A stretch of 64,000 bases of DNA from an uncultured virus (IMG/VR IMGVR_UViG_3300009786_004548). Lineage: Duplodnaviria > Heunggongvirae > Uroviricota > Caudoviricetes. Of the stretch, positions 1 to 64,000 are shown piece after piece. A program made the translations under genes and the position numbers. Numbering within the stretch: position 1 is the first letter of the stretch; every line of letters starts with the position of its first letter. The stretch lies in the IMG/VR virus record IMGVR_UViG_3300009786_004548; one strand, 5' to 3'. The notes beneath the pieces were generated by a model. That model saw only the letters and a list, made by a program, of their open reading frames with translations, ran no database searches and was not told where the DNA came from.

Positions 1-489
1 TCAAATTGGTGCAATGGTACAGAGAATGCGGCGACCTTGATGGGATAGCTTCGATTCTATTTTGCCCACATCCATCAACTCTTCAACAACCCGTTCCATG
101 ACTTTACGCCCATCGTCTATATGAGCATTTTCTCGGCCTTTAAACTGCATGGAAAACTGGACTTTGTCTTTGTGCAAAAGAAACTGCCTGGCCTGCTTCA
201 CTTTAAATTCGATATCATGATCGCCAGTTCCAGGTCGCAATCGAATTTCTTTTAGCTTGACCTTGTGAACTTTCTGAGGGTTTTTACTGCGCTCATATTT
301 GTATTTGCCGTAGTCCATGATACGACAAACGGGAGGTCGTGCCTGCGGTGCGACCTCTACTAAGTCTAAGCCTGCATCACGAGCTTTCCAACGTGCTTCG
401 TTGATAGGAAGAACACCTAGCTGTGTTCCATCTTCGTCAATCAACCGAACTTGGCTACCCCTGATTTTATCGTTAATTCTTTGTTCGAT
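1..489 (-). CDS. infC: Translation initiation factor IF-3, probable non-canonical ATC start
   Basis: Motifs [38 protein letters not shown]. The frame stays open past the tracked TTG (444) through [10 protein letters not shown] to a TAG at 511-513, with no ATG. AGGT lies 7 nt before ATC 489. Confidence 0.93.
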
Positions 490-777
490 GATTAAAACCT
501 GTGACTTAGCCTAACCACTATTCTGGATGTTCCCATGTTTATATCTAGAATCCAAACTTCATTTTTGAAATTATACCAATTTGCTGTACTATAGTGCAAT
601 CTTAATAATAAAAATTTCGAGCTAATAAAAAACGAGAAGATCTATCAAATACACATTAAAAACATAGAATATAATCTGAAGGCGGCCATAAGAAAAAAGC
701 CTAAAATATAAAATCAAGGTAGAAACAATTATATAACGTAAACCCTTTGGAAAACTATAACCTGTAACGAACGTAAT

Positions 778-1503
778 TCAATGGATGAGATGTGGGAAGC
801 CCTGGTCATAAACAATTCCTTGATTACATTTCACAAATCCGTCCTTGCGAATCCCGCCATTGACATACGAAGAAGCATTAATAAAAGTCATACCGTCACG
901 CTGTAACATACCATAATTATAACAACCTGGCTCGTCGTGAATGTGTCCAAATGCATGTATAGTGGGACGAAGTTGTTGAACCTTGTTTAATAGGCTCTTA
1001 CAGCCGACATGAACAAACCGATTACTTTTGTCTTTGTCTTCACAAACGTCAAGTATTCCTTTGGGCGGCCCATGCGTGACGAGGATATCACAGAGAGGAA
1101 CAGATTCCCATACTTGCTGCATCCGGTTGGACTTTTTCATATAGGCCCAACTTTTACCAAAAGAGGGAGTGTAGGGTGAACCAAAAATATTGATACCCTC
1201 AATATTTATAAATTGATGGATTAAAAATGTGACACCCGGATAATCTTCACTAGTGATCAAGCCCTCCTGAATTGCGGTAGAGTGATTTCCAGGGACAAAG
1301 ACCTTATGCTCAACATCTAAAGTTGAGAACCACTCAAAGAACTTATGAGATTCCCCCTCATTAATATGTGGGTTGCTATGGTTTGCCTCATCACCGCAGC
1401 AAATGATTAGATTTGTTTCTTTAGGAACTATAATTTCTTCATGATGACCGTGAGTATCGCTGATAAAGTAAATCTTCATAGTTTTAAACCCTAAGTAAAG
1501 CAC
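778..1503 (-). CDS. Calcineurin-like metallophosphoesterase
   Basis: DTH, GD, GNH, THGPP, GHIH motifs; likely start MKIYFISD. Confidence 0.9.
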   Translation of the reverse strand: MLYLGFKTMKIYFISDTHGHHEEIIVPKETNLIICCGDEANHSNPHINEGESHKFFEWFSTLDVEHKVFVPGNHSTAIQEGLITSEDYPGVTFLIHQFINIEGINIFGSPYTPSFGKSWAYMKKSNRMQQVWESVPLCDILVTHGPPKGILDVCEDKDKSNRFVHVGCKSLLNKVQQLRPTIHAFGHIHDEPGCYNYGMLQRDGMTFINASSYVNGGIRKDGFVKCNQGIVYDQGFPHLIH

Positions 1504-1720
1504 TTATTTGCTGCCTGTAGTAGGAACATAGGAACACATACTCAGAGGGCCACATTGCCCTTCTAAGCGTAGTAACTCACAAACTTGGACATCACCTCGG
1601 ATATGGACATAATAGCGGCGTCCTGCGGGTAAAGGAACTCTAAAAATACAAAGTGTTGAATAAATACTTTTATGGATTCTTTTAAATTATACAAACTATG
1701 GATTAAAATATAGAACCAAG

Positions 1721-3454
1721 ATGAACAAAATAAGCAAATCAGAAGTCGAAGAAATCAGGAATTCTTTGGGATTATCCCCTGAGTACATCCTGACCAAATT
1801 AAAACAACACAATGCGAACTTTAGAGATACAACAAAGTTGGATCAAGTTTTTCATAATGTTACTGTGGGTATAGAAAAAGACTTCCTAACATCACACCAT
1901 GCCGCTGATTTTGATTTTGAAAAGGTAAAAGATATGGTTGGTTACTATTGGCAAAATAGGCCAAACATTTCTCATGTGGGAAACGCAAATGACGATAATG
2001 ACGATATGCCAATGATTGGAAAAGGAATACCAAGCAGATTTGAGAGTTTTAAATTATACAAACAATCTGAGCCTGTGCAACTCTCGTTCTTAGAATGGCT
2101 TTTAGAGCAAGAACAAGGCGTACACGCCTATATGAACGCTAACCCCAAAGACCCCACAAATAAGGACAAAGATTTTCTAAACTTTGGAAATTCCTTTAAC
2201 ATCAAAGATGATTTAAAGAAATTTAAAACATCCACCGGACGACAAATGTTTAGATTTTTCAACGGAACATGGAGCACCGGACGATACAACTTAAACGATG
2301 ACACCATTAATCAATTAATAGAATTAACCGGAATTAGAGACCTTAAAAACATAATCGACGGCAAAGCAGCTAACGGAGCGTTAATCCCAGTTGTTGGACG
2401 TGGCCCCGAAAATATTGATCCAACTCAAGTACTCAGCGATCCAACTCAAGGAGCCGCTAAAGGTCCAGTAGACACCGTTCTAGCAAATATGGAAAAAGAA
2501 ATTGAAAAAGCTGCAAAGAAAACAAAAGGCACCGCTAAAGAAATTTTTGCCTCTATAGAAAAACACCTTGAACAACTAGCCGCCTCCGTTGATAAAGAAG
2601 CTCAAGGCGAGTACGTTAAAGATTTCTTAAAATTCGCTGCCAAGTTCTACAGATATAGCTTCAACAACCAAATGCTAATTTACGTTCAGAAAAAACACGC
2701 CACCTACGTGAACACCAAAGCAAGATGGCGGGAAATGGGAAGAACAGTTACAAAATGGAATGAAGGCATCACAGTAGTAGTTCCATTTTTTGGAAAAACA
2801 AAAGACAAAGATGCTGACTCTACGCCACCTGCAAGCGAAAAAGATAAACGAGCCATTTATTTTGGAACAGGCAAAGTTTATGATATATCCGCCACAGAAA
2901 TCATACCTGGGCAAGAAGATAAAGCAAAAATATTTGAACCAAATGACTGGCGACAAGACACAGACGAAAACACAGAAGAACTTACAATCATGATTAATGC
3001 AGGTCTTGAATTCGCCAAAGAAAAATCAATTAACATTGATTATGAAAAACTAGCGGCAGGACATGGAGGATATTCCGCAGGCGGAAAAATTGTCATTAAT
3101 GACACCTATGGCGGAATAAACAAATTCAGCACATTAGTTCATGAACTAGCTCATGAAATATTGCATCAAGTTCTGAGCGGCACAGAAAGAGCCGAAGAGA
3201 AGAAAATAGATCCAGGAGTTTTAGAATGGGACGCAGAATCCACCGCTTACATTGTTCTACAACATTTTGGATTTGAAACTAAAGATTCTGCACGATATTT
3301 AGCCCTTTGGCAAGGAACCGCAGAAAAAATCAAAAGCAGAAAAACCAATATCCAAAAAGCTTGTAAAGAGATAATTGATGGAATTCATGACAACATGATC
3401 GAAGAAATAGAAGACAAAGAAAAAGAAAAAGAAGAAGAACCAGTCGCCGTTTAG
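1721..3454 (+). CDS. Polyvalent-type protein: ArdC-like ssDNA-binding domain plus zincin metallopeptidase
   Basis: YSFNNQMLI...ATYV...W (ArdC-N) and HELAHE...E-AE (MPTase/ImmA-like). Confidence 0.8.
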   Translation: MNKISKSEVEEIRNSLGLSPEYILTKLKQHNANFRDTTKLDQVFHNVTVGIEKDFLTSHHAADFDFEKVKDMVGYYWQNRPNISHVGNANDDNDDMPMIGKGIPSRFESFKLYKQSEPVQLSFLEWLLEQEQGVHAYMNANPKDPTNKDKDFLNFGNSFNIKDDLKKFKTSTGRQMFRFFNGTWSTGRYNLNDDTINQLIELTGIRDLKNIIDGKAANGALIPVVGRGPENIDPTQVLSDPTQGAAKGPVDTVLANMEKEIEKAAKKTKGTAKEIFASIEKHLEQLAASVDKEAQGEYVKDFLKFAAKFYRYSFNNQMLIYVQKKHATYVNTKARWREMGRTVTKWNEGITVVVPFFGKTKDKDADSTPPASEKDKRAIYFGTGKVYDISATEIIPGQEDKAKIFEPNDWRQDTDENTEELTIMINAGLEFAKEKSINIDYEKLAAGHGGYSAGGKIVINDTYGGINKFSTLVHELAHEILHQVLSGTERAEEKKIDPGVLEWDAESTAYIVLQHFGFETKDSARYLALWQGTAEKIKSRKTNIQKACKEIIDGIHDNMIEEIEDKEKEKEEEPVAV

Positions 3455-3467
3455 AGGAAAGAAACAT

Positions 3468-3848
3468 TATGGACTTTCAAGAATTAAATAAAAAAATGAA
3501 TGACAGCGAATACCAATACAATGAGGTCTTCGGGCCTAAGATCGGTTTAGCTAGCGATCAATACCGAGTGCCACCAGGCTGGACCTCGCCCAACCGCCAA
3601 TTCGACGATGAAATTTCACCGCACATAACGAATTTAGAAGGCGGTGCTCGTGAAATTGACGATGTGTCCGACTATCTCGTAGACCTGCTTGCCGACAGTC
3701 CGCTGTTCGGTAGGCTGAAAGCGAATGTGTTGGGTACGCTGGGGATGCATTCTAGGAAATTGAGAGATATGGCATCCGATATCCGTCACAGGGCAATCGC
3801 AAAGGAAAACACTATGGACTTTCAAGAATTAAATAAAAAAATGAATGA
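3468..3848 (+). repeat. 36-bp exact direct repeat (3468-3503, 3813-3848)
   Basis: tatggactttcaagaattaaataaaaaaatgaatga seen twice. Confidence 0.95.
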
Positions 3849-4125
3849 ACACCAATGCAATGAGCAATCGCCGGTGTCGATGAGTACCCAAACCCCGCAG
3901 CCCCAAGTAAGAGTTTACAAGCATGTCGTCGGTGGGGAATACGATGTGTTCGCTAGCTTTACTACAGTGAAAGAAGCTCTAGCATATATGCGAAAATCGA
4001 ACCCTGACCAGATGCATAACTGGTACATCATCGATGCAGACGGTAAACGTTTGCAGATGAATGATGAGGGTACTGGTTTGGTTGTAACGTATGGTCTTGG
4101 GACCACCAATGTGCCCAATCCATAA
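3469..4125 (+). CDS. Hypothetical protein made of two in-frame leader+payload modules (second start 3814)
   Basis: MDFQELNKKMN occurs twice, each with an AGGAAA ribosome-binding site. Confidence 0.75.
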   Translation: MDFQELNKKMNDSEYQYNEVFGPKIGLASDQYRVPPGWTSPNRQFDDEISPHITNLEGGAREIDDVSDYLVDLLADSPLFGRLKANVLGTLGMHSRKLRDMASDIRHRAIAKENTMDFQELNKKMNEHQCNEQSPVSMSTQTPQPQVRVYKHVVGGEYDVFASFTTVKEALAYMRKSNPDQMHNWYIIDADGKRLQMNDEGTGLVVTYGLGTTNVPNP

Positions 4126-4167
4126 GCAGACCACACTCAGGCTTGGGTGTTCTAGCAACTAAGCAAC

Positions 4168-4467
4168 CTAACGAATAGCATCCCATATGTGTTCAGAGAA
4201 GCTTTCTCCATCTAACATTGAAATCAATATAGCAGGATGATTCCTCTTAGAAAATTCCTTCATATATTCTTCTCTAGGAGAATCACCTAGTTTGTTTTTT
4301 ATATTACCGAACACACCTCGATAGTATTCGGATAAGTTTCTATATCTAGAACTAAAATCTAATACAACGTCCATAACGTCTTGAAATGAATGGGAACCAT
4401 TGTTAGCCATTTCAATGACATCATTTAATTTTCCGTCTTTAAGTAGATTCCAGACGTGTATTTCCAT
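4168..4467 (-). CDS. Hypothetical protein
   Basis: 99-aa ORF with ATATATA motif 4 nt before ATG. Confidence 0.65.
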   Translation of the reverse strand: MEIHVWNLLKDGKLNDVIEMANNGSHSFQDVMDVVLDFSSRYRNLSEYYRGVFGNIKNKLGDSPREEYMKEFSKRNHPAILISMLDGESFSEHIWDAIR

Positions 4468-4490
4468 TAACTATATATTATGTGAACTCA

Positions 4491-4703
4491 TTAACTTTCA
4501 TGCACTATTATAGCCCCTAAGTTCCAATCGCTCTCGACACAAGAAGCAAAATCATGTCTATCCAAAACGGATTGCACAATTTGCTTCATAGTAGGCGAAT
4601 TGCCCGTGATAATCTTCACAGGCATTTCATTTATCAAAACAAAGTTCTCAACCAGCAACTCAACTTGATGATGCCTTAAGCCATGTAAGTCTAATGTTTC
4701 CAT
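4491..4703 (-). CDS. Stand-alone Smr-like protein
   Basis: TLDLHG and IITGNS motifs. Confidence 0.8.
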   Translation of the reverse strand: METLDLHGLRHHQVELLVENFVLINEMPVKIITGNSPTMKQIVQSVLDRHDFASCVESDWNLGAIIVHES

Positions 4704-4756
4704 AACTCATTTTTCACAACTAATTCGCCATTTTTGATAGTTAAAAAATACAATTC

Positions 4757-4784
4757 ATTATACTAAATTACAATGCACTGTAAA
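4757..4784 (-). promoter_or_regulatory. TTTACA-N16-TATAAT promoter
   Basis: One of seven intergenic copies with identical spacing. Confidence 0.75.
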
Positions 4785-4797
4785 ATAAGAAAATAAT

Positions 4798-5082
4798 ATG
4801 ACAAATTATAAAATAGTAGAACATTTCTTTACCTGTGACTGTATGTCTCACGGATTACGAATAGTCTCGTATGATTGGAATGAAGACTATCCACAAGATG
4901 AAGACATTAATATAGAACTATGGAAGTGCGCAGGTATTGGCCGTAAGGGTGTGTGGCATAGAATTAAGATGTGCTGGAATATAATGTGGCATGGTAGGGA
5001 TTATGTTGACGATGTTGTGTTAAAGAGAGAGGACGCTAAACGTCTAGCGGAAGTTATAATCGAGTTAACAGGGGAAAACTAA
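4798..5082 (+). CDS. Hypothetical protein
   Basis: 94-aa ORF, CDCxxH motif. Confidence 0.65.
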   Translation: MTNYKIVEHFFTCDCMSHGLRIVSYDWNEDYPQDEDINIELWKCAGIGRKGVWHRIKMCWNIMWHGRDYVDDVVLKREDAKRLAEVIIELTGEN

Positions 5083-5116
5083 AAGATTTGATTGATACCG
5101 GGAGATACTACCGTAA

Positions 5117-5326
5117 TCAGCATTTTCGTGAAATGCGCTCTGATTGCCATTTATCTAATTCCTTTAACTTTTTATCTACACCAGTTATATCGAAACCTAA
5201 ATCTCCGGCGTTCCTTAGCACGTTTTGTTCACTTCCTATATTAAGAGAAACTAAATTTTCCTTAAAATCAAACACCGCAAAGGAGTATGAATCACCTGCG
5301 ACTTTATTGACTCTAAATTTATACAC
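5117..5326 (-). CDS. Hypothetical protein
   Basis: Packed in the operon downstream of 5335-5745. Confidence 0.5.
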   Translation of the reverse strand: MYKFRVNKVAGDSYSFAVFDFKENLVSLNIGSEQNVLRNAGDLGFDITGVDKKLKELDKWQSERISRKC

Positions 5327-5334
5327 GATAATAT

Positions 5335-5745
5335 TTAACTTTCCCCGCCTATATCCATCCTAAATGGATTGCTTTCATCTAAATGATCAAAAAGATCATC
5401 ATCCACTTCCTCTGGAAAATGTTTTTTGGCTTCAGACACAATATCTTTAAGGTCATTAAAAGTAAAAATTCCCAACGCCAAAGCACAACCATGAATGTGA
5501 CCAATCCAACGGTGCAATTTCGTTGAGGGCCAACGTTCTGATTTTTTCTCTATCCTCTCACACATCCAAACCAATCGTTCTGGACTTGCTTCTTTAGAAA
5601 TTTCAAAAAAGGATTTGATGTTCGAATCAGAATGGAAATGATCGATGAAATTGTCCGCCAAATACCCATCTCCTCCCATCCACTTTTGAAGCCGACAATG
5701 TGTTTCATGAGCAATATGACTAGCCAATAAATGTGCCTGATCCAT
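5335..5745 (-). CDS. Hypothetical protein
   Basis: 136-aa ORF, KLHRWIGxIxG motif. Confidence 0.7.
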   Translation of the reverse strand: MDQAHLLASHIAHETHCRLQKWMGGDGYLADNFIDHFHSDSNIKSFFEISKEASPERLVWMCERIEKKSERWPSTKLHRWIGHIHGCALALGIFTFNDLKDIVSEAKKHFPEEVDDDLFDHLDESNPFRMDIGGES

Positions 5746-5755
5746 ACTCTGCCTT

Positions 5756-6715
5756 TCAAATACTTAAACTTTCATTCGTCTTGCGGACACTCTCTTCTTG
5801 CCCACACAATTCAGTTGCTGCTCTAACCGCATCAATGTTCTCAGGTATCACATTACTTTCTTGATGTATTGCTTGCAAGTAAAACAATTTATTATCAATA
5901 ACCCCAATGGTTTCTTCCCAAATGCATATCTCCGGCATATCGCCTCGGCTTCTTCCAAGATCTTTAGCATATTCTATGATTTCCGCAGTTGATCTGATTC
6001 CATCAGAACTCTTAACCACACGCAATCTTGTGGTGTTATTAAATAATTCTATCACACTATTGACATCAGTTTTACATTCAAGATCTACTGTAACACTATG
6101 AACGTGCATCACCGTAGTTGGCACAGTCATAGAAGTGGTAAACACATCCATGTCTGAAAGAACGGTTCTAACATCTGGACCATGGTGAGATGGCAGCTTT
6201 AAAATAGGAACAATGGCATTTATCGGGCCATGATATATATCCCAAGGATCAGCAGCACGACGAACTATTGTAGCATGCACTTTTTTAACTCCATACTCAT
6301 TATCAATAGCATGAAGAGTTCTACAAAGCCCCGTAGTATTACAGCTTACTACTCTGATGAAGTCTTCTCCCGCAACATCATCATAATTGCACTGAGCTAC
6401 AAAACTAGCCCCCACATCTGGTTTTTCTCCACCTTGAAATATTGCTTTTAATCCAAATTGTTCATATAATTTCTTATTTTCAAAACCCATCTTCTTAGGC
6501 GCACAGTCTATAACAACATCAGATTTCTCTAACAAAGCAAAATGAGAATTGTCATAAACTGGGAATACACTAATCCCCTTTTTTTCCGCCGACTTTATTT
6601 TATAATTATATCTTTTCGATGTTACTCCGACCAACTCCATGTCATCTTGGAGAATGACAGCATCGGCAACTCTTTTTCCTATTGTTCCATATCCAAATAC
6701 ACCAATTTTAATCAT
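5756..6715 (-). CDS. gap: Type II (archaeal-type) glyceraldehyde-3-phosphate dehydrogenase
   Basis: GYGTIGKRVADAV, QGGEK, catalytic VVSCNTTGL, PSHHGPDV, PENIDAVRA. Confidence 0.93.
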   Translation of the reverse strand: MIKIGVFGYGTIGKRVADAVILQDDMELVGVTSKRYNYKIKSAEKKGISVFPVYDNSHFALLEKSDVVIDCAPKKMGFENKKLYEQFGLKAIFQGGEKPDVGASFVAQCNYDDVAGEDFIRVVSCNTTGLCRTLHAIDNEYGVKKVHATIVRRAADPWDIYHGPINAIVPILKLPSHHGPDVRTVLSDMDVFTTSMTVPTTVMHVHSVTVDLECKTDVNSVIELFNNTTRLRVVKSSDGIRSTAEIIEYAKDLGRSRGDMPEICIWEETIGVIDNKLFYLQAIHQESNVIPENIDAVRAATELCGQEESVRKTNESLSI

Positions 6716-6811
6716 ATTTACTTTTTCATTTTATAAAGTAACACCGGAAAATGGCAATACAAAAAATTCATGCCAGCTTATTTTATCAAGTTTTTTTATA
6801 GAAAACAACCC

Positions 6812-7912
6812 CTAACTGAAAACCTGGTTTTCTTGCACCGTAGTTCTAATAAATGTCGTGCATTTACTTAAATCTTTAAGACGATTAGCTCCCACATAGG
6901 CGCAAGCGCTACGAATCCCGCCCAAGATGTCTTTAACAACTAAATCCACAGGTCCTTTATATGGCAACTTTACACACTTTCCTTCTGCCGCACGATATTC
7001 TGCCATGCCGCCATTATACTTCGCCATGGCTTCTTCGCTAGACATTCCATAAAATTTCAAACATTTCTTAACCCATATTACATTGCCTTCTTCATCAGAT
7101 TCTACTGTCGTTTCCATCGGCCACACACTATTATTTGTCAACAATGCTTCTTCTTCCCAGTCCCCTTCCGACTCATCAGTCGCCGCAAGCATGCCGCCCA
7201 ACATTACAAAATCAGCACCACCACTAAATGCTTTCACTACATCCCCTGGCACGGTGCAACCACCATCACTGCATATTAAACCACCAAGACCATGGGCTGC
7301 ATCAGCACATTCAATGACGGCTGATAATTGGGGATATCCCACACCCGTTTTAACTCTAGTAGTGCAAACGCTTCCAGGTCCAATGCCAATTTTAACAATG
7401 TCCGCTGCGCCCGAAAGAAGCAACTCCTGAACCATCTCTGGGGTGACGACATTTCCAGCCATTATTGTCGCATTAGGGCAAACTTCCCTTACCTGCTTAA
7501 CTTTGTCTTGAAAATAATTTGTATAACCATTTGCAACATCTACACAAATGTTTTTTATATCAGAGATTTCTTTAACTTTATTTAATCTTTCAAGATCTCC
7601 ATCTCTTATGCCCATAGTATAAAAAGCATGGTGATTTTGTTCCGTATTAAAAAAATCTACCAACTCGTCTTCTTCATAATGTTTATGCAAACATGTCAAC
7701 ATGCCATGCTCAGAAATAGATTTAGACATTGCCATAGTTCCTGTGGCAATCATGTTTGAGGCAATGATAGGAACGCCCGTCCATTCCTGTCTGGAATTCA
7801 GCATCTTATAAGTTCGTTCTAACTCAACTTTAGAACGACTTGCTGTTTCAGACCTTTTTGGTCGAATAAGAACGTCTTTAAAATCTAGCTTTAATTCATT
7901 AATTATTTGCAT
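6812..7912 (-). CDS. guaC: GMP reductase
   Basis: [37 protein letters not shown]. Confidence 0.95.
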
Positions 7913-7968
7913 GATTTTAAGATAATGTTTTTATCATAATAAGTCAAGAAAAGATCATTATGGCAGAA

Positions 7969-8637
7969 TTAGTGAGGATAAATTGTTCTATTTGTCACAT
8001 CTTCTAAATCTACGTTACTCCAATCAAAATCGCCCACCTCTTTAATTTTTTTGCCAAGGTATTCACTATGACAATACAGTCCTGTGACGGGTTTATTCCT
8101 TAAATACTCGTCGGCCAAGCTCGAAAATCTTCCAACCAAGGGATTAGATACGCCAGCTTCAATGCATTCAAAACCCAACGCACTAGAGAACAAGACCCGA
8201 AGTCCCATGTCACTAAACTGAAAAAAGTTCCAAGGTCTACCATGTGATGAATACGAAAAATGCGTTTCAACAAAAACAAAACCACCAACCTTCAGTGTTT
8301 TAGCTATTTCAGTTGCTACCACCCACGGCATTGCAAAATGTTCGAAGCATGCGCTGGAATAAATGAGATCAAACTTCTCGTCTTCCTTGAAATAAGAAGA
8401 TAACTTATGCGCATCCCCAACAACGTCAACGTTCTTCCCTGCTTTAAAATCAAAACCGACATACTCTGAAAAATGACTTCGATCCTCATTGTCATGATAC
8501 ACTACTTCACGGCTTCCTACTTCTAATGCCCTAAACCCTTCTTTTTTTCCTAGCTTATGCAAAAACCCCCGCCAATTCATATGACTGACTTGACTAGACA
8601 ACGGTATGTCTTTATGGATAAATTCTTCGTCCTTCAT
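7969..8637 (-). CDS. Class I SAM-dependent methyltransferase
   Basis: LEVGS, VDVVGDAH, FEH..PW. Confidence 0.85.
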   Translation of the reverse strand: MKDEEFIHKDIPLSSQVSHMNWRGFLHKLGKKEGFRALEVGSREVVYHDNEDRSHFSEYVGFDFKAGKNVDVVGDAHKLSSYFKEDEKFDLIYSSACFEHFAMPWVVATEIAKTLKVGGFVFVETHFSYSSHGRPWNFFQFSDMGLRVLFSSALGFECIEAGVSNPLVGRFSSLADEYLRNKPVTGLYCHSEYLGKKIKEVGDFDWSNVDLEDVTNRTIYPH

Positions 8638-8669
8638 TGTTGCCTTCCTCTAACAGAATTGATATTTTG

Positions 8670-9308
8670 TTAATCATCATATATTTTGTTTTGGATAGAC
8701 ATCCATATCGGATTGTCATTGTATATTTTTTTAATTTGTTTTTGTGTATAAAGTATTTTTTTATATGAACCAATATTTCTTTTTTCATTACCAGCACTTA
8801 ACAACCTCTTGTTATCTTTAATTTTTAATCCGTATTCGGACATAATATTTATAAAATCCTCATAAAGATATTCTGTTCTTATATAATGTTTTATATTAAG
8901 GTTACTTACAGACCCCATAAGCCACGCATCGGGCGATGCCCATTTTACACTATCTCCTTCATGTGCACTTAATCCGCAATGTGCGGACAGCCCACTGTGG
9001 ATGAACCCCATAAGAGATTTTTCTTCTATTTGTTTAAGTGTAAATCTTTCAGGAAATGCTCTTAACATATGATGATTATGTGAAACAATCCAATTGATTA
9101 TTTTTCGGAACCCAATTATTTTATCTTTTGTCTCAAAATCAATGTCAGGAAGTCTTTCCTTGATATCTGAAATTCCTTGATGCTTTACTGGATCAGCATC
9201 TAGATCTCTAAACTCTACTATTTCTGGGCACTTGCTAAAAAGATGACTTACGGTTGTGCCTCCAGTTTTCCCCAAGTGCAACCACACAAAATCTTTGCCA
9301 TATATCAT
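8670..9308 (-). CDS. Sulfotransferase-like protein
   Basis: WLHLGKTGGTT PAPS-loop-like motif; IRTEYLYEDF. Confidence 0.65.
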   Translation of the reverse strand: MIYGKDFVWLHLGKTGGTTVSHLFSKCPEIVEFRDLDADPVKHQGISDIKERLPDIDFETKDKIIGFRKIINWIVSHNHHMLRAFPERFTLKQIEEKSLMGFIHSGLSAHCGLSAHEGDSVKWASPDAWLMGSVSNLNIKHYIRTEYLYEDFINIMSEYGLKIKDNKRLLSAGNEKRNIGSYKKILYTQKQIKKIYNDNPIWMSIQNKIYDD

Positions 9309-9309
9309 A

Positions 9310-9426
9310 TTATTCAATTACAGACGCCGAGCGACTTGCCTCTGCGCTTAACGCAGCGTGATAACTTGTATCTTCAAGAAAGGCTTCAATATCATCCTTC
9401 CACATTTCAAACAACTTATTATTCAT
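9310..9426 (-). CDS. Small 38-aa ORF (not in track)
   Basis: MNNKLFEMWKDDIEAF...; AGGAAA upstream; fills the operon gap. Confidence 0.45.
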   Translation of the reverse strand: MNNKLFEMWKDDIEAFLEDTSYHAALSAEASRSASVIE

Positions 9427-9439
9427 ATTGGATTGTTTC

Positions 9440-10231
9440 CTAATTAAAACCATTCAAATAATCAGCAGCATTAGAAATTATATTTGATCGAGCATTCTCA
9501 ATGGTGCCAAGATTACGTTTAGCTTGCTGAATATAACTCGCACCATGAACTCTCCACTTAGTTTTCTTTTCCGATTGGAAAAAAAATTTACCTTTAACGC
9601 TTAATTGCCCTAAAAGCCACCAATCTAACCATGTACTAAAAGAATCATGTGGGAACTTCAAATCAAATTTGCAAGTATTTAATAATTCTTTTTTAACAAT
9701 AAAACATGAAAAAGTATAAACGTAATTCCAAACTGACAAATATTTAAAAGCATAAAAAGGTATTTCTTTGATTTTATAAATTTTTCTATCTTCTCTAATT
9801 TTATTTTCTATAAAAACGGCGTAATATCCAGCCAATTCACCAAACATTTCAACATCATTATGAACCAAAATAACATCTTTATGTCTTTTAAAAATATCCA
9901 TTTTTGAAGAGAGATAATCATCATGTTTCCAAATATCATCCGCTTCAATAAATGCTATATAATCACCTGAGCAATGTTTCAATCCAAGTCTATATGTTTC
10001 TACTAGACCTTTATTTTCTTTATTAGGATGGAAGAGCAATTTTATTTTATCGCATTTTTTAATGTATTTTTCAATAACTCTAACCGAATTATCTTTAGAA
10101 CCATCATCAACAATAATTAATTCCCAATCTTTATGACTTTGTTTCAAAACAGATTCTATTGCTTCTGAAATGAATAAATCATAGTTAAAACTAGGAAGCA
10201 TAATTGATATTTTTTCTACACTTTTAAGCAT
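9440..10231 (-). CDS. Glycosyltransferase family 2
   Basis: ELIIVDDGSKD, YIAFIEADD. Confidence 0.92.
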   Translation of the reverse strand: MLKSVEKISIMLPSFNYDLFISEAIESVLKQSHKDWELIIVDDGSKDNSVRVIEKYIKKCDKIKLLFHPNKENKGLVETYRLGLKHCSGDYIAFIEADDIWKHDDYLSSKMDIFKRHKDVILVHNDVEMFGELAGYYAVFIENKIREDRKIYKIKEIPFYAFKYLSVWNYVYTFSCFIVKKELLNTCKFDLKFPHDSFSTWLDWWLLGQLSVKGKFFFQSEKKTKWRVHGASYIQQAKRNLGTIENARSNIISNAADYLNGFN

Positions 10232-12564
10232 TCGTCTATCACCAGTTTAATTTTAGAAATTGCCACATCTTTGTCATAATACTTTTTTTGTCTTTTTTTA
10301 GCCCTCTCTGAATATCTAGTCATTAACTCTTTGTCATTAGACAACTTCAAAATAGAATTAGCTAGAGATTCAGAATTCATTTCATTCACTATTTCTCCAT
10401 CATCTTCAAGAGCTTCAGGAATACCTCCCCCGTCCTTAAAAGCAACAACTGGTTTTCCTAAAGCCATAGCTTCTAGGGCCACTAAAGGGAAAGGATCTTC
10501 TCTAGAAGGCAAAACAAAGATATCGGCAGATTTCAAATAAGGGAAAGGATTTTCTTTAGGTCCTAAGAAAACAAGATCTTCACTTGCATCAATAATTTTT
10601 GATATTATATCCTTATCCTCAATCACTCCTCCAATCCAAATAAATTTAAAATTGTTAAAACCTTTATTTTTTAAAATTTGTTGAGATTCAATAAAAATAT
10701 CTATCCCTTTTCTTACACAAGCAGTTCCAATACCAATAACGATAATGTCATCTTTTTCTTTGTTTATTTCTTCATTTACTTGACACAAAGTTTTTTGAAC
10801 AGATTTTTCATTAACTTCTTTTGAAGACACAAATGCATTAATCAAATCAACATCAACAGGATTACATCTTAATTTTTTAACAATAAAACTACGGGTAGCC
10901 TCTGAAACAGCTATAAATCTATCTGCGCTTTTAGCAAATAACTTTAAAACATTATTGGGTCGAAAAGTGAATTTGTTTGTACGTCGATTTGCTATCCCTA
11001 GTAAAACAGGGAAGCTTGATTCAAGTTCATGAATATGAAAAATTACTGGTATATCCAATTCTTTTGCTGCAATAGCATACTCATAAGAAACAATAGTATT
11101 GACATAAACTAAATCTGGCCTTTCTTTTAAAAGAAGATTACATGCACTTAAACCATTTGGATAAATAACATCAAAATTTTCTTTAAATTCTTGATGCATA
11201 GAACCACTTGTGTTCTCAAGATTTTCCAAACTAACCATTTTTACTTCAAAGTATTTTTTCATTTCTTTGGCTACGTCAAATACTACTTTGGGAGCACCAG
11301 TTCTACTCTCTGAATGATTGATGAATAATATCTTTTTAACTTTTCTTTCAGGAGACATAGTCTTAAATGTCGCTAAATCTAAATAAAGTTTACTCATCCG
11401 CCAGTTGCCCAATCCAACATAAGATCCATCAATTACTTTCCTCTTTATAAGCGGATATCCATCATCAACTAATTTTTCCCAATAATTTATAGTAAGATCC
11501 ATACCGAACGGTTCACACTCTGGCACAACATTAGGCGACTTTAAATCATTAACTGAAAAATAAGATCCTATCTTCATTTCTGATTCCATAAAGAACTGAG
11601 AAAGTCCTACTTCGCATCGATTAACTATCTTTCTTCTAAATTTCTCTGTAGGACGGATAAGATAATCTTCGCCAAATCTAATATGTTCAAAAAACGATTC
11701 TAATCGCTCGATTCCCTTTTTTTCAAATACCAAAAAATGACTTTGAATATGATAATTTCCAACAGAGGTACGACCGTACCCATAATTGTTGTCAGTCAAT
11801 CCCCACAATTCATTCTCTTCTTGGTTAGCCCACTCAAAAATAGAATTAAATGAACCTAATTTCACAACCTCGTTGCTGTCGTTTACGAAGGCTATTCTTT
11901 CATATTCTCCTAATTCTATATTTTGTAAGGCCTGATAAAAAAAGCCGAAATCATACCCTACATTCTCAAAGCGCATAATGGGAACGCCATTCCATTCAGG
12001 GCCTTTATAATTTGAAGAAATAACAGTATCTGTAAAAAATGGCATTAAGGCTTTTACATATTTCTTAACGTATTCAGGCAAATGAAGACAAGGTTCTTCT
12101 CGATTGTAGTGCACAAATATCAAAAGTGATTTCAAAGGATGAATAGAACCTTGTTTCGACACAGCAAAACTCAAATTTCCATCATTTTCATCCGTCAAAT
12201 ATTTAAGCTTAAAATCATGATCATCTAAAAGCTTATGCATCACACTACGCACACTAACGGCGTAAGAATCTCCCCCATGTCGGTAATTACTTCCACAAAC
12301 AAGACCACCAACCTTGACCTTTTTAGAACAAACATTCAAATCTTCTTTGAATGTTTCTATATCTGAATTTAAATAAATCCAATCAAAGAATTCATCAGGG
12401 AACTTTTTTAAAGACTTAACTGAGGTGCACAGTGCTGATGCTGATGGCAAATGATCCCTAATGTTCTCAGTAAAATGACCACTGCCAATTTCTGCCCCCA
12501 ATGTCCCATCAGGGATCAATCTTAATAATTCCTCTTTATTGGAAACAATTTTTTCAATTCTCAT
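10216..12564 (-). CDS. Fusion: methyltransferase-like + RgpF-like + GT4 glycosyltransferase
   Basis: AEIG/FDWIY; NVGYDFG, NDS, HIQSHFL; PSREDPFPLVALEAMALGKPVV. Confidence 0.85.
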   Translation of the reverse strand: MRIEKIVSNKEELLRLIPDGTLGAEIGSGHFTENIRDHLPSASALCTSVKSLKKFPDEFFDWIYLNSDIETFKEDLNVCSKKVKVGGLVCGSNYRHGGDSYAVSVRSVMHKLLDDHDFKLKYLTDENDGNLSFAVSKQGSIHPLKSLLIFVHYNREEPCLHLPEYVKKYVKALMPFFTDTVISSNYKGPEWNGVPIMRFENVGYDFGFFYQALQNIELGEYERIAFVNDSNEVVKLGSFNSIFEWANQEENELWGLTDNNYGYGRTSVGNYHIQSHFLVFEKKGIERLESFFEHIRFGEDYLIRPTEKFRRKIVNRCEVGLSQFFMESEMKIGSYFSVNDLKSPNVVPECEPFGMDLTINYWEKLVDDGYPLIKRKVIDGSYVGLGNWRMSKLYLDLATFKTMSPERKVKKILFINHSESRTGAPKVVFDVAKEMKKYFEVKMVSLENLENTSGSMHQEFKENFDVIYPNGLSACNLLLKERPDLVYVNTIVSYEYAIAAKELDIPVIFHIHELESSFPVLLGIANRRTNKFTFRPNNVLKLFAKSADRFIAVSEATRSFIVKKLRCNPVDVDLINAFVSSKEVNEKSVQKTLCQVNEEINKEKDDIIVIGIGTACVRKGIDIFIESQQILKNKGFNNFKFIWIGGVIEDKDIISKIIDASEDLVFLGPKENPFPYLKSADIFVLPSREDPFPLVALEAMALGKPVVAFKDGGGIPEALEDDGEIVNEMNSESLANSILKLSNDKELMTRYSERAKKRQKKYYDKDVAISKIKLVIDECLKV

Positions 12565-12590
12565 ACATTATTTAACCATCCAAGCCCAAC

Positions 12591-12623
12591 AAAAAAGGCC
12601 CAATTGCGAAAGCAATTGGGCCT
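12591..12623 (-). terminator. Intrinsic terminator
   Basis: 12-bp stem aggcccaattgc/gcaattgggcct followed by a T run on the minus strand. Confidence 0.85.
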
Positions 12624-12648
12624 CTTAAAAACACTTGGTTTTGAAGAC

Positions 12649-13194
12649 TTACTTTTTGTAATAGTAGTAAGTCGGACGAATTGGATATACCTCAATTCTA
12701 TGGGTGGGTCTATACACCGGAGGTCTAAACATTCCGTGTATCCAATCTCCGGTACCCACAACCACATCGTGGCCAAATTCAAATGTGCCCTCAACGGCGC
12801 TGCCTCCAAGATCCAGAGTCTCAACAACAGCACGTTTGCCAAATCGACCAACGCCGCAGACTAAGTTTTTGCCTCCGCCAAAAATTCTTTTTCCCAACCA
12901 CAATGGCTCACAATCATAAACAATGATTGTTCGCACCGGCTTCAAATGCTCAGGTTGACCAGTTGGAACTGGAGGCCGATCCAACGGGGGCGGAGCCAAA
13001 GCTGGAGACTGATCTGGGAACTGATCCAATGTCGGCGGGCTTGTCAAAATGACAGGAACTCCTAATTCCACCACTAACGGATCAGTAGAAACCGGAGGAT
13101 CAGCCGCCACCGCAGGCATAGCCAACCCCAAAAACGCAACGCTAAAAATAAAACTTCTCATTTCGTTCCTTTCTAAAGAACATAAGACACTCAC
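12649..13194 (-). CDS. Secreted Pro-rich hypothetical protein
   Basis: Signal peptide MRSFIFSVAFLGLAMPAVA. Confidence 0.7.
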   Translation of the reverse strand: MSVLCSLERNEMRSFIFSVAFLGLAMPAVAADPPVSTDPLVVELGVPVILTSPPTLDQFPDQSPALAPPPLDRPPVPTGQPEHLKPVRTIIVYDCEPLWLGKRIFGGGKNLVCGVGRFGKRAVVETLDLGGSAVEGTFEFGHDVVVGTGDWIHGMFRPPVYRPTHRIEVYPIRPTYYYYKK

Positions 13195-13385
13195 TTCTTC
13201 TGTTTGTCTTTCAACAAATCAAAACTACCTCTAGTCCATTCCATATTTTTATCTTCCCTAGAAAACCATTCTTCTGTTAGAGACAAAATGGCCTCAGAAA
13301 AAGACTTTCCATCACCGTAATAAGGGTGTTCAACAAACCAAGCAAGGCAATCTGCTGCTTTGTTTGAAATTTTAATTTTTCTCAT
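13191..13385 (-). CDS. Hypothetical protein
   Basis: Operon packing. Confidence 0.55.
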   Translation of the reverse strand: MRKIKISNKAADCLAWFVEHPYYGDGKSFSEAILSLTEEWFSREDKNMEWTRGSFDLLKDKQKK

Positions 13386-13428
13386 CTACTTTACCCACTA
13401 TCATAGTGTCCCTTTCTAAAAACACAGT

Positions 13429-13704
13429 CTACTCTGCTGTGTCCACAAATATCTTAAACAAATTGCCCGTACCCATCTTGCGTTCTAGCAAATTAATTTT
13501 TTGTCTTTCATTAAACTCGTCCCAACCTTTAGACGTTCGTATTTCCATGGATTCCACCATATCTATATTTTCCATGAAGTCGGCAAATTCTTTACGAAAC
13601 TGAAACTCTAATTCATTTTCGTTAGGTTGACGAAATCCTCGCTGCTCTGCTCGTCCTTTCAAAGATTCCATATCAGGAAATGACATCGGCATAATTATCT
13701 CCAA
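13429..13704 (-). CDS. Hypothetical protein
   Basis: Operon packing. Confidence 0.65.
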   Translation of the reverse strand: MEIIMPMSFPDMESLKGRAEQRGFRQPNENELEFQFRKEFADFMENIDMVESMEIRTSKGWDEFNERQKINLLERKMGTGNLFKIFVDTAE

Positions 13705-14141
13705 AATCTCACACGATAAATAGAACCACTTTTACTCTTACACCAACCATCCGCCACCACGATTGATCCAACAATGCAAGTGCTGACATTTTTATAATTA
13801 CTGGCCCCGCTGACGCCAATTCCCTCAGCAATTGGTGCTGCTGGGACTTTAGCAATCGAATGTATCCCATGGGTCAAAACTCGATGCTTCGCCATTGCCT
13901 CAGCCCTTAGTTGGGCAATGTCTTGCAGAGATAATTTTTTACCATCAAACTTATAACGCTTTTCTGTAGAGTACTTTGTCGGTTTGTATTCTCCATAAGA
14001 CCCACTGTAACTGTAGCTGTAACTTCTGCGTCTTCTAAATATTTGAGCATCTGAAATACTGGTTCCAATAAAAAACAACAACAAGAATGCCAACATACTT
14101 TTTGTTAAGTTACTCATCGCTTCCCTTTCTTTCGAGTTCAA
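13695..14141 (-). CDS. Secreted degenerate CAP/SCP-like protein
   Basis: Signal peptide; AQLRAEAMAK..LTH, AEGIG, terminal G.IY.V strand. Confidence 0.55.
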   Translation of the reverse strand: MNSKEREAMSNLTKSMLAFLLLFFIGTSISDAQIFRRRRSYSYSYSGSYGEYKPTKYSTEKRYKFDGKKLSLQDIAQLRAEAMAKHRVLTHGIHSIAKVPAAPIAEGIGVSGASNYKNVSTCIVGSIVVADGWCKSKSGSIYRVRFWR

Positions 14142-14195
14142 TCATAATCTGAAGTACAAACTAAGTCCTTGAAGCTTTAATCCAATATGCAGTTT

Positions 14196-14738
14196 TCATA
14201 ACAAGAATTCATACTTCCGTATCAAGATTTTATTGTCTTTTCTAATTTTTGTAAGAGTTTCGATAAGTATTTGAGACACTCTTTGCTTACTGAGTCCATA
14301 TTTTTTAGCCAACGCCACTCCCTGAATGCCCAAACAATAATACGACTTAATAATATCTAAATCTCTATCTGTCAAATCAGCACTGTCTAACAATTTAAAA
14401 AGCAAACTTTCTTTTTCATGAAACTCAAGAATATATTGATCAATTAAATTTTCATCAATTAATTCTTCTGTCATGTCTTCATCAACACACCCAAATCCAA
14501 GTTGTCTTTTTCTATACCTCTTCTGCCTTCCTCTAATTACCTCTCGATAACAAACAGTGTACGCAAAGGTAGAAAATTTTGCTTTAGTAGGATCATATCC
14601 TCTTTCAGCGTTAATCAGTCCTAAGCAAGCATCTGAGAACTCTTCCGTGTCTTGTATACTCACACCATTAGGAGTCCTAGTCCTTTGCACAACAGCATAA
14701 GCTAGTCCCATATTGTCCGCAGCATTATTACTTATCAC
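14196..14738 (-). CDS. Small sigma-70-family factor (regions 2 and 4)
   Basis: GLINAERGYDPTKAKFSTFAY; LAKKYGLSKQRVSQI. Confidence 0.88.
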   Translation of the reverse strand: MISNNAADNMGLAYAVVQRTRTPNGVSIQDTEEFSDACLGLINAERGYDPTKAKFSTFAYTVCYREVIRGRQKRYRKRQLGFGCVDEDMTEELIDENLIDQYILEFHEKESLLFKLLDSADLTDRDLDIIKSYYCLGIQGVALAKKYGLSKQRVSQILIETLTKIRKDNKILIRKYEFLL

Positions 14739-14747
14739 AGAATCACC

Positions 14748-14933
14748 TTACCCATTAAGAACAATGCTTGCCGGGTCAAACGGGCGTAATGACCGTTCCG
14801 CTTTAGGAGACTCCTTCGGCTGCACAACCGGACGTATAATCGGGGTAGGTTCGCAAAGAGGAACATGAACACCAAAAGAAAAGGCGCAGCCACTAGAAAA
14901 CAAAAGCGGCAATAACATCAATAACTTTCTCAT
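14748..14933 (-). CDS. Small lipoprotein
   Basis: Lipobox FSSGC; AAGGAG RBS. Confidence 0.7.
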   Translation of the reverse strand: MRKLLMLLPLLFSSGCAFSFGVHVPLCEPTPIIRPVVQPKESPKAERSLRPFDPASIVLNG

Positions 14934-15012
14934 CTATCATCTCCTTATAAAAAAGGGCAGGGATATCCGTATCTAAAAGAGCAAACAAATCCGTCCTTGC
15001 TCTCCTACCCTT

Positions 15013-15040
15013 ATTCTACGTCCGCCAGTGCCCTTGTAAA
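15013..15040 (-). promoter_or_regulatory. TTTACA-N16-TAGAAT promoter
   Basis: Repeated motif; upstream of the first sigma operon. Confidence 0.75.
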
Positions 15041-15116
15041 ACAATATTACATGAATTTATATCAAACATTTATACTGAGGTGGGGTTTAAAACGATTAGG
15101 CTGTTTAGAGAAATAC

Positions 15117-16022
15117 TCATCTGGAATAAGTACGATTTCGCAGATCATTACTCTTCAGAAGCCCCTCTATTATAGGAACCATTATCTTTTCATCCTTCAA
15201 AGAGGTTGTAGGCCCTAAAGATATCCACGCAGGAGTAGTTTCAATTCTAAAATTTTTAGTTGCATATCTAATAATTCCATTGTGGTCAATAATACAAGCA
15301 GTAGGCCAAGCTTGAATCTGACATCGCCTTGATATCATCCCATTTGTACCATGAGGGTTAAGGCGAAAGTCGTTTTGTCCAGAATTTATGCCTCCATCCC
15401 AAAAAGATCTCAACATGCCATCCGAAGTTCCAAAACTAGGAATTAAACCGCCCTTAATTCTAGACTTTAACGTGTCTATGTCTTTATCGCTATTTACTCC
15501 TATAATAACAAATGGCTTATCTTTAAATGTTTTAGCGAGCGACCGCTCGTGTGGGTACAAATACCTACAAGGGCCTCACCAATCTCCCCAAAAAACCAAC
15601 ATCACAACATTGCCTCTATAGTCACTGAGGCTAAATGACTCTCCGTCTAAGTCCTTACCGACAATATCAATTCTTCCGCCGGGAAACCTACCTGCAATGG
15701 CAATGCCCAAGTGCCCATATTTAACAATAAACTCCACTTTTTTTCCTTGCCGTTCAACCACCAGCGTAATGCTTTCATTTTTTTGTCGAAGACAAACACT
15801 CTGCGCATCGTCAAACGATCCAAGTGTTGTAATTTTCTGGCCGTTATAACTCACCAACACATCTTTAGCTTGCAACCCAACATCAGAAGCTTGGCTGTCC
15901 GGCTGAACTAAAATTATTTCGCTTTGCAACTGGTTAGGATTTTCTTCTGCCTCAATGGGAGCTAAATCAGCGCAAGAAACAGAACTTAAAAACATTAACA
16001 AAACTATCAAAAATTTCTTCAT
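15117..16022 (-). CDS. Exported PDZ + TlpA/redoxin selenoprotein (Sec at TGA 15576-15578)
   Basis: Two tracked ORFs share a frame: FWGDW-TGA-GPCRYLYPHERSL; cis-Pro motif AWPT downstream. Confidence 0.88.
15536..15549 (-). promoter_or_regulatory. Putative bacterial SECIS apical hairpin
   Basis: CGAGC-GGTC-GCTCG; loop starts with G about 31 nt after the UGA. Confidence 0.65.
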
Positions 16023-16026
16023 TTTA

Positions 16027-16299
16027 CTATTCCGTATAAAAAGTTTCTACATTGTACCCGCCAAAACCATTCTTGGCTCTAAACTTAGCCTGATAACCAA
16101 CTTCGCCACCATTTCGACCCGGTCTAATTAGCTCTTCAGAAATAATTTCTAGACTATCTGGGTCTTTAAGCTGCTCCTTCAGCCGTTGTCGCCCAACATA
16201 CTTAACGGAAAAATCATCAGGCGAACTTGATGTGCTTGATGCATCGCATCCAATTAAACAACATCCAATTAACAATGAAACAAAAATCTTATACATCAT
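16027..16299 (-). CDS. Lipoprotein
   Basis: Lipobox LIGC; LKDPDS...FRAKNGFGGY motif; start reassigned to MMYK. Confidence 0.7.
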   Translation of the reverse strand: MMYKIFVSLLIGCCLIGCDASSTSSSPDDFSVKYVGRQRLKEQLKDPDSLEIISEELIRPGRNGGEVGYQAKFRAKNGFGGYNVETFYTE

Positions 16300-16726
16300 C
16301 TGACCTCTTTCCAAACTTTTTAGTTTTTCTAGATAATTGTGACAACAAAGAACTTCCTTTATTGTCATGACAAGTAATGGCTTTATATGACGACCCTAAT
16401 GAAAGCATAATGAACAAAATTCCTTTTTTCTTATGATGCAAAACACTGTATCTTCCCCTATAACCGTGTTTTTCATAGATGCGTTCCATAAAATGGGGAA
16501 AGTTACGATACGATTTTAATTCAACAGACTCATCAATCAATTTAAATATTTCTTTCCTAACTTTTCTTCCTTTGAAATAAAGGTGTTCTTCAACATCTAG
16601 CATAAGTTCTTTACAACGAGAACAATCCTTTTTGCACTTGTCCAAGTGTTTATATTTTTTTTCTCCACTAAATCTTTCAACATATCTTTGTAACATATGT
16701 TTTGTAAAAAACGGTTTTCCTGACAT
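16289..16726 (-). CDS. Hypothetical basic protein
   Basis: 145-aa ORF with GGAG RBS. Confidence 0.7.
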   Translation of the reverse strand: MSGKPFFTKHMLQRYVERFSGEKKYKHLDKCKKDCSRCKELMLDVEEHLYFKGRKVRKEIFKLIDESVELKSYRNFPHFMERIYEKHGYRGRYSVLHHKKKGILFIMLSLGSSYKAITCHDNKGSSLLSQLSRKTKKFGKRSDDV

Positions 16727-16788
16727 TGCCTGTCTCCATTCTATAGGTTCCTTCTATAGTATTTTCTACACAAACTCCTTTATACAAT

Positions 16789-16821
16789 AAAAAAGACCCG
16801 CTGTGCTATACAGCGGGTCTT
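16789..16821 (-). terminator. Intrinsic terminator
   Basis: aagacccgctgt/acagcgggtctt stem plus T run. Confidence 0.85.
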
Positions 16822-16872
16822 GGAAAGAGCTTAACATGAAGGCATTCAAAACCACACACTAAACACCTTCCA

Positions 16873-17136
16873 TTAAGCGGACTTCTTCTCGGCAGAAATG
16901 ATCTTACGAGCTTGAGCAACTGAGATATTGTTCTTAGAAGCAACTCTCTTCACTTTGCTCCAATACCCCTTCTGTCGCTTGGAAATCTTAGAAGCGGAGC
17001 TTGTAGAGAACTGAATCGTTCCCAACTCTTCACTACAACCAGACACATTAATGCTAAACCCAGCCGAAGCATATTTGTCAGCATTCTTAATCACACAAAT
17101 AAGCGACTGGACTTCTTCTTGCGTAAGCTTACTCAT
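16873..17136 (-). CDS. Small basic protein, possibly nucleic-acid binding
   Basis: Lys/Arg-rich C-terminus; GGAG RBS; own terminator. Confidence 0.7.
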   Translation of the reverse strand: MSKLTQEEVQSLICVIKNADKYASAGFSINVSGCSEELGTIQFSTSSASKISKRQKGYWSKVKRVASKNNISVAQARKIISAEKKSA

Positions 17137-17192
17137 CTTCTTCAGTCTCCATCATCAGGGTTTAGAAATCAAGCATAACGACATACATGCCG

Positions 17193-17390
17193 TTACTTAG
17201 TATCAGTAGCAGCAGGCTCTTCAGCAGCAGGCTCTTCTTCAGTAGCAGCAGGGGCTTCTTCTCCATTCGTTACGGCAGGAGGATCGACTGCTGCGGGGGT
17301 ATCATCCGAATCCGCATTACAACCAGTCAAAAAGGAAGCAAATGTAACCAACGCCAGCACAGACAATATTCTCATCGTTTCGTTCTCCAT
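17193..17390 (-). CDS. Acidic low-complexity lipoprotein
   Basis: Lipobox LTGC; EEPAA repeats. Confidence 0.75.
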   Translation of the reverse strand: MENETMRILSVLALVTFASFLTGCNADSDDTPAAVDPPAVTNGEEAPAATEEEPAAEEPAATDTK

Positions 17391-17444
17391 AAAAATTGTT
17401 TAAGTTGTATGTAAGTGCTAACTTACATCAACCATGTCACTTAC

Positions 17445-17472
17445 ATTCTACATAAAATATACAAATTGTAAA
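17445..17472 (-). promoter_or_regulatory. TTTACA-N16-TAGAAT promoter
   Basis: Repeated motif; TAGAATGTAAGTG is identical to the clpX copy. Confidence 0.75.
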
Positions 17473-17486
17473 ATAGAAAATACTAT

Positions 17487-17711
17487 CTAAAAGTGTTTTT
17501 CTATTTTATCTAAAACGTGGTCAGTGAGAAAAAAAACATCATCTCCATAAGGCCCTTCATAACCATGCTCGTTTATCGTAATGACATCCGCCAAGCCATC
17601 CGGGCGATCAATCATTTCTTTAGCCGCCAAATTCAATGCTGACTCTATTGAGTTTGCATTTTTAATCTTCCTATATTTCCCTGATATTATATAAAATTTT
17701 CCCATTTCCAA
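17487..17711 (-). CDS. Hypothetical protein
   Basis: ORF with AAGGAA RBS. Confidence 0.6.
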   Translation of the reverse strand: MEMGKFYIISGKYRKIKNANSIESALNLAAKEMIDRPDGLADVITINEHGYEGPYGDDVFFLTDHVLDKIEKHF

Positions 17712-17754
17712 AAGTTCCTTCTTTTAGACCACCAATAAAAGCACTTCATGTCTG

Positions 17755-18174
17755 TTACCTAGGGGACCAAATAGCCCCACATTGTTCTAAAGAACTGACA
17801 TCGTGAAGATAAACATAGGATATTGTAGCCTTTTTTTCCAAAAAGTCTACTGTTTCTGCGGAGAAAGGAAGATTAACCAAAGAAAAATCAGACAGATTTA
17901 CAATTGATCGCTTATACAGACCCACATCAACGCCTTCAATCTGATCCAATCTACTCATGACAGGATCATCAACTTCATATAGCTCCCCCCAAACTCCACC
18001 ACTTCTGGCTGTACCCTCAACGTGCAACCGTTCTGCTAAGGCAGGGTATGTTCCACAATCATATAATTTATAGTTCGGGGTGGTTTTTGCCACTCCAATA
18101 AACCGACTAGATTCTAGAACAGACGACCTAGAACAACCTTTCTTGAGCGTTCCATAAACAAATAAAAGATGCAT
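17755..18174 (-). CDS. Gamma-glutamylcyclotransferase (AIG2-like)
   Basis: LFVYGTLKKG, GELYEV, LDQIEG..LY.R. Confidence 0.92.
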   Translation of the reverse strand: MHLLFVYGTLKKGCSRSSVLESSRFIGVAKTTPNYKLYDCGTYPALAERLHVEGTARSGGVWGELYEVDDPVMSRLDQIEGVDVGLYKRSIVNLSDFSLVNLPFSAETVDFLEKKATISYVYLHDVSSLEQCGAIWSPR

Positions 18175-18218
18175 TTTTTTATTCTACAGGAAATTCACCA
18201 CTCGATAATTGCAAAAAA

Positions 18219-18404
18219 TTACTTTTCATAGAAAAAATTTAGCAAAACATCCGTAGCAAAGTAAATGCCTAAAACAAACGAAGATAAGATAGCACCCAAT
18301 ACAAAGCTACCAATCAAAACAGCTAAAATGCTTGAAATCCGTTGAGAAAATGATAAAGGTTTCGCACTAAAATCAAAAACCAGTTTTTTGTCTTTCCTCA
18401 ACAT
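18219..18404 (-). CDS. Small membrane protein
   Basis: One long hydrophobic segment. Confidence 0.55.
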   Translation of the reverse strand: MLRKDKKLVFDFSAKPLSFSQRISSILAVLIGSFVLGAILSSFVLGIYFATDVLLNFFYEK

Positions 18405-18624
18405 CCAAATTGTCCTTAAAAGATCTATACAAAGTTTGTAGCGCTATCAACCTTGGATCTAAAGTAGGCTCTAAACAACTATCGTCCTCTTCAACCAAGT
18501 CGAAAAATTTCAATAAACTATCAGAAACAATTTTATCTTCTTCCCAATTTAATTGAAAGGGGAACATTGTTCTGCTTAAAGCTTTGTGTCGATCAATGTT
18601 ATAAGATTGCACTAGCATCTCCAA
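18373..18624 (-). CDS. Hypothetical protein
   Basis: ORF after clpX; start uncertain. Confidence 0.55.
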   Translation of the reverse strand: MEMLVQSYNIDRHKALSRTMFPFQLNWEEDKIVSDSLLKFFDLVEEDDSCLEPTLDPRLIALQTLYRSFKDNLDVEERQKTGF

Positions 18625-18673
18625 TTGTTGTCTAACTCATTGTAGTTCGTAACCCCATCACGCCCACACTACG

Positions 18674-19945
18674 CTACGCTGCCTCCGCAGAAGCGAAGAT
18701 AGAGTCTTCCCCACGAACTATCTTATCTGTAATAACAAAATGCTTTCCTTTAGTCTTCTGGTCAGGCAATTCATACATCACATCCAACATCACAGATTCA
18801 ACCACTCCACGAATCGCCCTTGCGCCAGTTTTGTTCTGTTTAGCCTTACAAATTATTTCTTTAATAGCATCGTCAGTAAACTCTAAAGTAGCGCCTTCAA
18901 ATTGAAACAACTTTTGATATTGTTTCACAATAGCGTTTTTAGGCTCAGTAATAACTCTGATTAAATCGTCTTCTGTGAGTTCCTTAAGAACACTAATAAC
19001 GGGCAATCTGCCAATCAACTCAGGAATAAAACCAAAACTATGAAGGTCTTCACTAGTCAACTCCCCAGAATCAACCTCAACCTTTTCCGATCTACTAGCG
19101 CCAAAGCCAATAGACTTTTTATCAGTCCTCTTGGCAATAATATCTTCTATCCCTGAAAAAGCACCACCACAAATAAATAAAATATTAGATGTGTCAACTT
19201 GAATATATTGCTGTTCTGGATGTTTCCGGCCTCCTTGCGGGGGAACGTTGGCCGTAGTGCCTTCTAACAGCTTCAAAAGAGACTGCTGAACGCCTTCCCC
19301 ACTAACGTCACGAGTTATTGACACATTATTATTAGTAGAACCAATTTTATCAATTTCATCAATATAAATAATGCCTCTCTGTGCTGCCTCTACATCAAAA
19401 TCAGCAGAATGCAAAAGCTTTAAAACAAGATTTTCTACATCCTCACCAACATACCCCGCTTCGGTTAATGTGGTGGCATCACCAATGGCAAAAGGAACAT
19501 CAAGTTTTTCCGCAAGAGTCTTTGCTAACAAAGTTTTACCACACCCTGTTGGTCCGGTCATCAAAATATTGCTCTTATCAATTATAACATCTTTTAAATC
19601 ATCACTAGGATCACACTTTTCATTACTAATCAATCGCTTGTAATGATTATGAACTGCCACCGCCAAAACTTTTTTGGCGTGATCTTGGCCAATCACATGT
19701 TCATCCAGGTAGCTAACAAGAGCCTTTGGATTAGGCAGCTTAAGTTCATTTGCAGGAACAGCATCTTGTACTTCTGTAGGGTTATTTCTACGAATAATTT
19801 CCACACACGTTTCAACACAATCGGCACAAATATAGACGTTTCCACTTTTATTGTTACCCTCAATCAAAGGGCCTGTTTCTTTGTAGTTTTTCCCACAAAA
19901 ATCACATTGTTTTGTTTGTTTTGGTTGTTTTGTTTTGTCAGACAT
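18674..19945 (-). CDS. clpX: Clp protease ATP-binding subunit ClpX
   Basis: C4 zinc domain, [24 protein letters not shown] and IGF loops. Confidence 0.97.
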
Positions 19946-20001
19946 CTGATTTCCTTAATCTAAATATTTTTGGGCCAATGAATATTTTCCCCTACACTTA
20001 C

Positions 20002-20029
20002 ATTCTACTTCCAATAAACAAACTGTAAA
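20002..20029 (-). promoter_or_regulatory. TTTACA-N16-TAGAAT promoter
   Basis: Repeated motif upstream of clpX. Confidence 0.75.
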
Positions 20030-20054
20030 GATAAATGAGACAAGGAGTTGCAAC

Positions 20055-20726
20055 CTATTCTTCAACTACATCAGAAGACAAACGCACTAAGTTAAGCTCA
20101 CTCTCAGCCGCAACAAACAAAAACACAGCAATGAAAGAAAGCATGAAATAACCAAAACATAACCCAAACACAACCATGCCTATCTCCAACATCTGACCTA
20201 TCCTAACTGACACAAGAGTAGATTTATAATAATCATCTTTCATAAAAAAGAAAAGAGTAGCTCTAAGCAATCTGCCGCCATCGGCAGGAAATATCGGCAA
20301 TAAGTTAAAAACAAATAACGCAATATTGCACATACAACAAAAATTAAGAAATGATAGCATAGTCCACGTTTCAGGCATCGAAGCTGGATTGGGAACTTGC
20401 AAAAGAAGTAACACAAAAAACCCTAAAGCTAGAACCAAATTAACCGCCGGTCCAGCAAAAACAATCAGCATCTCTTTAATTGAATTCCTAGGAATAATAA
20501 CTTTGGCCAATCCCCCAATAGGATATAACGTAATATCTCCAGTACCCACTCCTAAATGTTGAGCCATAACAACATGACCAAATTCATGTAAAAGAACAAA
20601 AAAATGAGCCAAAAGAAAAAATATAGCGAAGTTAGGATAAGCAAATAACAAAACAAGCACCAAAGCCAACCATGACCAATGCAACTTAACTGAAGTATTA
20701 AAAAGCTTTAAAACAGTACAATTCAT
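20055..20726 (-). CDS. Site-2 protease (M50)
   Basis: HEFGH, AGPAVN, FNLLPIFPADGGR. Confidence 0.93.
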   Translation of the reverse strand: MNCTVLKLFNTSVKLHWSWLALVLVLLFAYPNFAIFFLLAHFFVLLHEFGHVVMAQHLGVGTGDITLYPIGGLAKVIIPRNSIKEMLIVFAGPAVNLVLALGFFVLLLLQVPNPASMPETWTMLSFLNFCCMCNIALFVFNLLPIFPADGGRLLRATLFFFMKDDYYKSTLVSVRIGQMLEIGMVVFGLCFGYFMLSFIAVFLFVAAESELNLVRLSSDVVEE

Positions 20727-21118
20727 TATTCCTCTTTTTCAACTAACCACGAACTATCTCCAATGGTTACATAAATAGAGTTTTCATTTAACAGATTACA
20801 CATTTTACTTAAAAATTTAATGAATTTTTCAAGTTGACCCTTGTCATCTAAAAAAGAAACCTCATATCTTTCATTTTCATCTATTACGATAGCTCCTTTT
20901 CCCTTCCTCCAAAATCCTTCAATTCCACTTTTCTCATGCGTATAAGCATTAAAGTTTTTCATAAAGAAGTCATGAAACATATCCTTAGGAGTATCCCCAT
21001 TTTCCCCAAATTCTTTTTTACTTAATTTATCAGAAGGAACATAGAAAGCCGCCATCTTTCCAATGTAAATGAAATTCTTCAAATCCTTCTTCATATCTAT
21101 AGATTCTTTGAATTCCAC
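20726..21118 (-). CDS. Hypothetical protein
   Basis: 130-aa ORF with GAGG RBS. Confidence 0.7.
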   Translation of the reverse strand: MEFKESIDMKKDLKNFIYIGKMAAFYVPSDKLSKKEFGENGDTPKDMFHDFFMKNFNAYTHEKSGIEGFWRKGKGAIVIDENERYEVSFLDDKGQLEKFIKFLSKMCNLLNENSIYVTIGDSSWLVEKEE

Positions 21119-21181
21119 AATAACCTCTTTAATTTACTAATATAATATATAAACATTAAACTGATTTATGAAGGGAGAACA

Positions 21182-21760
21182 ATGAGAATAGACCACTTGG
21201 CGTTTAGAGTTAAAAACAGAAAAAAAACAACAAAGTTTTTAATGGATGCCTTAAAATATAAAATTCAAACAGAATTTAACATAAAATTTGATGACGGAAC
21301 AATGGCGGAATGCATTGCATTAGAACCTCCCGAAAAACAATTTAACGGTGTTCCATGGACCACAATTTGCAATCCCGTTATCTATCATCAAAAAGAAAAA
21401 AACACATGGGAAGGAAAATGGGCTGAAAACCAAGAATATCATCTCCCCCCAGAAATATTTGTTTCAGATGGAGAACCAAATTCCATAGTAGGAAAATGGG
21501 TTGCAGATAGAAATGGAATAGGCGGGCTTCATCATATCGCCTATATGGTTGATTCGGTAAAAGAAACTATGAATGAATGGAAGGAAAAAGGATATGCAGA
21601 ATTTCTAACAAAAGAACCATTAACATGTCCTGGTTTAACCCAAGTATTTACCAAGCCGTCTGAATTAACAGGCGTTATCTATGAATTTATAGAAAGAGAA
21701 AACGAAGGGTTTTGCACAGAAAACGTAAAAGATTTAATGATCAGCACAAAAGAAGTTTAA
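21182..21760 (+). CDS. VOC/glyoxalase-fold protein
   Basis: IDHLAFRV, GGLHHIAYMV, YEFIER. Confidence 0.85.
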   Translation: MRIDHLAFRVKNRKKTTKFLMDALKYKIQTEFNIKFDDGTMAECIALEPPEKQFNGVPWTTICNPVIYHQKEKNTWEGKWAENQEYHLPPEIFVSDGEPNSIVGKWVADRNGIGGLHHIAYMVDSVKETMNEWKEKGYAEFLTKEPLTCPGLTQVFTKPSELTGVIYEFIERENEGFCTENVKDLMISTKEV

Positions 21761-22356
21761 TCTTCTTCTATCAAAGCCATTAACTTTTCAGGGGTTGTCC
21801 CTGCGGCTTTAGCTTTTTCTTTTAGATCATCCCAATTGCCTTCTTCTTTCTTGGCCTTCCTTTCTCTAACCTTCTGTATCAATGTCTTGCCGCCAACATA
21901 CTTTCGAACAGGATCTATAAAATAATGTTTAACAAAATGACGAATTTCGTCCATTCCTAAACTCTTCCTAATTCTTGATTCAAGTCTAGTTAATGGGCAA
22001 GATAAAGGACTAAACATCAAATTTACAATTAAACTCATTAAAGGAAGGGCAATATACCAAGGGGCAACAAAAGGAAGAATGAAAAGAGCAGAGACATTTC
22101 CCAATATTACAGCAAAATGAAAAGATATGACCAAATAAAGATAAGACTGATTGGCATAATCCTTAGGCTCTTCATGATCGTAAAGACTTCTTAATAAAGA
22201 CAGACTAACTTTAACAGTATCATCTTCACTTCCAACTTCGCTCTCTAACCTTTGAACAATTTCTTGCGCATCTTCAGGTGACAAGTATTCATTCATAATA
22301 TTAGAAAGAGTCGCTTCGCCCGCCGTTGTCTTTTTTTTTACTTTTGCATCACTCAT
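21757..22356 (-). CDS. Membrane protein, DUF2784-like
   Basis: Two TM segments followed by CPLTRLE. Confidence 0.65.
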   Translation of the reverse strand: MSDAKVKKKTTAGEATLSNIMNEYLSPEDAQEIVQRLESEVGSEDDTVKVSLSLLRSLYDHEEPKDYANQSYLYLVISFHFAVILGNVSALFILPFVAPWYIALPLMSLIVNLMFSPLSCPLTRLESRIRKSLGMDEIRHFVKHYFIDPVRKYVGGKTLIQKVRERKAKKEEGNWDDLKEKAKAAGTTPEKLMALIEED

Positions 22357-22421
22357 TTATTCTCCTAATTAATTTTTGTATATTATTAATATAGGTAAAA
22401 AGAACTCAATTTTAAAATCAC

Positions 22422-22463
22422 AAAAAAAAAACGAGCCTGCCATATAGACAAGCCCGTTTTTTT
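22422..22463 (-). terminator. Intrinsic terminator
   Basis: ACGGGCTTGTC/GGCAGGCTCGT stem (with GU pairs) plus long T run. Confidence 0.8.
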
Positions 22464-22485
22464 GAAACGTACTAAAAAACGTTGG

Positions 22486-22977
22486 TCAAGCAACCTTAGA
22501 TTGCTGTTTTCTAAGAACATACGACTTCTTGTTCTTAGAAAGATGACCCTCTTTGTTGGCCAAAGAGTGGAGTGCCTGATAGACATTCCCAGCCATATTT
22601 GCGGAACTAGTTTTGTAACCTACCGCAACAACAGCTTCACAAATCTGGGAGGCTGTCATGCCTTCCTTAGGCCCATTGGCCAAGACTTCTTTCACACATT
22701 CCTTTAAAGAAGGCCATTTGTTCTTTTTGCGAGGGCCAAACTTAGTTCCCTTCTTGGGACCCTTACGCTTCGCCGTCGAAATAGCAACTTTGCTAATCCT
22801 AGATTTACTAGACTTTTTAGCTTTAGTTGCCTTTGTCGCTTTTGGAAATTCAAACAAAGCAATAAGTTGCTTGTCAATTGTTTGAATCTCGTTGAGCAAT
22901 TGAGCTTTACGACCACTCAACTCCGACAACGATTCGCACTGCTGTAGTACCGTCTCGGTGCTGAAAACGGAATTCAT
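22486..22977 (-). CDS. Lys-rich winged-helix DNA-binding protein
   Basis: Coiled coil, histone-like K/A/S linker, wHTH-like C-terminus (MTASQI...VYQALHSL). Confidence 0.7.
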   Translation of the reverse strand: MNSVFSTETVLQQCESLSELSGRKAQLLNEIQTIDKQLIALFEFPKATKATKAKKSSKSRISKVAISTAKRKGPKKGTKFGPRKKNKWPSLKECVKEVLANGPKEGMTASQICEAVVAVGYKTSSANMAGNVYQALHSLANKEGHLSKNKKSYVLRKQQSKVA

Positions 22978-23084
22978 AACCGTCTCCTTCTAATGTGTTC
23001 CCAAAGTTATTGTCAAGATTACTTAGAAAAGGGAACTAATTTAACCAAGTAACCAATTGTTGTCTTCAACAAACTTCTATTAAC

Positions 23085-23112
23085 ACTATACAAGCAAAAG
23101 TCATATTGTAAA
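23085..23112 (-). promoter_or_regulatory. TTTACA-N16-TATAGT promoter
   Basis: Repeated motif. Confidence 0.75.
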
Positions 23113-23203
23113 GCAAAATTTTTTAGATTTTAAAGCTCATATTGATTTCTAATTTCTATTTAACTATACTATTCAAAATCAAACCACTAAATGGAGTTTA
23201 AAA

Positions 23204-23407
23204 ATGCTCGTTCTTTCAAGAAAAAAAGATGAACAGATAATCCTAAAAGGCGAAAACTTTAAAGACATAAAAATAACTGTCGTAAGAATTGACAACTACA
23301 ACAAGGTTCGCATTGGAATAGAGGCAGACCAAGGAGTTTCTATTTTAAGATCTGAGTTAGAAGAAAGATCCGAGTTAGAAAAAAAGCCTACTCCAACAAA
23401 TCGCTAA
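23204..23407 (+). CDS. csrA: Carbon storage regulator CsrA/RsmA
   Basis: MLVLSRK..E.I, VRIGIEA, ILRSEL. Confidence 0.93.
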   Translation: MLVLSRKKDEQIILKGENFKDIKITVVRIDNYNKVRIGIEADQGVSILRSELEERSELEKKPTPTNR

Positions 23408-24359
23408 TAGAACCACCTTCTTCGTGCGTTCTTCGAATTGCTTGAGAAAACATTCGTGAAGTTGAAATAATTTTTAAGTTAGAACACCCTTCAAACCGAA
23501 ATGGCGCAACGGTATCAGTAACAATAATGCGTTCAAAATTTTCTAAATTGTTTGTTGCTTCACCAACAAACAATCCATGAGTGGCACATGCTCCCCACAC
23601 TCTCCCGCCATTTTTTTCAACCGCTTTCTTGCATTCTTTTAAAGTGCCGCCAGTAGAAATAATATCATCTACAATGACGACATCCTTTTTTTCTACGTCT
23701 CCTATTATATTAAAACCTTCCACTTTATCAAAAGTCCTAACCTTATCCAGATAAGACAAACCAACGTCTATTCCTAATCTTTTGCCAAGGGACTTCCTAA
23801 ATCTCATGGCTCTGGTCATTCCTCCCGCATCAGGAGAAAGAACCACTAAATCAGATTCTACATTAATCTGGGCAGAAACATAGTCAGCCAATAAATTTTT
23901 AGCTTCTAATGTGTCAGTTTGAATTCTAAATCCATTCTGAAACGCTGACAGGTTGTGAACATCCATCGTCACTAAACGATTGCAACCCACAGATTCCAAT
24001 AGTATAGCAACATATTTGGCGGTAATCGGGGCACGACTCTCCGTTTTTCTATCTTGTCTAGAAAAACCCAAATAAGGCACCACCGCCGTTATTCTACGTG
24101 CAGAGGCATCAACTAGGGAACCGATAAAAAATAAAAGTTTAGCAAATTTTTCACTAACAGACTCTTCCTCATCGCTATAAAGCGATTGGATCACGTAAAC
24201 ATCACATCCCCTGACGTTTACGTCTGACCGCAAATAAGGCTCTTTATCATCAAAGTAAAATTCAACATGCTTAGAAAGAGGGACATCTAAAAATTCAGAC
24301 ACTCGCCCTGAAAACTCACGACTATCATTCAGTCCGAATAAACGAAATGTACTATCCAT
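23388..24359 (-). CDS. prs: Ribose-phosphate pyrophosphokinase
   Basis: PYLGFSRQDRK, MDVH, SPDAGG, VDDIISTGGT, ATHG. Confidence 0.95.
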   Translation of the reverse strand: MDSTFRLFGLNDSREFSGRVSEFLDVPLSKHVEFYFDDKEPYLRSDVNVRGCDVYVIQSLYSDEEESVSEKFAKLLFFIGSLVDASARRITAVVPYLGFSRQDRKTESRAPITAKYVAILLESVGCNRLVTMDVHNLSAFQNGFRIQTDTLEAKNLLADYVSAQINVESDLVVLSPDAGGMTRAMRFRKSLGKRLGIDVGLSYLDKVRTFDKVEGFNIIGDVEKKDVVIVDDIISTGGTLKECKKAVEKNGGRVWGACATHGLFVGEATNNLENFERIIVTDTVAPFRFEGCSNLKIISTSRMFSQAIRRTHEEGGSISDLLE

Positions 24360-24369
24360 AGGCGACCCC

Positions 24370-24668
24370 CTACTCCTTTCTAGGGTTTTTTATTCCTAGT
24401 TTTTTTAAAGCATTTTGAAAATCATCATGAGAAAATCCATGCTCTACCACGAAGGCCAATACCAATATAGCCTCTTCCTCAGAAAGTTTCTGCTCGTATT
24501 TCAATCGTGACAGATCATGATTGCCTCTTCTAGCTTCCCAGCCAGCAGATAGCAAGCGATTATGCAAAGAGCTTTCAATAATTTATTACAATTTAAACAA
24601 GCCGACAAGCCAGCAGAAACAAGTGCTTCAGCCAAAGACTTACCGCAAAATGGACAAACGTTAATCAT
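24370..24668 (-). pseudogene. Zn-ribbon hypothetical protein, apparently frameshifted near 24583
   Basis: ATG 24668 gives MINVCPFC..CLNCNK; one extra A joins it to IIESSLHNRLLS. Confidence 0.55.
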
Positions 24669-24712
24669 ACACTGTAGGTATCAAACGCTTGTTCGTTTTA
24701 TGAACACTATCC

Positions 24713-26119
24713 TTAAACTTCTCCAATATATTCTTGATCTAACTCTTCTGAATATTCTTCCATTTCTGCAAGATCGACTTCATGCGACTGTAAACCGAGG
24801 TCGCTCGTAGGTTGACCTTCTTTTGAAGAACCATCTTTTTCAAATTCTTTCAAGACAGAAATAACATCAGTCTCTCCTCTTAAAATTCCATTAACAACAG
24901 AGAAAGCTATATTCAAAGAATCAATAGAGACTGCCAGACTTCCATCTTCATTAAACCCATTCTGTCCGATTAGCTTTGCAAGAGGATTTAGATAAAGCTT
25001 TCTAATCTTCGCTTCTCTTAGAGCAGCAGAAATCTTTTTAGAACCAGAGGCTCCTGTTGTGGAAATGGCCTTTTTCAAATCAGTAGCCTTAGCTTGCTGT
25101 TTTTCTTCGGCCTGAGAGACAGCATCTTGCTTTTCCTCAACATTTTTTGACGCTTCTTCAAGACCGTCTACAGCAGAGTCCTTTTCTTCCTCCGTGCCAA
25201 TTAAATTGGCAACAGCTACATTTGCGCCCGCAATTTCTTCTTTGCTCTCTGCTTTATCCAGCGCCTTTTTAGCACGTTCAACTTTTTCTTTAGATCTAGC
25301 ATTAGCAAACTTAATTGTAAAGTCTAAAAGAATATGTCTTTCTTCCAAATCATCAATTTCAGCTAACGCCTGCGCAACAGAAAGGTTTATCTGGTCGTCG
25401 CAAAAACAAGAATAAGATTTTTCGTCCAAACTTATAATCTTATCTATATTTCTAAGCCATTGACCCGATTTGTTTCCCGTGAGACTAATTATTTTCTCGT
25501 CATCAAAACCAGCATCACGATAATGCTTAACTGTTTGGACGGTTGCGACATCACCAATAGGAACGGCAGTAGAGTTCTCAACCCAAGCAACAGATCGAGC
25601 CTCATCATCATCAAGATCCATAATGCGGACCTCTATCTTAGACAATGCCGTCTTATAGGATTCCTTTTTTTCTGTTTCTACATTCAAACAGTCTTTTCTT
25701 CTTTTCTTCCTAGCATTAGTAATTGCGCAATACGAACGACAACCGGCAACAATCTGCAATTTTTTATTGACGAATCTACAAATCAGAGGCTTAAATAGAC
25801 CCTTGTCACAAATTGTATCTTCTAAAGCACGTAAAGACTCTTTGTCAAAACCTGCCCCTGCTCGTTGGGAATCTTTACTCTCCCGACCAAACTCACGAGG
25901 ATTGAATTCATCAGGAGAGAATTTAATCACCCCATAATCAACCTTGTATAAGTTTCCAGAAACATGATCAATCTTGTCTTCAAAGTTAACAGGAATACTA
26001 ACTGACATCTTTTTTCTCCTCCGTGAAATGTTGCAACGGTTAAAAATTGTACATGTTGTTAGGCCTTCGGCATCGTATGAGCCAACTGGCCTCGTATTTT
26101 TTTGCTCCAAAGTTGCCAA
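24713..26119 (-). CDS. ParB-like protein with coiled-coil and acidic tail
   Basis: FNPR, GLFKPLI, IVAGCRSY, EN; probable start MSVSIP. Confidence 0.75.
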   Translation of the reverse strand: MATLEQKNTRPVGSYDAEGLTTCTIFNRCNISRRRKKMSVSIPVNFEDKIDHVSGNLYKVDYGVIKFSPDEFNPREFGRESKDSQRAGAGFDKESLRALEDTICDKGLFKPLICRFVNKKLQIVAGCRSYCAITNARKKRRKDCLNVETEKKESYKTALSKIEVRIMDLDDDEARSVAWVENSTAVPIGDVATVQTVKHYRDAGFDDEKIISLTGNKSGQWLRNIDKIISLDEKSYSCFCDDQINLSVAQALAEIDDLEERHILLDFTIKFANARSKEKVERAKKALDKAESKEEIAGANVAVANLIGTEEEKDSAVDGLEEASKNVEEKQDAVSQAEEKQQAKATDLKKAISTTGASGSKKISAALREAKIRKLYLNPLAKLIGQNGFNEDGSLAVSIDSLNIAFSVVNGILRGETDVISVLKEFEKDGSSKEGQPTSDLGLQSHEVDLAEMEEYSEELDQEYIGEV

Positions 26120-26675
26120 TAATAGAATTGGGGTCCCTTAAAACTAATCCCTCAATCTCATCACAAACCTTTTCTCTAAACCTTTTTTCAAACAATGAAT
26201 CAAAAGTTTCAGCAAGCAAAATGTTCTCACTAACTTTAAAAGCCAATCCATTATTGTCGTCTAATACTTTAGGCCTACTACAAATGTCATACAATAATTC
26301 CAATCTCACTGCTTGAGTAGGATTAGAAAAAAAATATTGACCTGCCTGCAAGACATCAAATAAAACAATTTTATCCCTGTAGTAGTCAGACTTAGTTTTG
26401 TTCATAAGCTCCGAGTCTAACCAATACTCCTGCCCATCAATAAGATCTAAACTTGAAAGGATTTCTTCCTTCAAGACATTTGACATCTGGAACCGACTAT
26501 GCAAAGATCCATGACGGCCAAAGCACTTGACATCTCTATCTGTGGAGATGTGAACAAGATTTCTGGCCCCATTAAACTTCCTTTGGGCCAAATAACCTCT
26601 TCCCTCATAATGAGGCAAATCCCGTGGATTAATTTTATTCTTTGGGCTAGGTGGGTACAGTGCAGATATAGACAT
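26040..26675 (-). CDS. ATP-dependent ligase-like nucleotidyltransferase domain, no OB domain
   Basis: KFNGAR, DSEL, FDVL, EGLVLR. Confidence 0.8.
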   Translation of the reverse strand: MSISALYPPSPKNKINPRDLPHYEGRGYLAQRKFNGARNLVHISTDRDVKCFGRHGSLHSRFQMSNVLKEEILSSLDLIDGQEYWLDSELMNKTKSDYYRDKIVLFDVLQAGQYFFSNPTQAVRLELLYDICSRPKVLDDNNGLAFKVSENILLAETFDSLFEKRFREKVCDEIEGLVLRDPNSIIGNFGAKKYEASWLIRCRRPNNMYNF

Positions 26676-26699
26676 TCTTTAAAAATCTCCTCCTAAAAG

Positions 26700-26727
26700 A
26701 GGATACTCCAGACAAACGAGTTGTAAA
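26700..26727 (-). promoter_or_regulatory. TTTACA-N16-TATCCT promoter
   Basis: Repeated motif. Confidence 0.7.
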
Positions 26728-26732
26728 GGACA

Positions 26733-26769
26733 AAATGCCTAAGAATTCGAAATGCCTAAGAATTCGAAA
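26733..26769. repeat. 17-bp tandem duplication
   Basis: aaatgcctaagaattcg x2 across the stop codon of the SprT-like gene. Confidence 0.9.
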
Positions 26770-27445
26770 CTACAAATTTATACCCGCACTCTCCACAAAC
26801 AACATTAATGGACCGACGACCTGAACGAATGCTATTGTGCGGTTCTGGACAATTGCACATGTACTTGAGAAAGTACTGTCTGCCTTTCGTTTTTGAAACA
26901 ATTCTTTCCACATCCTTCTTGGCTTCAGCCAATACATTTTTACTAAATTCAAAAGAATCAAAAACTTCAATCAACGCCGCATTATCATCGTCTTTTGGGC
27001 GAACTGAATCATCATCTTTTAAATGCTTATAAGACGTAGCACTCCACCCTGTAGATTTCTCCCTTGCAACATAGAGTCCTGCATTTAAAGCTTCTGAAAG
27101 GAATTTTTTATTATGGTATCGATTAGACGTAATTCCCTTTACGTTTTCAGAATAATTTAAAGCATGAATCATTTCATGAACAATATTTGACAAGACTACA
27201 TTCTTATCAAAAGATCCTATTCTTCGGCCTATGATAATTTCATAATGTTGATTCGGCTTGCCGCTAAATCTAAACATAAAGTTCTTATTTACATCAACTT
27301 TTATAGAAGGAGAAATGATTTTGTTGTTAAATATCTTATTATTCAAACATTTAAATGCATTTCTAATTTCTCCAACAATATTAAGCTCTTTAACTTTGCC
27401 CTCATCCATGATCTCTTCCCCTTCAAAACAAAAAATTTTCCACAA
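26756..27445 (-). CDS. SprT-like zinc metalloprotease
   Basis: HEMIH, YHNKKF, C-terminal CxC/CxxC. Confidence 0.85.
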   Translation of the reverse strand: MWKIFCFEGEEIMDEGKVKELNIVGEIRNAFKCLNNKIFNNKIISPSIKVDVNKNFMFRFSGKPNQHYEIIIGRRIGSFDKNVVLSNIVHEMIHALNYSENVKGITSNRYHNKKFLSEALNAGLYVAREKSTGWSATSYKHLKDDDSVRPKDDDNAALIEVFDSFEFSKNVLAEAKKDVERIVSKTKGRQYFLKYMCNCPEPHNSIRSGRRSINVVCGECGYKFVVSNS

Positions 27446-27542
27446 AAATGTGTCAATTATAATTATATCATGTAATCAAAAGTCGAATCAACATGTATAA
27501 TTCAATTTGCCCTGTTATCAATAAAATTATCGGAAAACAATC

Positions 27543-28451
27543 ATGGCTGAAAATTTTAACTTAAATATCTGGCGATTGCATCCACAAAGTTCAAAAATCG
27601 TCCCCGCCGAGAAAACCCTAAACGGAACGGCAAACGAATCCGGCGTAAAATTTTGCAAACCCTTCAGCAATGCCAACAGTGCAGGTTGGTGGATTTATCC
27701 AGCAATTGATGTAGACATCATGTATACCGACGCAGGGTTTGAGTACAACATTCTTGAAAGTTATCCTCCCACGGAAAGAACAATCATACAATCACTGATT
27801 AAACCAGAAGATAACATCAACCTAGATGAATTTTGCCCCGCAACTCCAGAAGGAAGATCCAAATTCACTTGGGGAGCGGTAGAAAAAAACGTAGTGCAAA
27901 TGTGGACAGGATGCATTTTTGAAACCCCGCCTGGATGGATGCTTCATATAAAAAGCCCAAACAACATCCCACCAAGAGGATTTTGGGTAATGGATGGAAT
28001 CCTCGAAACCGACTGGATGCGATACGATATATGGACAAACCTAATTTTCGAAACCAAAAATGAATGGATTCATATCAGAAAAAACGAATGGCCACCAATC
28101 GCCCAAATAGTACCAATCAGAAGAGAAGGGATAGAAGGCGACTGGAAAATAAGTACAAATGAATTAATTAACAGAGACACTGAAGAAGCCAATGAGGTGT
28201 TTGACTATTGGATACAATATAACCAAGAGAAATTTGGAAAGGGTGGAAAACAAAACATGCTTCCAGACGGAAGCAAAACCAAAGACTCTACTACTTATTT
28301 CAGAGAGAAAAAACGAATATTAAAAGACCAAATGGAACCCAACGAAGAAGAAAGATCTAAAATAAGAGGATGTCCTTTCGGCCATCAGCAAACAGAATCT
28401 TCTAAACCAAAAATCAAAAACAGGTTTTATAAACCAAAAAACAACGACTAG
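27543..28451 (+). CDS. DUF6065-like protein
   Basis: CxPF..AN..GW, FETPPGW, GILETDW, PIAQIVP. Confidence 0.65.
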   Translation: MAENFNLNIWRLHPQSSKIVPAEKTLNGTANESGVKFCKPFSNANSAGWWIYPAIDVDIMYTDAGFEYNILESYPPTERTIIQSLIKPEDNINLDEFCPATPEGRSKFTWGAVEKNVVQMWTGCIFETPPGWMLHIKSPNNIPPRGFWVMDGILETDWMRYDIWTNLIFETKNEWIHIRKNEWPPIAQIVPIRREGIEGDWKISTNELINRDTEEANEVFDYWIQYNQEKFGKGGKQNMLPDGSKTKDSTTYFREKKRILKDQMEPNEEERSKIRGCPFGHQQTESSKPKIKNRFYKPKNND

Positions 28452-28484
28452 CCATTTTACGACCATTTCCACATATATAACTAC

Positions 28485-29354
28485 ATGCAATTCAGAAACT
28501 GGCTAGAAATGGCTTCACTAAAAGACATCTTAAAGGATGTGCCTCAAAACCCCAAGCACCATCCTGAAGGCAATGTGTGGAACCATGTAAGAATGGTCAG
28601 ACAATCGATGAACGACGCCATTGCGATAATGAATCAATCGCAACAAGATCCTGATTCCCCATTTTCCAACTTTAATATGGATCTTTCCCAAGATGAAAAA
28701 AACATACTCCGTCTAGCGGGATGGCTTCACGACATAGGAAAGTCCTCAGCAACTAAATGGACTGTAGATAAAGAAAAAAAAATACATTGGAAAGAATTAC
28801 CGCCAGAACACAAAGGGGGAGAAGAAGAAAAAGGATGGCAAGCAATAGGCCATGAAAATCCTGAACACTTCGAACCAGAAATGAAAAAGTTAGATCCTAT
28901 ATGGCACAACATGTACAATGACGCAAGTGCAAAAGACAAAGACGACCTATGGTTTATTATAAATAACCATATGACTCTCAAGCCTGAAGGGTTTGGCAAA
29001 AAAAGAAACAACCAGTGGATAGATGAAAATGGAAAATATAAAAACGAAAGAAAAATAAAGCTTCTTTTAATACTGATACTAATGGACAGAATGGGCAGGG
29101 GAACTGGCGGGAGTTACCGAACGTCAGGCCCAGAGGCACTTGCACATATGACAAATTCTGCGCAAAATCAAAAAGAAAAATTAGATAAAGATCAAGAACT
29201 AAGGGATATACAGAAGGCAAATGCCAACCTCAGTCCAAAAGAATTCATCATAAAATGGATAGACGCAGAAAAACCCCTAAGCTCTCTAGAAGGAGCGCTT
29301 AGGGGTAAGTTTCCTAATCTTAGTGACAAAGATATTAAATCTATTATCCCTTAA
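28485..29354 (+). CDS. HD-domain phosphohydrolase with capsid-targeting-like N-terminus
   Basis: QNPKHHPEG.VW.H, LHDIGK, GHE, D..GR; begins MQFRNWLE. Confidence 0.85.
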   Translation: MQFRNWLEMASLKDILKDVPQNPKHHPEGNVWNHVRMVRQSMNDAIAIMNQSQQDPDSPFSNFNMDLSQDEKNILRLAGWLHDIGKSSATKWTVDKEKKIHWKELPPEHKGGEEEKGWQAIGHENPEHFEPEMKKLDPIWHNMYNDASAKDKDDLWFIINNHMTLKPEGFGKKRNNQWIDENGKYKNERKIKLLLILILMDRMGRGTGGSYRTSGPEALAHMTNSAQNQKEKLDKDQELRDIQKANANLSPKEFIIKWIDAEKPLSSLEGALRGKFPNLSDKDIKSIIP

Positions 29355-29542
29355 GCCGAAGCTTCCTGTCCGGTAAACAACGCCTGTCGGCAAACCGTAA
29401 TGGCAGCAACATACGCACTTGACGTATTTGAGCAAAACGTGTTTGTCTTGGGGCATGCCGAATAAAACAATCTCCATTCAGCCACAACTTTGACAGCATC
29501 ATCTGCGCCTGCCGACGTTTCTTCTGTTTTTTCGCATATCAT
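29351..29542 (-). CDS. Small 4-Cys protein, paralog 1
   Basis: Similar to 30757-30987; AGGAG RBS; TATAAATA upstream. Confidence 0.8.
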   Translation of the reverse strand: MICEKTEETSAGADDAVKVVAEWRLFYSACPKTNTFCSNTSSAYVAAITVCRQALFTGQEASA

Positions 29543-29601
29543 TTTATTTTTCTCCTAGAAAATCTTAACACCTCTTTATTTATACAGCACAAACTAATAA
29601 T

Positions 29602-30459
29602 TCAAGTTAAAGAAACCCACGAATATAAAGAATCCTCTAAAGATTTAAAAATAGGCCTCAAAACGATTCCTTCCCCGGCAATCTTATCTGTGTTTAATAC
29701 ACAACTGGATCGAGGAGTATTTACCTTGCCATTAAATTCACGTTCATCTGAAAAGAAGCTAAACTCCTTATTCAAAACAGTTCTTTTAATAATAGAGACA
29801 ACTTCTTCTGTAGTTACTGATCCAGGATTGACAATATTGTAAATTCCCAACGGAGAATCTTTCTCCATTAAATCTAAACAAGAACTAACAAAATCACCGA
29901 TATGAGATAAAGAATTTCTGGCATTTAACAACATATCGTAATTCATCAATTTGGTAAGGTAGTTTCTAGGGTTATCAACATTATCAAATGGAACCCTCAC
30001 TCGCCATATATAACAATTCCCAAATTGACCAATTGCCTTCTCACACAACGCTTTAGTTCCACTATAAAAACTACAAGGAGGACTTGAAAAAGAAAAATTA
30101 GGTTCATCTTCTTCCTTAAAACCATTCCCATCATTATCACCAGAATAAATACACCCAGAAGATACATGCCCCCAATTTATTCCAGCCTTTAAACAAACTG
30201 AGGAAATCAACATAGGCAAATAAACATTTCCCGCTAGAGCAAGATCTTTGTTGCTTTCACAAGCATCTACATTTGGCTTGCCAACATATCCAGCGGCATT
30301 AACAATAAATCCTATATTATTAGATTCAATAATATTTAAAAGAGAATCATATTTACACTGCTCTCTGGAGACAGTAATAAAACTCAAATCTCTTTTTGCA
30401 AGTTCAATAGAAAACTTGCGACCGATATATCCCGATGAACCTATAAGCAAAATCATCAC
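29602..30459 (-). CDS. NDP-4-keto-sugar epimerase/reductase (RmlD/NRS-ER-like)
   Basis: GSSGYIG, GKPNVDACE, SSGCIY, YSGTK. Confidence 0.88.
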   Translation of the reverse strand: MMILLIGSSGYIGRKFSIELAKRDLSFITVSREQCKYDSLLNIIESNNIGFIVNAAGYVGKPNVDACESNKDLALAGNVYLPMLISSVCLKAGINWGHVSSGCIYSGDNDGNGFKEEDEPNFSFSSPPCSFYSGTKALCEKAIGQFGNCYIWRVRVPFDNVDNPRNYLTKLMNYDMLLNARNSLSHIGDFVSSCLDLMEKDSPLGIYNIVNPGSVTTEEVVSIIKRTVLNKEFSFFSDEREFNGKVNTPRSSCVLNTDKIAGEGIVLRPIFKSLEDSLYSWVSLT

Positions 30460-30674
30460 TCATCGCTCCCTTTGAAATTCCTAATTTTATTCCGCATTCT
30501 TAAAATCAAATCATATAAAAAACAAAATTCGCAAATATGACCGACACTTAGATCGCAATGTTCACACATACTTTCATTGCCTTCATTGCCTAAAAGATTT
30601 AGTGCAACTTCTACATCTAGTTCAATATCTCTGTCAGTAAATGCAGAAATTATGATTGGTTTCGTTTTACTCAT
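30456..30674 (-). CDS. Hypothetical protein
   Basis: Start moved to MSKTKP, downstream of the terminator; two CxxC. Confidence 0.5.
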   Translation of the reverse strand: MSKTKPIIISAFTDRDIELDVEVALNLLGNEGNESMCEHCDLSVGHICEFCFLYDLILRMRNKIRNFKGSDE

Positions 30675-30690
30675 AGATGGCAAACCTAAC

Positions 30691-30723
30691 AAAAAAACTC
30701 CCTGTTGGGAACAGGGAGTTTTT
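30691..30723 (-). terminator. Intrinsic terminator, possibly bidirectional
   Basis: aaaaactccctgtt/aacagggagttttt. Confidence 0.85.
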
Positions 30724-30756
30724 AAATTGTTTATAATCACTTAAGAAAAACAAATA

Positions 30757-30987
30757 CTAGTTAATGCCACCATCAGCCATGCCATCACCATCAGCATCAA
30801 CCAATTGATTTCTAAACTGTCTGCATACGGTTATAGCAGGCAAATAAGCTCCGCCATAAGGGTTGCAAAACACATTGACCTTTGGACATTGAGCGTAAAA
30901 ATATCTCCACTTAGTGTTTAAAATCGCTCCATCGCTCTTTTCACAATTTAAACCTGATCCAACTTCGTGACCTAATGAATGTGCCAT
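30757..30987 (-). CDS. Small 4-Cys protein, paralog 2
   Basis: WRYFYAQCPKVNVFC..AY..AITVCRQ; AAGGAG RBS. Confidence 0.8.
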   Translation of the reverse strand: MAHSLGHEVGSGLNCEKSDGAILNTKWRYFYAQCPKVNVFCNPYGGAYLPAITVCRQFRNQLVDADGDGMADGGIN

Positions 30988-31071
30988 TTTCTTCTCCTTA
31001 AGTTAAAATACTTTGACATACAAACAAGTATTCAACTTGTCCTATTATATTTAGGATTAACAATTGCATTT

Positions 31072-31818
31072 TTAAGAAAATGATTTAATATCGGCAACAC
31101 ATTTTTCTCTATTTTTTTTCATAACCTCTATTATCCCATCCACATGTTTGGTAGTAGCATTTCCCTCATGCCAAATCCAACTCTTTGCACATATGGCTTG
31201 CTTAAATCCATATCTTTTCATCCTATAATAAAACTCCTCATCCTCGTATCCGGCATAAGGATATGATTTTATAAACCCATTAACATTAGAAAACAATTCT
31301 CTATGACACAAGGCAGAATATAAAGGAACAAAAGTATCATCTAAAATAACATCTTCAACATGATCATCTATTTTCCCCTCAAGCCTTTTGTCGCCAATTT
31401 GAGGATTGTTAGACCTAGAAGAAACCAATTTGACTCCTTCGTCTTTAAGATTAGACATTGTCTGCATTAAAGCAATTAACCATTGTGAATTTTCAACAAC
31501 ACAATCTGAATGGACAAAACACAGCCACGGAGATTTACTATTTTCAAAACCAATTTTTAATGCGCCACCAAATCCAACTCGCTCATCCGTCCTGACCGCT
31601 GTGATGTACGGAACGGGATTAAAATCTGAAACAAAATTCTTATCAGCAGATGCGTCATCTACCAATATGAACCTAATTCGGTTGCTTTTAACATTTACAA
31701 TTATACTATCGACTAAACGAGCAACTTTGCTTTGTTGATTATGGAAAGGTATTATTATATCTACATTAGAATTGAAAAACGCATAGTGCTTTACAGGGTT
31801 TGGCTTTGAAGTTTTCAC
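31072..31818 (-). CDS. Glycosyltransferase family 2
   Basis: IIIP, LVDDAS, HSDC, YEDEEF. Confidence 0.88.
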   Translation of the reverse strand: MKTSKPNPVKHYAFFNSNVDIIIPFHNQQSKVARLVDSIIVNVKSNRIRFILVDDASADKNFVSDFNPVPYITAVRTDERVGFGGALKIGFENSKSPWLCFVHSDCVVENSQWLIALMQTMSNLKDEGVKLVSSRSNNPQIGDKRLEGKIDDHVEDVILDDTFVPLYSALCHRELFSNVNGFIKSYPYAGYEDEEFYYRMKRYGFKQAICAKSWIWHEGNATTKHVDGIIEVMKKNREKCVADIKSFS

Positions 31819-32879
31819 TTATCCTCTTCACTTGTATTATTTGATTTTTTATTTACTTTTTTCTTTGTTGGCTTCTTTGTTGGCTTCTTTGTTGTTCGCT
31901 TCATTGACTTGACTGATTTTTTAGCAACCACATCCACTTCCGCACAACCTTTAGCCTTTAAAGAAACTTCGCCAACTTCACAATGAACTTTGTCAGTAGC
32001 ATCGTGGGTTTTCAAGGTCATTTCGCCTTTGGAGTGGACGATGCCTTCTTTGCCGCACAAATCATCATCCGCATTAACTTCAACATCCACTTCCGCACAA
32101 CCTTTAGCCTTTAAAGAAACTCCGCCAACTTCACAATGAACTTTGTCTTGTTCGCACAAATCATCATCCGCATTAACTTCAACATCGCCGCTAATATTAA
32201 AACCCCCTGAAGAATCAAACGTGGCACAATAGTGTGCGGTATCCAGTGTCGGCACGTTCTTGTCCATATTTTTTTTATTTGAGTCAAGTAGTGCCACCAA
32301 TGTAGCATTGCTCGGTTTAAACTGGTCGCAATGTGTGAGATGGAGAATAAAGGATGATAATAATGTATCATTTAATTCTTCCAATTCATCTAACTCTAAA
32401 TGAACAAAATCACAGAGCGACGATAAACTACTTAAACTAGAAAATGAATCTTTATCATAATTATCGCCAACACCCACCAATACAAAATTGCAATTCAAAT
32501 CCTTTTTTAAATTATTACGCAACATTAATTCATAACAAGATTTTTGTTCTTCAAAGTATCTGTTTGTTATAATGACCAAAACTGGACTATCGCAATCATT
32601 TGCCACACGATCCAACAAACCAGTCAATACTGTCTGAAATTTAAATGGGCAAGGAAGAGTAAAATCATTTAATTCGGCAGAAAAATAATTTTCATTGATT
32701 TCATTCGATTCAACATCATACAAATCAGATTTAGGATTATGTAAATGAAATATAAAATCCTGTTTCAATTCCCTATAAAGCTTCCTAAGCGACCTCTTAA
32801 TTAAATCGTCAATTCTGATCCCACTGACAGATTCTAAATTTAAATCCAGTGCAATTCCAATTACAGGTTTAATTTTCAC
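31815..32879 (-). CDS. Hypothetical protein with vWA-like N-terminus, internal duplications and Lys-rich tail
   Basis: LVIITN/VLVGVG strands; repeated C-terminal blocks. Confidence 0.65.
   Translation of the reverse strand: MKIKPVIGIALDLNLESVSGIRIDDLIKRSLRKLYRELKQDFIFHLHNPKSDLYDVESNEINENYFSAELNDFTLPCPFKFQTVLTGLLDRVANDCDSPVLVIITNRYFEEQKSCYELMLRNNLKKDLNCNFVLVGVGDNYDKDSFSSLSSLSSLCDFVHLELDELEELNDTLLSSFILHLTHCDQFKPSNATLVALLDSNKKNMDKNVPTLDTAHYCATFDSSGGFNISGDVEVNADDDLCEQDKVHCEVGGVSLKAKGCAEVDVEVNADDDLCGKEGIVHSKGEMTLKTHDATDKVHCEVGEVSLKAKGCAEVDVVAKKSVKSMKRTTKKPTKKPTKKKVNKKSNNTSEEDK
31861..32186. repeat. Interleaved direct repeats (65 bp x2, 34 bp x2) plus a 12-bp KKPT tandem
   Basis: 31930-31994 vs 32083-32147 (1 mismatch); 32054-32087 vs 32153-32186. 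Confidence 0.88.
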
Positions 32880-33276
32880 TTTTTATTATCCTTACCGTAT
32901 CTGAATCTGAGTGTTTAGTAGAGAATTCAAGAACAAGCGTATCTTTTAGACCCATCATTCTATGTCGCATTGGGGGCTTGACATAAAAAGTGTCCCCTTC
33001 ATCCAAAACAATAATTCCTCTCTGCGTGGGGTCACGATTATCCCAAATTGCACAACCACTTTCTTCGGGAAAATCATCATCAAAGGAGTACCAAACTTTT
33101 AGTTTCCCCTCTTGAATATAAAAAGTTTCATCCTTTTGATGGTAATGGAAACTACACTTCTTCCCCTTCTTAAAAAAGAGTAACTTTCCGCAATACTCAT
33201 CTTTATTGACTATCCAAGATTCCCAGCCCCATGTCTTGGAAACAAACTTTACAGGAACGCCTTTATACGGGTGCAT
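32869..33276 (-). CDS. Cupin, sugar isomerase-like
   Basis: K.WG.E, SFHYH..DETF, HR, EFST. Confidence 0.85.
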   Translation of the reverse strand: MHPYKGVPVKFVSKTWGWESWIVNKDEYCGKLLFFKKGKKCSFHYHQKDETFYIQEGKLKVWYSFDDDFPEESGCAIWDNRDPTQRGIIVLDEGDTFYVKPPMRHRMMGLKDTLVLEFSTKHSDSDTVRIIKSEN

Positions 33277-34863
33277 TTAATAATCCTCTAAAATAGAATA
33301 AGCACCATTTCTTCCACTTAGACCTGTGACTCCTCCGCCAGGGTGAGTAGCCGCTCCGCACATATACAAGCCCTCAATAGGAGTTCTATAATCACAATAA
33401 CCAGACACAGGTCTAAAACAATAAATTTGATTGGCCGACATAGCACCCTGAAAAATATTCCCCCCCGTCAGACCATATTTTTTTTCTAAATCTACAGGGG
33501 TTAAAACTTGTTTATGAAGAATCAAGTCCTTAATGTTAGGAGCATAATCTCCAACAGTTTCAATACAAGTATTAAACAAAGCATCTTTGTTCTTATTATT
33601 CCATCCTCCCGACAATTTATAAGGAGCATATTGAATAAAAATCGACATAATATGCTTGCCCTCAGGGGCAATAGTTTTATCTACCATAGAAGGAATGGTT
33701 ATTTCCAACACAGGTTTTCGACTGAATTTTCCTTGTTTTGAATCCGAAAAAGCATCTTCAATATAAGAAACAGATGGGGATATATGAATTGTTCCATTTA
33801 AACAACTAATATCTCTACTTTTTCCGGCTGTGAACTCCGGCACCCCACTTAAAGCCAAATTCACTTTAGCTGACGCTGACGAATAATCAATTCTATTGAC
33901 AGCATTAAAAAACCCATCCGGCAAGGGAGCATCTATTAATTTGTTAAAAGTTAAATTTGCATCGACAGAAGAAGCAACTACATTGGTCTCAAAATAACCA
34001 TTGTCTGTCAAAACCGCCTCTACTTTTGAATTTTTAACTACTATTTGTCTAACTTCGGTCTCTTTTACGAATTCTACTCCGTAATTAATACAACACCTTT
34101 CCAAAGAATCCGCTAATCCTCCCATTCCTCCCTCTACATAGCCCCAGACGCCTCTCTGACCGCCTGCATTGCCCATAACATGGTGTAGAAGAACATATGC
34201 ACTTCCTGCGTCTGAGGGGGACATGTGGGCGCCTATGACGGCGTCTGTGGCCAGCGTAGCTTTAAGAACATCGCTTTCAAACCATTCGTCCAAAAGATCC
34301 ATTGCGCTACCGTTCATCAGTCTAATAGCATCTAGTGAAGCAAGTTTTTTGACCGCACGAGCAGATCTAGATAACCTAACTATATTTCTAATTTTATTTT
34401 TTACACTAAGCTTTCTCCACGGAGAAGGAAGCACCGGAGGGGATTTCTCCATAAGAGGCTCAAGAACCTTTGCCACATCCGTAAGATATTTTTCATATTC
34501 TTTATATCTTATTGCATCTTTGACACTAAATGACCCTATCTCTTCTATATTCCCTTTTTCATCATGCCCTAAGACCAAAGACTTCCCATTCGACAAAGGC
34601 GTAAAAGAAGAAGGATTGCGAGGAAGAATTTTAAAGCCATATTTCTTTAAATCCAAACTCTTAATTATTTTCGAAGAAAATAAACTAATGACATAGGCAG
34701 CGGGCGACACCTTGAATCCAGGCCAAAGTTCTTCAGTAGAACAGCACCCTCCCAACACGTCGCTTTTTTCAATGACACATACTTTGAGTTTCTTCTTTGC
34801 TAAAAACGCCGCAGCAACCAAACCATTGTGACCACCACCAATTATGATTACATCGTATTTCAT
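33277..34863 (-). CDS. Phytoene-dehydrogenase-like FAD oxidoreductase
   Basis: GGGHNGL, GGMG, GLYMCGAATHPGGGVTG. Confidence 0.9.
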   Translation of the reverse strand: MKYDVIIIGGGHNGLVAAAFLAKKKLKVCVIEKSDVLGGCCSTEELWPGFKVSPAAYVISLFSSKIIKSLDLKKYGFKILPRNPSSFTPLSNGKSLVLGHDEKGNIEEIGSFSVKDAIRYKEYEKYLTDVAKVLEPLMEKSPPVLPSPWRKLSVKNKIRNIVRLSRSARAVKKLASLDAIRLMNGSAMDLLDEWFESDVLKATLATDAVIGAHMSPSDAGSAYVLLHHVMGNAGGQRGVWGYVEGGMGGLADSLERCCINYGVEFVKETEVRQIVVKNSKVEAVLTDNGYFETNVVASSVDANLTFNKLIDAPLPDGFFNAVNRIDYSSASAKVNLALSGVPEFTAGKSRDISCLNGTIHISPSVSYIEDAFSDSKQGKFSRKPVLEITIPSMVDKTIAPEGKHIMSIFIQYAPYKLSGGWNNKNKDALFNTCIETVGDYAPNIKDLILHKQVLTPVDLEKKYGLTGGNIFQGAMSANQIYCFRPVSGYCDYRTPIEGLYMCGAATHPGGGVTGLSGRNGAYSILEDY

Positions 34864-35684
34864 TTTTTAATAAACCTATTTTTGAGTTTACGTGAACTTC
34901 CCTGACATAAATTGTACATCTTCCTCCAGTTTTGCGTAAAAGAATGATACACAATTGTAGAATAAAGTTTTACATCACCTTGCATTTTGGGAAAAAAAAC
35001 TTGACTCCTAGGAAAATAAGAAAAATCAATGTCATTATCTAAAACAACTTTAGAAATGGATACCTCTTCTGTCCTCCATTTGTTCCCGTTTTTTATCCAA
35101 CTAGACAACTCCGTGTCGCCACGCAAAATTTCCTCACATTGATTAGCCCACAAAGGGCCGATTCTTTTATGCGAACTATTATTAAACAACATGACCCCAC
35201 TGTTAAATGGTACAGTACTTCCTAAAAAGTCACCACTCCAATCAGAAGGCATATGGCTCTCACAAGCAATAAAATCATTTTTTTGATTTGCATCAAATAA
35301 TTCTTCTATATCTCTAAAAATAAAAGTATCCGCATCTAAAAAAGCAACCGACTCAGCCTCGCACTCACACAAATAAATCTTATTAATTAGAAAATATTCC
35401 AAATAATCTTTTTTCCAAGGTTTGTAAACAACCTTAACATTAAACAAATTGCAGAAATCTGTAAAGAACTCTTTGCCTTTGTCATACTTATCAAAATTAT
35501 AATGAACCCCATTGAAGGATTTGCCAGTATTGATGCCTTCACTATTAAAAATGGTAACAGGAGTGTCAATGAGGTAAAGGTAGATGGGAATAGACTGATT
35601 GTAATTACGAAGCATCTTTATACTGTTCATAACCATGAACATATAAAATGGATGAGGATTAGAAAAATATACGCAAGCTCTCAT
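34860..35684 (-). CDS. GT8-like glycosyltransferase
   Basis: FLDADT, FNSGVMLF. Confidence 0.75.
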   Translation of the reverse strand: MRACVYFSNPHPFYMFMVMNSIKMLRNYNQSIPIYLYLIDTPVTIFNSEGINTGKSFNGVHYNFDKYDKGKEFFTDFCNLFNVKVVYKPWKKDYLEYFLINKIYLCECEAESVAFLDADTFIFRDIEELFDANQKNDFIACESHMPSDWSGDFLGSTVPFNSGVMLFNNSSHKRIGPLWANQCEEILRGDTELSSWIKNGNKWRTEEVSISKVVLDNDIDFSYFPRSQVFFPKMQGDVKLYSTIVYHSFTQNWRKMYNLCQGSSRKLKNRFIKK

Positions 35685-35697
35685 GGAACTATGAGAG

Positions 35698-36303
35698 TCA
35701 CTTTAGCTCAACATTCCAATATGCTTCTCCAAGAAAATGTTCCCAAGATTTAATTTTCACGTCAATGTCTAACATGTTAAATTTGGGCTTAAATGGTTTT
35801 CTCATAAGACTTAAACCAATTTCCGAAAGAAAGCTACTTCCTTTTTTTGCATTGCATTTATTGCAAGCAAGAACGCAATTGGCCCAATTAGACTTTCCGC
35901 CACGAGACCTAGGAACAATATGATCTATAGTTAGCTCTGAGGAATCAAGCTTACGCTCACAATACTGGCAAGTAAAATTATCTCTACGATAAAGATTCCT
36001 CCTATTAAAATAAACCTTCCTATTAGGAAGTTTATTATACCTTCCTAACACAATAATTTCTGGCACTCTAAAAACTAAATTAGAACTACTTATTGAATCT
36101 TCCCCATCACTTGGAACAAACTGGGACCAATCTTTCCAAGTAAACAATTGAAAGTCATTAACAGGGTCTACTATTTTCGCCTTTGATTCACCATCTTTAT
36201 AAGCAGAAAACACAAGTGTTATGGCTCGTTTGAGAGAAACTGAACCAACCGCAACCCATGACTTATTAAGAACCAAAACCTTCTTCTGAAGTGTCGCTGA
36301 CAT
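35698..36303 (-). CDS. HNH endonuclease (McrA-like)
   Basis: RDNFTCQYC, TIDHIVPRSRGG, CNKCN. Confidence 0.93.
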   Translation of the reverse strand: MSATLQKKVLVLNKSWVAVGSVSLKRAITLVFSAYKDGESKAKIVDPVNDFQLFTWKDWSQFVPSDGEDSISSSNLVFRVPEIIVLGRYNKLPNRKVYFNRRNLYRRDNFTCQYCERKLDSSELTIDHIVPRSRGGKSNWANCVLACNKCNAKKGSSFLSEIGLSLMRKPFKPKFNMLDIDVKIKSWEHFLGEAYWNVELK

Positions 36304-36317
36304 ATAATCCTCCTATA

Positions 36318-37124
36318 TTATATAGAATTATTATCTGACATCCTACTCCTAAGACACAGTGGCATCCAGCCTAATTCCATTTCATGATCAACAAACAATT
36401 GGCCTCCTAAAAACTCTTCCGCCGAACCAACTTTCCAGCCAGCAGCGTCAAGTTTTTTTTGTTTAGATTCTTTCATTTTGTATTTTTTACGATTGTGCCG
36501 ATCTTGCTGCGACATTCCGAAGTAACAACAACCATGGCCTTCCTTGTCTGCGGGTTGTGGCGGCATAAAACATCTAACCCCCTCCGCACACCACGCTCGT
36601 GCCGCCAATTGGAAACCATCACATCCCCAACTGCGACCTATCGTCTTTGCTCTAAACAAATGACGTGCCCACTCAGTCTTTAAAAAATAAGATCCACTGA
36701 CAAAATCAACTTCTGTTATCTTCTTAACGTCATCCTTGCCACAAACAATTTCAACTCCTTCTTCAATACGGGTGCTTTCCGACAGCACGCTTCCAACAGG
36801 CCCAATAATTCCTGGGGATCTCTCTATTGTTTTTAGACAATTTTCAATCCACTTATTTCCTAAAAAACAATCATCATCACAAACTAGAGAATAGTAAGTG
36901 TCGGCACAAAGAGAAGTCGCAAATCTTGATTTGAAGTCCCCAGTCGAACAAACAACTTCATCAAAAAGATTTCCCCTTGCCGGATATAAAGACCCCGGAT
37001 CACCATTGTAATGAAGCCATATTTCTTTTGGCTTTATCGTTTGTGACCTTATGGATTGGCAAATACCCTTTAAATTATGAGGTCTGCCGCAACAACTTAT
37101 AACCACAGTTACGTCGCCAGTCAT
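36318..37124 (-). CDS. Glycosyltransferase (GT-A fold)
   Basis: QTIKP, CDDD, VDFV. Confidence 0.75.
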   Translation of the reverse strand: MTGDVTVVISCCGRPHNLKGICQSIRSQTIKPKEIWLHYNGDPGSLYPARGNLFDEVVCSTGDFKSRFATSLCADTYYSLVCDDDCFLGNKWIENCLKTIERSPGIIGPVGSVLSESTRIEEGVEIVCGKDDVKKITEVDFVSGSYFLKTEWARHLFRAKTIGRSWGCDGFQLAARAWCAEGVRCFMPPQPADKEGHGCCYFGMSQQDRHNRKKYKMKESKQKKLDAAGWKVGSAEEFLGGQLFVDHEMELGWMPLCLRSRMSDNNSI

Positions 37125-37196
37125 ATAATACCTCTTCCAATGAAATCTTTAAATCGATAAAATAAATAGTATTCACAATTTAGAATAGTATAAAAA

Positions 37197-37742
37197 ATGA
37201 AATCACTTAGAGGGTATTTACTGGTTGCTTCGCCTGAAATTAAAGATTCCATTTTCGAAAAAAGCACAATATTAATATTAGAACATAGCCACAAAGGCGC
37301 ATACGGAATAATAATAGATAAGTATTTAAAAAGCGCAACAATAGAAAAAATATGGGAAGAATCAACTGGCTACAAACAAAAATCAAATCAATTAATCAAT
37401 ATAGGAGGGCCAATAGATGGACCGATCATATCCATTCATACAAACAAAAAATTAGGAGAAGAATATATTACAAATAAAGTATATTTTACAGTAACAAAGA
37501 AAACAATAAATAAAATAATAAAAAAAGAAAAAACACTAAAAGTTTTCGCAGGTTATTGCCGATGGAAAACTGGTCAAATAGAACAAGAAATTGAATCAGG
37601 TTCTTGGTTTATATTTGAATCAAAATTAGAATATGTTTTTAACTTAAAAGACAGTTTATGGAACGAAATATTAAACACAGAATACCTAGAGATATTAAAA
37701 GCATCAATAAAAAACATACCTTTAGATCCTTCCTTGAATTAA
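37197..37742 (+). CDS. YqgE/AlgH family protein
   Basis: LLVASP, GAYG, GGP, GY..W..GQ.E.E...GSW. Confidence 0.9.
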   Translation: MKSLRGYLLVASPEIKDSIFEKSTILILEHSHKGAYGIIIDKYLKSATIEKIWEESTGYKQKSNQLINIGGPIDGPIISIHTNKKLGEEYITNKVYFTVTKKTINKIIKKEKTLKVFAGYCRWKTGQIEQEIESGSWFIFESKLEYVFNLKDSLWNEILNTEYLEILKASIKNIPLDPSLN

Positions 37743-37787
37743 TAAAGATAAATACATACAGAACAACCTATAGCTATTAAGGATAAT

Positions 37788-37961
37788 ATGAAGAACTACT
37801 GGCTAAACAAGTTAAAAGAAAAAGAAAAAGAAGAATCAGAAGATAACGAAAAAAAAAGAACACAACTAGGCAACATCCTTTGGCATTCGGTTTATAAGAA
37901 AAAAAGCAAAGCATCAAAGGGTCTTTGGCTGCCAAACAATATAGGGAATGATAAAAAATAG
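37788..37961 (+). CDS. Small 57-aa ORF (not in track)
   Basis: MKNYWLNKLKE...; AAGGA RBS; ATAAATA upstream. Confidence 0.5.
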   Translation: MKNYWLNKLKEKEKEESEDNEKKRTQLGNILWHSVYKKKSKASKGLWLPNNIGNDKK

Positions 37962-37980
37962 CCCTATTTCGTCGGCACGC

Positions 37981-38544
37981 TTAACAATCGATTACAACGA
38001 GTTTGCCACTTCTATTGATCCCCAAGTTATCTGAATGCAAATCATCAAATGGCAACCCCATGTTAATGGCTTCGATAAGCCCTGCGGCTTCATTAAAGAT
38101 TTGTAAAAAATCAATTATAACATCTTTCTGCCGAAAAGCTTCTAGGGCTAGTTGCAAAAAGGCAGCAGTTTCTCCATGTTTTTTTGCAGTTTCCAATCCA
38201 TAAGGCATGATTCGAAGAAGTTTTGCAATATCATACTTGCTTTCTAAAACTTCTTTGTATTTGGCAGCCAAATATTGGGACCAATTTATATCAACTCTTT
38301 CTTTGTATGTAATCTGATTTTTTGTGCCAAAAATTTTTGCAACCCCGCCGGTAGCTTGAACTGCCGGGTCAGACATGAATTTTTCGCAGGAATTTGGATC
38401 ATTCCTTTTTTCCATACGCATAACGATGTCGGGATTTTGTGTAGCATACACCGTAGCAAAATGACCACTTCCAATTTCTTCTTGAGGCACAAGTCCTTGG
38501 AGTTCCTCATTTTCAGATAATAACCATTCAAAGAAAGTTTTCAT
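37981..38544 (-). CDS. Minimal protein-kinase-fold enzyme with capsid-targeting-like N-terminus
   Basis: IGSGHFATVY, DLHSDNLG, VVID; begins MKTFFEWLLSE. Confidence 0.75.
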   Translation of the reverse strand: MKTFFEWLLSENEELQGLVPQEEIGSGHFATVYATQNPDIVMRMEKRNDPNSCEKFMSDPAVQATGGVAKIFGTKNQITYKERVDINWSQYLAAKYKEVLESKYDIAKLLRIMPYGLETAKKHGETAAFLQLALEAFRQKDVIIDFLQIFNEAAGLIEAINMGLPFDDLHSDNLGINRSGKLVVIDC

Positions 38545-38552
38545 GGTATTAT

Positions 38553-38990
38553 CTATGCGTTCAGATGAGCAATCGCCCTTTCGGTTATTTCCATAGTTAA
38601 ACCAATTGTTTCATCGACTTGGAAAAAAGACCCTTCTTGTAAGTCTGCTCTTGGATCATCATCAAGAACAACAAACTTTTGAACTGCGTTGTTATCGAGC
38701 CATGATTGTATTTCCTTACTTCGGAATACAAAAGACTCATTAGGCGGATGCTCAATTACAGGGGTACAGTCAAAAATTTCAAGATCATGAGGGGATAGTG
38801 CCTTTTCTACTATTTTTTTATCGTCCTCGTCAATTCTCCAATTAGAAGAAAGGACTATTTTTGCATTTGCTTCTTTAACGATATGAGCCACAAGAGCAAC
38901 ACAGGACTCGTCAATGAAATGATCTCCTAAAATTTTGGCAGTTCGTATGGTGTTTAATACACCATCGATATCAAGGAAAATGATTTTCAT
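38553..38990 (-). CDS. HAD-family phosphatase (RNA-repair-associated type)
   Basis: FLDIDGVLN, VLSSNWR, VLDDD. Confidence 0.88.
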   Translation of the reverse strand: MKIIFLDIDGVLNTIRTAKILGDHFIDESCVALVAHIVKEANAKIVLSSNWRIDEDDKKIVEKALSPHDLEIFDCTPVIEHPPNESFVFRSKEIQSWLDNNAVQKFVVLDDDPRADLQEGSFFQVDETIGLTMEITERAIAHLNA

Positions 38991-38992
38991 AA

Positions 38993-41191
38993 CTACGATT
39001 CCCCGTCATGCAACACTTCTGTGCATGTTGGCAATGCTAACACATCGGCAAAGCACTCCATTGTCGGCGTGGCAAGCCCAGACGACGTAAGTCCTTGCAG
39101 TGCAGGGATGTGTTTCCAGTTGTTCATGTGTTCATCCATTTCTTCGCTAAATAAGTCGATATCAAAACATTGAACTATTCCTCTAACGCATCCTGACAAA
39201 GAACTTGCGTGGCTCATCCTCCTTGCGGCGTCCTTTACACAATATTCATCACTAAATCTATTTGATTGATGCAGGTTCAATCCCTCAAACATTATTGAGC
39301 CATCTTCGTCAAAAATAAAATTCGTTGCCGTTCCTGCTTCATCGGCTGCTGTTTCTTCAATATTCAGAAGCATCATTGAATGTGGACTAAATCGTTCATA
39401 AATCGTTGAGTATTCAAGCATGCCCTTTAATGTTGATGTCTGTCGGGGGTGATCCAGCGATAAATTGGGTTTATGTTTGAACTTTGGCGCTTGTTTGAAA
39501 ACAATGAACTTGTGGATTACCATTTTACTCGAACCCTGCGAACCCTGATATTCATACCTATCCATATCATATGGGTGCATATTATCGTGTGTGTCTTGTA
39601 CATCTTTCCAACTATTGGAGAATCTTGGTTTATTGTTTTTTATGTTTTTAGTAATCTCCCGAACCGCTTCGGCGGCTTGGGGCGTTGTAACAAATGCTTG
39701 TGGATTTTTGTGGTCAAGATATGTAGCTTTCCAGAAGGCAGAGGCTATCAATGCGGAATCAAAATGTTCTATTGCGTGCTCAGTCTTATGGCTCGCTTCC
39801 AACGACAAACTCCCATAGGCGGAATTCAATGCGTGAAGCTGGGCAACTTCGTTGTCACTAGTTGTTGAGAGGTATGTAGACCACGCATCATCGTCAAGTC
39901 GGTCGATTGCAGGCCCTGATCCATCCATCATCAAGTTTGGATTTTTTTTACACACTCTGTCGATAATCTCATGCGTGCAACGAGTTCCTAATTCAATAGA
40001 ATGAAAACCTAGCAATTGAATCACGCTGTGTTCTATATCATCATGGCCATACGCTTCGTTAATTGCATATAGACCATCTTCGTACCTAGACTTAAAATCA
40101 TCCATTTTGCCATTCTTTTGTAACCATCTGTAGCAACCAATGGCATTGGTAGTTTCATAGCAGGCATCTAAAAACTTTTTGCATATATCCCTCCATGAAC
40201 TATTGCCTCGAACATAGGAAAAATGATTGATAGCAACATGAGCCGTGTTGCTCATCATTGGGTACAATACTTGTTCGTACCAATTCATATACTTAAAATT
40301 ATTGTTGCCGCAATAGTCTAAAAAAGCGTATTGAATTTTCCCCTTTAGGTCAGACCATACAAAACCATTTTCGTTGTAATCACATTTGCTGTTTTCTTTC
40401 AGTGTGTGGATAGACTTGTGCCAAAACCTCGGTGACTTGTCGAAACTAGGGACACTGTCGTAGCCCATTTCCTTAGTCGTGTTCTCAAGAATTAAGTCAA
40501 AGTTAGAGGACAGGATGTCCACTACCTTTATTTTTTCGCCATTTTCTTCAACACTACCGACTGACACAAGAACCAACTGAGTGTGTTTATCAATTAAACC
40601 CTCATTCCAAGCCTGAACTATGTCCATTAACTTGTCGTGAACTATGAACAAGCCAGCGTTAATGGCTTTAGTTATCGGTTTGCCATTGGCGTCAAGCCTG
40701 TGATAAGCATAACTCCTAGACTCCTTCTTTTCTTCGGAACTATAATCCTGAGTCAAAATCTCTATTGGATCTTCAGAAAACTCAATCGCCTCAATAGCTT
40801 CCTCAATAACATCCTGCTTATCGATGTTTTTTTTCATCGTGATTAAGCCATCATTAGCCGAACCGTTGTGGACTGTGAAATGCTCGCCCAATTCACTACA
40901 AGTTTTTTCTGAAGCTATCATTTTTTTTCTGACAACATCAAACTGTTTTCTGACAACATCAAGATTCGCTGGGCTGGGAATTGTTGAGTCATGCCGACGA
41001 TTTAAGGAAATTATTTTTGAAAAAACTTCTTTGGACTCCTCAAGTTGGTCGATAGTTGTTCCCAGTGTGTCCAATTCTCTGAGTGCTTGACGTATGTCGA
41101 TTAAAACATTGGAACGTTTAGACCTGTAAGTGCCGCCAATAGTATTGCCTGAATATTGATCGCTCATTTTATAATTCCTCCTTGCCTTCAT
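38993..41191 (-). CDS. Large hypothetical protein (732 aa)
   Basis: Long ORF with no motif recognised. Confidence 0.8.
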   Translation of the reverse strand: MKARRNYKMSDQYSGNTIGGTYRSKRSNVLIDIRQALRELDTLGTTIDQLEESKEVFSKIISLNRRHDSTIPSPANLDVVRKQFDVVRKKMIASEKTCSELGEHFTVHNGSANDGLITMKKNIDKQDVIEEAIEAIEFSEDPIEILTQDYSSEEKKESRSYAYHRLDANGKPITKAINAGLFIVHDKLMDIVQAWNEGLIDKHTQLVLVSVGSVEENGEKIKVVDILSSNFDLILENTTKEMGYDSVPSFDKSPRFWHKSIHTLKENSKCDYNENGFVWSDLKGKIQYAFLDYCGNNNFKYMNWYEQVLYPMMSNTAHVAINHFSYVRGNSSWRDICKKFLDACYETTNAIGCYRWLQKNGKMDDFKSRYEDGLYAINEAYGHDDIEHSVIQLLGFHSIELGTRCTHEIIDRVCKKNPNLMMDGSGPAIDRLDDDAWSTYLSTTSDNEVAQLHALNSAYGSLSLEASHKTEHAIEHFDSALIASAFWKATYLDHKNPQAFVTTPQAAEAVREITKNIKNNKPRFSNSWKDVQDTHDNMHPYDMDRYEYQGSQGSSKMVIHKFIVFKQAPKFKHKPNLSLDHPRQTSTLKGMLEYSTIYERFSPHSMMLLNIEETAADEAGTATNFIFDEDGSIMFEGLNLHQSNRFSDEYCVKDAARRMSHASSLSGCVRGIVQCFDIDLFSEEMDEHMNNWKHIPALQGLTSSGLATPTMECFADVLALPTCTEVLHDGES

Positions 41192-41711
41192 TGTGTGAGC
41201 GGAGTTCCAACCAACAATTTTCGATGATTGTTGACCCCATCAAAACTATGAATTTTGTTTGTTCAACTGTTAGTTCTACAAAGCGGTTCGACGACTCCTC
41301 ATAGCATTTTCCTTCGGCGTAACTCAATCTCAATTCTTCTGGACTAATATCATCATACATACCGGCCATTTGTGAAAAGTAGCTTGCCTTACACTCGATC
41401 TCGTCGTCCGACGATATCCACGGCTCACACTCAAGTGCAATATCCATCAATAATCTGTATAAGTTATTAAACTCATTAAGATATTTAGACGCTTCATAAG
41501 AGGCATCAATAGCGGAGGCAGCTTCCCATCTGCAAAATCCTTTGTCGTTCAGGCTGCCCAGCGCTTTGCCGAATTCGTTCCAAACAGTGTTCTGAGCTTC
41601 CTCATCATATGCCGACGAGACACACGGCTTCGACAAGGTACCAAGAAATGCTGATCGTAAGAAGAACTCATTGTACATTGTCCACGCTTCATCTTTATCT
41701 AAAATATTCAT
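41169..41711 (-). CDS. Acidic hypothetical protein
   Basis: 180 aa; AAGGAAG RBS. Confidence 0.7.
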   Translation of the reverse strand: MNILDKDEAWTMYNEFFLRSAFLGTLSKPCVSSAYDEEAQNTVWNEFGKALGSLNDKGFCRWEAASAIDASYEASKYLNEFNNLYRLLMDIALECEPWISSDDEIECKASYFSQMAGMYDDISPEELRLSYAEGKCYEESSNRFVELTVEQTKFIVLMGSTIIENCWLELRSHNEGKEEL

Positions 41712-41890
41712 TAAAATTCTTCCTTGATTTTAAGCCAGTCGTTTCAATAAACTCAACACAATATATCCGCTTATCAAAGTTCAATGTGGACTTAATAATG
41801 TATTATCCAACTTAATAACGTATTATTGGGTTTGACACCGCATTTCTCGACTTTTGCAATGATCACAAATAATGCTTTATTCGGAATCAA

Positions 41891-42421
41891 TCATTTAGTT
41901 TTACCAACCACGACACACCAAAAGGCGTCTCCCTGTCTGGTCTTGGCAAATCCCACACCAATTTCTTTGTAGTTTCCTAAAATAGTCTTCCTATGTCCGG
42001 TGCTGTTCATCCACCCCCTAACAATAATAACAGAATTAAAACGACCCGGACCAGAACGTGGTGCGCCATGAGCTATTATCTCGCCAACATAATCGTTGGC
42101 CTTGGGATTCGCTAAAACATCTACTTGTAAATAACCATACTTAACAGCCCGATTAATTGGATGCCAAGTAGACTTACTCCACACTTCCCGTGTATTAATT
42201 TTTGGCTTTTGTCCCTCAAGATGAACCATCCGATAATTATTTGCCATCCAATTCGCATGATGCTGGGCGGCGTGCGACAACTTGCTATTGGGAACAAAGG
42301 CAGAAAGATTAGATCTGTTGCGATAACTGTTGATCTGAGATATTGTCGCATTGCTAACATCCTGCGCTTGCGACACAGAAGCAAAAAAAAGAATGACCCA
42401 AACAATTAGCAATCTTCGCAT
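41891..42421 (-). CDS. Secreted CAP/SCP-domain protein
   Basis: IN.YR, AAQHHANWM, GEIIA, WMNSTGHR, IGVG. Confidence 0.9.
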   Translation of the reverse strand: MRRLLIVWVILFFASVSQAQDVSNATISQINSYRNRSNLSAFVPNSKLSHAAQHHANWMANNYRMVHLEGQKPKINTREVWSKSTWHPINRAVKYGYLQVDVLANPKANDYVGEIIAHGAPRSGPGRFNSVIIVRGWMNSTGHRKTILGNYKEIGVGFAKTRQGDAFWCVVVGKTK

Positions 42422-42474
42422 ATCAATTTCCTTTATTCCAATGATGTTCTCGACATCTTATTCATCTCCTTCAG

Positions 42475-43035
42475 CTAAAAATGGAAACGCTTGTCGCCAT
42501 TCAGTCTTTGTCGCCCAACATGCTTAATGGAAAAATCATCAGGCGCACTTTTGAAACTTTTCCTTAATTTACTTAAAGCTTTACCACACGTTTGACTAAT
42601 TGCGGCTCTGGTTACTCCCAACCGACGACCAATCGACGCAAACGTCTCCCCCTCAAGATAATGACTAACAATCACATCTTTGTTTCTTCCTTCTAAACCA
42701 GAAAGCAATTTCTTAATATCAACATTGTCCTCTTTAATAACTTTTCCTTCTAAATCATTAATTTCATCTATAACTAAAAAATGTTGATTGATTCTATTTC
42801 TTTTCCTGATGCCATTAATGATAGCATTGTTCATGCAACGATAAGCATATGTGGAAAACTTAGCTCCTAAATCAGGATTGTAATTTTCGTTGGCCTGTAT
42901 AAGTCCTATACAAGCATCGGAAAATTCATCACTATCTTTAACTGGCTGGCCGTTCTTTACATACCCATAGGCCACCTTGAGAGCTAATTTCAAATTAGAC
43001 TCAACACCAATGTTGTTTTCGGCGGGTAATATCAT
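42475..43035 (-). CDS. Small sigma-70-family factor, paralog 2
   Basis: EFSDACIGLIQA..NYNP..GAKFSTYAY; IGRRLGVTRAAISQ; start set to MILPA. Confidence 0.88.
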   Translation of the reverse strand: MILPAENNIGVESNLKLALKVAYGYVKNGQPVKDSDEFSDACIGLIQANENYNPDLGAKFSTYAYRCMNNAIINGIRKRNRINQHFLVIDEINDLEGKVIKEDNVDIKKLLSGLEGRNKDVIVSHYLEGETFASIGRRLGVTRAAISQTCGKALSKLRKSFKSAPDDFSIKHVGRQRLNGDKRFHF

Positions 43036-43218
43036 GCAATCGCTCTCTGCGCAAAAGTACAAGGCGGCGAAAGTGCCGTCCTGTGCTTCTTTCGAAATCC
43101 TTTTAAGGAAATCACGCCTTCATCGAGACAAATCCGCCACCATGCTCATCGATCTCTTCAAAACGAATCCAGCAGTCCTCCGCTGGCATCTTGAAAACAA
43201 AGTTTTTCAGACAATTAA

Positions 43219-43246
43219 ATGATACTTAATAATATCGTGTTGTAAA
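43219..43246 (-). promoter_or_regulatory. TTTACA-N16-TATCAT promoter
   Basis: Repeated motif upstream of the second sigma. Confidence 0.72.
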
Positions 43247-43247
43247 T

Positions 43248-43280
43248 AAAAAAAAATCCCCCGCCAACTGACGGGGGATT
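43248..43280 (-). terminator. Terminator after tRNA
   Basis: aatcccccg/cgggggatt stem plus T run. Confidence 0.85.
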
Positions 43281-43281
43281 A

Positions 43282-43354
43282 TGACCCCAACGGGACTCGA
43301 ACCCGTGTTACCGGCGTGAAAGGCCGGTGTCCTAGGCCGCTAGACGATGGGGCC
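43282..43354 (-). tRNA. tRNA-Glu(TTC), CCA not encoded
   Basis: GGCCCCA acceptor stem, CCGGC-CTTTCAC-GCCGG anticodon arm, GGTTCGAGT T-loop. Confidence 0.96.
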
Positions 43355-43389
43355 GCATTTTTATCCTAATAACACATAAATAATCTACC

Positions 43390-43971
43390 ATGCAACAATA
43401 TAAAATAAAACATTTATACCTATCTGTTATAATCTATTTCCTACTATTCATTACGGAATCAATCGCAGGCGAAGCAATAGTAGAAGATCATATTGAGGTC
43501 CCTGACAGCGTGGCAAAAATACATAAGATCCTCGAAAAAAACCGACTGCATATCATTCAAAGCAACGGTGTAAAGATTTTATGGCATAAAAAAGATAAAA
43601 TCCATGTTCAAAAAATAAAGAAAATTTTCACCTTTAGTCTTAAATGGAACTTCACTCTTAAAGAACATACAGAGATTAAAAAAAATGGAACAGTAATATA
43701 TTCTCTTGAATTATCGGATACTCAATGTCCTATAGAAAAACAATTAACAAAGATAACTATATCTCCAAACAAAAATGGATCTAAAATATCTGTATATCTT
43801 GAAACTTATGTAAACAGTAGATTTGCAACTAACAAAAAAGTTAAAGCAGATAATTTGAAATCTATAAAAGAAGCAATAAACAAAATCAAGCTACTTCTAA
43901 GAAGCAAAAAAGTTATATCTTCTCAAAAACACTCATCAACCCAAAAGCCCCAACTATCTTTTGCTTCATAA
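43390..43971 (+). CDS. Secreted hypothetical protein
   Basis: N-terminal hydrophobic signal. Confidence 0.6.
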   Translation: MQQYKIKHLYLSVIIYFLLFITESIAGEAIVEDHIEVPDSVAKIHKILEKNRLHIIQSNGVKILWHKKDKIHVQKIKKIFTFSLKWNFTLKEHTEIKKNGTVIYSLELSDTQCPIEKQLTKITISPNKNGSKISVYLETYVNSRFATNKKVKADNLKSIKEAINKIKLLLRSKKVISSQKHSSTQKPQLSFAS

Positions 43972-44578
43972 CCTTTAACCCAGAGTCATAAGCAAATCCC
44001 CTAAACTCAGACCGACTATACATTGAAACAAAATCTTCTTCTATCTTTTTCATAATTCTATTAAAAACAAATAAAGGTAAAATATTAAGATCAGAAATTA
44101 TAATTTTACCTCCAACCTTTAATACCCTTTTCATCTCCCTAACTGCGGCCAACGGATCAGGGAAATGGTGAAAAGCAGTTGTGCAAACAATATAGTCAAA
44201 TTTATCATCTTCAAATGTTGTATCATCAGCATAGGCATGGCGAATGTCAAATCTGTCTCCGAACTTAGCCTTGGCCTGCTTAACCATCTCTTTAGAAGCA
44301 TCTATACCATATAATTCAATATCCCTCTCATCATCTCCAAAAACCTTACGAATTTTATTGAAGGGAATCGAACGTGACATTAATTGAATAAAATGCCCAG
44401 TGCCACAAGCAAGATCTAAAATGCTGCCGCCCGCAACGTTTACTCGATTAAATTCATCATCCAACAAAACCTCCGACAAAACCTTCCTCTGAATGTATCT
44501 ATTCCACTTAACAATTAGGGACTGATCGTAAGTATCCGCCCAAGAATCAAAACGTTCATGCAAAACATAAGCCATCAT
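43913..44578 (-). CDS. Class I SAM methyltransferase (UbiE-like)
   Basis: LDLACGTG, FHHFPDP, RVLKVGG. Confidence 0.9.
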   Translation of the reverse strand: MMAYVLHERFDSWADTYDQSLIVKWNRYIQRKVLSEVLLDDEFNRVNVAGGSILDLACGTGHFIQLMSRSIPFNKIRKVFGDDERDIELYGIDASKEMVKQAKAKFGDRFDIRHAYADDTTFEDDKFDYIVCTTAFHHFPDPLAAVREMKRVLKVGGKIIISDLNILPLFVFNRIMKKIEEDFVSMYSRSEFRGFAYDSGLKVMKQKIVGAFGLMSVFEKI

Positions 44579-45087
44579 GCATCCTTAATTATTTCTTTTC
44601 TAAACAAATAACAATCCTGTGAATAATCTTCGTAATACTTTGGAAAAACTTCCACAGCCGAAAAACCTAACTTTTTAAGAAAATTTTGTGCGTGAAGATT
44701 GATATCCCTTAATCTAATTTCTATAAACTTTCTTTTGCCGAGATGTGCAATTTTTTCTTCCATCCTCTCAACCAACTTAGTGGCAATCCCCATTTTTCTA
44801 TACAAAGGATCTGTGACTAGCGTTAAAATATCATAGCAATTTTCAGATAGCTTATAAGCAATAAAAGCTACAACCTTGCCTTCTTTCTCAAAAACATTTC
44901 CAATTACATGACGTTGTCGCAATGAATCCAATATATCTCCCCTATTCCACATCGACTGGCCGTCATGAAGCTCCAGACGTGCTATGGAATCTAGATCAGT
45001 TTTGACGCACCATCTTATCCGATCATCACGACCGTTCCATGAATCCTTTTCTTTTGTTGCACCTAATTTGTTCATTTTTAAGCCCAC
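44575..45087 (-). CDS. RimI-like GNAT acetyltransferase
   Basis: YRKMGIATKL, N..AQNF.KKLGF, YY. Confidence 0.85.
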   Translation of the reverse strand: MGLKMNKLGATKEKDSWNGRDDRIRWCVKTDLDSIARLELHDGQSMWNRGDILDSLRQRHVIGNVFEKEGKVVAFIAYKLSENCYDILTLVTDPLYRKMGIATKLVERMEEKIAHLGKRKFIEIRLRDINLHAQNFLKKLGFSAVEVFPKYYEDYSQDCYLFRKEIIKDA

Positions 45088-45734
45088 AATGTTCCCACAG
45101 CCAAAAAATTATCTTCAGGATTCTTTTTGGCCGGTTTAACTAATATCTTTTTAACATCCTTAAACCCAGCATCTTTAAATGTATTCACCCATCCCTTGCG
45201 AGAAATTTGCGACGGAGCCATACGGTGGTCGCCAGCATAATGAGTTGTAACCATTTGTATTCTAAAATCAACAAAACCAAAAAAAAACCTTTTAATAGCT
45301 ACTTCTGTTTGCCTAACATATAAGTTGGAAAAAAGAGTTTTAGAAAAATTATTTTTTTCTATAGAATAATCCATCCCAGCCCGAAGTAAAATTGTAAATA
45401 AAGATCTTCTCAATTCACATTCTTTCCAAAAACAAGAAACGCTTACCCAAATTACACTATCCTTGTTAGTTTTGCTAAAAATTGATCTTTCCTTATAATG
45501 AATCCCCAACACCTTCTCAGCCTGAAGTATGAATGCAGCAACAGATTCGCCTTGCCCTTTTTTATGCACAAAATATATCCCATCTACACTATGAGAAAAT
45601 TTAACAGCAAACTGTTCACGGCACTTAACCCAAGAGATCTTTTCTCCGTCAACCGCATATGCCCCCGCCGTTAGGGACGCATATGGCGAATGAGAGGGAT
45701 CGAATTCTTTTTTTCTACCAAAGTTAATCAACAT
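45078..45734 (-). CDS. Hypothetical protein
   Basis: 218-aa ORF. Confidence 0.7.
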   Translation of the reverse strand: MLINFGRKKEFDPSHSPYASLTAGAYAVDGEKISWVKCREQFAVKFSHSVDGIYFVHKKGQGESVAAFILQAEKVLGIHYKERSIFSKTNKDSVIWVSVSCFWKECELRRSLFTILLRAGMDYSIEKNNFSKTLFSNLYVRQTEVAIKRFFFGFVDFRIQMVTTHYAGDHRMAPSQISRKGWVNTFKDAGFKDVKKILVKPAKKNPEDNFLAVGTLWA

Positions 45735-45784
45735 AATATAAGATTATAAAAAAAACAAAAACAAATCAATGCGAATATAATTCA

Positions 45785-45997
45785 TCATTTTGACTCAAGC
45801 CACTCGCCGCCGTCACTGGAATGTATTCTTATTTTGCCCGTTTTAGTTACATATACTTGAATCACAGATTTAGGAGTTTCAACACCCAAAGTCACCCAAC
45901 CCTTCTTTTCATCAGAAAACAGCCGTGTTACTTTTGCGGCCCCATACTTAAAACCATATTTAAGCTCCTTATATTCAATAAAATTGTCGTCTATCAT
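45785..45997 (-). CDS. Hypothetical protein
   Basis: AGGAG RBS. Confidence 0.6.
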   Translation of the reverse strand: MIDDNFIEYKELKYGFKYGAAKVTRLFSDEKKGWVTLGVETPKSVIQVYVTKTGKIRIHSSDGGEWLESK

Positions 45998-45998
45998 C

Positions 45999-46583
45999 TC
46001 ACGCTCCTGTGGTGGTACCGATTAACTTAGCCGCCCAATAAGAATAGTGCCTCACTTTACTCAACACCTGATTATCATAATTAGAATGAACTGAGGGGTA
46101 ATGATTCCTCAAATAAAGAAGCGACTTTTTATAAAGCCTCATCCTTTTTTCTTCGCTAACCAATGGATTTATTGTCTCAAAAAACAAATCATGCAAACCA
46201 TTTTTAGATGCCCACTCATCATAACAAAAAAGAAAAATACTCCATGCCATAAGTTGAACCTGCTGACTAGAAGTTATAGGAAAAAATCTATTGCCTTTAT
46301 TTAATTTGACCCAATAATCTTCATATTCGTCACTATGCAAATTAAATATTTTTATTGACTCGAAAAATCTATGCGCTCGGCAGCCGTTGTGAATAGGTCT
46401 AAAGTAATTAAAAACATACCTGCCCGGATGAAACTTCCCTTCTATCCATTCAAAAGAAATAAAGAAAACTTTATTCGGAGAAAAATTATCCGTTGGCCCC
46501 AAAAATATGCATCCTTTCTTAGCGTGTAAAGGAAGCAACGCATCAATGCCGTGTCTATTAAAATATTCTTCTTGAAGCCACAT
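45999..46583 (-). CDS. Hypothetical protein
   Basis: 194-aa ORF. Confidence 0.65.
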   Translation of the reverse strand: MWLQEEYFNRHGIDALLPLHAKKGCIFLGPTDNFSPNKVFFISFEWIEGKFHPGRYVFNYFRPIHNGCRAHRFFESIKIFNLHSDEYEDYWVKLNKGNRFFPITSSQQVQLMAWSIFLFCYDEWASKNGLHDLFFETINPLVSEEKRMRLYKKSLLYLRNHYPSVHSNYDNQVLSKVRHYSYWAAKLIGTTTGA

Positions 46584-46588
46584 TTTAT

Positions 46589-46777
46589 TTAATAGGTAGG
46601 GAAAATTCTAGGTTTATAGATTCCCCTAGAAAAAATATGAGAAGGACGAGTCAAACCATTGTCGGATTCTATTTGCGAAGGCCTCTGCATCTTATGGTAG
46701 CCCTCCATTTTTTTATCAGAAGAAAAAGATGGAGGACTTAAAATGATTGAAACTATAAAAAAAATTAGAACTTTCAC
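46589..46777 (-). CDS. Small secreted hypothetical protein
   Basis: Signal peptide; overlapping stop/start. Confidence 0.5.
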   Translation of the reverse strand: MKVLIFFIVSIILSPPSFSSDKKMEGYHKMQRPSQIESDNGLTRPSHIFSRGIYKPRIFPTY

Positions 46778-47028
46778 TCCAGCCAGCCCTTGGGAAAAAT
46801 AGATTGCATAAAATCAGACACATGCACCCACCTACACTTGTCCTCATGCCAAGCAATTGGAAAATCATTGGGCACCGTTTCTAAAATATCAAATAAATCG
46901 CCCGGAGATTTAGACCTCTCCAAGGATCTTAAAAACATTAATGGATGAACACCATCATATCTTTTTTTAAAACCATTTAAAAGATCACTATCATCATCTT
47001 TTAAAATCATTACTGATTCATTTTCCAT
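46774..47028 (-). CDS. Hypothetical protein
   Basis: Operon packing. Confidence 0.65.
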   Translation of the reverse strand: MENESVMILKDDDSDLLNGFKKRYDGVHPLMFLRSLERSKSPGDLFDILETVPNDFPIAWHEDKCRWVHVSDFMQSIFPKGWLE

Positions 47029-47261
47029 TTTCTATATAACCAACAAAATAGAACGCCGCCAACTACACCCATTATAATGCCAGAAGGCTGAAAAGGATCT
47101 CCGTGTCCAATGGACCAATTAACAAGACCACCGACATAACTTCCAGCGATGCCAATCCCTACGGTAGGCAAAAACCCAACCGGATCTTCCCCTGGATGCA
47201 ACGACTTAGCAACAAGACCAACAATAAGGCCGTATATGACCCATCCCAATATAGAAAGCAT
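47010..47261 (-). CDS. GlsB/YeaQ/YmgE family membrane protein
   Basis: GLIVGLVAK.L.PG, GIAGS.VGG. Confidence 0.88.
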   Translation of the reverse strand: MLSILGWVIYGLIVGLVAKSLHPGEDPVGFLPTVGIGIAGSYVGGLVNWSIGHGDPFQPSGIIMGVVGGVLFCWLYRKWKMNQ

Positions 47262-47322
47262 TTTGAACCTCCAGTAAATATTAAATTCTATAATTTATAT
47301 ATCACACATCCATACAAATACA

Positions 47323-48174
47323 TTATTGGGAAACAGCTTTTATGCCGAGATAAGAATCAGGAGTCTTATCATCAAAAACGTCTCTAGAGACATCATTCAT
47401 ATAAGTTTTAAAAGAAACATCAAAATCACTAAAACCATCAAATCCAAACACTTTAAGAGATTTTTCAATATCGCCACGACCTGCTTCTTCAATAAAAGAA
47501 AGAAATTTAACTTGTCCAAATTCTTTTCTTAACATCAAACAAAGCAAAACACTTTCATCATCAAACAATTGCTTGTGTTCCACACTCAATTTCTTATATT
47601 GCGACCTATTAATGTTGAAAATAGATTTTCCAAAATACATTGGTTTATCTTCTACTATGAAACCATTGACTCTCTTTGCTCCTGCTCTGATATCAGGCAA
47701 TGACTGAGCAAGCAGCGACATCCCCTTGCTGGCCCAAAAACATCCATAATCTTTTTTGGAATAAAAATGAGCCTCGGAAACTGCCACAGAAATAGGAACA
47801 TCAATAGAACTGCCGTCTATCAAACACCAAATTATCGCCTGTGTGCTTCCATCACCATTTTTTCTAATCTCTACTCGTGTTTCATCAATTCTAAACATCC
47901 TTTCAAACAGGCCCTTGTCTTTAACCACCATAATTTTGCACCTATTCTCGAATGCTGAGTTTTTTATACCCCACTTAGAAACTGCCGCTTCTTTGATGTT
48001 CTCAATATTGTTAAACAAATAATCTCCCTGATCTTTGTCAATACTTAATATGACAAAGTTATTAGTCGTCCAACGATTCCACTTTAAATCGGAATCAGGA
48101 GATTGAGCAAAAGAGGAATCGCAAACGCCAGCGATGGCAAAGAGAAAAGCAAAAACAAATATAAAGTTTTTCAT
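47323..48174 (-). CDS. Secreted hypothetical protein, possibly a degenerate zincin fold
   Basis: Signal peptide; no intact HExxH. Confidence 0.65.
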   Translation of the reverse strand: MKNFIFVFAFLFAIAGVCDSSFAQSPDSDLKWNRWTTNNFVILSIDKDQGDYLFNNIENIKEAAVSKWGIKNSAFENRCKIMVVKDKGLFERMFRIDETRVEIRKNGDGSTQAIIWCLIDGSSIDVPISVAVSEAHFYSKKDYGCFWASKGMSLLAQSLPDIRAGAKRVNGFIVEDKPMYFGKSIFNINRSQYKKLSVEHKQLFDDESVLLCLMLRKEFGQVKFLSFIEEAGRGDIEKSLKVFGFDGFSDFDVSFKTYMNDVSRDVFDDKTPDSYLGIKAVSQ

Positions 48175-48176
48175 AA

Positions 48177-49118
48177 TTAATGTTCCATAAAATTAAGAAA
48201 TTTAAAAGAAGACCTGTAGAGTCGATCACTTTTTCTTTTTACAGCCTGTTGCATTATCCTTTTAAGAAGCCAACTTTTAGTTTTAAACATACCCTTACTT
48301 AAAATATAAAACTTTTCTTTATGACTCAGTCCAAGGATATTAAGAGTTTCCGACAAAGAAACAGAAACCGTATTCGATGGCATATGCAACTTTTTTTTAC
48401 AATTATCAACAAAAGTAACAAAAAGTCTTATCCAATTAATAATATCGCTTTCATTCAATGTGCCTTCCGGCATGCGGAATTCAACAGTCTTCCTGTCAAT
48501 TAGACCTTGCAAAGACGATTCGTAGTTCACTAAATTAAGAGTAAACATCTTATAGAAATTATCATGAGCAGATAAGTTTCTTGGTTTATTGATAGTCCAG
48601 AAATAATCAGGAGAATATTCGTTTCTTTTATAATGTGCTTGCAATTTGTTAATTAATTGGCAAAATACCCCATCAACACGCCACGAAGGTACTGCGAAGG
48701 AAAGTGTATTTTCTATTTTAATCCAATATGCCAATAAAATAGCCATATCTCTCACGCTAAAATCTTCTACATTGACATGAACATGCAAACCACAATTTCT
48801 ATTAATTTTTGCCCCAGTTGTCACTTTCAGGGCAGATGCTGTTTTAGAAATATCTAATGCATCCAAATATCCAGAACCAACATATGATGCTATCTCCCAA
48901 CCAGCATCCTCTCCTATTCCGCAACTCGCATCACTCTTAACATGCCAATCACTATTGTTAATTGACTGATTCCAATCAAAAATTTTCACATCTTTACAAT
49001 GAGAACTTTTTATAATAGAGTGAGCTATCGAATCTGGGCAAACTTCACTCCCGACCTCGATCTCAACTCCAAAATTCCTATAGGAATTAAATCTAACAAA
49101 TTCAACTTCCTTAGTCAT
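48177..49118 (-). CDS. Putative amidoligase (COOH-NH2 ligase type 2)
   Basis: FGVEIE, DAS, WEIAS, CGLHVHV, TVEFR. Confidence 0.9.
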   Translation of the reverse strand: MTKEVEFVRFNSYRNFGVEIEVGSEVCPDSIAHSIIKSSHCKDVKIFDWNQSINNSDWHVKSDASCGIGEDAGWEIASYVGSGYLDALDISKTASALKVTTGAKINRNCGLHVHVNVEDFSVRDMAILLAYWIKIENTLSFAVPSWRVDGVFCQLINKLQAHYKRNEYSPDYFWTINKPRNLSAHDNFYKMFTLNLVNYESSLQGLIDRKTVEFRMPEGTLNESDIINWIRLFVTFVDNCKKKLHMPSNTVSVSLSETLNILGLSHKEKFYILSKGMFKTKSWLLKRIMQQAVKRKSDRLYRSSFKFLNFMEH

Positions 49119-49223
49119 AATCTGCCGCTTCTCTCTACGGATGGGCTGCCTGAAATCTTATGATAAAGTAATTAAAAAACGTCACAAGGTCAATGTGCTT
49201 TACTATTCAAAAGGAAACTAAAA

Positions 49224-50252
49224 ATGGAAAAAACCAAATTATCTAAAACTGCGCAGCAATTGGTGTCTCTAGGAAAAGGAATCCTTGCGGCAGACGAAAG
49301 CACCCCGACCATAACCAAAAGATTTAAGTCCATTAATACCGGATCAACGCATGAATTAAGAAGGGCCTATAGAAATATTCTTTTTACAACAGAAGGGCTA
49401 GAGCAGTACATCAGTGGCGTCATCATGTATGATGAAACTATAAATCAGAAAACATTTGACGGAACTCCATTTCCTAAATATCTATCAAATAAAGGAATCT
49501 TGACCGGAATAAAAGTAGACAAAGGCGCAAAAGAAATGGCCCAACACGAAAGAGAAACATTAACAGAAGGCTTAGACGGATTAAGAGAAAGGTTAAAAGA
49601 ATACAAAAGACTTGGCGCCTCATTCACCAAATGGAGAGCAGTTATCTCCGTAGGAAAAGAAATCCCGTCTTACACCTGTATTCGTGAAAACGCCATAAAT
49701 TTAGCTCGTTTTGCAGCAATGTCCCAAGAATGTGGATTAGTGCCAATTGTCGAACCAGAAGTTCTCATGGACGGCAATCAAAATGTTGACCAATCTCTTG
49801 AAATAACAGAAAAAGTATTAAAAAACACGTTTTCAGAACTACACTTTTTAAATGTGTTTTTAGAAGGAATGATTTTAAAATGCAACATGGTTCTAGAAGG
49901 ATACAACAGTCTCAATGCTGACATTACAGGAAGAGAAGTTGCAGAAAAAACTTTAAAATGTATATCTAGAACCGTCCCCCCAGCCGTACCAGGCATAGCC
50001 TTTTTATCAGGCGGACAAAGCTTCGAAGACGCCACAAAACATCTTAATCTCTTAAACAAGTTAATCATTCCAGGCATAGGGAAATGGCCTTGGCGATTAT
50101 CATTTTCTTATGGACGTGCCCTGCAACAACCTGCGTTACAAGCGTGGGGCGGAGACATGGAGTTAAGAACTGTTAAAAAAGCACAGGCTGCCTTGCTCCA
50201 CAGAGCCAAATGCAATTCAGAAGCCGCAATGGGAGTCTATCGATCTACTTAA
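49224..50252 (+). CDS. Class I fructose-bisphosphate aldolase
   Basis: GKGILAADES, KVDKG, KWRAV, PIVEPEV, FLSGGQ, FSYGRALQ. Confidence 0.96.
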   Translation: MEKTKLSKTAQQLVSLGKGILAADESTPTITKRFKSINTGSTHELRRAYRNILFTTEGLEQYISGVIMYDETINQKTFDGTPFPKYLSNKGILTGIKVDKGAKEMAQHERETLTEGLDGLRERLKEYKRLGASFTKWRAVISVGKEIPSYTCIRENAINLARFAAMSQECGLVPIVEPEVLMDGNQNVDQSLEITEKVLKNTFSELHFLNVFLEGMILKCNMVLEGYNSLNADITGREVAEKTLKCISRTVPPAVPGIAFLSGGQSFEDATKHLNLLNKLIIPGIGKWPWRLSFSYGRALQQPALQAWGGDMELRTVKKAQAALLHRAKCNSEAAMGVYRST

Positions 50253-50493
50253 CAGTTTGATCTTGCATACCATGTGTATCACCAACATTGCCATGAACAT
50301 CATATAATGGCGGAACATCAACTAAGCCAGGTGGCAGGCCGCTGCTGGTTCTAGGGTCCGGCTTCGGTGCAGGTTTAACTCGCCCAAAACGCATGACGGA
50401 TTCAAGAACTCTAACAAGAATAATGCCAATGAATATAGAAAAAATCAAATTAATTAAAACCAACACCAATAAAATACAAATCAAAACAACCAT
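50245..50493 (-). CDS. Small membrane protein
   Basis: N-terminal TM helix, Pro-rich tail. Confidence 0.6.
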   Translation of the reverse strand: MVVLICILLVLVLINLIFSIFIGIILVRVLESVMRFGRVKPAPKPDPRTSSGLPPGLVDVPPLYDVHGNVGDTHGMQDQTVK

Positions 50494-50504
50494 AAATTAT
50501 ATCC

Positions 50505-53500
50505 TTACAAATATGTATCAAGCAAGGCAGATGACTCCGCCGTTGCTACCTCCCCGGTTTGGGAATCTTCTGGAGGAAGTATATGTCCCAGATCCACTTC
50601 AATAAACGCAGTTGAAGTCGTAACTTTCTCTTCTATTTTTAACTCTAAAGGATGTTCCTTCCAATAATTTCCGACAAATAACCGAATATCATCATTTATT
50701 ATAGTATCAACAACAAAACTACTAGAAGCCGCTGACGAGGCTGTCACCGTGGTTATTTTACTTTGTGTATCAATTTCAAATGATGCATCAAGTCTTTGTC
50801 CTCTACTACAAAAATGACCTTTTGGAAACACCAAAACGACTCTAGTATCTTTATCTACTTCCGGCTCATGGTGATAGTGAACTAGAAGAGAAAACTTCCA
50901 CGCATCATAGCCAAGATCATTAGATCCTATCTCAGGAATGCAAGACCATTCAAAAAGAACATCAAAAATTTCTTCACCAGAAATACTTTCATAGTGAAAA
51001 TTATTTCTCCAAGAACCCGTAATAGAATTATAAATCAATTTAATATCGACTGGAAGGGTAAAAGCATTCCTTTGTATAAACTTCCCAAGTTTAGAGGCAT
51101 GCAATAAATTATGTTTTAAATTAACCATAGCATTAACAGGGTCGCATCCACACAAATTAACCACATCAGGAAGATCGACAACATGTTCCGGGGCCTCGCC
51201 TGTACCAAAAAATACATCAAAACCAGAATAAGTAACATCATATTTAACTGACGTGGTCAAATCCTCAAAATACCCAGACACTCCGCCAGTAGTATCAATG
51301 TGGGAGGTTCCTGACAATGTCGCACCACCAGAACCAACATAACTATAAGAAGAAGATTCTCCGAGTATGGCCTCCCCAGAAATAGTAATCCCTCCCGAAC
51401 TAACATAGTTCCTAAAAGGAACACCGGCAATTGCAGAGCCGCCTATTGTCGCACCTATCTTCAAATGATAAATAGACATTTCAACATAATCTATAAGAGC
51501 AGAAACCGACCCGGCAGCAGAAGAAGGCAAGTCATTCTTTGCAGAAAGAACTACTCCAAAAGTAGAATCATTTATATCGTCATAAGTTAAATCAAGACCC
51601 CAAGTGTCAAACGGAGGCCAATCGATACCGGGTACCGGCGTGTCGTTATCATCAAAACCATATTCTACAAAAGCAGGATCATAATAAGTTATTTCTAGAA
51701 AAGCTGACCCAGTTCCAGACTGATTTTGTCCAAAAGCACGAAATTGAATTTCCCAATCACTTCCAGCACTTGATGGGTCTCTAAAATAAACCACCATTGC
51801 GGAGTCAGGATGCGTCCACCCATCACGATCCACTATCTCTTGAATTACACTAGAAATATCGGGAGTCTCTATGAAATTTCCACTTTGAGTATTATCAAAT
51901 GTCCAAGTCACATTAGATGTAGTGGGAACGGCCCCCGTAACTGCATGTGCAGTCAGGGGCAGACCGGCGTCATCAGAAGCGTTGGCACAAATTTTCGCAG
52001 TTTGCCCATTTGCATTGGTATTCCCATCAACTAGAAGTGTTATCTTAGCAGAAGTAATTTTAGCATCACTAGGAATATTGACATCCACAAATCTCATGAA
52101 GCTTTGGCTATCGTAGGCAGCAGTGTGCGACACCGAATGCGTTGTGTTCGTACTGTTGAACGCATACGAGCCATTAGCAAGTAATTTTACCGATCCATCA
52201 TTTTGATAATTGGAAACACTTTCATCAATAGATGTAATCACTCCCCACGGTGGCGGAGAATACAGCCAGTTATTAGCAGCAGGGAGAATTTTATCATCTC
52301 CTTGAACAGTACCATCTTTAACCAACTTAATTGATTCATCTTTAATACTATCGCCACCTGTCTGGTGTTTATCAACAAGAACTCTCACGCCCATAATCGT
52401 ATCAACAGATGGAATACTAAAACCAAAATTAGTAGATTTTAAGTATTTAGAAATAACTCCTGCCGACAAAACAACAGAAGCATCCTGTCCATCATTTGAT
52501 GAGGCTGAGGAAGGAGAAGTCCAATCAACGGTTCCCACAGTTGCGTCACTAACAAATGTAGAAGCAGATTCAACAGATGTAGTAACATCATTTCCTATAA
52601 CATTAAACCTTGGATAATACTCTCCCCCTAAAGAAATCCCGCCAGTGGCGGAATATGTCCATGATGGCGAGGCTACGTATACTTCTCCCGACATAACGGG
52701 TCCGCCAACTCCCGCATATAAATAAACAGTTGAATTAAATGGAAGAGAAGTGCCTCCCAACTCTAGTGGCACAAGGCCAACATAATTTGATATAAAAGCA
52801 CCGGCCAAGCCGCCAAGACTAATTCCTCCACTTGGTATGATACGAAGCAAAATGCGAGGATTGGCAGTCCAATGTTCATCAAGCGACCCAGAAGACTGAA
52901 TGCCGCCCGAACCAGAAAAAGAATATGCAGTAGATACCACATCATACACCCCTCCTAGTGCCATACCTCCTTCAATTGGGTTGTCTACACCACCACTAAA
53001 ATCTGTTTTCGACATACCAACGTCACCACTATCTGTCAAAGAAACAGTAGTGTTGCCCACTGTTCCTTTAGTAGATTGTGTGATTGTTACAACGGCATTA
53101 TTTGCTGCCGCTGAAAAATTGGCGTTTGCATTAATAAAAATTGCCAAAGCAGAAGCAGCTTCATTATTTGAAGCACCTAAATCCCAACTTCCATCAGAAC
53201 CACCAGTAAAATCTGTTTTAGACATACCAGCGTCACCACTGTCTGTCAAAGAAACAGTAGTGTTCCCCGCTACGCTGCCAATAGATTGTGTGATTGTTAC
53301 GACCGCATTATTTGCTGAAGCTGAGAAATTAGAATTTGCATTAACAAAGATCGCTAAAGCAGCAGCGGCATCAGCGTTTGAACTACCAACATCCCAGTCC
53401 CCGTCAACACCACCAGTAAAGTCCGTTTTAGACATACCAGAGTTACCACTATCTGTTAAAACAACCGTAGTGTTCCCCGCTGCTCCTTCAATAGATTGCG

Positions 53501-54158
53501 TGATTGTTACAACCGTATTATTTGCTGAAGCTGAGAAATTAGAATTTGCATTAATAAGATTTGCCAACGCAGAAGCGATGTAGCTCTCAGCATGTGTGCC
53601 CCAGGCAATATCAAAATCAATATCTACGCTTGGAGCGTTTGTCGCTCGCAAAGTCACCTTGTCTCCAGCATTAAGTTCAGCATAATCGGTTATTGTGACT
53701 GTGGCGGTTGCAGCAACATCAGAATCTACAGCAAAATCAATGTCTGTGCTCGGAGCACTTGTTGATCGTAAAGCGACCTTATCTCCATCATTCAGTTCGG
53801 CATAGTCAGTTATAGTGACTGTGGATGTGGCTGAGGTATCGAGATCTACAGCAAAATCAATATCTATACTTGGGGCACTTGCTGATCGTAAAGTGACCTT
53901 ATCTCCAGTGCCAAGTTCAATCTTATCAATTATAGTAACTGTGGTGGTTGCTGGGCGTGGAGAATAATATCTTGGAGTAAAACTGGATACTACGATGGAT
54001 TCCCCAGAAATAACCGGAGACGCAGTGCCCTGGTACGATTGTGCCGACGAAACTATTGTCGCCTGTCCTTCTACAACAACTCCATCAATCCCAACATAGT
54101 TACCATGAGGACGGGCAATTACAGCAACGGCGCTGCCTCCTAAATTCATATGCGCCAT
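50505..54158 (-). CDS. Large virion structural/adhesin-like protein (1217 aa)
   Basis: G/S/T-rich beta repeats, nested triplicated domain, carbohydrate-binding-like segment (MRF...IPSDAKITSAKITL). Confidence 0.75.
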   Translation of the reverse strand: MAHMNLGGSAVAVIARPHGNYVGIDGVVVEGQATIVSSAQSYQGTASPVISGESIVVSSFTPRYYSPRPATTTVTIIDKIELGTGDKVTLRSASAPSIDIDFAVDLDTSATSTVTITDYAELNDGDKVALRSTSAPSTDIDFAVDSDVAATATVTITDYAELNAGDKVTLRATNAPSVDIDFDIAWGTHAESYIASALANLINANSNFSASANNTVVTITQSIEGAAGNTTVVLTDSGNSGMSKTDFTGGVDGDWDVGSSNADAAAALAIFVNANSNFSASANNAVVTITQSIGSVAGNTTVSLTDSGDAGMSKTDFTGGSDGSWDLGASNNEAASALAIFINANANFSAAANNAVVTITQSTKGTVGNTTVSLTDSGDVGMSKTDFSGGVDNPIEGGMALGGVYDVVSTAYSFSGSGGIQSSGSLDEHWTANPRILLRIIPSGGISLGGLAGAFISNYVGLVPLELGGTSLPFNSTVYLYAGVGGPVMSGEVYVASPSWTYSATGGISLGGEYYPRFNVIGNDVTTSVESASTFVSDATVGTVDWTSPSSASSNDGQDASVVLSAGVISKYLKSTNFGFSIPSVDTIMGVRVLVDKHQTGGDSIKDESIKLVKDGTVQGDDKILPAANNWLYSPPPWGVITSIDESVSNYQNDGSVKLLANGSYAFNSTNTTHSVSHTAAYDSQSFMRFVDVNIPSDAKITSAKITLLVDGNTNANGQTAKICANASDDAGLPLTAHAVTGAVPTTSNVTWTFDNTQSGNFIETPDISSVIQEIVDRDGWTHPDSAMVVYFRDPSSAGSDWEIQFRAFGQNQSGTGSAFLEITYYDPAFVEYGFDDNDTPVPGIDWPPFDTWGLDLTYDDINDSTFGVVLSAKNDLPSSAAGSVSALIDYVEMSIYHLKIGATIGGSAIAGVPFRNYVSSGGITISGEAILGESSSYSYVGSGGATLSGTSHIDTTGGVSGYFEDLTTSVKYDVTYSGFDVFFGTGEAPEHVVDLPDVVNLCGCDPVNAMVNLKHNLLHASKLGKFIQRNAFTLPVDIKLIYNSITGSWRNNFHYESISGEEIFDVLFEWSCIPEIGSNDLGYDAWKFSLLVHYHHEPEVDKDTRVVLVFPKGHFCSRGQRLDASFEIDTQSKITTVTASSAASSSFVVDTIINDDIRLFVGNYWKEHPLELKIEEKVTTSTAFIEVDLGHILPPEDSQTGEVATAESSALLDTYL

Positions 54159-54721
54159 TATTCACCGCCCCCAAAAACAAACACCCTTTCAACTGCAATT
54201 GAAAAATTTAACTTTTTGTATATATGGGTAACATTATAGTCTATACATTCAGGAACATTAGCCCATACGACATGTGGAATGTCAGTTAAAGTTTGAAATT
54301 CCACTTCATTTGCATTAGGCACATTAGGACCAGATGGCGCTGCTTCTGTGGGGTCTCCATATATGTCAGAACAGCAATCGGTGTTGGGTGGTCCCAATGG
54401 ATTACCAAATCCTTTAAGGTTTGCCCCCTGTGCCGGTTGGTTAAAAACCTGTATTTTGCAGATAGGCCAATAAAATTCCCTCTTTCTTAACTGAAGGCAC
54501 AAATCACCCAGATCTCTTGCTAATATATTAACAACAAATCTAGACTCGCACTTAAGGCCAGCATTAGGATTGGGCGCTCCTGTGTCAGGAGTGGTTTGAC
54601 CAGTGTCAAATCCAGTAGTATTCTGGCCGGGCACAATACAACACCCCTCAACACGATAATTCTTAAGGGGAAGTTTACCTACATTCCACTTCAAGGAAAG
54701 TTCGCTAACCACTGCCATCAA
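54158..54721 (-). CDS. Hypothetical, probably structural protein
   Basis: TAATG-coupled to the 1217-aa gene. Confidence 0.65.
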   Translation of the reverse strand: MMAVVSELSLKWNVGKLPLKNYRVEGCCIVPGQNTTGFDTGQTTPDTGAPNPNAGLKCESRFVVNILARDLGDLCLQLRKREFYWPICKIQVFNQPAQGANLKGFGNPLGPPNTDCCSDIYGDPTEAAPSGPNVPNANEVEFQTLTDIPHVVWANVPECIDYNVTHIYKKLNFSIAVERVFVFGGGE

Positions 54722-54757
54722 ACAACTCCATAAAAAAAGACTAATAGTATGTATTAT

Positions 54758-55411
54758 TTACTCTAGTCTTTCAAGAATTGCAGAGACTAAAGGATGCCGA
54801 ACAATAGAATCTGAGCCAAATTCAATAACGCCAATGCCGTCGATACTCTCTAGTCTAGAAACAACATATGTTAATGCTACATCGCCCAACAAATCACTTT
54901 GTCGTGGATCGCCAGTAACAATTACTTTACTATTATCATTAAAACGACTTAAAAAAAGCTTCAATTGTTGTTTAGTAGCGTTCTGAGCTTCATCAAATAT
55001 ACAAACAGAATCATCAAAAGACCTTCCCCTCATATATGCTAAAGGAGCTACTTCAATAGCTTTCTCTATAGCCTCTTTTTGGGATTCAGAACCAGTCAAT
55101 TTGGTTATTGCGTCAAATAAAGGAAGCATATATGGATTGACTTTTTCATCAAAAGTGCCAGGCAAAAATCCTAAGCTTTCACCAGCCTCAACTATAGGGC
55201 GAGTCAATATAATTCTTTTTTTTCTCTTAGAAAGAACTTCGTTTATAGCAAAAGCTGTTGCCAAATATGACTTACCCACTCCTGCGGGTCCTAATAAAAA
55301 TGTAACATCATTCTCGCAAAAACAATCATAAGCTTCCTTTTGTGCAGGATTAAGGAAGTCTATATGAAAAGTTTTACGAGGACTTTTTTTGGTAGTTGGT
55401 TTTCTTGCCAT
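54758..55411 (-). CDS. phoH: PhoH family ATPase
   Basis: GPAGVGKS, LGFLPG, YMRGRSF, DEAQN, GD..QSD, RH. Confidence 0.95.
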   Translation of the reverse strand: MARKPTTKKSPRKTFHIDFLNPAQKEAYDCFCENDVTFLLGPAGVGKSYLATAFAINEVLSKRKKRIILTRPIVEAGESLGFLPGTFDEKVNPYMLPLFDAITKLTGSESQKEAIEKAIEVAPLAYMRGRSFDDSVCIFDEAQNATKQQLKLFLSRFNDNSKVIVTGDPRQSDLLGDVALTYVVSRLESIDGIGVIEFGSDSIVRHPLVSAILERLE

Positions 55412-55540
55412 CAAGTTATATATGATATAATAAAAAAGTTTAGCCCCAAATAAATTAAGGCTAAACCATACATCACAAATTTTGGCTCTAAATAGAGCTT
55501 GTGTTATTAAAAACGATAACCTTTTTCAATATATAACTCT

Positions 55541-55966
55541 ATGAACTTTAAAACATTTATAGAATCAAAAGAACAAGATCAAGTAGAAAAGACTTTAGGG
55601 AAACTACCTAAAGCACACAAAGAGCTTGTGAAAAACTATAAAATAAAGTTCACTCCTAAGAGCACACTAAAAAACGACCCAAAACACATTGGTTCCATAG
55701 ACGACAAAGAAATAATAATAGCAGCGCCTTGGAACTATGGAAGAGAATTTACAATACTGCATGAAATAGGTCATTTGATATGGGGCGAATTATTAAATAA
55801 AGATCTAAAAGCCAAATGGAAAAAAATAGTTAAAAAAACTAAAAACAAGCAAAATCAAAATTCCGAAGAACTATTCTGCATGGCCTACGCAAATTATTAT
55901 TCAAAAAATAAAATTACCATTCATGACCACGAAGAATGGAATAAATTTATAAAGGAAGAACTATGA
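55541..55966 (+). CDS. Zincin metallopeptidase with capsid-targeting-like N-terminus
   Basis: HEIGH...EELFC; begins MNFKTFIE. Confidence 0.78.
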   Translation: MNFKTFIESKEQDQVEKTLGKLPKAHKELVKNYKIKFTPKSTLKNDPKHIGSIDDKEIIIAAPWNYGREFTILHEIGHLIWGELLNKDLKAKWKKIVKKTKNKQNQNSEELFCMAYANYYSKNKITIHDHEEWNKFIKEEL

Positions 55967-56394
55967 AATCATTCAAAACTTGGTTAGAAGATTATGATCC
56001 ACGGGATGATATACCTGGCGGTTCTTATAAGTTTGAAGTTGAAGAAATTGGATATGCCGATAATAGACCAGCAATCATAGGTCTGCCCTCTCAAGGAGAG
56101 GACAAGGAAGTATATCAAGTAGTGTATGATCTTAGTTATGAAATGACACCAGGAATGAAAGGACATACATCAAAGGCAGACTTTGGAGTTCAAATGACTC
56201 CCGATGATCCAAACGAATATGAAATAACCCACAATGATCCGATAGAAGTTAATCATGAAAAACTTGATAAAAACCATCCAATATTAAAAACCTTTCATAT
56301 CACTCTAGACAACTTGAAAGAAGTTCTTCTTAAATATTTTGATGCCCATTTACACGATGAAGCACTAGAGCGAGTGGAAGAACATGGTGTTTAA
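55963..56394 (+). CDS. Acidic hypothetical protein with capsid-targeting-like N-terminus
   Basis: Begins MKSFKTWLE. Confidence 0.7.
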   Translation: MKSFKTWLEDYDPRDDIPGGSYKFEVEEIGYADNRPAIIGLPSQGEDKEVYQVVYDLSYEMTPGMKGHTSKADFGVQMTPDDPNEYEITHNDPIEVNHEKLDKNHPILKTFHITLDNLKEVLLKYFDAHLHDEALERVEEHGV

Positions 56395-56434
56395 CACACA
56401 TTGATTTAATCCATCATGTCGCTAAAATTACAAT

Positions 56435-57187
56435 ATGATAAAAGGAATAATATTAGCGGGAGGAATGGGGACACGACTACACCCGCTCACCAAAGTAACC
56501 AATAAAAACCTCTTGCCCATCTACAATAAGCCAATGATATATTGGCCTATAAAAACTCTAGTAGAAAGCGGCATAAAAGATGTCCTGCTAGTGTCAGGAG
56601 GGAATAATGCAGGTAGTTTCCTAAACGTTCTCGAAGACGGCAAGGCACTTGGTTTAAGAACTCTAAACTATGCCTACCAAAAAGAACCAAATGGGGTAGC
56701 CGACGCTCTCAGCTTGGCTAAAGAATGGGCTGGGGATTCCCCCGTTTGTGTGATATTAGGAGACAACATATTCGAATGCCCCGTTCCTGAGGGAATCCAA
56801 TCTTTCGCAAAAGACCCCACAGGCGCACGAGTTTTCACATATAAAACAAAAAATCCAAAATTCTATGGAGTAGCAGAGGTAAACGAAAATAACGAGGTTG
56901 TTTCTATAGTGGAAAAACCAAAATCCCCCAAATCAAACTTAGCAGTGGTTGGACTTTATTTATATGACAAATACATTTGGGAGCATATTGATTCCCTAAC
57001 CCCTTCTTGGCGAGGCGAATTTGAAATCACGGATGTTAACAATCAATATCTTTCAGAAGGAAAGCTAAAAGCCAATATGGTTAAAGGTTGGTGGCAAGAT
57101 GCGGGAGAAAGCATTGACACCTATCTTGATACATGTATCAAAGTGAGAGAATTTGAACTCAACAAGTCCAACCCGAATCTGGAATAA
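56435..57187 (+). CDS. rfbA: Glucose-1-phosphate thymidylyltransferase-like
   Basis: GIILAGG.GTRL.PLT, LGDN, EKP, RGEFEITD. Confidence 0.88.
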   Translation: MIKGIILAGGMGTRLHPLTKVTNKNLLPIYNKPMIYWPIKTLVESGIKDVLLVSGGNNAGSFLNVLEDGKALGLRTLNYAYQKEPNGVADALSLAKEWAGDSPVCVILGDNIFECPVPEGIQSFAKDPTGARVFTYKTKNPKFYGVAEVNENNEVVSIVEKPKSPKSNLAVVGLYLYDKYIWEHIDSLTPSWRGEFEITDVNNQYLSEGKLKANMVKGWWQDAGESIDTYLDTCIKVREFELNKSNPNLE

Positions 57188-57401
57188 TCCAGCCATCAGC
57201 TTCCGTGTCATCAGAAAATTCGTGATCAAAAGTAAGCCTGTCCATCGAATCAACAAAAACAGTACTCCATTCATCATACTCGTCCTGCCACTCAAACCAA
57301 TCTTCCGAATCAGTATTTAGAAGATAACATAAATCTTCTTCTTTATTGTAATATGCTTTCCAAACCACAATATTTTCTTGTTCAGCAAAGCTCATGATCA
57401 A
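57159..57401 (-). CDS. Acidic hypothetical protein
   Basis: 80-aa ORF. Confidence 0.55.
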   Translation of the reverse strand: MIMSFAEQENIVVWKAYYNKEEDLCYLLNTDSEDWFEWQDEYDEWSTVFVDSMDRLTFDHEFSDDTEADGWIIPDSGWTC

Positions 57402-57416
57402 TCGCCACCCTTCGAT

Positions 57417-58151
57417 TTAAACGGATTCACTCTGAATGTCCTGAATTAACTTAGGCAAAGTTACAGTGGCTTGTTCAGTCAATCTTTCATAATCATTAAT
57501 ATCTAAACTAAAAATACGATAATGATGAGCAATGGGATTTCTCATAACTTGAGGATTAAACCCTTTGCGTTGGCACTGCATGGTAAGTATGAACGGACAA
57601 CCTACTTGAGGAACTGATGCCTCAAAAGGCCCACAAGCCTCAAAACACTCCTTTGTTACCAAAACCAACCACTCTTGAATAAAATCTACTTTTTGATTCT
57701 GCATATAGTAAGACTGAAGTTCTGTTCCAACCAATCCAGCGTTCTGAGATTCTGAGACGTTGACAAGAAGATCCAACCATGCTGGATTAGTTATGACAAC
57801 ATCACAGTGCATAAAAACAACATACTTAGAAGACTCAGATATTTCTTTAAAACCTTTATTCGCTGCCGGACCCCAGTACAGATTCTCCTTGTTTCTTACA
57901 ACTGTTACCTCGTCCTCAATATCATCTAGAAATTCTTGGCTTTCTTTTCCAGAATTATTGTCTACAACAATAATTTCATAATTATTATTGAAACTAGTAA
58001 CAGCTATAGATTGCAAACAAATATTTAAATATTCAGGTCGATCTTTATGCACTATAACAATAGAGATGTGTTCCTCACTACCATCATTTAAATCTAATGT
58101 TAGTTCGGGACGCTCCCCTTCCAAGGGATTATGTGGAGTAATTTCTGACAT
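57417..58151 (-). CDS. Glycosyltransferase family 2
   Basis: YEIIVVDNNS, AANKG, HCD. Confidence 0.85.
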   Translation of the reverse strand: MSEITPHNPLEGERPELTLDLNDGSEEHISIVIVHKDRPEYLNICLQSIAVTSFNNNYEIIVVDNNSGKESQEFLDDIEDEVTVVRNKENLYWGPAANKGFKEISESSKYVVFMHCDVVITNPAWLDLLVNVSESQNAGLVGTELQSYYMQNQKVDFIQEWLVLVTKECFEACGPFEASVPQVGCPFILTMQCQRKGFNPQVMRNPIAHHYRIFSLDINDYERLTEQATVTLPKLIQDIQSESV

Positions 58152-58163
58152 TATAACTTTTTC

Positions 58164-58198
58164 CTTTATTCTTTATTCTTTATTCTTTATTCTTTATT
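58164..58198. repeat. 7-bp tandem repeat x5 (ctttatt)
   Basis: Read directly; lies between a stop codon and the GT2 RBS. Confidence 0.95.
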
Positions 58199-58390
58199 CT
58201 TCAACTTCTATTTCAAAAACGCCTCTTTCACAAAGGCATTCAACACCAGATATTGTCTCAGCCCGTTGTGCGGCAATTGTTTTAACGAAAGACTCTGCCT
58301 CGGTTGATTCTTTAAAAGCTTTTTCAGGTTTAATAAAAACATAGTCTCCATCAACCTGTCTGGCTACTGTTATTATAGCAAATATCTTCA
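58194..58390 (-). CDS. Hypothetical protein
   Basis: Likely start MKIFAII with AAGGTG RBS. Confidence 0.6.
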
Positions 58391-58407
58391 TTTTATTACA
58401 CCTTATT

Positions 58408-58890
58408 TTAGTGAAGCAAATAATCGTCTTTTTGTACAAATTTAAAAAAAATAGTAGGTTCAATCATCATTTGCGCAAACTTGTCCCCACGACAAATCGC
58501 AATGGATTCATCTCCTAAATTGCCAACAATAACATTTAACTCTCCATTTTCAGAAGACCCTATCGGTCCATTCAAAGTTACGAACCCTTTATTTGCTAAC
58601 TCTGCATTTGGATTGATTATTACTTTATAACCAAATGGGATGTCCATTGAAAAACCACATTTAATAGAAGAAACCTTCCCAACTTCAATGGTAACATCAT
58701 CTTCCAAATCCGCAAACAAATCCGCTGCGGCGGAATTTTGATTTTGATAAGACGGAACAAACTCCTTGTTTTCAACTTTTAAAACAGTATCTACAAATGA
58801 ATTAAAATTGATGTCGAAGTCAGCTATAGGGGACTTAGGCATTTTGGGAATCGCCGTTACAAAAGAATCTTCTTTATCTCTTTGTGGCAT
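58408..58890 (-). CDS. Degenerate trimeric dUTPase-like protein
   Basis: AAADL and GDKFAQ retained; motifs II, III and V lost. Confidence 0.75.
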   Translation of the reverse strand: MPQRDKEDSFVTAIPKMPKSPIADFDINFNSFVDTVLKVENKEFVPSYQNQNSAAADLFADLEDDVTIEVGKVSSIKCGFSMDIPFGYKVIINPNAELANKGFVTLNGPIGSSENGELNVIVGNLGDESIAICRGDKFAQMMIEPTIFFKFVQKDDYLLH

Positions 58891-59140
58891 TTTCTCGTGC
58901 TTTGACTAAATGAGTATCAAAGTTTTTAACAAACGAACTTAAAGCAGAATTAGGATATTTATTGACCAATAAAACCAACTCCTCCTTAACAGGCTCTTCT
59001 ATATCTCCATTTTTTCTAATCCAATTATGCACTCGTTCCAGTGTCAATGGCTTATCAAAAAAAGGGGACTTTCCCTCTTCTCCAATAACCCCCATACCGA
59101 AATTCATTCTATTTGCTTCCGCCATCTTTTTCACTCCCAA
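58874..59140 (-). CDS. Hypothetical protein
   Basis: Operon packing. Confidence 0.6.
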   Translation of the reverse strand: MGVKKMAEANRMNFGMGVIGEEGKSPFFDKPLTLERVHNWIRKNGDIEEPVKEELVLLVNKYPNSALSSFVKNFDTHLVKARENATKR

Positions 59141-59621
59141 AAAAATCAGTGTAATTAATGCTAGACTCTACATCATTTTGTCTTTGTTTCACTTCATCAA
59201 TTATTTCTTGCGGAACTTGCGGGGACTCAAACCCATGTTGCCTATTCATTAAATAACTAATCACAGCTTCTTTAAAAAGCTTAATCTCTTCTTCAGAAGA
59301 AAAAAAAGACTCATCAGTAACTTTTAGTGTACTAGTAGAATAATCCATATAAGCAAATACTGTAAAATCCACACCATCCTTTTCACACTCAATAAATAAA
59401 GGTATTACATTATCCACCTTTTTAATTTTTAAATCTCCAGGACGAACTATGGGCTTACTAGACTCGCCCAAATGCACCTCGCTGGAATATCTAAAAGCAT
59501 TTTTCCAAACATCTTCCTTACTATCAACATCTTCCTTACTATCAACATCTTCCTTACTATCAACATCTTCCTTACTATCAACATCTTCCTTACTATCAAC
59601 TTTTTTTTCTTTATTGTCCAT
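59109..59621 (-). CDS. Acidic hypothetical protein with VDSKED repeats
   Basis: 170-aa ORF. Confidence 0.7.
   Translation of the reverse strand: MDNKEKKVDSKEDVDSKEDVDSKEDVDSKEDVDSKEDVWKNAFRYSSEVHLGESSKPIVRPGDLKIKKVDNVIPLFIECEKDGVDFTVFAYMDYSTSTLKVTDESFFSSEEEIKLFKEAVISYLMNRQHGFESPQVPQEIIDEVKQRQNDVESSINYTDFFGSEKDGGSK
59509..59600. repeat. 18-bp perfect tandem repeat x5
   Basis: acatcttccttactatca. Confidence 0.95.
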
Positions 59622-59665
59622 GAAACCATAAATATGTTAGTGTTTAATTATAAGTTAGTAGAGTA

Positions 59666-60052
59666 ATGAAACTAAATTTCAAAGAATTCATTAATGAAAC
59701 AAATGTCCCTGGCGCATCTTTGTCAGGAGGGGCATTCGTTTCTAGCGATATGTCAGGAAGTGAACAAAGCAGTACTTTTTCCATGACAGGGAGACCTCTG
59801 CACCTCCCCAGTACAGACTTAGTATTGCCATCTGTCGTAAAAACAAGTGAAATAATAATCATCCAAGAAAAAAAGACCCCAATATCTATAAAACTAAAAG
59901 ACGGCACACAACTTTATTTATCTTGGGATGAATTCAAAAAAATTAAAGGAAGAACACCGCAAACGGGAAGAATTATGAACGTAATATTCCAAAGAAGACC
60001 TGATGATCTAACAGATTCATTATCTAAAATAATTGATATCACTGTCCTTTAA
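59666..60052 (+). CDS. Hypothetical protein with capsid-targeting-like N-terminus
   Basis: Begins MKLNFKEFINE. Confidence 0.72.
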   Translation: MKLNFKEFINETNVPGASLSGGAFVSSDMSGSEQSSTFSMTGRPLHLPSTDLVLPSVVKTSEIIIIQEKKTPISIKLKDGTQLYLSWDEFKKIKGRTPQTGRIMNVIFQRRPDDLTDSLSKIIDITVL

Positions 60053-60062
60053 GGATAAGTTT

Positions 60063-60668
60063 ATGAACTTTTATAATCTAAATCAAATCATTGAGCAAAG
60101 CAAAGTGTCGGAGCAAGCCGACATTCGTCGAGCAACGACAAGGCCAGCAGTCACAGCAGCGAAGCCAGTGGTGAAGCCAGCAGTGCCAGGAGCGAAGCCA
60201 GCAGTGCCAGGAGCGAAGCCAGCAGTGCCAGGAGCGAAGCCAGCAGTGCCAGCCAAAACAATTGGACTAGATGAAAATCCTGACCTATCAAAAGACCCAA
60301 ATGGTTTTAAAACATCAAAGAAACCAATTCCATTAAATTTTAGAACAGCAGAAGCGGACGCAACAATTCAGACAAAAGAAGGGCCTGTTAATTCAAAAGT
60401 TGGAGACGCCATCATGACAGGTACGGAAGGCGAACAATGGCCAATTCCTGCCGATAGATTTAAACAAACTTACGATGTTTTAAAAACAGGAATCGCTGCG
60501 AAGAAAAACATTCCTGTTTTTGCAAAAATAATGAATGAGCCATTCCAAGTTAAAGTTTCTTGGTCAAATAACTTATTGCAAGGTAAAATCAATGACGTTC
60601 TAGTTCAATATGGCGTTGGAGACTACGGAGTTGTTGGCAACGCCATATTTAAAAAAACCTACCATTAA
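60063..60668 (+). CDS. PGDYG-like domain protein with AKPAVPG linker
   Basis: QTKEG, GDAIMTGTEGEQWPI, YGVGDYGVV; AAGGA RBS before ATG 60063. Confidence 0.72.
   Translation: MNFYNLNQIIEQSKVSEQADIRRATTRPAVTAAKPVVKPAVPGAKPAVPGAKPAVPGAKPAVPAKTIGLDENPDLSKDPNGFKTSKKPIPLNFRTAEADATIQTKEGPVNSKVGDAIMTGTEGEQWPIPADRFKQTYDVLKTGIAAKKNIPVFAKIMNEPFQVKVSWSNNLLQGKINDVLVQYGVGDYGVVGNAIFKKTYH
60173..60252. repeat. 21-bp tandem repeat, about 3.8 copies
   Basis: gaagccagcagtgccaggagc. Confidence 0.95.
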
Positions 60669-60877
60669 TCATCAGTCCCTTCTTTGATTCTAATTACATC
60701 AACTTTATCAGGATCAAGTCCTGGGCCATAAGGAGATGGAGAATAACTTCGTTTGATCTCTTCAATCGTCCCTCTAACAGCATCTGATTGGATTTTATCT
60801 ACAAGTCTTGGATAAAGTAATACTCCTGATATCAGCACCAAGTACAGAAAAACAACGCTCAATTTTAAAATCTTCAT
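60665..60877 (-). CDS. Small membrane protein
   Basis: N-terminal TM helix. Confidence 0.6.
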   Translation of the reverse strand: MKILKLSVVFLYLVLISGVLLYPRLVDKIQSDAVRGTIEEIKRSYSPSPYGPGLDPDKVDVIRIKEGTDD

Positions 60878-60888
60878 TTTTTTACCTT

Positions 60889-61836
60889 TTATTCTAATTT
60901 AGAAAGTTCAATCAAAATCTTCTCATACTTTTCATTTATTTTTTTAGGAACCTCCAAAACAACGTCTACTATAAGATCTCCCACTCCCCCATGACGAGCA
61001 TCAGGAAAACCAAGACCCTTGAGTCTAAATTTAGTTCTATTCGCAGTCCCGGCAGGAACATTGATGGACACCTTTCCGCTATTCAATGTGGGGATTTCTA
61101 ATTTGTCTCCTAATACCAATTGAGTGTAAGAAACAGGTACATCCAAAATCAAATTCTTATTATCTCTAAAAAAAATAGGATGATTTTCTACATTAACAGT
61201 TAAATAGAGATCGCCATTTGTTTCTTTCCCAATATTTCCTTGACCCTTAACCTTAAGTTTAGACCCTTCCAGAATTCCTTTAGGGATACTGACACTAATT
61301 GAGCGATCATCTAATAAAAATTCACCTTTAGAGTCGCATTTAGAACAAACCCCTTTTCTCATAACCCCTACGCCCACACAATCAGGGCAAGTAACCTGCA
61401 TTAAAAATGGCGGATTCGATACCTGTACCAGCCCTTTTCCTTTGCAAGAAAAACACGCCAAACATTCCTCCGCACCATGTCCGTTACACTTATCACAAAA
61501 ATTTGCTCTCTTATAAGTTACTTCTTTTTTACATCCAAAAAAAACATCATTTAAAGAAATGGTGATTTCAGAAGAAACATCTCTACCACGAACACTAATA
61601 TCACTCCACGAAGAATAAAAGGGATTCCCAACATGGGAACCCCTTTTATCATATTTCAACCGCCTGTCCGGGTCGCCCAAAACATGATGCGCTTCATTTA
61701 CTTGCTTGAATTGATCAACAGCATCAAAATCTTTATTTGTATCAGGATGATACTTTCTTGCTAACGTGCGATACGCAGACTTGATTTCATCAAAAGTTGC
61801 TTCTTTTGAAACCCCAAGAACTTCATAATGATCCAT
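60889..61836 (-). CDS. dnaJ: DnaJ co-chaperone
   Basis: J domain with HPD, four CxxC zinc repeats, C-terminal domain. Confidence 0.93.
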   Translation of the reverse strand: MDHYEVLGVSKEATFDEIKSAYRTLARKYHPDTNKDFDAVDQFKQVNEAHHVLGDPDRRLKYDKRGSHVGNPFYSSWSDISVRGRDVSSEITISLNDVFFGCKKEVTYKRANFCDKCNGHGAEECLACFSCKGKGLVQVSNPPFLMQVTCPDCVGVGVMRKGVCSKCDSKGEFLLDDRSISVSIPKGILEGSKLKVKGQGNIGKETNGDLYLTVNVENHPIFFRDNKNLILDVPVSYTQLVLGDKLEIPTLNSGKVSINVPAGTANRTKFRLKGLGFPDARHGGVGDLIVDVVLEVPKKINEKYEKILIELSKLE

Positions 61837-62183
61837 TATTCTTCAATAATAGCCTTAATGTTCTCAGGCTGCACAATGCCTTTAGGACGATGACTATCAT
61901 CATACTCAGGAAGAGGCACAAAAGTTCCCTGCAAGAGGACACGATCACCAACCTTCATGCCAAAGTCTTTACCTTCAACATGTGGCCCCATATGCAAAAT
62001 GTACGCCTGAGGAGCGCCCAGTTGCACATCGTCTTGAACAACCAAAGATGTTCCTAACGCCTCTTGCGCCGTAAGCATCTCCACTAAAACGCCTCTCCCC
62101 GTTGGTACAATATTCTTAATTGAAGGAACGTTACTCAACACATTGCCTTCAGCATCCGTCAGATTACTCATTTTATTCTCCAT
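61836..62183 (-). CDS. GroES-like co-chaperonin
   Basis: P.G..VLVE, GP, KVGDRVL, I.AII. Confidence 0.7.
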   Translation of the reverse strand: MENKMSNLTDAEGNVLSNVPSIKNIVPTGRGVLVEMLTAQEALGTSLVVQDDVQLGAPQAYILHMGPHVEGKDFGMKVGDRVLLQGTFVPLPEYDDSHRPKGIVQPENIKAIIEE

Positions 62184-62614
62184 TGATTGTTTAAGTTGTT
62201 AATTCCGTCAGAATGAAACTCTTCCCAAGAAGACTGCGGTTTCATAGTATCAGTCTTAGTATCAGTCCAGAACGTATCCGTAGGCCAAGAACCTGCTATG
62301 GCGGTAAACTGATTAATGTCTTTCGCATCCATTCGAATGTCATTACTTCTATAATCCACATCTTCAAAATTAAGTAACATTTGTGGATTATTAAAATATT
62401 CAGTTGTTATCGAAGTCGTCTCGTAAATTCTAGTTTCACCGTCCTCGATGACATTTGATTTTATAGAAACCTCTGGTTCTTTGCAATGCTCTTTTAATAT
62501 GTCGGAAATAAAAGATTCTTTAAGTTCCAACGAGCCACTCCACCCCTCTTCATAAACCTTGTCAAGAATATCCACTAAATCCTTCTCTTCAAAATAATAA
62601 AATTTATTAGGCAT
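62168..62614 (-). CDS. Hypothetical protein
   Basis: Likely start MPNKF. Confidence 0.6.
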   Translation of the reverse strand: MPNKFYYFEEKDLVDILDKVYEEGWSGSLELKESFISDILKEHCKEPEVSIKSNVIEDGETRIYETTSITTEYFNNPQMLLNFEDVDYRSNDIRMDAKDINQFTAIAGSWPTDTFWTDTKTDTMKPQSSWEEFHSDGINNLNNQWRIK

Positions 62615-62616
62615 AA

Positions 62617-63549
62617 CTAATCTCTTTCTGAAACTGCACGGCCAATCAAGTTTTCCCAATCCTTTTCAGGACGTACTTCTAAATTAGTTAACCATGCGCC
62701 ATAAAGTGTGTTGCATTTTACATCAAGTTCATATGCCTTAGACAATAAGGCATTTAAATCTTTCGGAAAACAAGACCCCCCAAAACCCATTTTTCCATCA
62801 GGACCAGGCACAGACCAATGAGAGCTACCCAATCTTTTATCTTTGACTGCATATTCTACTACCTTGTCATAATCTACATCCAAAGAATCACAAACTTGCT
62901 TAATTTCATTAGCAAAAGAAACCTTAGTTGCTAAAAAACAATTTGTAGTATATTTGACTAGCTCTGCTATTGTGGAACTAGTCTTGGTCACCGGAACATT
63001 GGGATAAGCAGTTGCATACAATTGCTTTATGACTTTTGTTGCCTTCCTAGGCCCACCGACAATGATTCTATCCTGTGATTTAAAATCTTCTAACGCTGTT
63101 TTTTCAACTAGGAACTCTGGGTTGTAACAAACATAAACATTTTTATATTTTTTATTAAACGCCTCGGTCGTGCCTGGAATGACCGTAGATTTAATTACAA
63201 CAACAATTTTCTTGCCAACAGACTCGCCAAGGCTATCTAACTCAGAAACAACAGATTCAACAATGCTTAAGTCACAAGTAGCATCCTTCTTCATAGGAGT
63301 TGGTACCGCAACGAAAATTGGCCCATCAACATCTTCAACGATTTTCTTTATAGGGTTTTTATCTTTAGTTGGACACGAATAAGATTCAACATCTTCTTCA
63401 TAATGAACAACAGTCTGTTTTTTTGGCCAAACCCTTACAGTAGGATCAGGATATTTTTTATCATAAGTCACTACATCAAAAGCATGCACCAATCCATCAC
63501 GAATCGCCGTGCCAACAAATCCTTGCCCAATTATACCAATATTTTTCAT
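62617..63549 (-). CDS. UDP-glucose/GDP-mannose dehydrogenase family, short form
   Basis: GQGFVG, VPTP, KST, NPEFL, GFGGSCFPKD. Confidence 0.92.
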   Translation of the reverse strand: MKNIGIIGQGFVGTAIRDGLVHAFDVVTYDKKYPDPTVRVWPKKQTVVHYEEDVESYSCPTKDKNPIKKIVEDVDGPIFVAVPTPMKKDATCDLSIVESVVSELDSLGESVGKKIVVVIKSTVIPGTTEAFNKKYKNVYVCYNPEFLVEKTALEDFKSQDRIIVGGPRKATKVIKQLYATAYPNVPVTKTSSTIAELVKYTTNCFLATKVSFANEIKQVCDSLDVDYDKVVEYAVKDKRLGSSHWSVPGPDGKMGFGGSCFPKDLNALLSKAYELDVKCNTLYGAWLTNLEVRPEKDWENLIGRAVSERD

Positions 63550-63998
63550 TAGCTTTTCATCCCCTGTGCCCACTCAACTTCTTTTTCATAGTTAGTAGTA
63601 ACAGATATTTCTTCTGTGACCGCCTGATATGTACCTGCGGCAGACTTCCAGCCATTGCCGCTTTTTCCAATACCTCCAAACGGCAAATGACTCTCTGCGG
63701 CAATGCTACCACCATTGATGTACAACATGCCAGTATTACATTCTTCCTCAAGAATGCGATGTTTTCTAAAATCGTCGGTGACAGCCCCCAAAGCCAATCC
63801 ATATGGGGTGTCATTATAAATTTTAATGGCATCATTCAAATCATCAAAAGGAACCAACGCCACATGAGGCCCAAACACCTCTTCTTTCAAATAAGATCTT
63901 GTGCACGCCTTGCATCCTAATTCATCAACATCATTCCACCATTCTGCTTGATAAACGAATGGCGACAAGAAATTACCATCGGATGTTTGAAAGTGACC
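63549..63998 (-). CDS. Aldehyde dehydrogenase, 5' end beyond window
   Basis: EEVFGP, N.TPYGL, PFGG.GKSG; frame open to the edge. Confidence 0.92.
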   Translation of the reverse strand, partial: GHFQTSDGNFLSPFVYQAEWWNDVDELGCKACTRSYLKEEVFGPHVALVPFDDLNDAIKIYNDTPYGLALGAVTDDFRKHRILEEECNTGMLYINGGSIAAESHLPFGGIGKSGNGWKSAAGTYQAVTEEISVTTNYEKEVEWAQGMKS

Positions 63999-64000
63999 GT

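Follow-up and report, generated by a model that had tools for sequence, protein, structure and literature searches.

A candidate phage selenoprotein gene with an in-frame TGA at a redoxin active site and a conserved downstream hairpin

Recoding of UGA as selenocysteine (Sec) has so far been known from cells and from two poxviruses. The viral selenoproteins in question are glutathione peroxidases, GPx1-like in molluscum contagiosum virus and GPx4-like in fowlpox virus, as described in a review (PMC8310308). In that account, they resemble the locus considered here in being host-derived selenoprotein genes that rely on the Sec machinery of the host, with the fowlpox SECIS likewise lying in the coding region; however, they belong to eukaryotic viruses and to SECIS/SBP2 decoding, whereas in the phage gene the putative hairpin is of the bacterial, SelB type and the encoded domain is a TlpA-like redoxin. 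A search of the full-text literature found no bacteriophage selenoprotein gene, the closest paper being one that reports tRNA-Sec calls in huge phages and speculates on phage selenoproteins (PMC10747093).

On the bacterial side, the 'Prx-like thiol:disulfide oxidoreductase' and the 'thiol:disulfide interchange protein' are described selenoprotein families, for which published catalogues list, in 2006, 8 and 3 sequences and, for the Prx-like family, 32 in 28 organisms in 2016, all of them bacterial genes (PMC1794560, PMC5029168). These families share with the phage gene the thioredoxin fold (PF00578/PF08534), a UxxC motif and decoding via an in-ORF bacterial SECIS; these catalogues have no viral member, and the likeness is drawn from the descriptions of the families. 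The same goes for two 'thiol-disulfide isomerase-like thioredoxin' Sec candidates of the planctomycete P1, entered as 'SECIS present: no' (S9 Table, PMC4807772), which are likened by description to the family analyzed below. The reference point for the decoding signal is the fdhF SECIS of E. coli, in which the stem starts 11 nt after the UGA, G23 and U24 are fixed bases of the apical loop, and SelB contacts U17 and G23 (PMC8659212).

The locus studied here lies in a 64,000-nt stretch of viral DNA, referred to below as the window. The whole candidate gene occupies 15117..16022 on the minus strand, where 16022..15117 forms a single frame of 301 codons plus terminator whose sole interruption is a TGA at 15578..15576 (codon 149). 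The upstream ORF (16022..15576, minus) encodes 148 aa ending in ...VFWGDW, and the downstream ORF (15560..15117, minus) encodes 147 aa with TTG as its first codon; read across the TGA, the frame gives FWGDW-TGA-GPCRYLYPHE. An earlier note, made from the sequence of this DNA, had joined the two ORFs into one frame with a single TGA, placed this TGA at the first Cys of a thioredoxin WCGPC motif and pointed to a hairpin with its loop about 31 nt downstream; the frame, the Cys column of the homologues and the measured offset of the loop confirm these readings.

In domain architectural terms, the predicted protein begins with a candidate signal peptide (residues 1-18, MKKFLIVLLMFLSSVSCA; 15969..16022, minus), recognized by eye from two Lys followed by a 10-residue hydrophobic core and small residues. 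Signal-like N-termini of different sequence are also seen in relatives (e.g., MRKLLMVWVVLFFAPVLQAQD in locus L005) and in bacterial homologues, and the protein is probably exported. A PDZ domain follows (residues 36-101; 15720..15917, minus), with a Pfam PDZ_6 match over residues 38-91 (E 1.3e-7; 31.7 bits versus a cut-off of 27), while PDZ_2 stays under its cut-off (24.7 versus 27 bits). The C-terminal part comprises a TlpA/ResA-like thioredoxin-fold redoxin domain (residues 119-256; 15255..15668, minus), supported by Pfam, PDB and Foldseek comparisons. The Pfam matches to AhpC-TSA (residues 119-182; 3.6e-14; 53.2 bits versus a cut-off of 26) and Redoxin (residues 124-256; 6.6e-12; 45.9 bits versus 26.6) imply that this domain crosses the TGA. 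Within it, the TGA at 15576..15578 is the codon proposed to encode Sec, as residue 149 in U-G-P-C, and the TGT at 15567..15569 encodes Cys152, the second (resolving) Cys, whose column is invariant in the family alignment. The true terminator is also a TGA (15117..15119, minus), as it is in all four phage-lineage genes (the window, L003, L004 and L005), and no hairpin follows it in the window.

Sequence matches in the PDB are to DsbE, ResA and TlpA, with W-U-GPC aligned to WCGPC (e.g., 3gl3), and the best Foldseek matches of the AF2 model are ResA, CcmG, TlpA and Etrx, with TM scores on the target of 0.68-0.79; the PDZ part of the model is poor (pLDDT <56), and no structural claim therefore rests on it. 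The scores against the NCBIfam equivalog models are far under their cut-offs (ResA 51.6 against 170 bits, TlpA 40.1 against 230, DsbE 26.4 against 123), as are those against the selenoprotein models WAxxUGC_long (NF041054; 29.6 against 300 bits) and Trx7/PDZ (seleno)protein (NF041199; 26.6 against 300 bits), the latter match being confined to the PDZ part. The protein has the same fold as ResA, TlpA and DsbE and likely a similar chemistry, without being an orthologue of any of them. ResA, TlpA, CcmG (DsbE) and the pneumococcal Etrx are extracytoplasmic thiol-disulfide reductases with a WCxxC-type motif in the same position, from which the phage protein differs in the proposed replacement of Cys by Sec and in the fusion to a PDZ domain.

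Inspection of related sequences shows that the TGA is a persistent feature of the gene. It is present in five of five related metagenome loci, two of them (L001, L002) identical to the window in gene and flanks, and three at 70-85% identity, of which L003 and L004 are syntenic with the window over 4-6 kb at 80-91%. The two further identical assemblies and the three diverged relatives together show that the TGA is not a sequencing error, a check which the earlier note had proposed along with a search for Cys or Sec in homologues at this column and for relaxed selection downstream. The second of these yields Cys in all seven full-length homologues that cover the column (WCPDC, WCGPC, WCPYC, WCAAC); among six stop-free Planctomycetota homologues, five have Cys and one, the bacterial paralogue L048, has Trp (TGG). 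Further, 27 short database proteins were inspected: all 15 N-terminal pieces end at ...FWG[DE]W, exactly at the TGA, and 11 of the 12 C-terminal pieces start at [LM]Y[PS]HERSLAK, and a stop at the same codon is found in relatives down to ~61% identity; the records of this protein database include a contig of 238 kb. Four sequencing runs, three of RNA libraries and one of DNA, yield contigs that are 100% identical to the gene over parts of both halves; as none of these contigs covers 15518-15591, and hence the TGA, they provide neither an additional check of the TGA nor proof of transcription, and RNA libraries can contain DNA, the shares of the stretch in the RNA runs being small.

With regard to selection, the dN/dS of the C-terminal half is 0.21-0.43, compared with 0.16-0.66 for the N-terminal half (six pairs from four phage-lineage sequences), so that no relaxation is seen downstream, and no further stop or frameshift occurs from end to end in the window, L003, L004 and L005 genes, at dS values of up to 0.7-0.8. 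This pattern is that of a downstream half which is translated and under purifying selection. The 67 long ORFs of the window end in TGA (13), TAG (15) or TAA (39); a global reassignment of TGA (codes 4 or 25) was considered and ruled out, since TGA is an ordinary stop in the window and a recoded genetic code does not explain the internal one. As a separate observation, a search for a second selenoprotein gene in the window returned just one other TGA-split frame, which is antisense to the PhoH gene and was rejected.

The gene belongs, by sequence, to a large family of predicted Sec redoxins of the Planctomycetota. In a sample of this phylum, 191 of 401 genomes have a match at E<=1e-10 and 67 of 401 at E<=1e-20, with up to eight family matches in one genome, against one of 301 genomes at E<=1e-20 in a Verrucomicrobiota sample. 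Among the Planctomycetota matches listed, there is exactly one TGA in all but 6 of ~150 places, and all 60 fetched stop-bearing members have TGA and no other stop at the site. The bacterial members (FWGxW-U-[GP]PC) are exported redoxins whose redoxin domain is up to 63% identical to that of the phage, and they share with it the Sec column, the YPHERSL stretch, the hairpin core and its offset, and a signal-like N-terminus. They differ in being mostly ~350-475 aa long (L007 has 268 aa), versus 301 residues in the phage protein, and in an N-terminal domain with neither a Pfam match nor the PDZ of the phage protein; the phage redoxin domain, for its part, has two insertions, a C-terminal extension and a long branch. 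The phage clade is monophyletic (100/100) within the Planctomycetota radiation, on a stem branch of 1.41, and its copies occupy two genomic positions with three N-terminal architectures. One phage copy (L005) has no PDZ before the TGA, and a variant (P0072) carries a Tudor-knot-like domain in place of the PDZ; with these architectures, the suggestion of the earlier note that a PDZ-only product could act as a selenium-dependent switch finds no support.

The proposed SECIS core lies at 15549..15536 on the minus strand and consists of a 5-bp stem (CGAGC/GCUCG) with a GGUC loop (15544..15541), the stem beginning 26 nt past the TGA and the loop 31 nt past its last base. The window contains this 14-mer a single time, whereas none of 100 shuffles contains it, which is more than chance would give. 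A hairpin of the form [C/U]GAGC-GGUC-GCU[C/U]G is found in 53 of the 60 TGA-bearing family members, phage copies included, always at offset 29, and in none of the five non-TGA members (TGC/TGG, i.e., the Cys and Trp forms). Two stem variants (UGAGC in L005 and GCUUG in copy 2 of L006) preserve the pairing as G.U; these G.U-compatible single changes are the sole variation, with no double changes in the stem and hence no true covariation. Codon entropies at CAC GAG CGG TCG CTC are 0-0.17 bits (39 of 40 rows), as against 1.6-2.0 bits at the equally conserved Pro+8, Pro+21, Gly+26 and Ser+29. The hairpin codons are moreover rare in this phage of 37% GC (CGG 5% of Arg, TCG 9% of Ser, CTC 4% of Leu), and the probability of the hairpin spelling under the codon usage of the window is 1.3e-5. 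The hairpin codons, invariant while nearby synonymous sites vary freely, thus appear to be constrained at the RNA level.

When the first 15 nt are kept single-stranded, an assumed stand-in for the ribosome footprint, the RNAs of the window, L003 and L004 form the hairpin at a probability of 0.91-0.95, and that of L005 at 0.54. In a naked 60-nt phage RNA the minimum-energy fold is an alternative long stem (-13.5 kcal/mol) and the hairpin has a probability of 0.02; in 70-nt contexts its pair probability ranges over 0.12-0.94, and the z-scores of the fold do not stand out (-0.4 to -1.7). Thermodynamic folding by itself hence fails to single out the hairpin. Additionally, no SECIS family of Rfam matches close to the gene, even with the threshold relaxed to E<=10; at gathering score, the one match in the window is a tRNA-Glu. 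The phage hairpin is weaker than its bacterial counterpart (5 bp and -6.2 to -7.3 kcal/mol versus 7 bp and -10.5), because a Val codon (GTG) follows in the bacterial genes where the phage has Ala (GCT). The loop sequence of E. coli fdhF is GGUC, and the distance of the phage loop from the UGA fits the bSECISearch range, in which the loop lies 16-37 nt from the UGA. As in fdhF, a stem-loop in the ORF 3' of the UGA exposes G and U in its apical loop; relative to the account of fdhF cited above, the stem starts 26 nt after the UGA in the phage and 24 nt after it in the bacterial form instead of 11, is shorter and has no bulged U. Taken with its tie to the TGA, the hairpin could well be a SelB site.

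Bacterial carriers of the family have genes of the Sec machinery: in all three examined (G002, G003, G004), selA and selB both score above the NCBIfam cut-offs, and tRNA-Sec is found at 71.5 and 70.8 bits in two and at 47.0 bits, exactly the cut-off, in the third. SelA, SelB and SelD are absent among the 67 window ORFs, the sole tRNA of the window is a tRNA-Glu, and a second record of the same phage (G001) gave no match for selB or tRNA-Sec. The earlier statement that there are no sel genes in the window thus holds and extends, for selB and tRNA-Sec, to the 116 kb of phage DNA in the two records combined; the proposal of the note that the virus depends on host SelA/B/C/D agrees with this. A Sec system in the host is suggested by analogy with these other carriers of the same hairpin. 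Concerning the identity of that host, the position of the phage clade inside the Planctomycetota radiation, the scarcity of the family in Verrucomicrobiota (1/301) and the matches of the phage ClpX, 22 of 22 named cellular ones being from Planctomycetota, together point to this phylum.

The foremost alternative is that the UGA is read through without Sec, either by a near-cognate Trp, Cys or Arg tRNA or by a phage UGA suppressor tRNA in the rest of the genome. The 116 kb seen belong to a genome estimated at ~500 kb, the paralogue with TGG shows Trp at the site, and the short phage hairpin competes with another fold. However, a general suppressor would be costly, as TGA ends 13 of the 67 ORFs, this gene included; the TGA sits at precisely the catalytic Cys position; the hairpin is common to bacteria with SelA and SelB and would have no role in plain read-through; and the window has no tRNA besides the tRNA-Glu, nor G001 any match to tRNA-Sec. 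We therefore give such read-through a small probability and prefer insertion of Sec at the TGA, to which the comparative evidence points.

A further question is whether the carrier is a virus at all. G001 represents the same genome as the window (99.997% identity over 32.8 kb); it is an 85-kb record with a CheckV completeness of 17%, and its lack of a redoxin homologue is explained by its end at window position 31161, short of the gene. Its extra 52.5 kb encode a head maturation protease (phrog_94, 3e-22), a head closure protein (phrog_218, 2e-22), UvsX, a split PolB (phrog_405), thymidylate synthase and DHFR; no gene for a terminase or a major capsid protein was recognized in the 116 kb. These features support the identity of the carrier as a very large marine tailed phage. 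The contrary view, that the gene comes from Planctomycetota chromosomal DNA which reached a viral contig through mis-binning or chimeric assembly, could draw on the bacterial nearest homologues, the many cellular-type genes of the window (including GAPDH, FBA, ClpX and DnaJ) and the missing terminase and capsid genes. Against this, outside the hairpin the gene uses AT-rich codons, in line with the 37% GC of the window, the flanks recur in other assemblies (identical in L001 and L002, syntenic in L003 and L004), the whole stretch is present in at least five DNA runs from different studies, the phage clade sits on its own long branch, and the adjoining DNA contains head-module and T4-like replication genes. 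A non-viral origin is accordingly less probable still than read-through.

Two last alternatives carry the least weight. In one, the Sec gene is intact, yet its actual host has no Sec system and the gene is a recent, functionless passenger; the family is indeed present in part of the Planctomycetota sample only (191/401 genomes at E<=1e-10), but the considerable divergence that followed acquisition (stem branch 1.41), the fact that four diverged phage copies, at two positions and with three N-terminal architectures, still carry the TGA and the hairpin with its rare codons, and the purifying selection on the downstream half make this very improbable. The other, that the TGA is a real stop in a decaying or split gene yielding a PDZ protein and an untranslated or separately started remnant, agrees with the two ORFs which gene callers annotate in every relative and with the TTG or ATG just past the motif, but is just as improbable given a downstream dN/dS no worse than that upstream, a stop held at one codon in 60 family members and in relatives as distant as ~61% identity, a whole thioredoxin fold in neither half, and the lack of any other stop or frameshift in the four phage-lineage genes.

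The reading favored here, at a probability of about 0.79, is that the phage gene encodes an exported UxxC selenoprotein, derived from the Planctomycetota family, with Sec inserted through the host machinery and an in-ORF SECIS hairpin. The core of this reading (signal peptide, PDZ, redoxin and in-ORF SECIS), which the earlier note had put forward, is supported by the pairing of Sec and Cys forms, the conserved TGA, the purifying selection downstream and the tie of the hairpin to the TGA across 60 members. Under this proposal, the exported Sec redoxin family would be the source of both the redoxin domain and its in-ORF SECIS; the phage would have joined the captured domain to N-terminal modules of its own and, in spite of an AT-rich composition, kept the UGA as well as the GC-rich core of the SECIS. 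During infection, host ribosomes would translate the phage mRNA; once the UGA occupies the A site, the SelB of the host, loaded with Sec-tRNA(Sec) that host SelA, SelD and selC supply, would bind the GGUC-loop hairpin starting 26 nt downstream, and insertion of Sec would replace termination. The product would be a single exported protein of 301 residues with a signal peptide, a PDZ domain and a TlpA/ResA-like thiol:disulfide oxidoreductase domain, whose N-terminal active-site residue would be the Sec of U-G-P-C. Its most likely role would be that of an extracytoplasmic disulfide reductase, with targets in the envelope or periplasm that the PDZ domain perhaps recruits.

By extension, and with a confidence only slightly lower, a phage that probably infects Planctomycetota would have a genuine selenoprotein, with the captured gene and SECIS under selection and with expression and fitness depending on host Sec recoding and selenium. 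If so, this would be the first phage selenoprotein in the literature searched, and phages would exploit SelB/SECIS recoding, coupling infection with a trace element and with the Sec trait of the host. Since the in-ORF SECIS has to match the SelB of the host, its sequence could then help to assign phages to hosts. At the same time, the Planctomycetota would be seen to have a large family of Sec redoxins that share a single invariant hairpin of 14-18 nt, a compact SECIS for probing the specificity of planctomycete SelB.

As to the wider distribution of such genes in viruses, no further viral relative was found in IMG/VR by protein, by alignment or by a DNA pattern of TGA plus hairpin, in a search from which the window's own genome may have been left out. 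The 50,697 GenBank phage records gave four weak matches, and the three examined are Cys forms (WCGPC or WCEPC); TlpA-like genes of the Cys form in these phages are exemplified by gp63 of Bacteroides phage BS-TP3 and by Lentisphaerae phage WC36-1. If the proposed Sec decoding is correct, viral catalogues would split genes of this kind through gene calling; the relatives in the protein database are each annotated as two hypothetical proteins.

The minus-strand ORFs 16022..15576 (148 aa) and 15560..15117 (147 aa) constitute, as the earlier note had supposed, a single frame broken by one TGA (15578..15576), and translation through this codon gives a 301-residue product reading ...VMLVFWGDW-U-GPCRYLYPHERSLAK..., where U is the selenocysteine (Sec) proposed at residue 149. 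Judged from its sequence, the N-terminus, MKKFLIVLLMFLSSVSCA, resembles a signal peptide, and the same strand further encodes a PDZ domain (residues 38-91; Pfam PDZ_6, 31.7 bits; cut-off 27) and a thioredoxin-fold redoxin domain recovered by the Pfam models AhpC-TSA (residues 119-182, E 3.6e-14) and Redoxin (residues 124-256, E 6.6e-12). As the redoxin domain spans the TGA, neither half contains a whole thioredoxin fold. PDB sequence and Foldseek comparisons identify the extracytoplasmic thiol-disulfide reductases DsbE, ResA, TlpA, CcmG and pneumococcal Etrx as the nearest solved relatives, the AF2 model being usable in its redoxin part (pLDDT 74-90) and poor in its PDZ part. In alignment, the W-U-GPC of the phage protein pairs with the WCGPC of 3gl3, and all 7 full-length homologues covering the TGA column carry Cys there, consistent with the earlier placement of the TGA at the first Cys of the thioredoxin motif.

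A pseudogene would account for the interrupted frame by decay of the gene; it is ruled out by the conservation of the TGA together with the selection acting beyond it. Across four phage-lineage genes dN/dS (Nei-Gojobori) is 0.16-0.66 upstream of the TGA and 0.21-0.43 downstream; therefore, the downstream half is translated, and the relaxed selection that the earlier note named as counting against its proposal is not seen. Further, relatives in the protein database are many, each annotated as two pieces, and among 27 pieces inspected all 15 N-pieces stop at FWG[DE]W, while 11 of 12 C-pieces open with [LM]Y[PS]HERSLAK. A sequencing error creating the TGA is likewise ruled out, the gene being identical in two further assemblies and TGA GGC CCN TGT being kept in three diverged relatives (85, 85 and 70% identity). 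A different genetic code is excluded because TGA terminates 13 of the 67 long ORFs of the window (TAG 15, TAA 39) and the gene itself. The gene is thus real and under selection.

Four database proteins of 174-177 aa begin just past the motif (MYPHERSLV), and tracing them uncovered loci in three bacterial MAGs: one of Pirellulales, which has two copies, one of Limisphaerales and one unclassified. Every one of these loci has FWGxW-TGA-[GP]PC. In a six-frame search, 191 of 401 Planctomycetota genomes match the phage domain at E<=1e-10, with up to 8 matches in a single genome (67 of 401 at E<=1e-20, counted from the table of matches); among the approximately 150 matches listed all but 6 have exactly one TGA, and at these stop-free places the residue is Cys in 5 cases and Trp (TGG) in 1. 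Among 301 Verrucomicrobiota genomes, the sole match at E<=1e-20 is the already known Limisphaerales genome. The three bacterial carriers all possess selB and selA above curated cut-offs, and their tRNA-Sec matches score 71.5, 70.8 and a marginal 47.0 bits. The Planctomycetota loci (L016-L045, L058-L077) represent a very large exported-redoxin family with FWGxW-U-[GP]PC and an invariant hairpin, CACGAGC-GGUC-GCUCGUG, at a fixed offset; tandem paralogues occur in L006, L016 and L018. In one paralogue, L048 (G260:C11:71214-72026), the Sec column reads TGG (Trp; FWGNW-W-GPC) and the hairpin is gone; this gene may have arisen within the family by decay from Sec to Trp.

The hairpin flagged in the earlier note, a candidate SECIS at 15549..15536 on the minus strand (5-bp stem, GGUC loop), proves to be a hallmark of the redoxin family. 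The pattern [C/U]GAGC-GGUC-GCU[C/U]G is present in 53 of 60 fetched TGA-bearing members (4 distinct phage-lineage genes plus bacterial copies), in every one of the 53 at an identical distance of 29 nt, counted from the U of the UGA, and in none of 5 TGC/TGG members (L047 being left out by the motif filter). In the 7 exceptions HEKTL, HEKEM or HEKAL replaces HERSL, and other predicted stem-loops lie close by. The codons CAC GAG CGG TCG CTC are invariant in 39 of 40 rows (entropy 0-0.17 bits), whereas the equally conserved adjoining residues Pro+8, Pro+21, Gly+26 and Ser+29 use all their codons (1.81, 1.95, 1.83 and 1.58 bits), which is a constraint on the RNA and not on the protein alone. In the phage (GC 37.4%), where codons in the remainder of the gene have drifted AT-rich, these codons are rare (CGG supplies 5% of Arg codons, TCG 9% of those for Ser and CTC 4% of those for Leu); this spelling of H-E-R-S-L has a probability of 1.3e-5 under window codon usage, and the hairpin string occurs once in the window.

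The sole two variants, UGAGC (L005, a diverged phage-lineage relative) and GCUUG (copy 2 of the bacterial locus L006), retain pairing via G.U; covariation proper is absent, since no double compensatory change exists. Several points weaken the SECIS assignment. In bacteria the stem pairs perfectly over 7 bp (CACGAGC/GCUCGUG, -10.5 kcal/mol), whereas the phage stem is cut to 5 bp (-6.2 to -7.3 kcal/mol) because Ala GCT follows where the bacterial form has Val GTG. The minimum-energy fold of the naked phage RNA is an alternative long stem pairing nt 4-12 with nt 29-38, the hairpin having a probability of 0.02 at 60 nt and, depending on the strain, 0.12-0.94 at 70 nt. With the first 15 nt after the UGA kept single-stranded, the state assumed with the UGA in the ribosomal A site, this becomes 0.91-0.95 (0.54 in L005). 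No Rfam model matches the hairpin. In the E. coli SECIS, as described in PMC8659212, apical-loop G23 and U24 are fixed and SelB contacts U17 and G23; the phage loop has a comparable G-U, but the stem starts 26 nt after the UGA rather than 11 nt, and the bulged U is lacking.

On balance, a large marine phage very probably carries a selenoprotein gene here. The phage mRNA would be read by host ribosomes, with the GGUC hairpin recruiting host SelB and Sec-tRNA(Sec) at the UGA for Sec insertion; once exported, the product could then reduce disulfides in a Sec-dependent manner, perhaps binding its substrates through the PDZ domain. The suggestion that a PDZ-only product serves as a selenium switch is unsupported, as the N-terminal module differs (a PDZ domain in the window, nothing in L005, a Tudor-knot-like domain in the database protein P0072) while the UGA, hairpin and redoxin domain are conserved. 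P0072, a phage-lineage variant known as a 119-aa N-piece from a 1331-bp metagenome contig, has PF11717 where the PDZ domain would lie, ahead of ...VMLVFWGEW and the stop.

Both the protein family and the way it is decoded belong to known kinds; what is new is the carrier. PMC1794560 and PMC5029168 catalogue bacterial UxxC thioredoxin-fold selenoproteins ('Prx-like thiol:disulfide oxidoreductase' as well as 'thiol:disulfide interchange protein'), and S9 Table of PMC4807772 (2016) lists two split planctomycete 'thiol-disulfide isomerase-like thioredoxin' candidates marked as without SECIS. Among viruses, PMC8310308 gives two poxviruses as known carriers of selenoproteins, a marine survey (PMC9402790) found that selenoprotein families contained few viral sequences or none, and PMC10747093 gives tRNA-Sec calls in huge phages with speculation on selenoproteins. 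No phage-encoded selenoprotein was found in the indexed literature, subscription journals lying outside its coverage, and GenBank phages yielded weak matches alone, the three examined being Cys-type.

The nearest virus record, G001 (85 kb), represents the same genome, matching window 31161-64000 at 99.997% identity, and lacks a match to the selenoprotein because it ends before the gene. Its other 52.5 kb encode UvsX, a split family-B DNA polymerase, head maturation protease, head-closure protein, thymidylate synthase, DHFR, dNMP kinase and several large phage-only PHROG families. Its CheckV completeness of 17% points to a full length of several hundred kb; an identical C-piece is present on a 238-kb contig. 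The polymerase (phrog_405) consists of two ORFs (L054:9288-10634 and L054:13542-16052 in G001) about 2.9 kb apart, with a 406-aa opposite-strand ORF between them, which may be a mobile insertion. The window encodes PhoH, a pair of ECF-type sigma factors, an HNH endonuclease and numerous genes of cellular type; as noted earlier, it has no sel genes (SelA, SelB and SelD were sought), and its sole tRNA is tRNA-Glu.

A host in Planctomycetota is a reasonable inference rather than a demonstration, since the phage clade falls within the radiation of that phylum and the named matches of the phage ClpX all belong to it. In a 59-row tree (rows without the motif or with <85 residues downstream left out), the four phage genes group together with 100/100 support, on a long stem (1.41), within a poorly resolved Planctomycetota radiation, their sister being unsupported (83/24). 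The ClpX matches phage relatives at 87-100% identity, a 731-aa protein at 65% across 61% of the query length and cellular proteins at 59-63%; all 22 organism-named matches are Planctomycetota, two names having been checked in taxonomy.

The relatives L003 and L004 are syntenic strains with flanks 80-91% identical; L003:3554-4497, a stretch of approximately 940 nt separating the selenoprotein gene from the next gene in common with the window, is unmatched at the same place there and looks like an insertion relative to the window. In L005 the PDZ-less copy (579-1193; 205 aa, U at residue 63) lies at a different place of a related genome, its flanks matching window 41424-43036, beside a sigma-factor gene equivalent to that at 42475-43062 (42.4-43.0 kb). 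A 39-nt fragment upstream of it matches window 16124-16162, pointing to a cassette moved or duplicated within phage genomes. Small minus-strand ORFs around the selenoprotein gene (13695-14141, 14748-14933, 16027-16368, 17193-17390) have signal-peptide- or lipobox-like N-termini (e.g., ...LLIGCCLIGC, ...LFSSGCAF), which suggests a cluster of exported phage proteins. The cellular-type genes with strong NCBIfam scores (5756-6715, 6812-7912, 18674-19945, 23388-24359, 33277-34863, 49224-50252, 60889-61836) encode type II (archaeal-type) GAPDH, GMP reductase, ClpX, PRPP synthetase, a CrtO-like carotenoid ketolase/desaturase, class I fructose-bisphosphate aldolase and DnaJ; two glycolytic enzymes on one phage are unusual. 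Self-matches reveal two internal repeats: a segment of approximately 380 nt that recurs at an offset of 210 nt (82.7% identity; 52989-53577) inside a 1217-aa ORF (50505-54158), and, near 59508-59600, a short tandem repeat whose offset is 36 nt.
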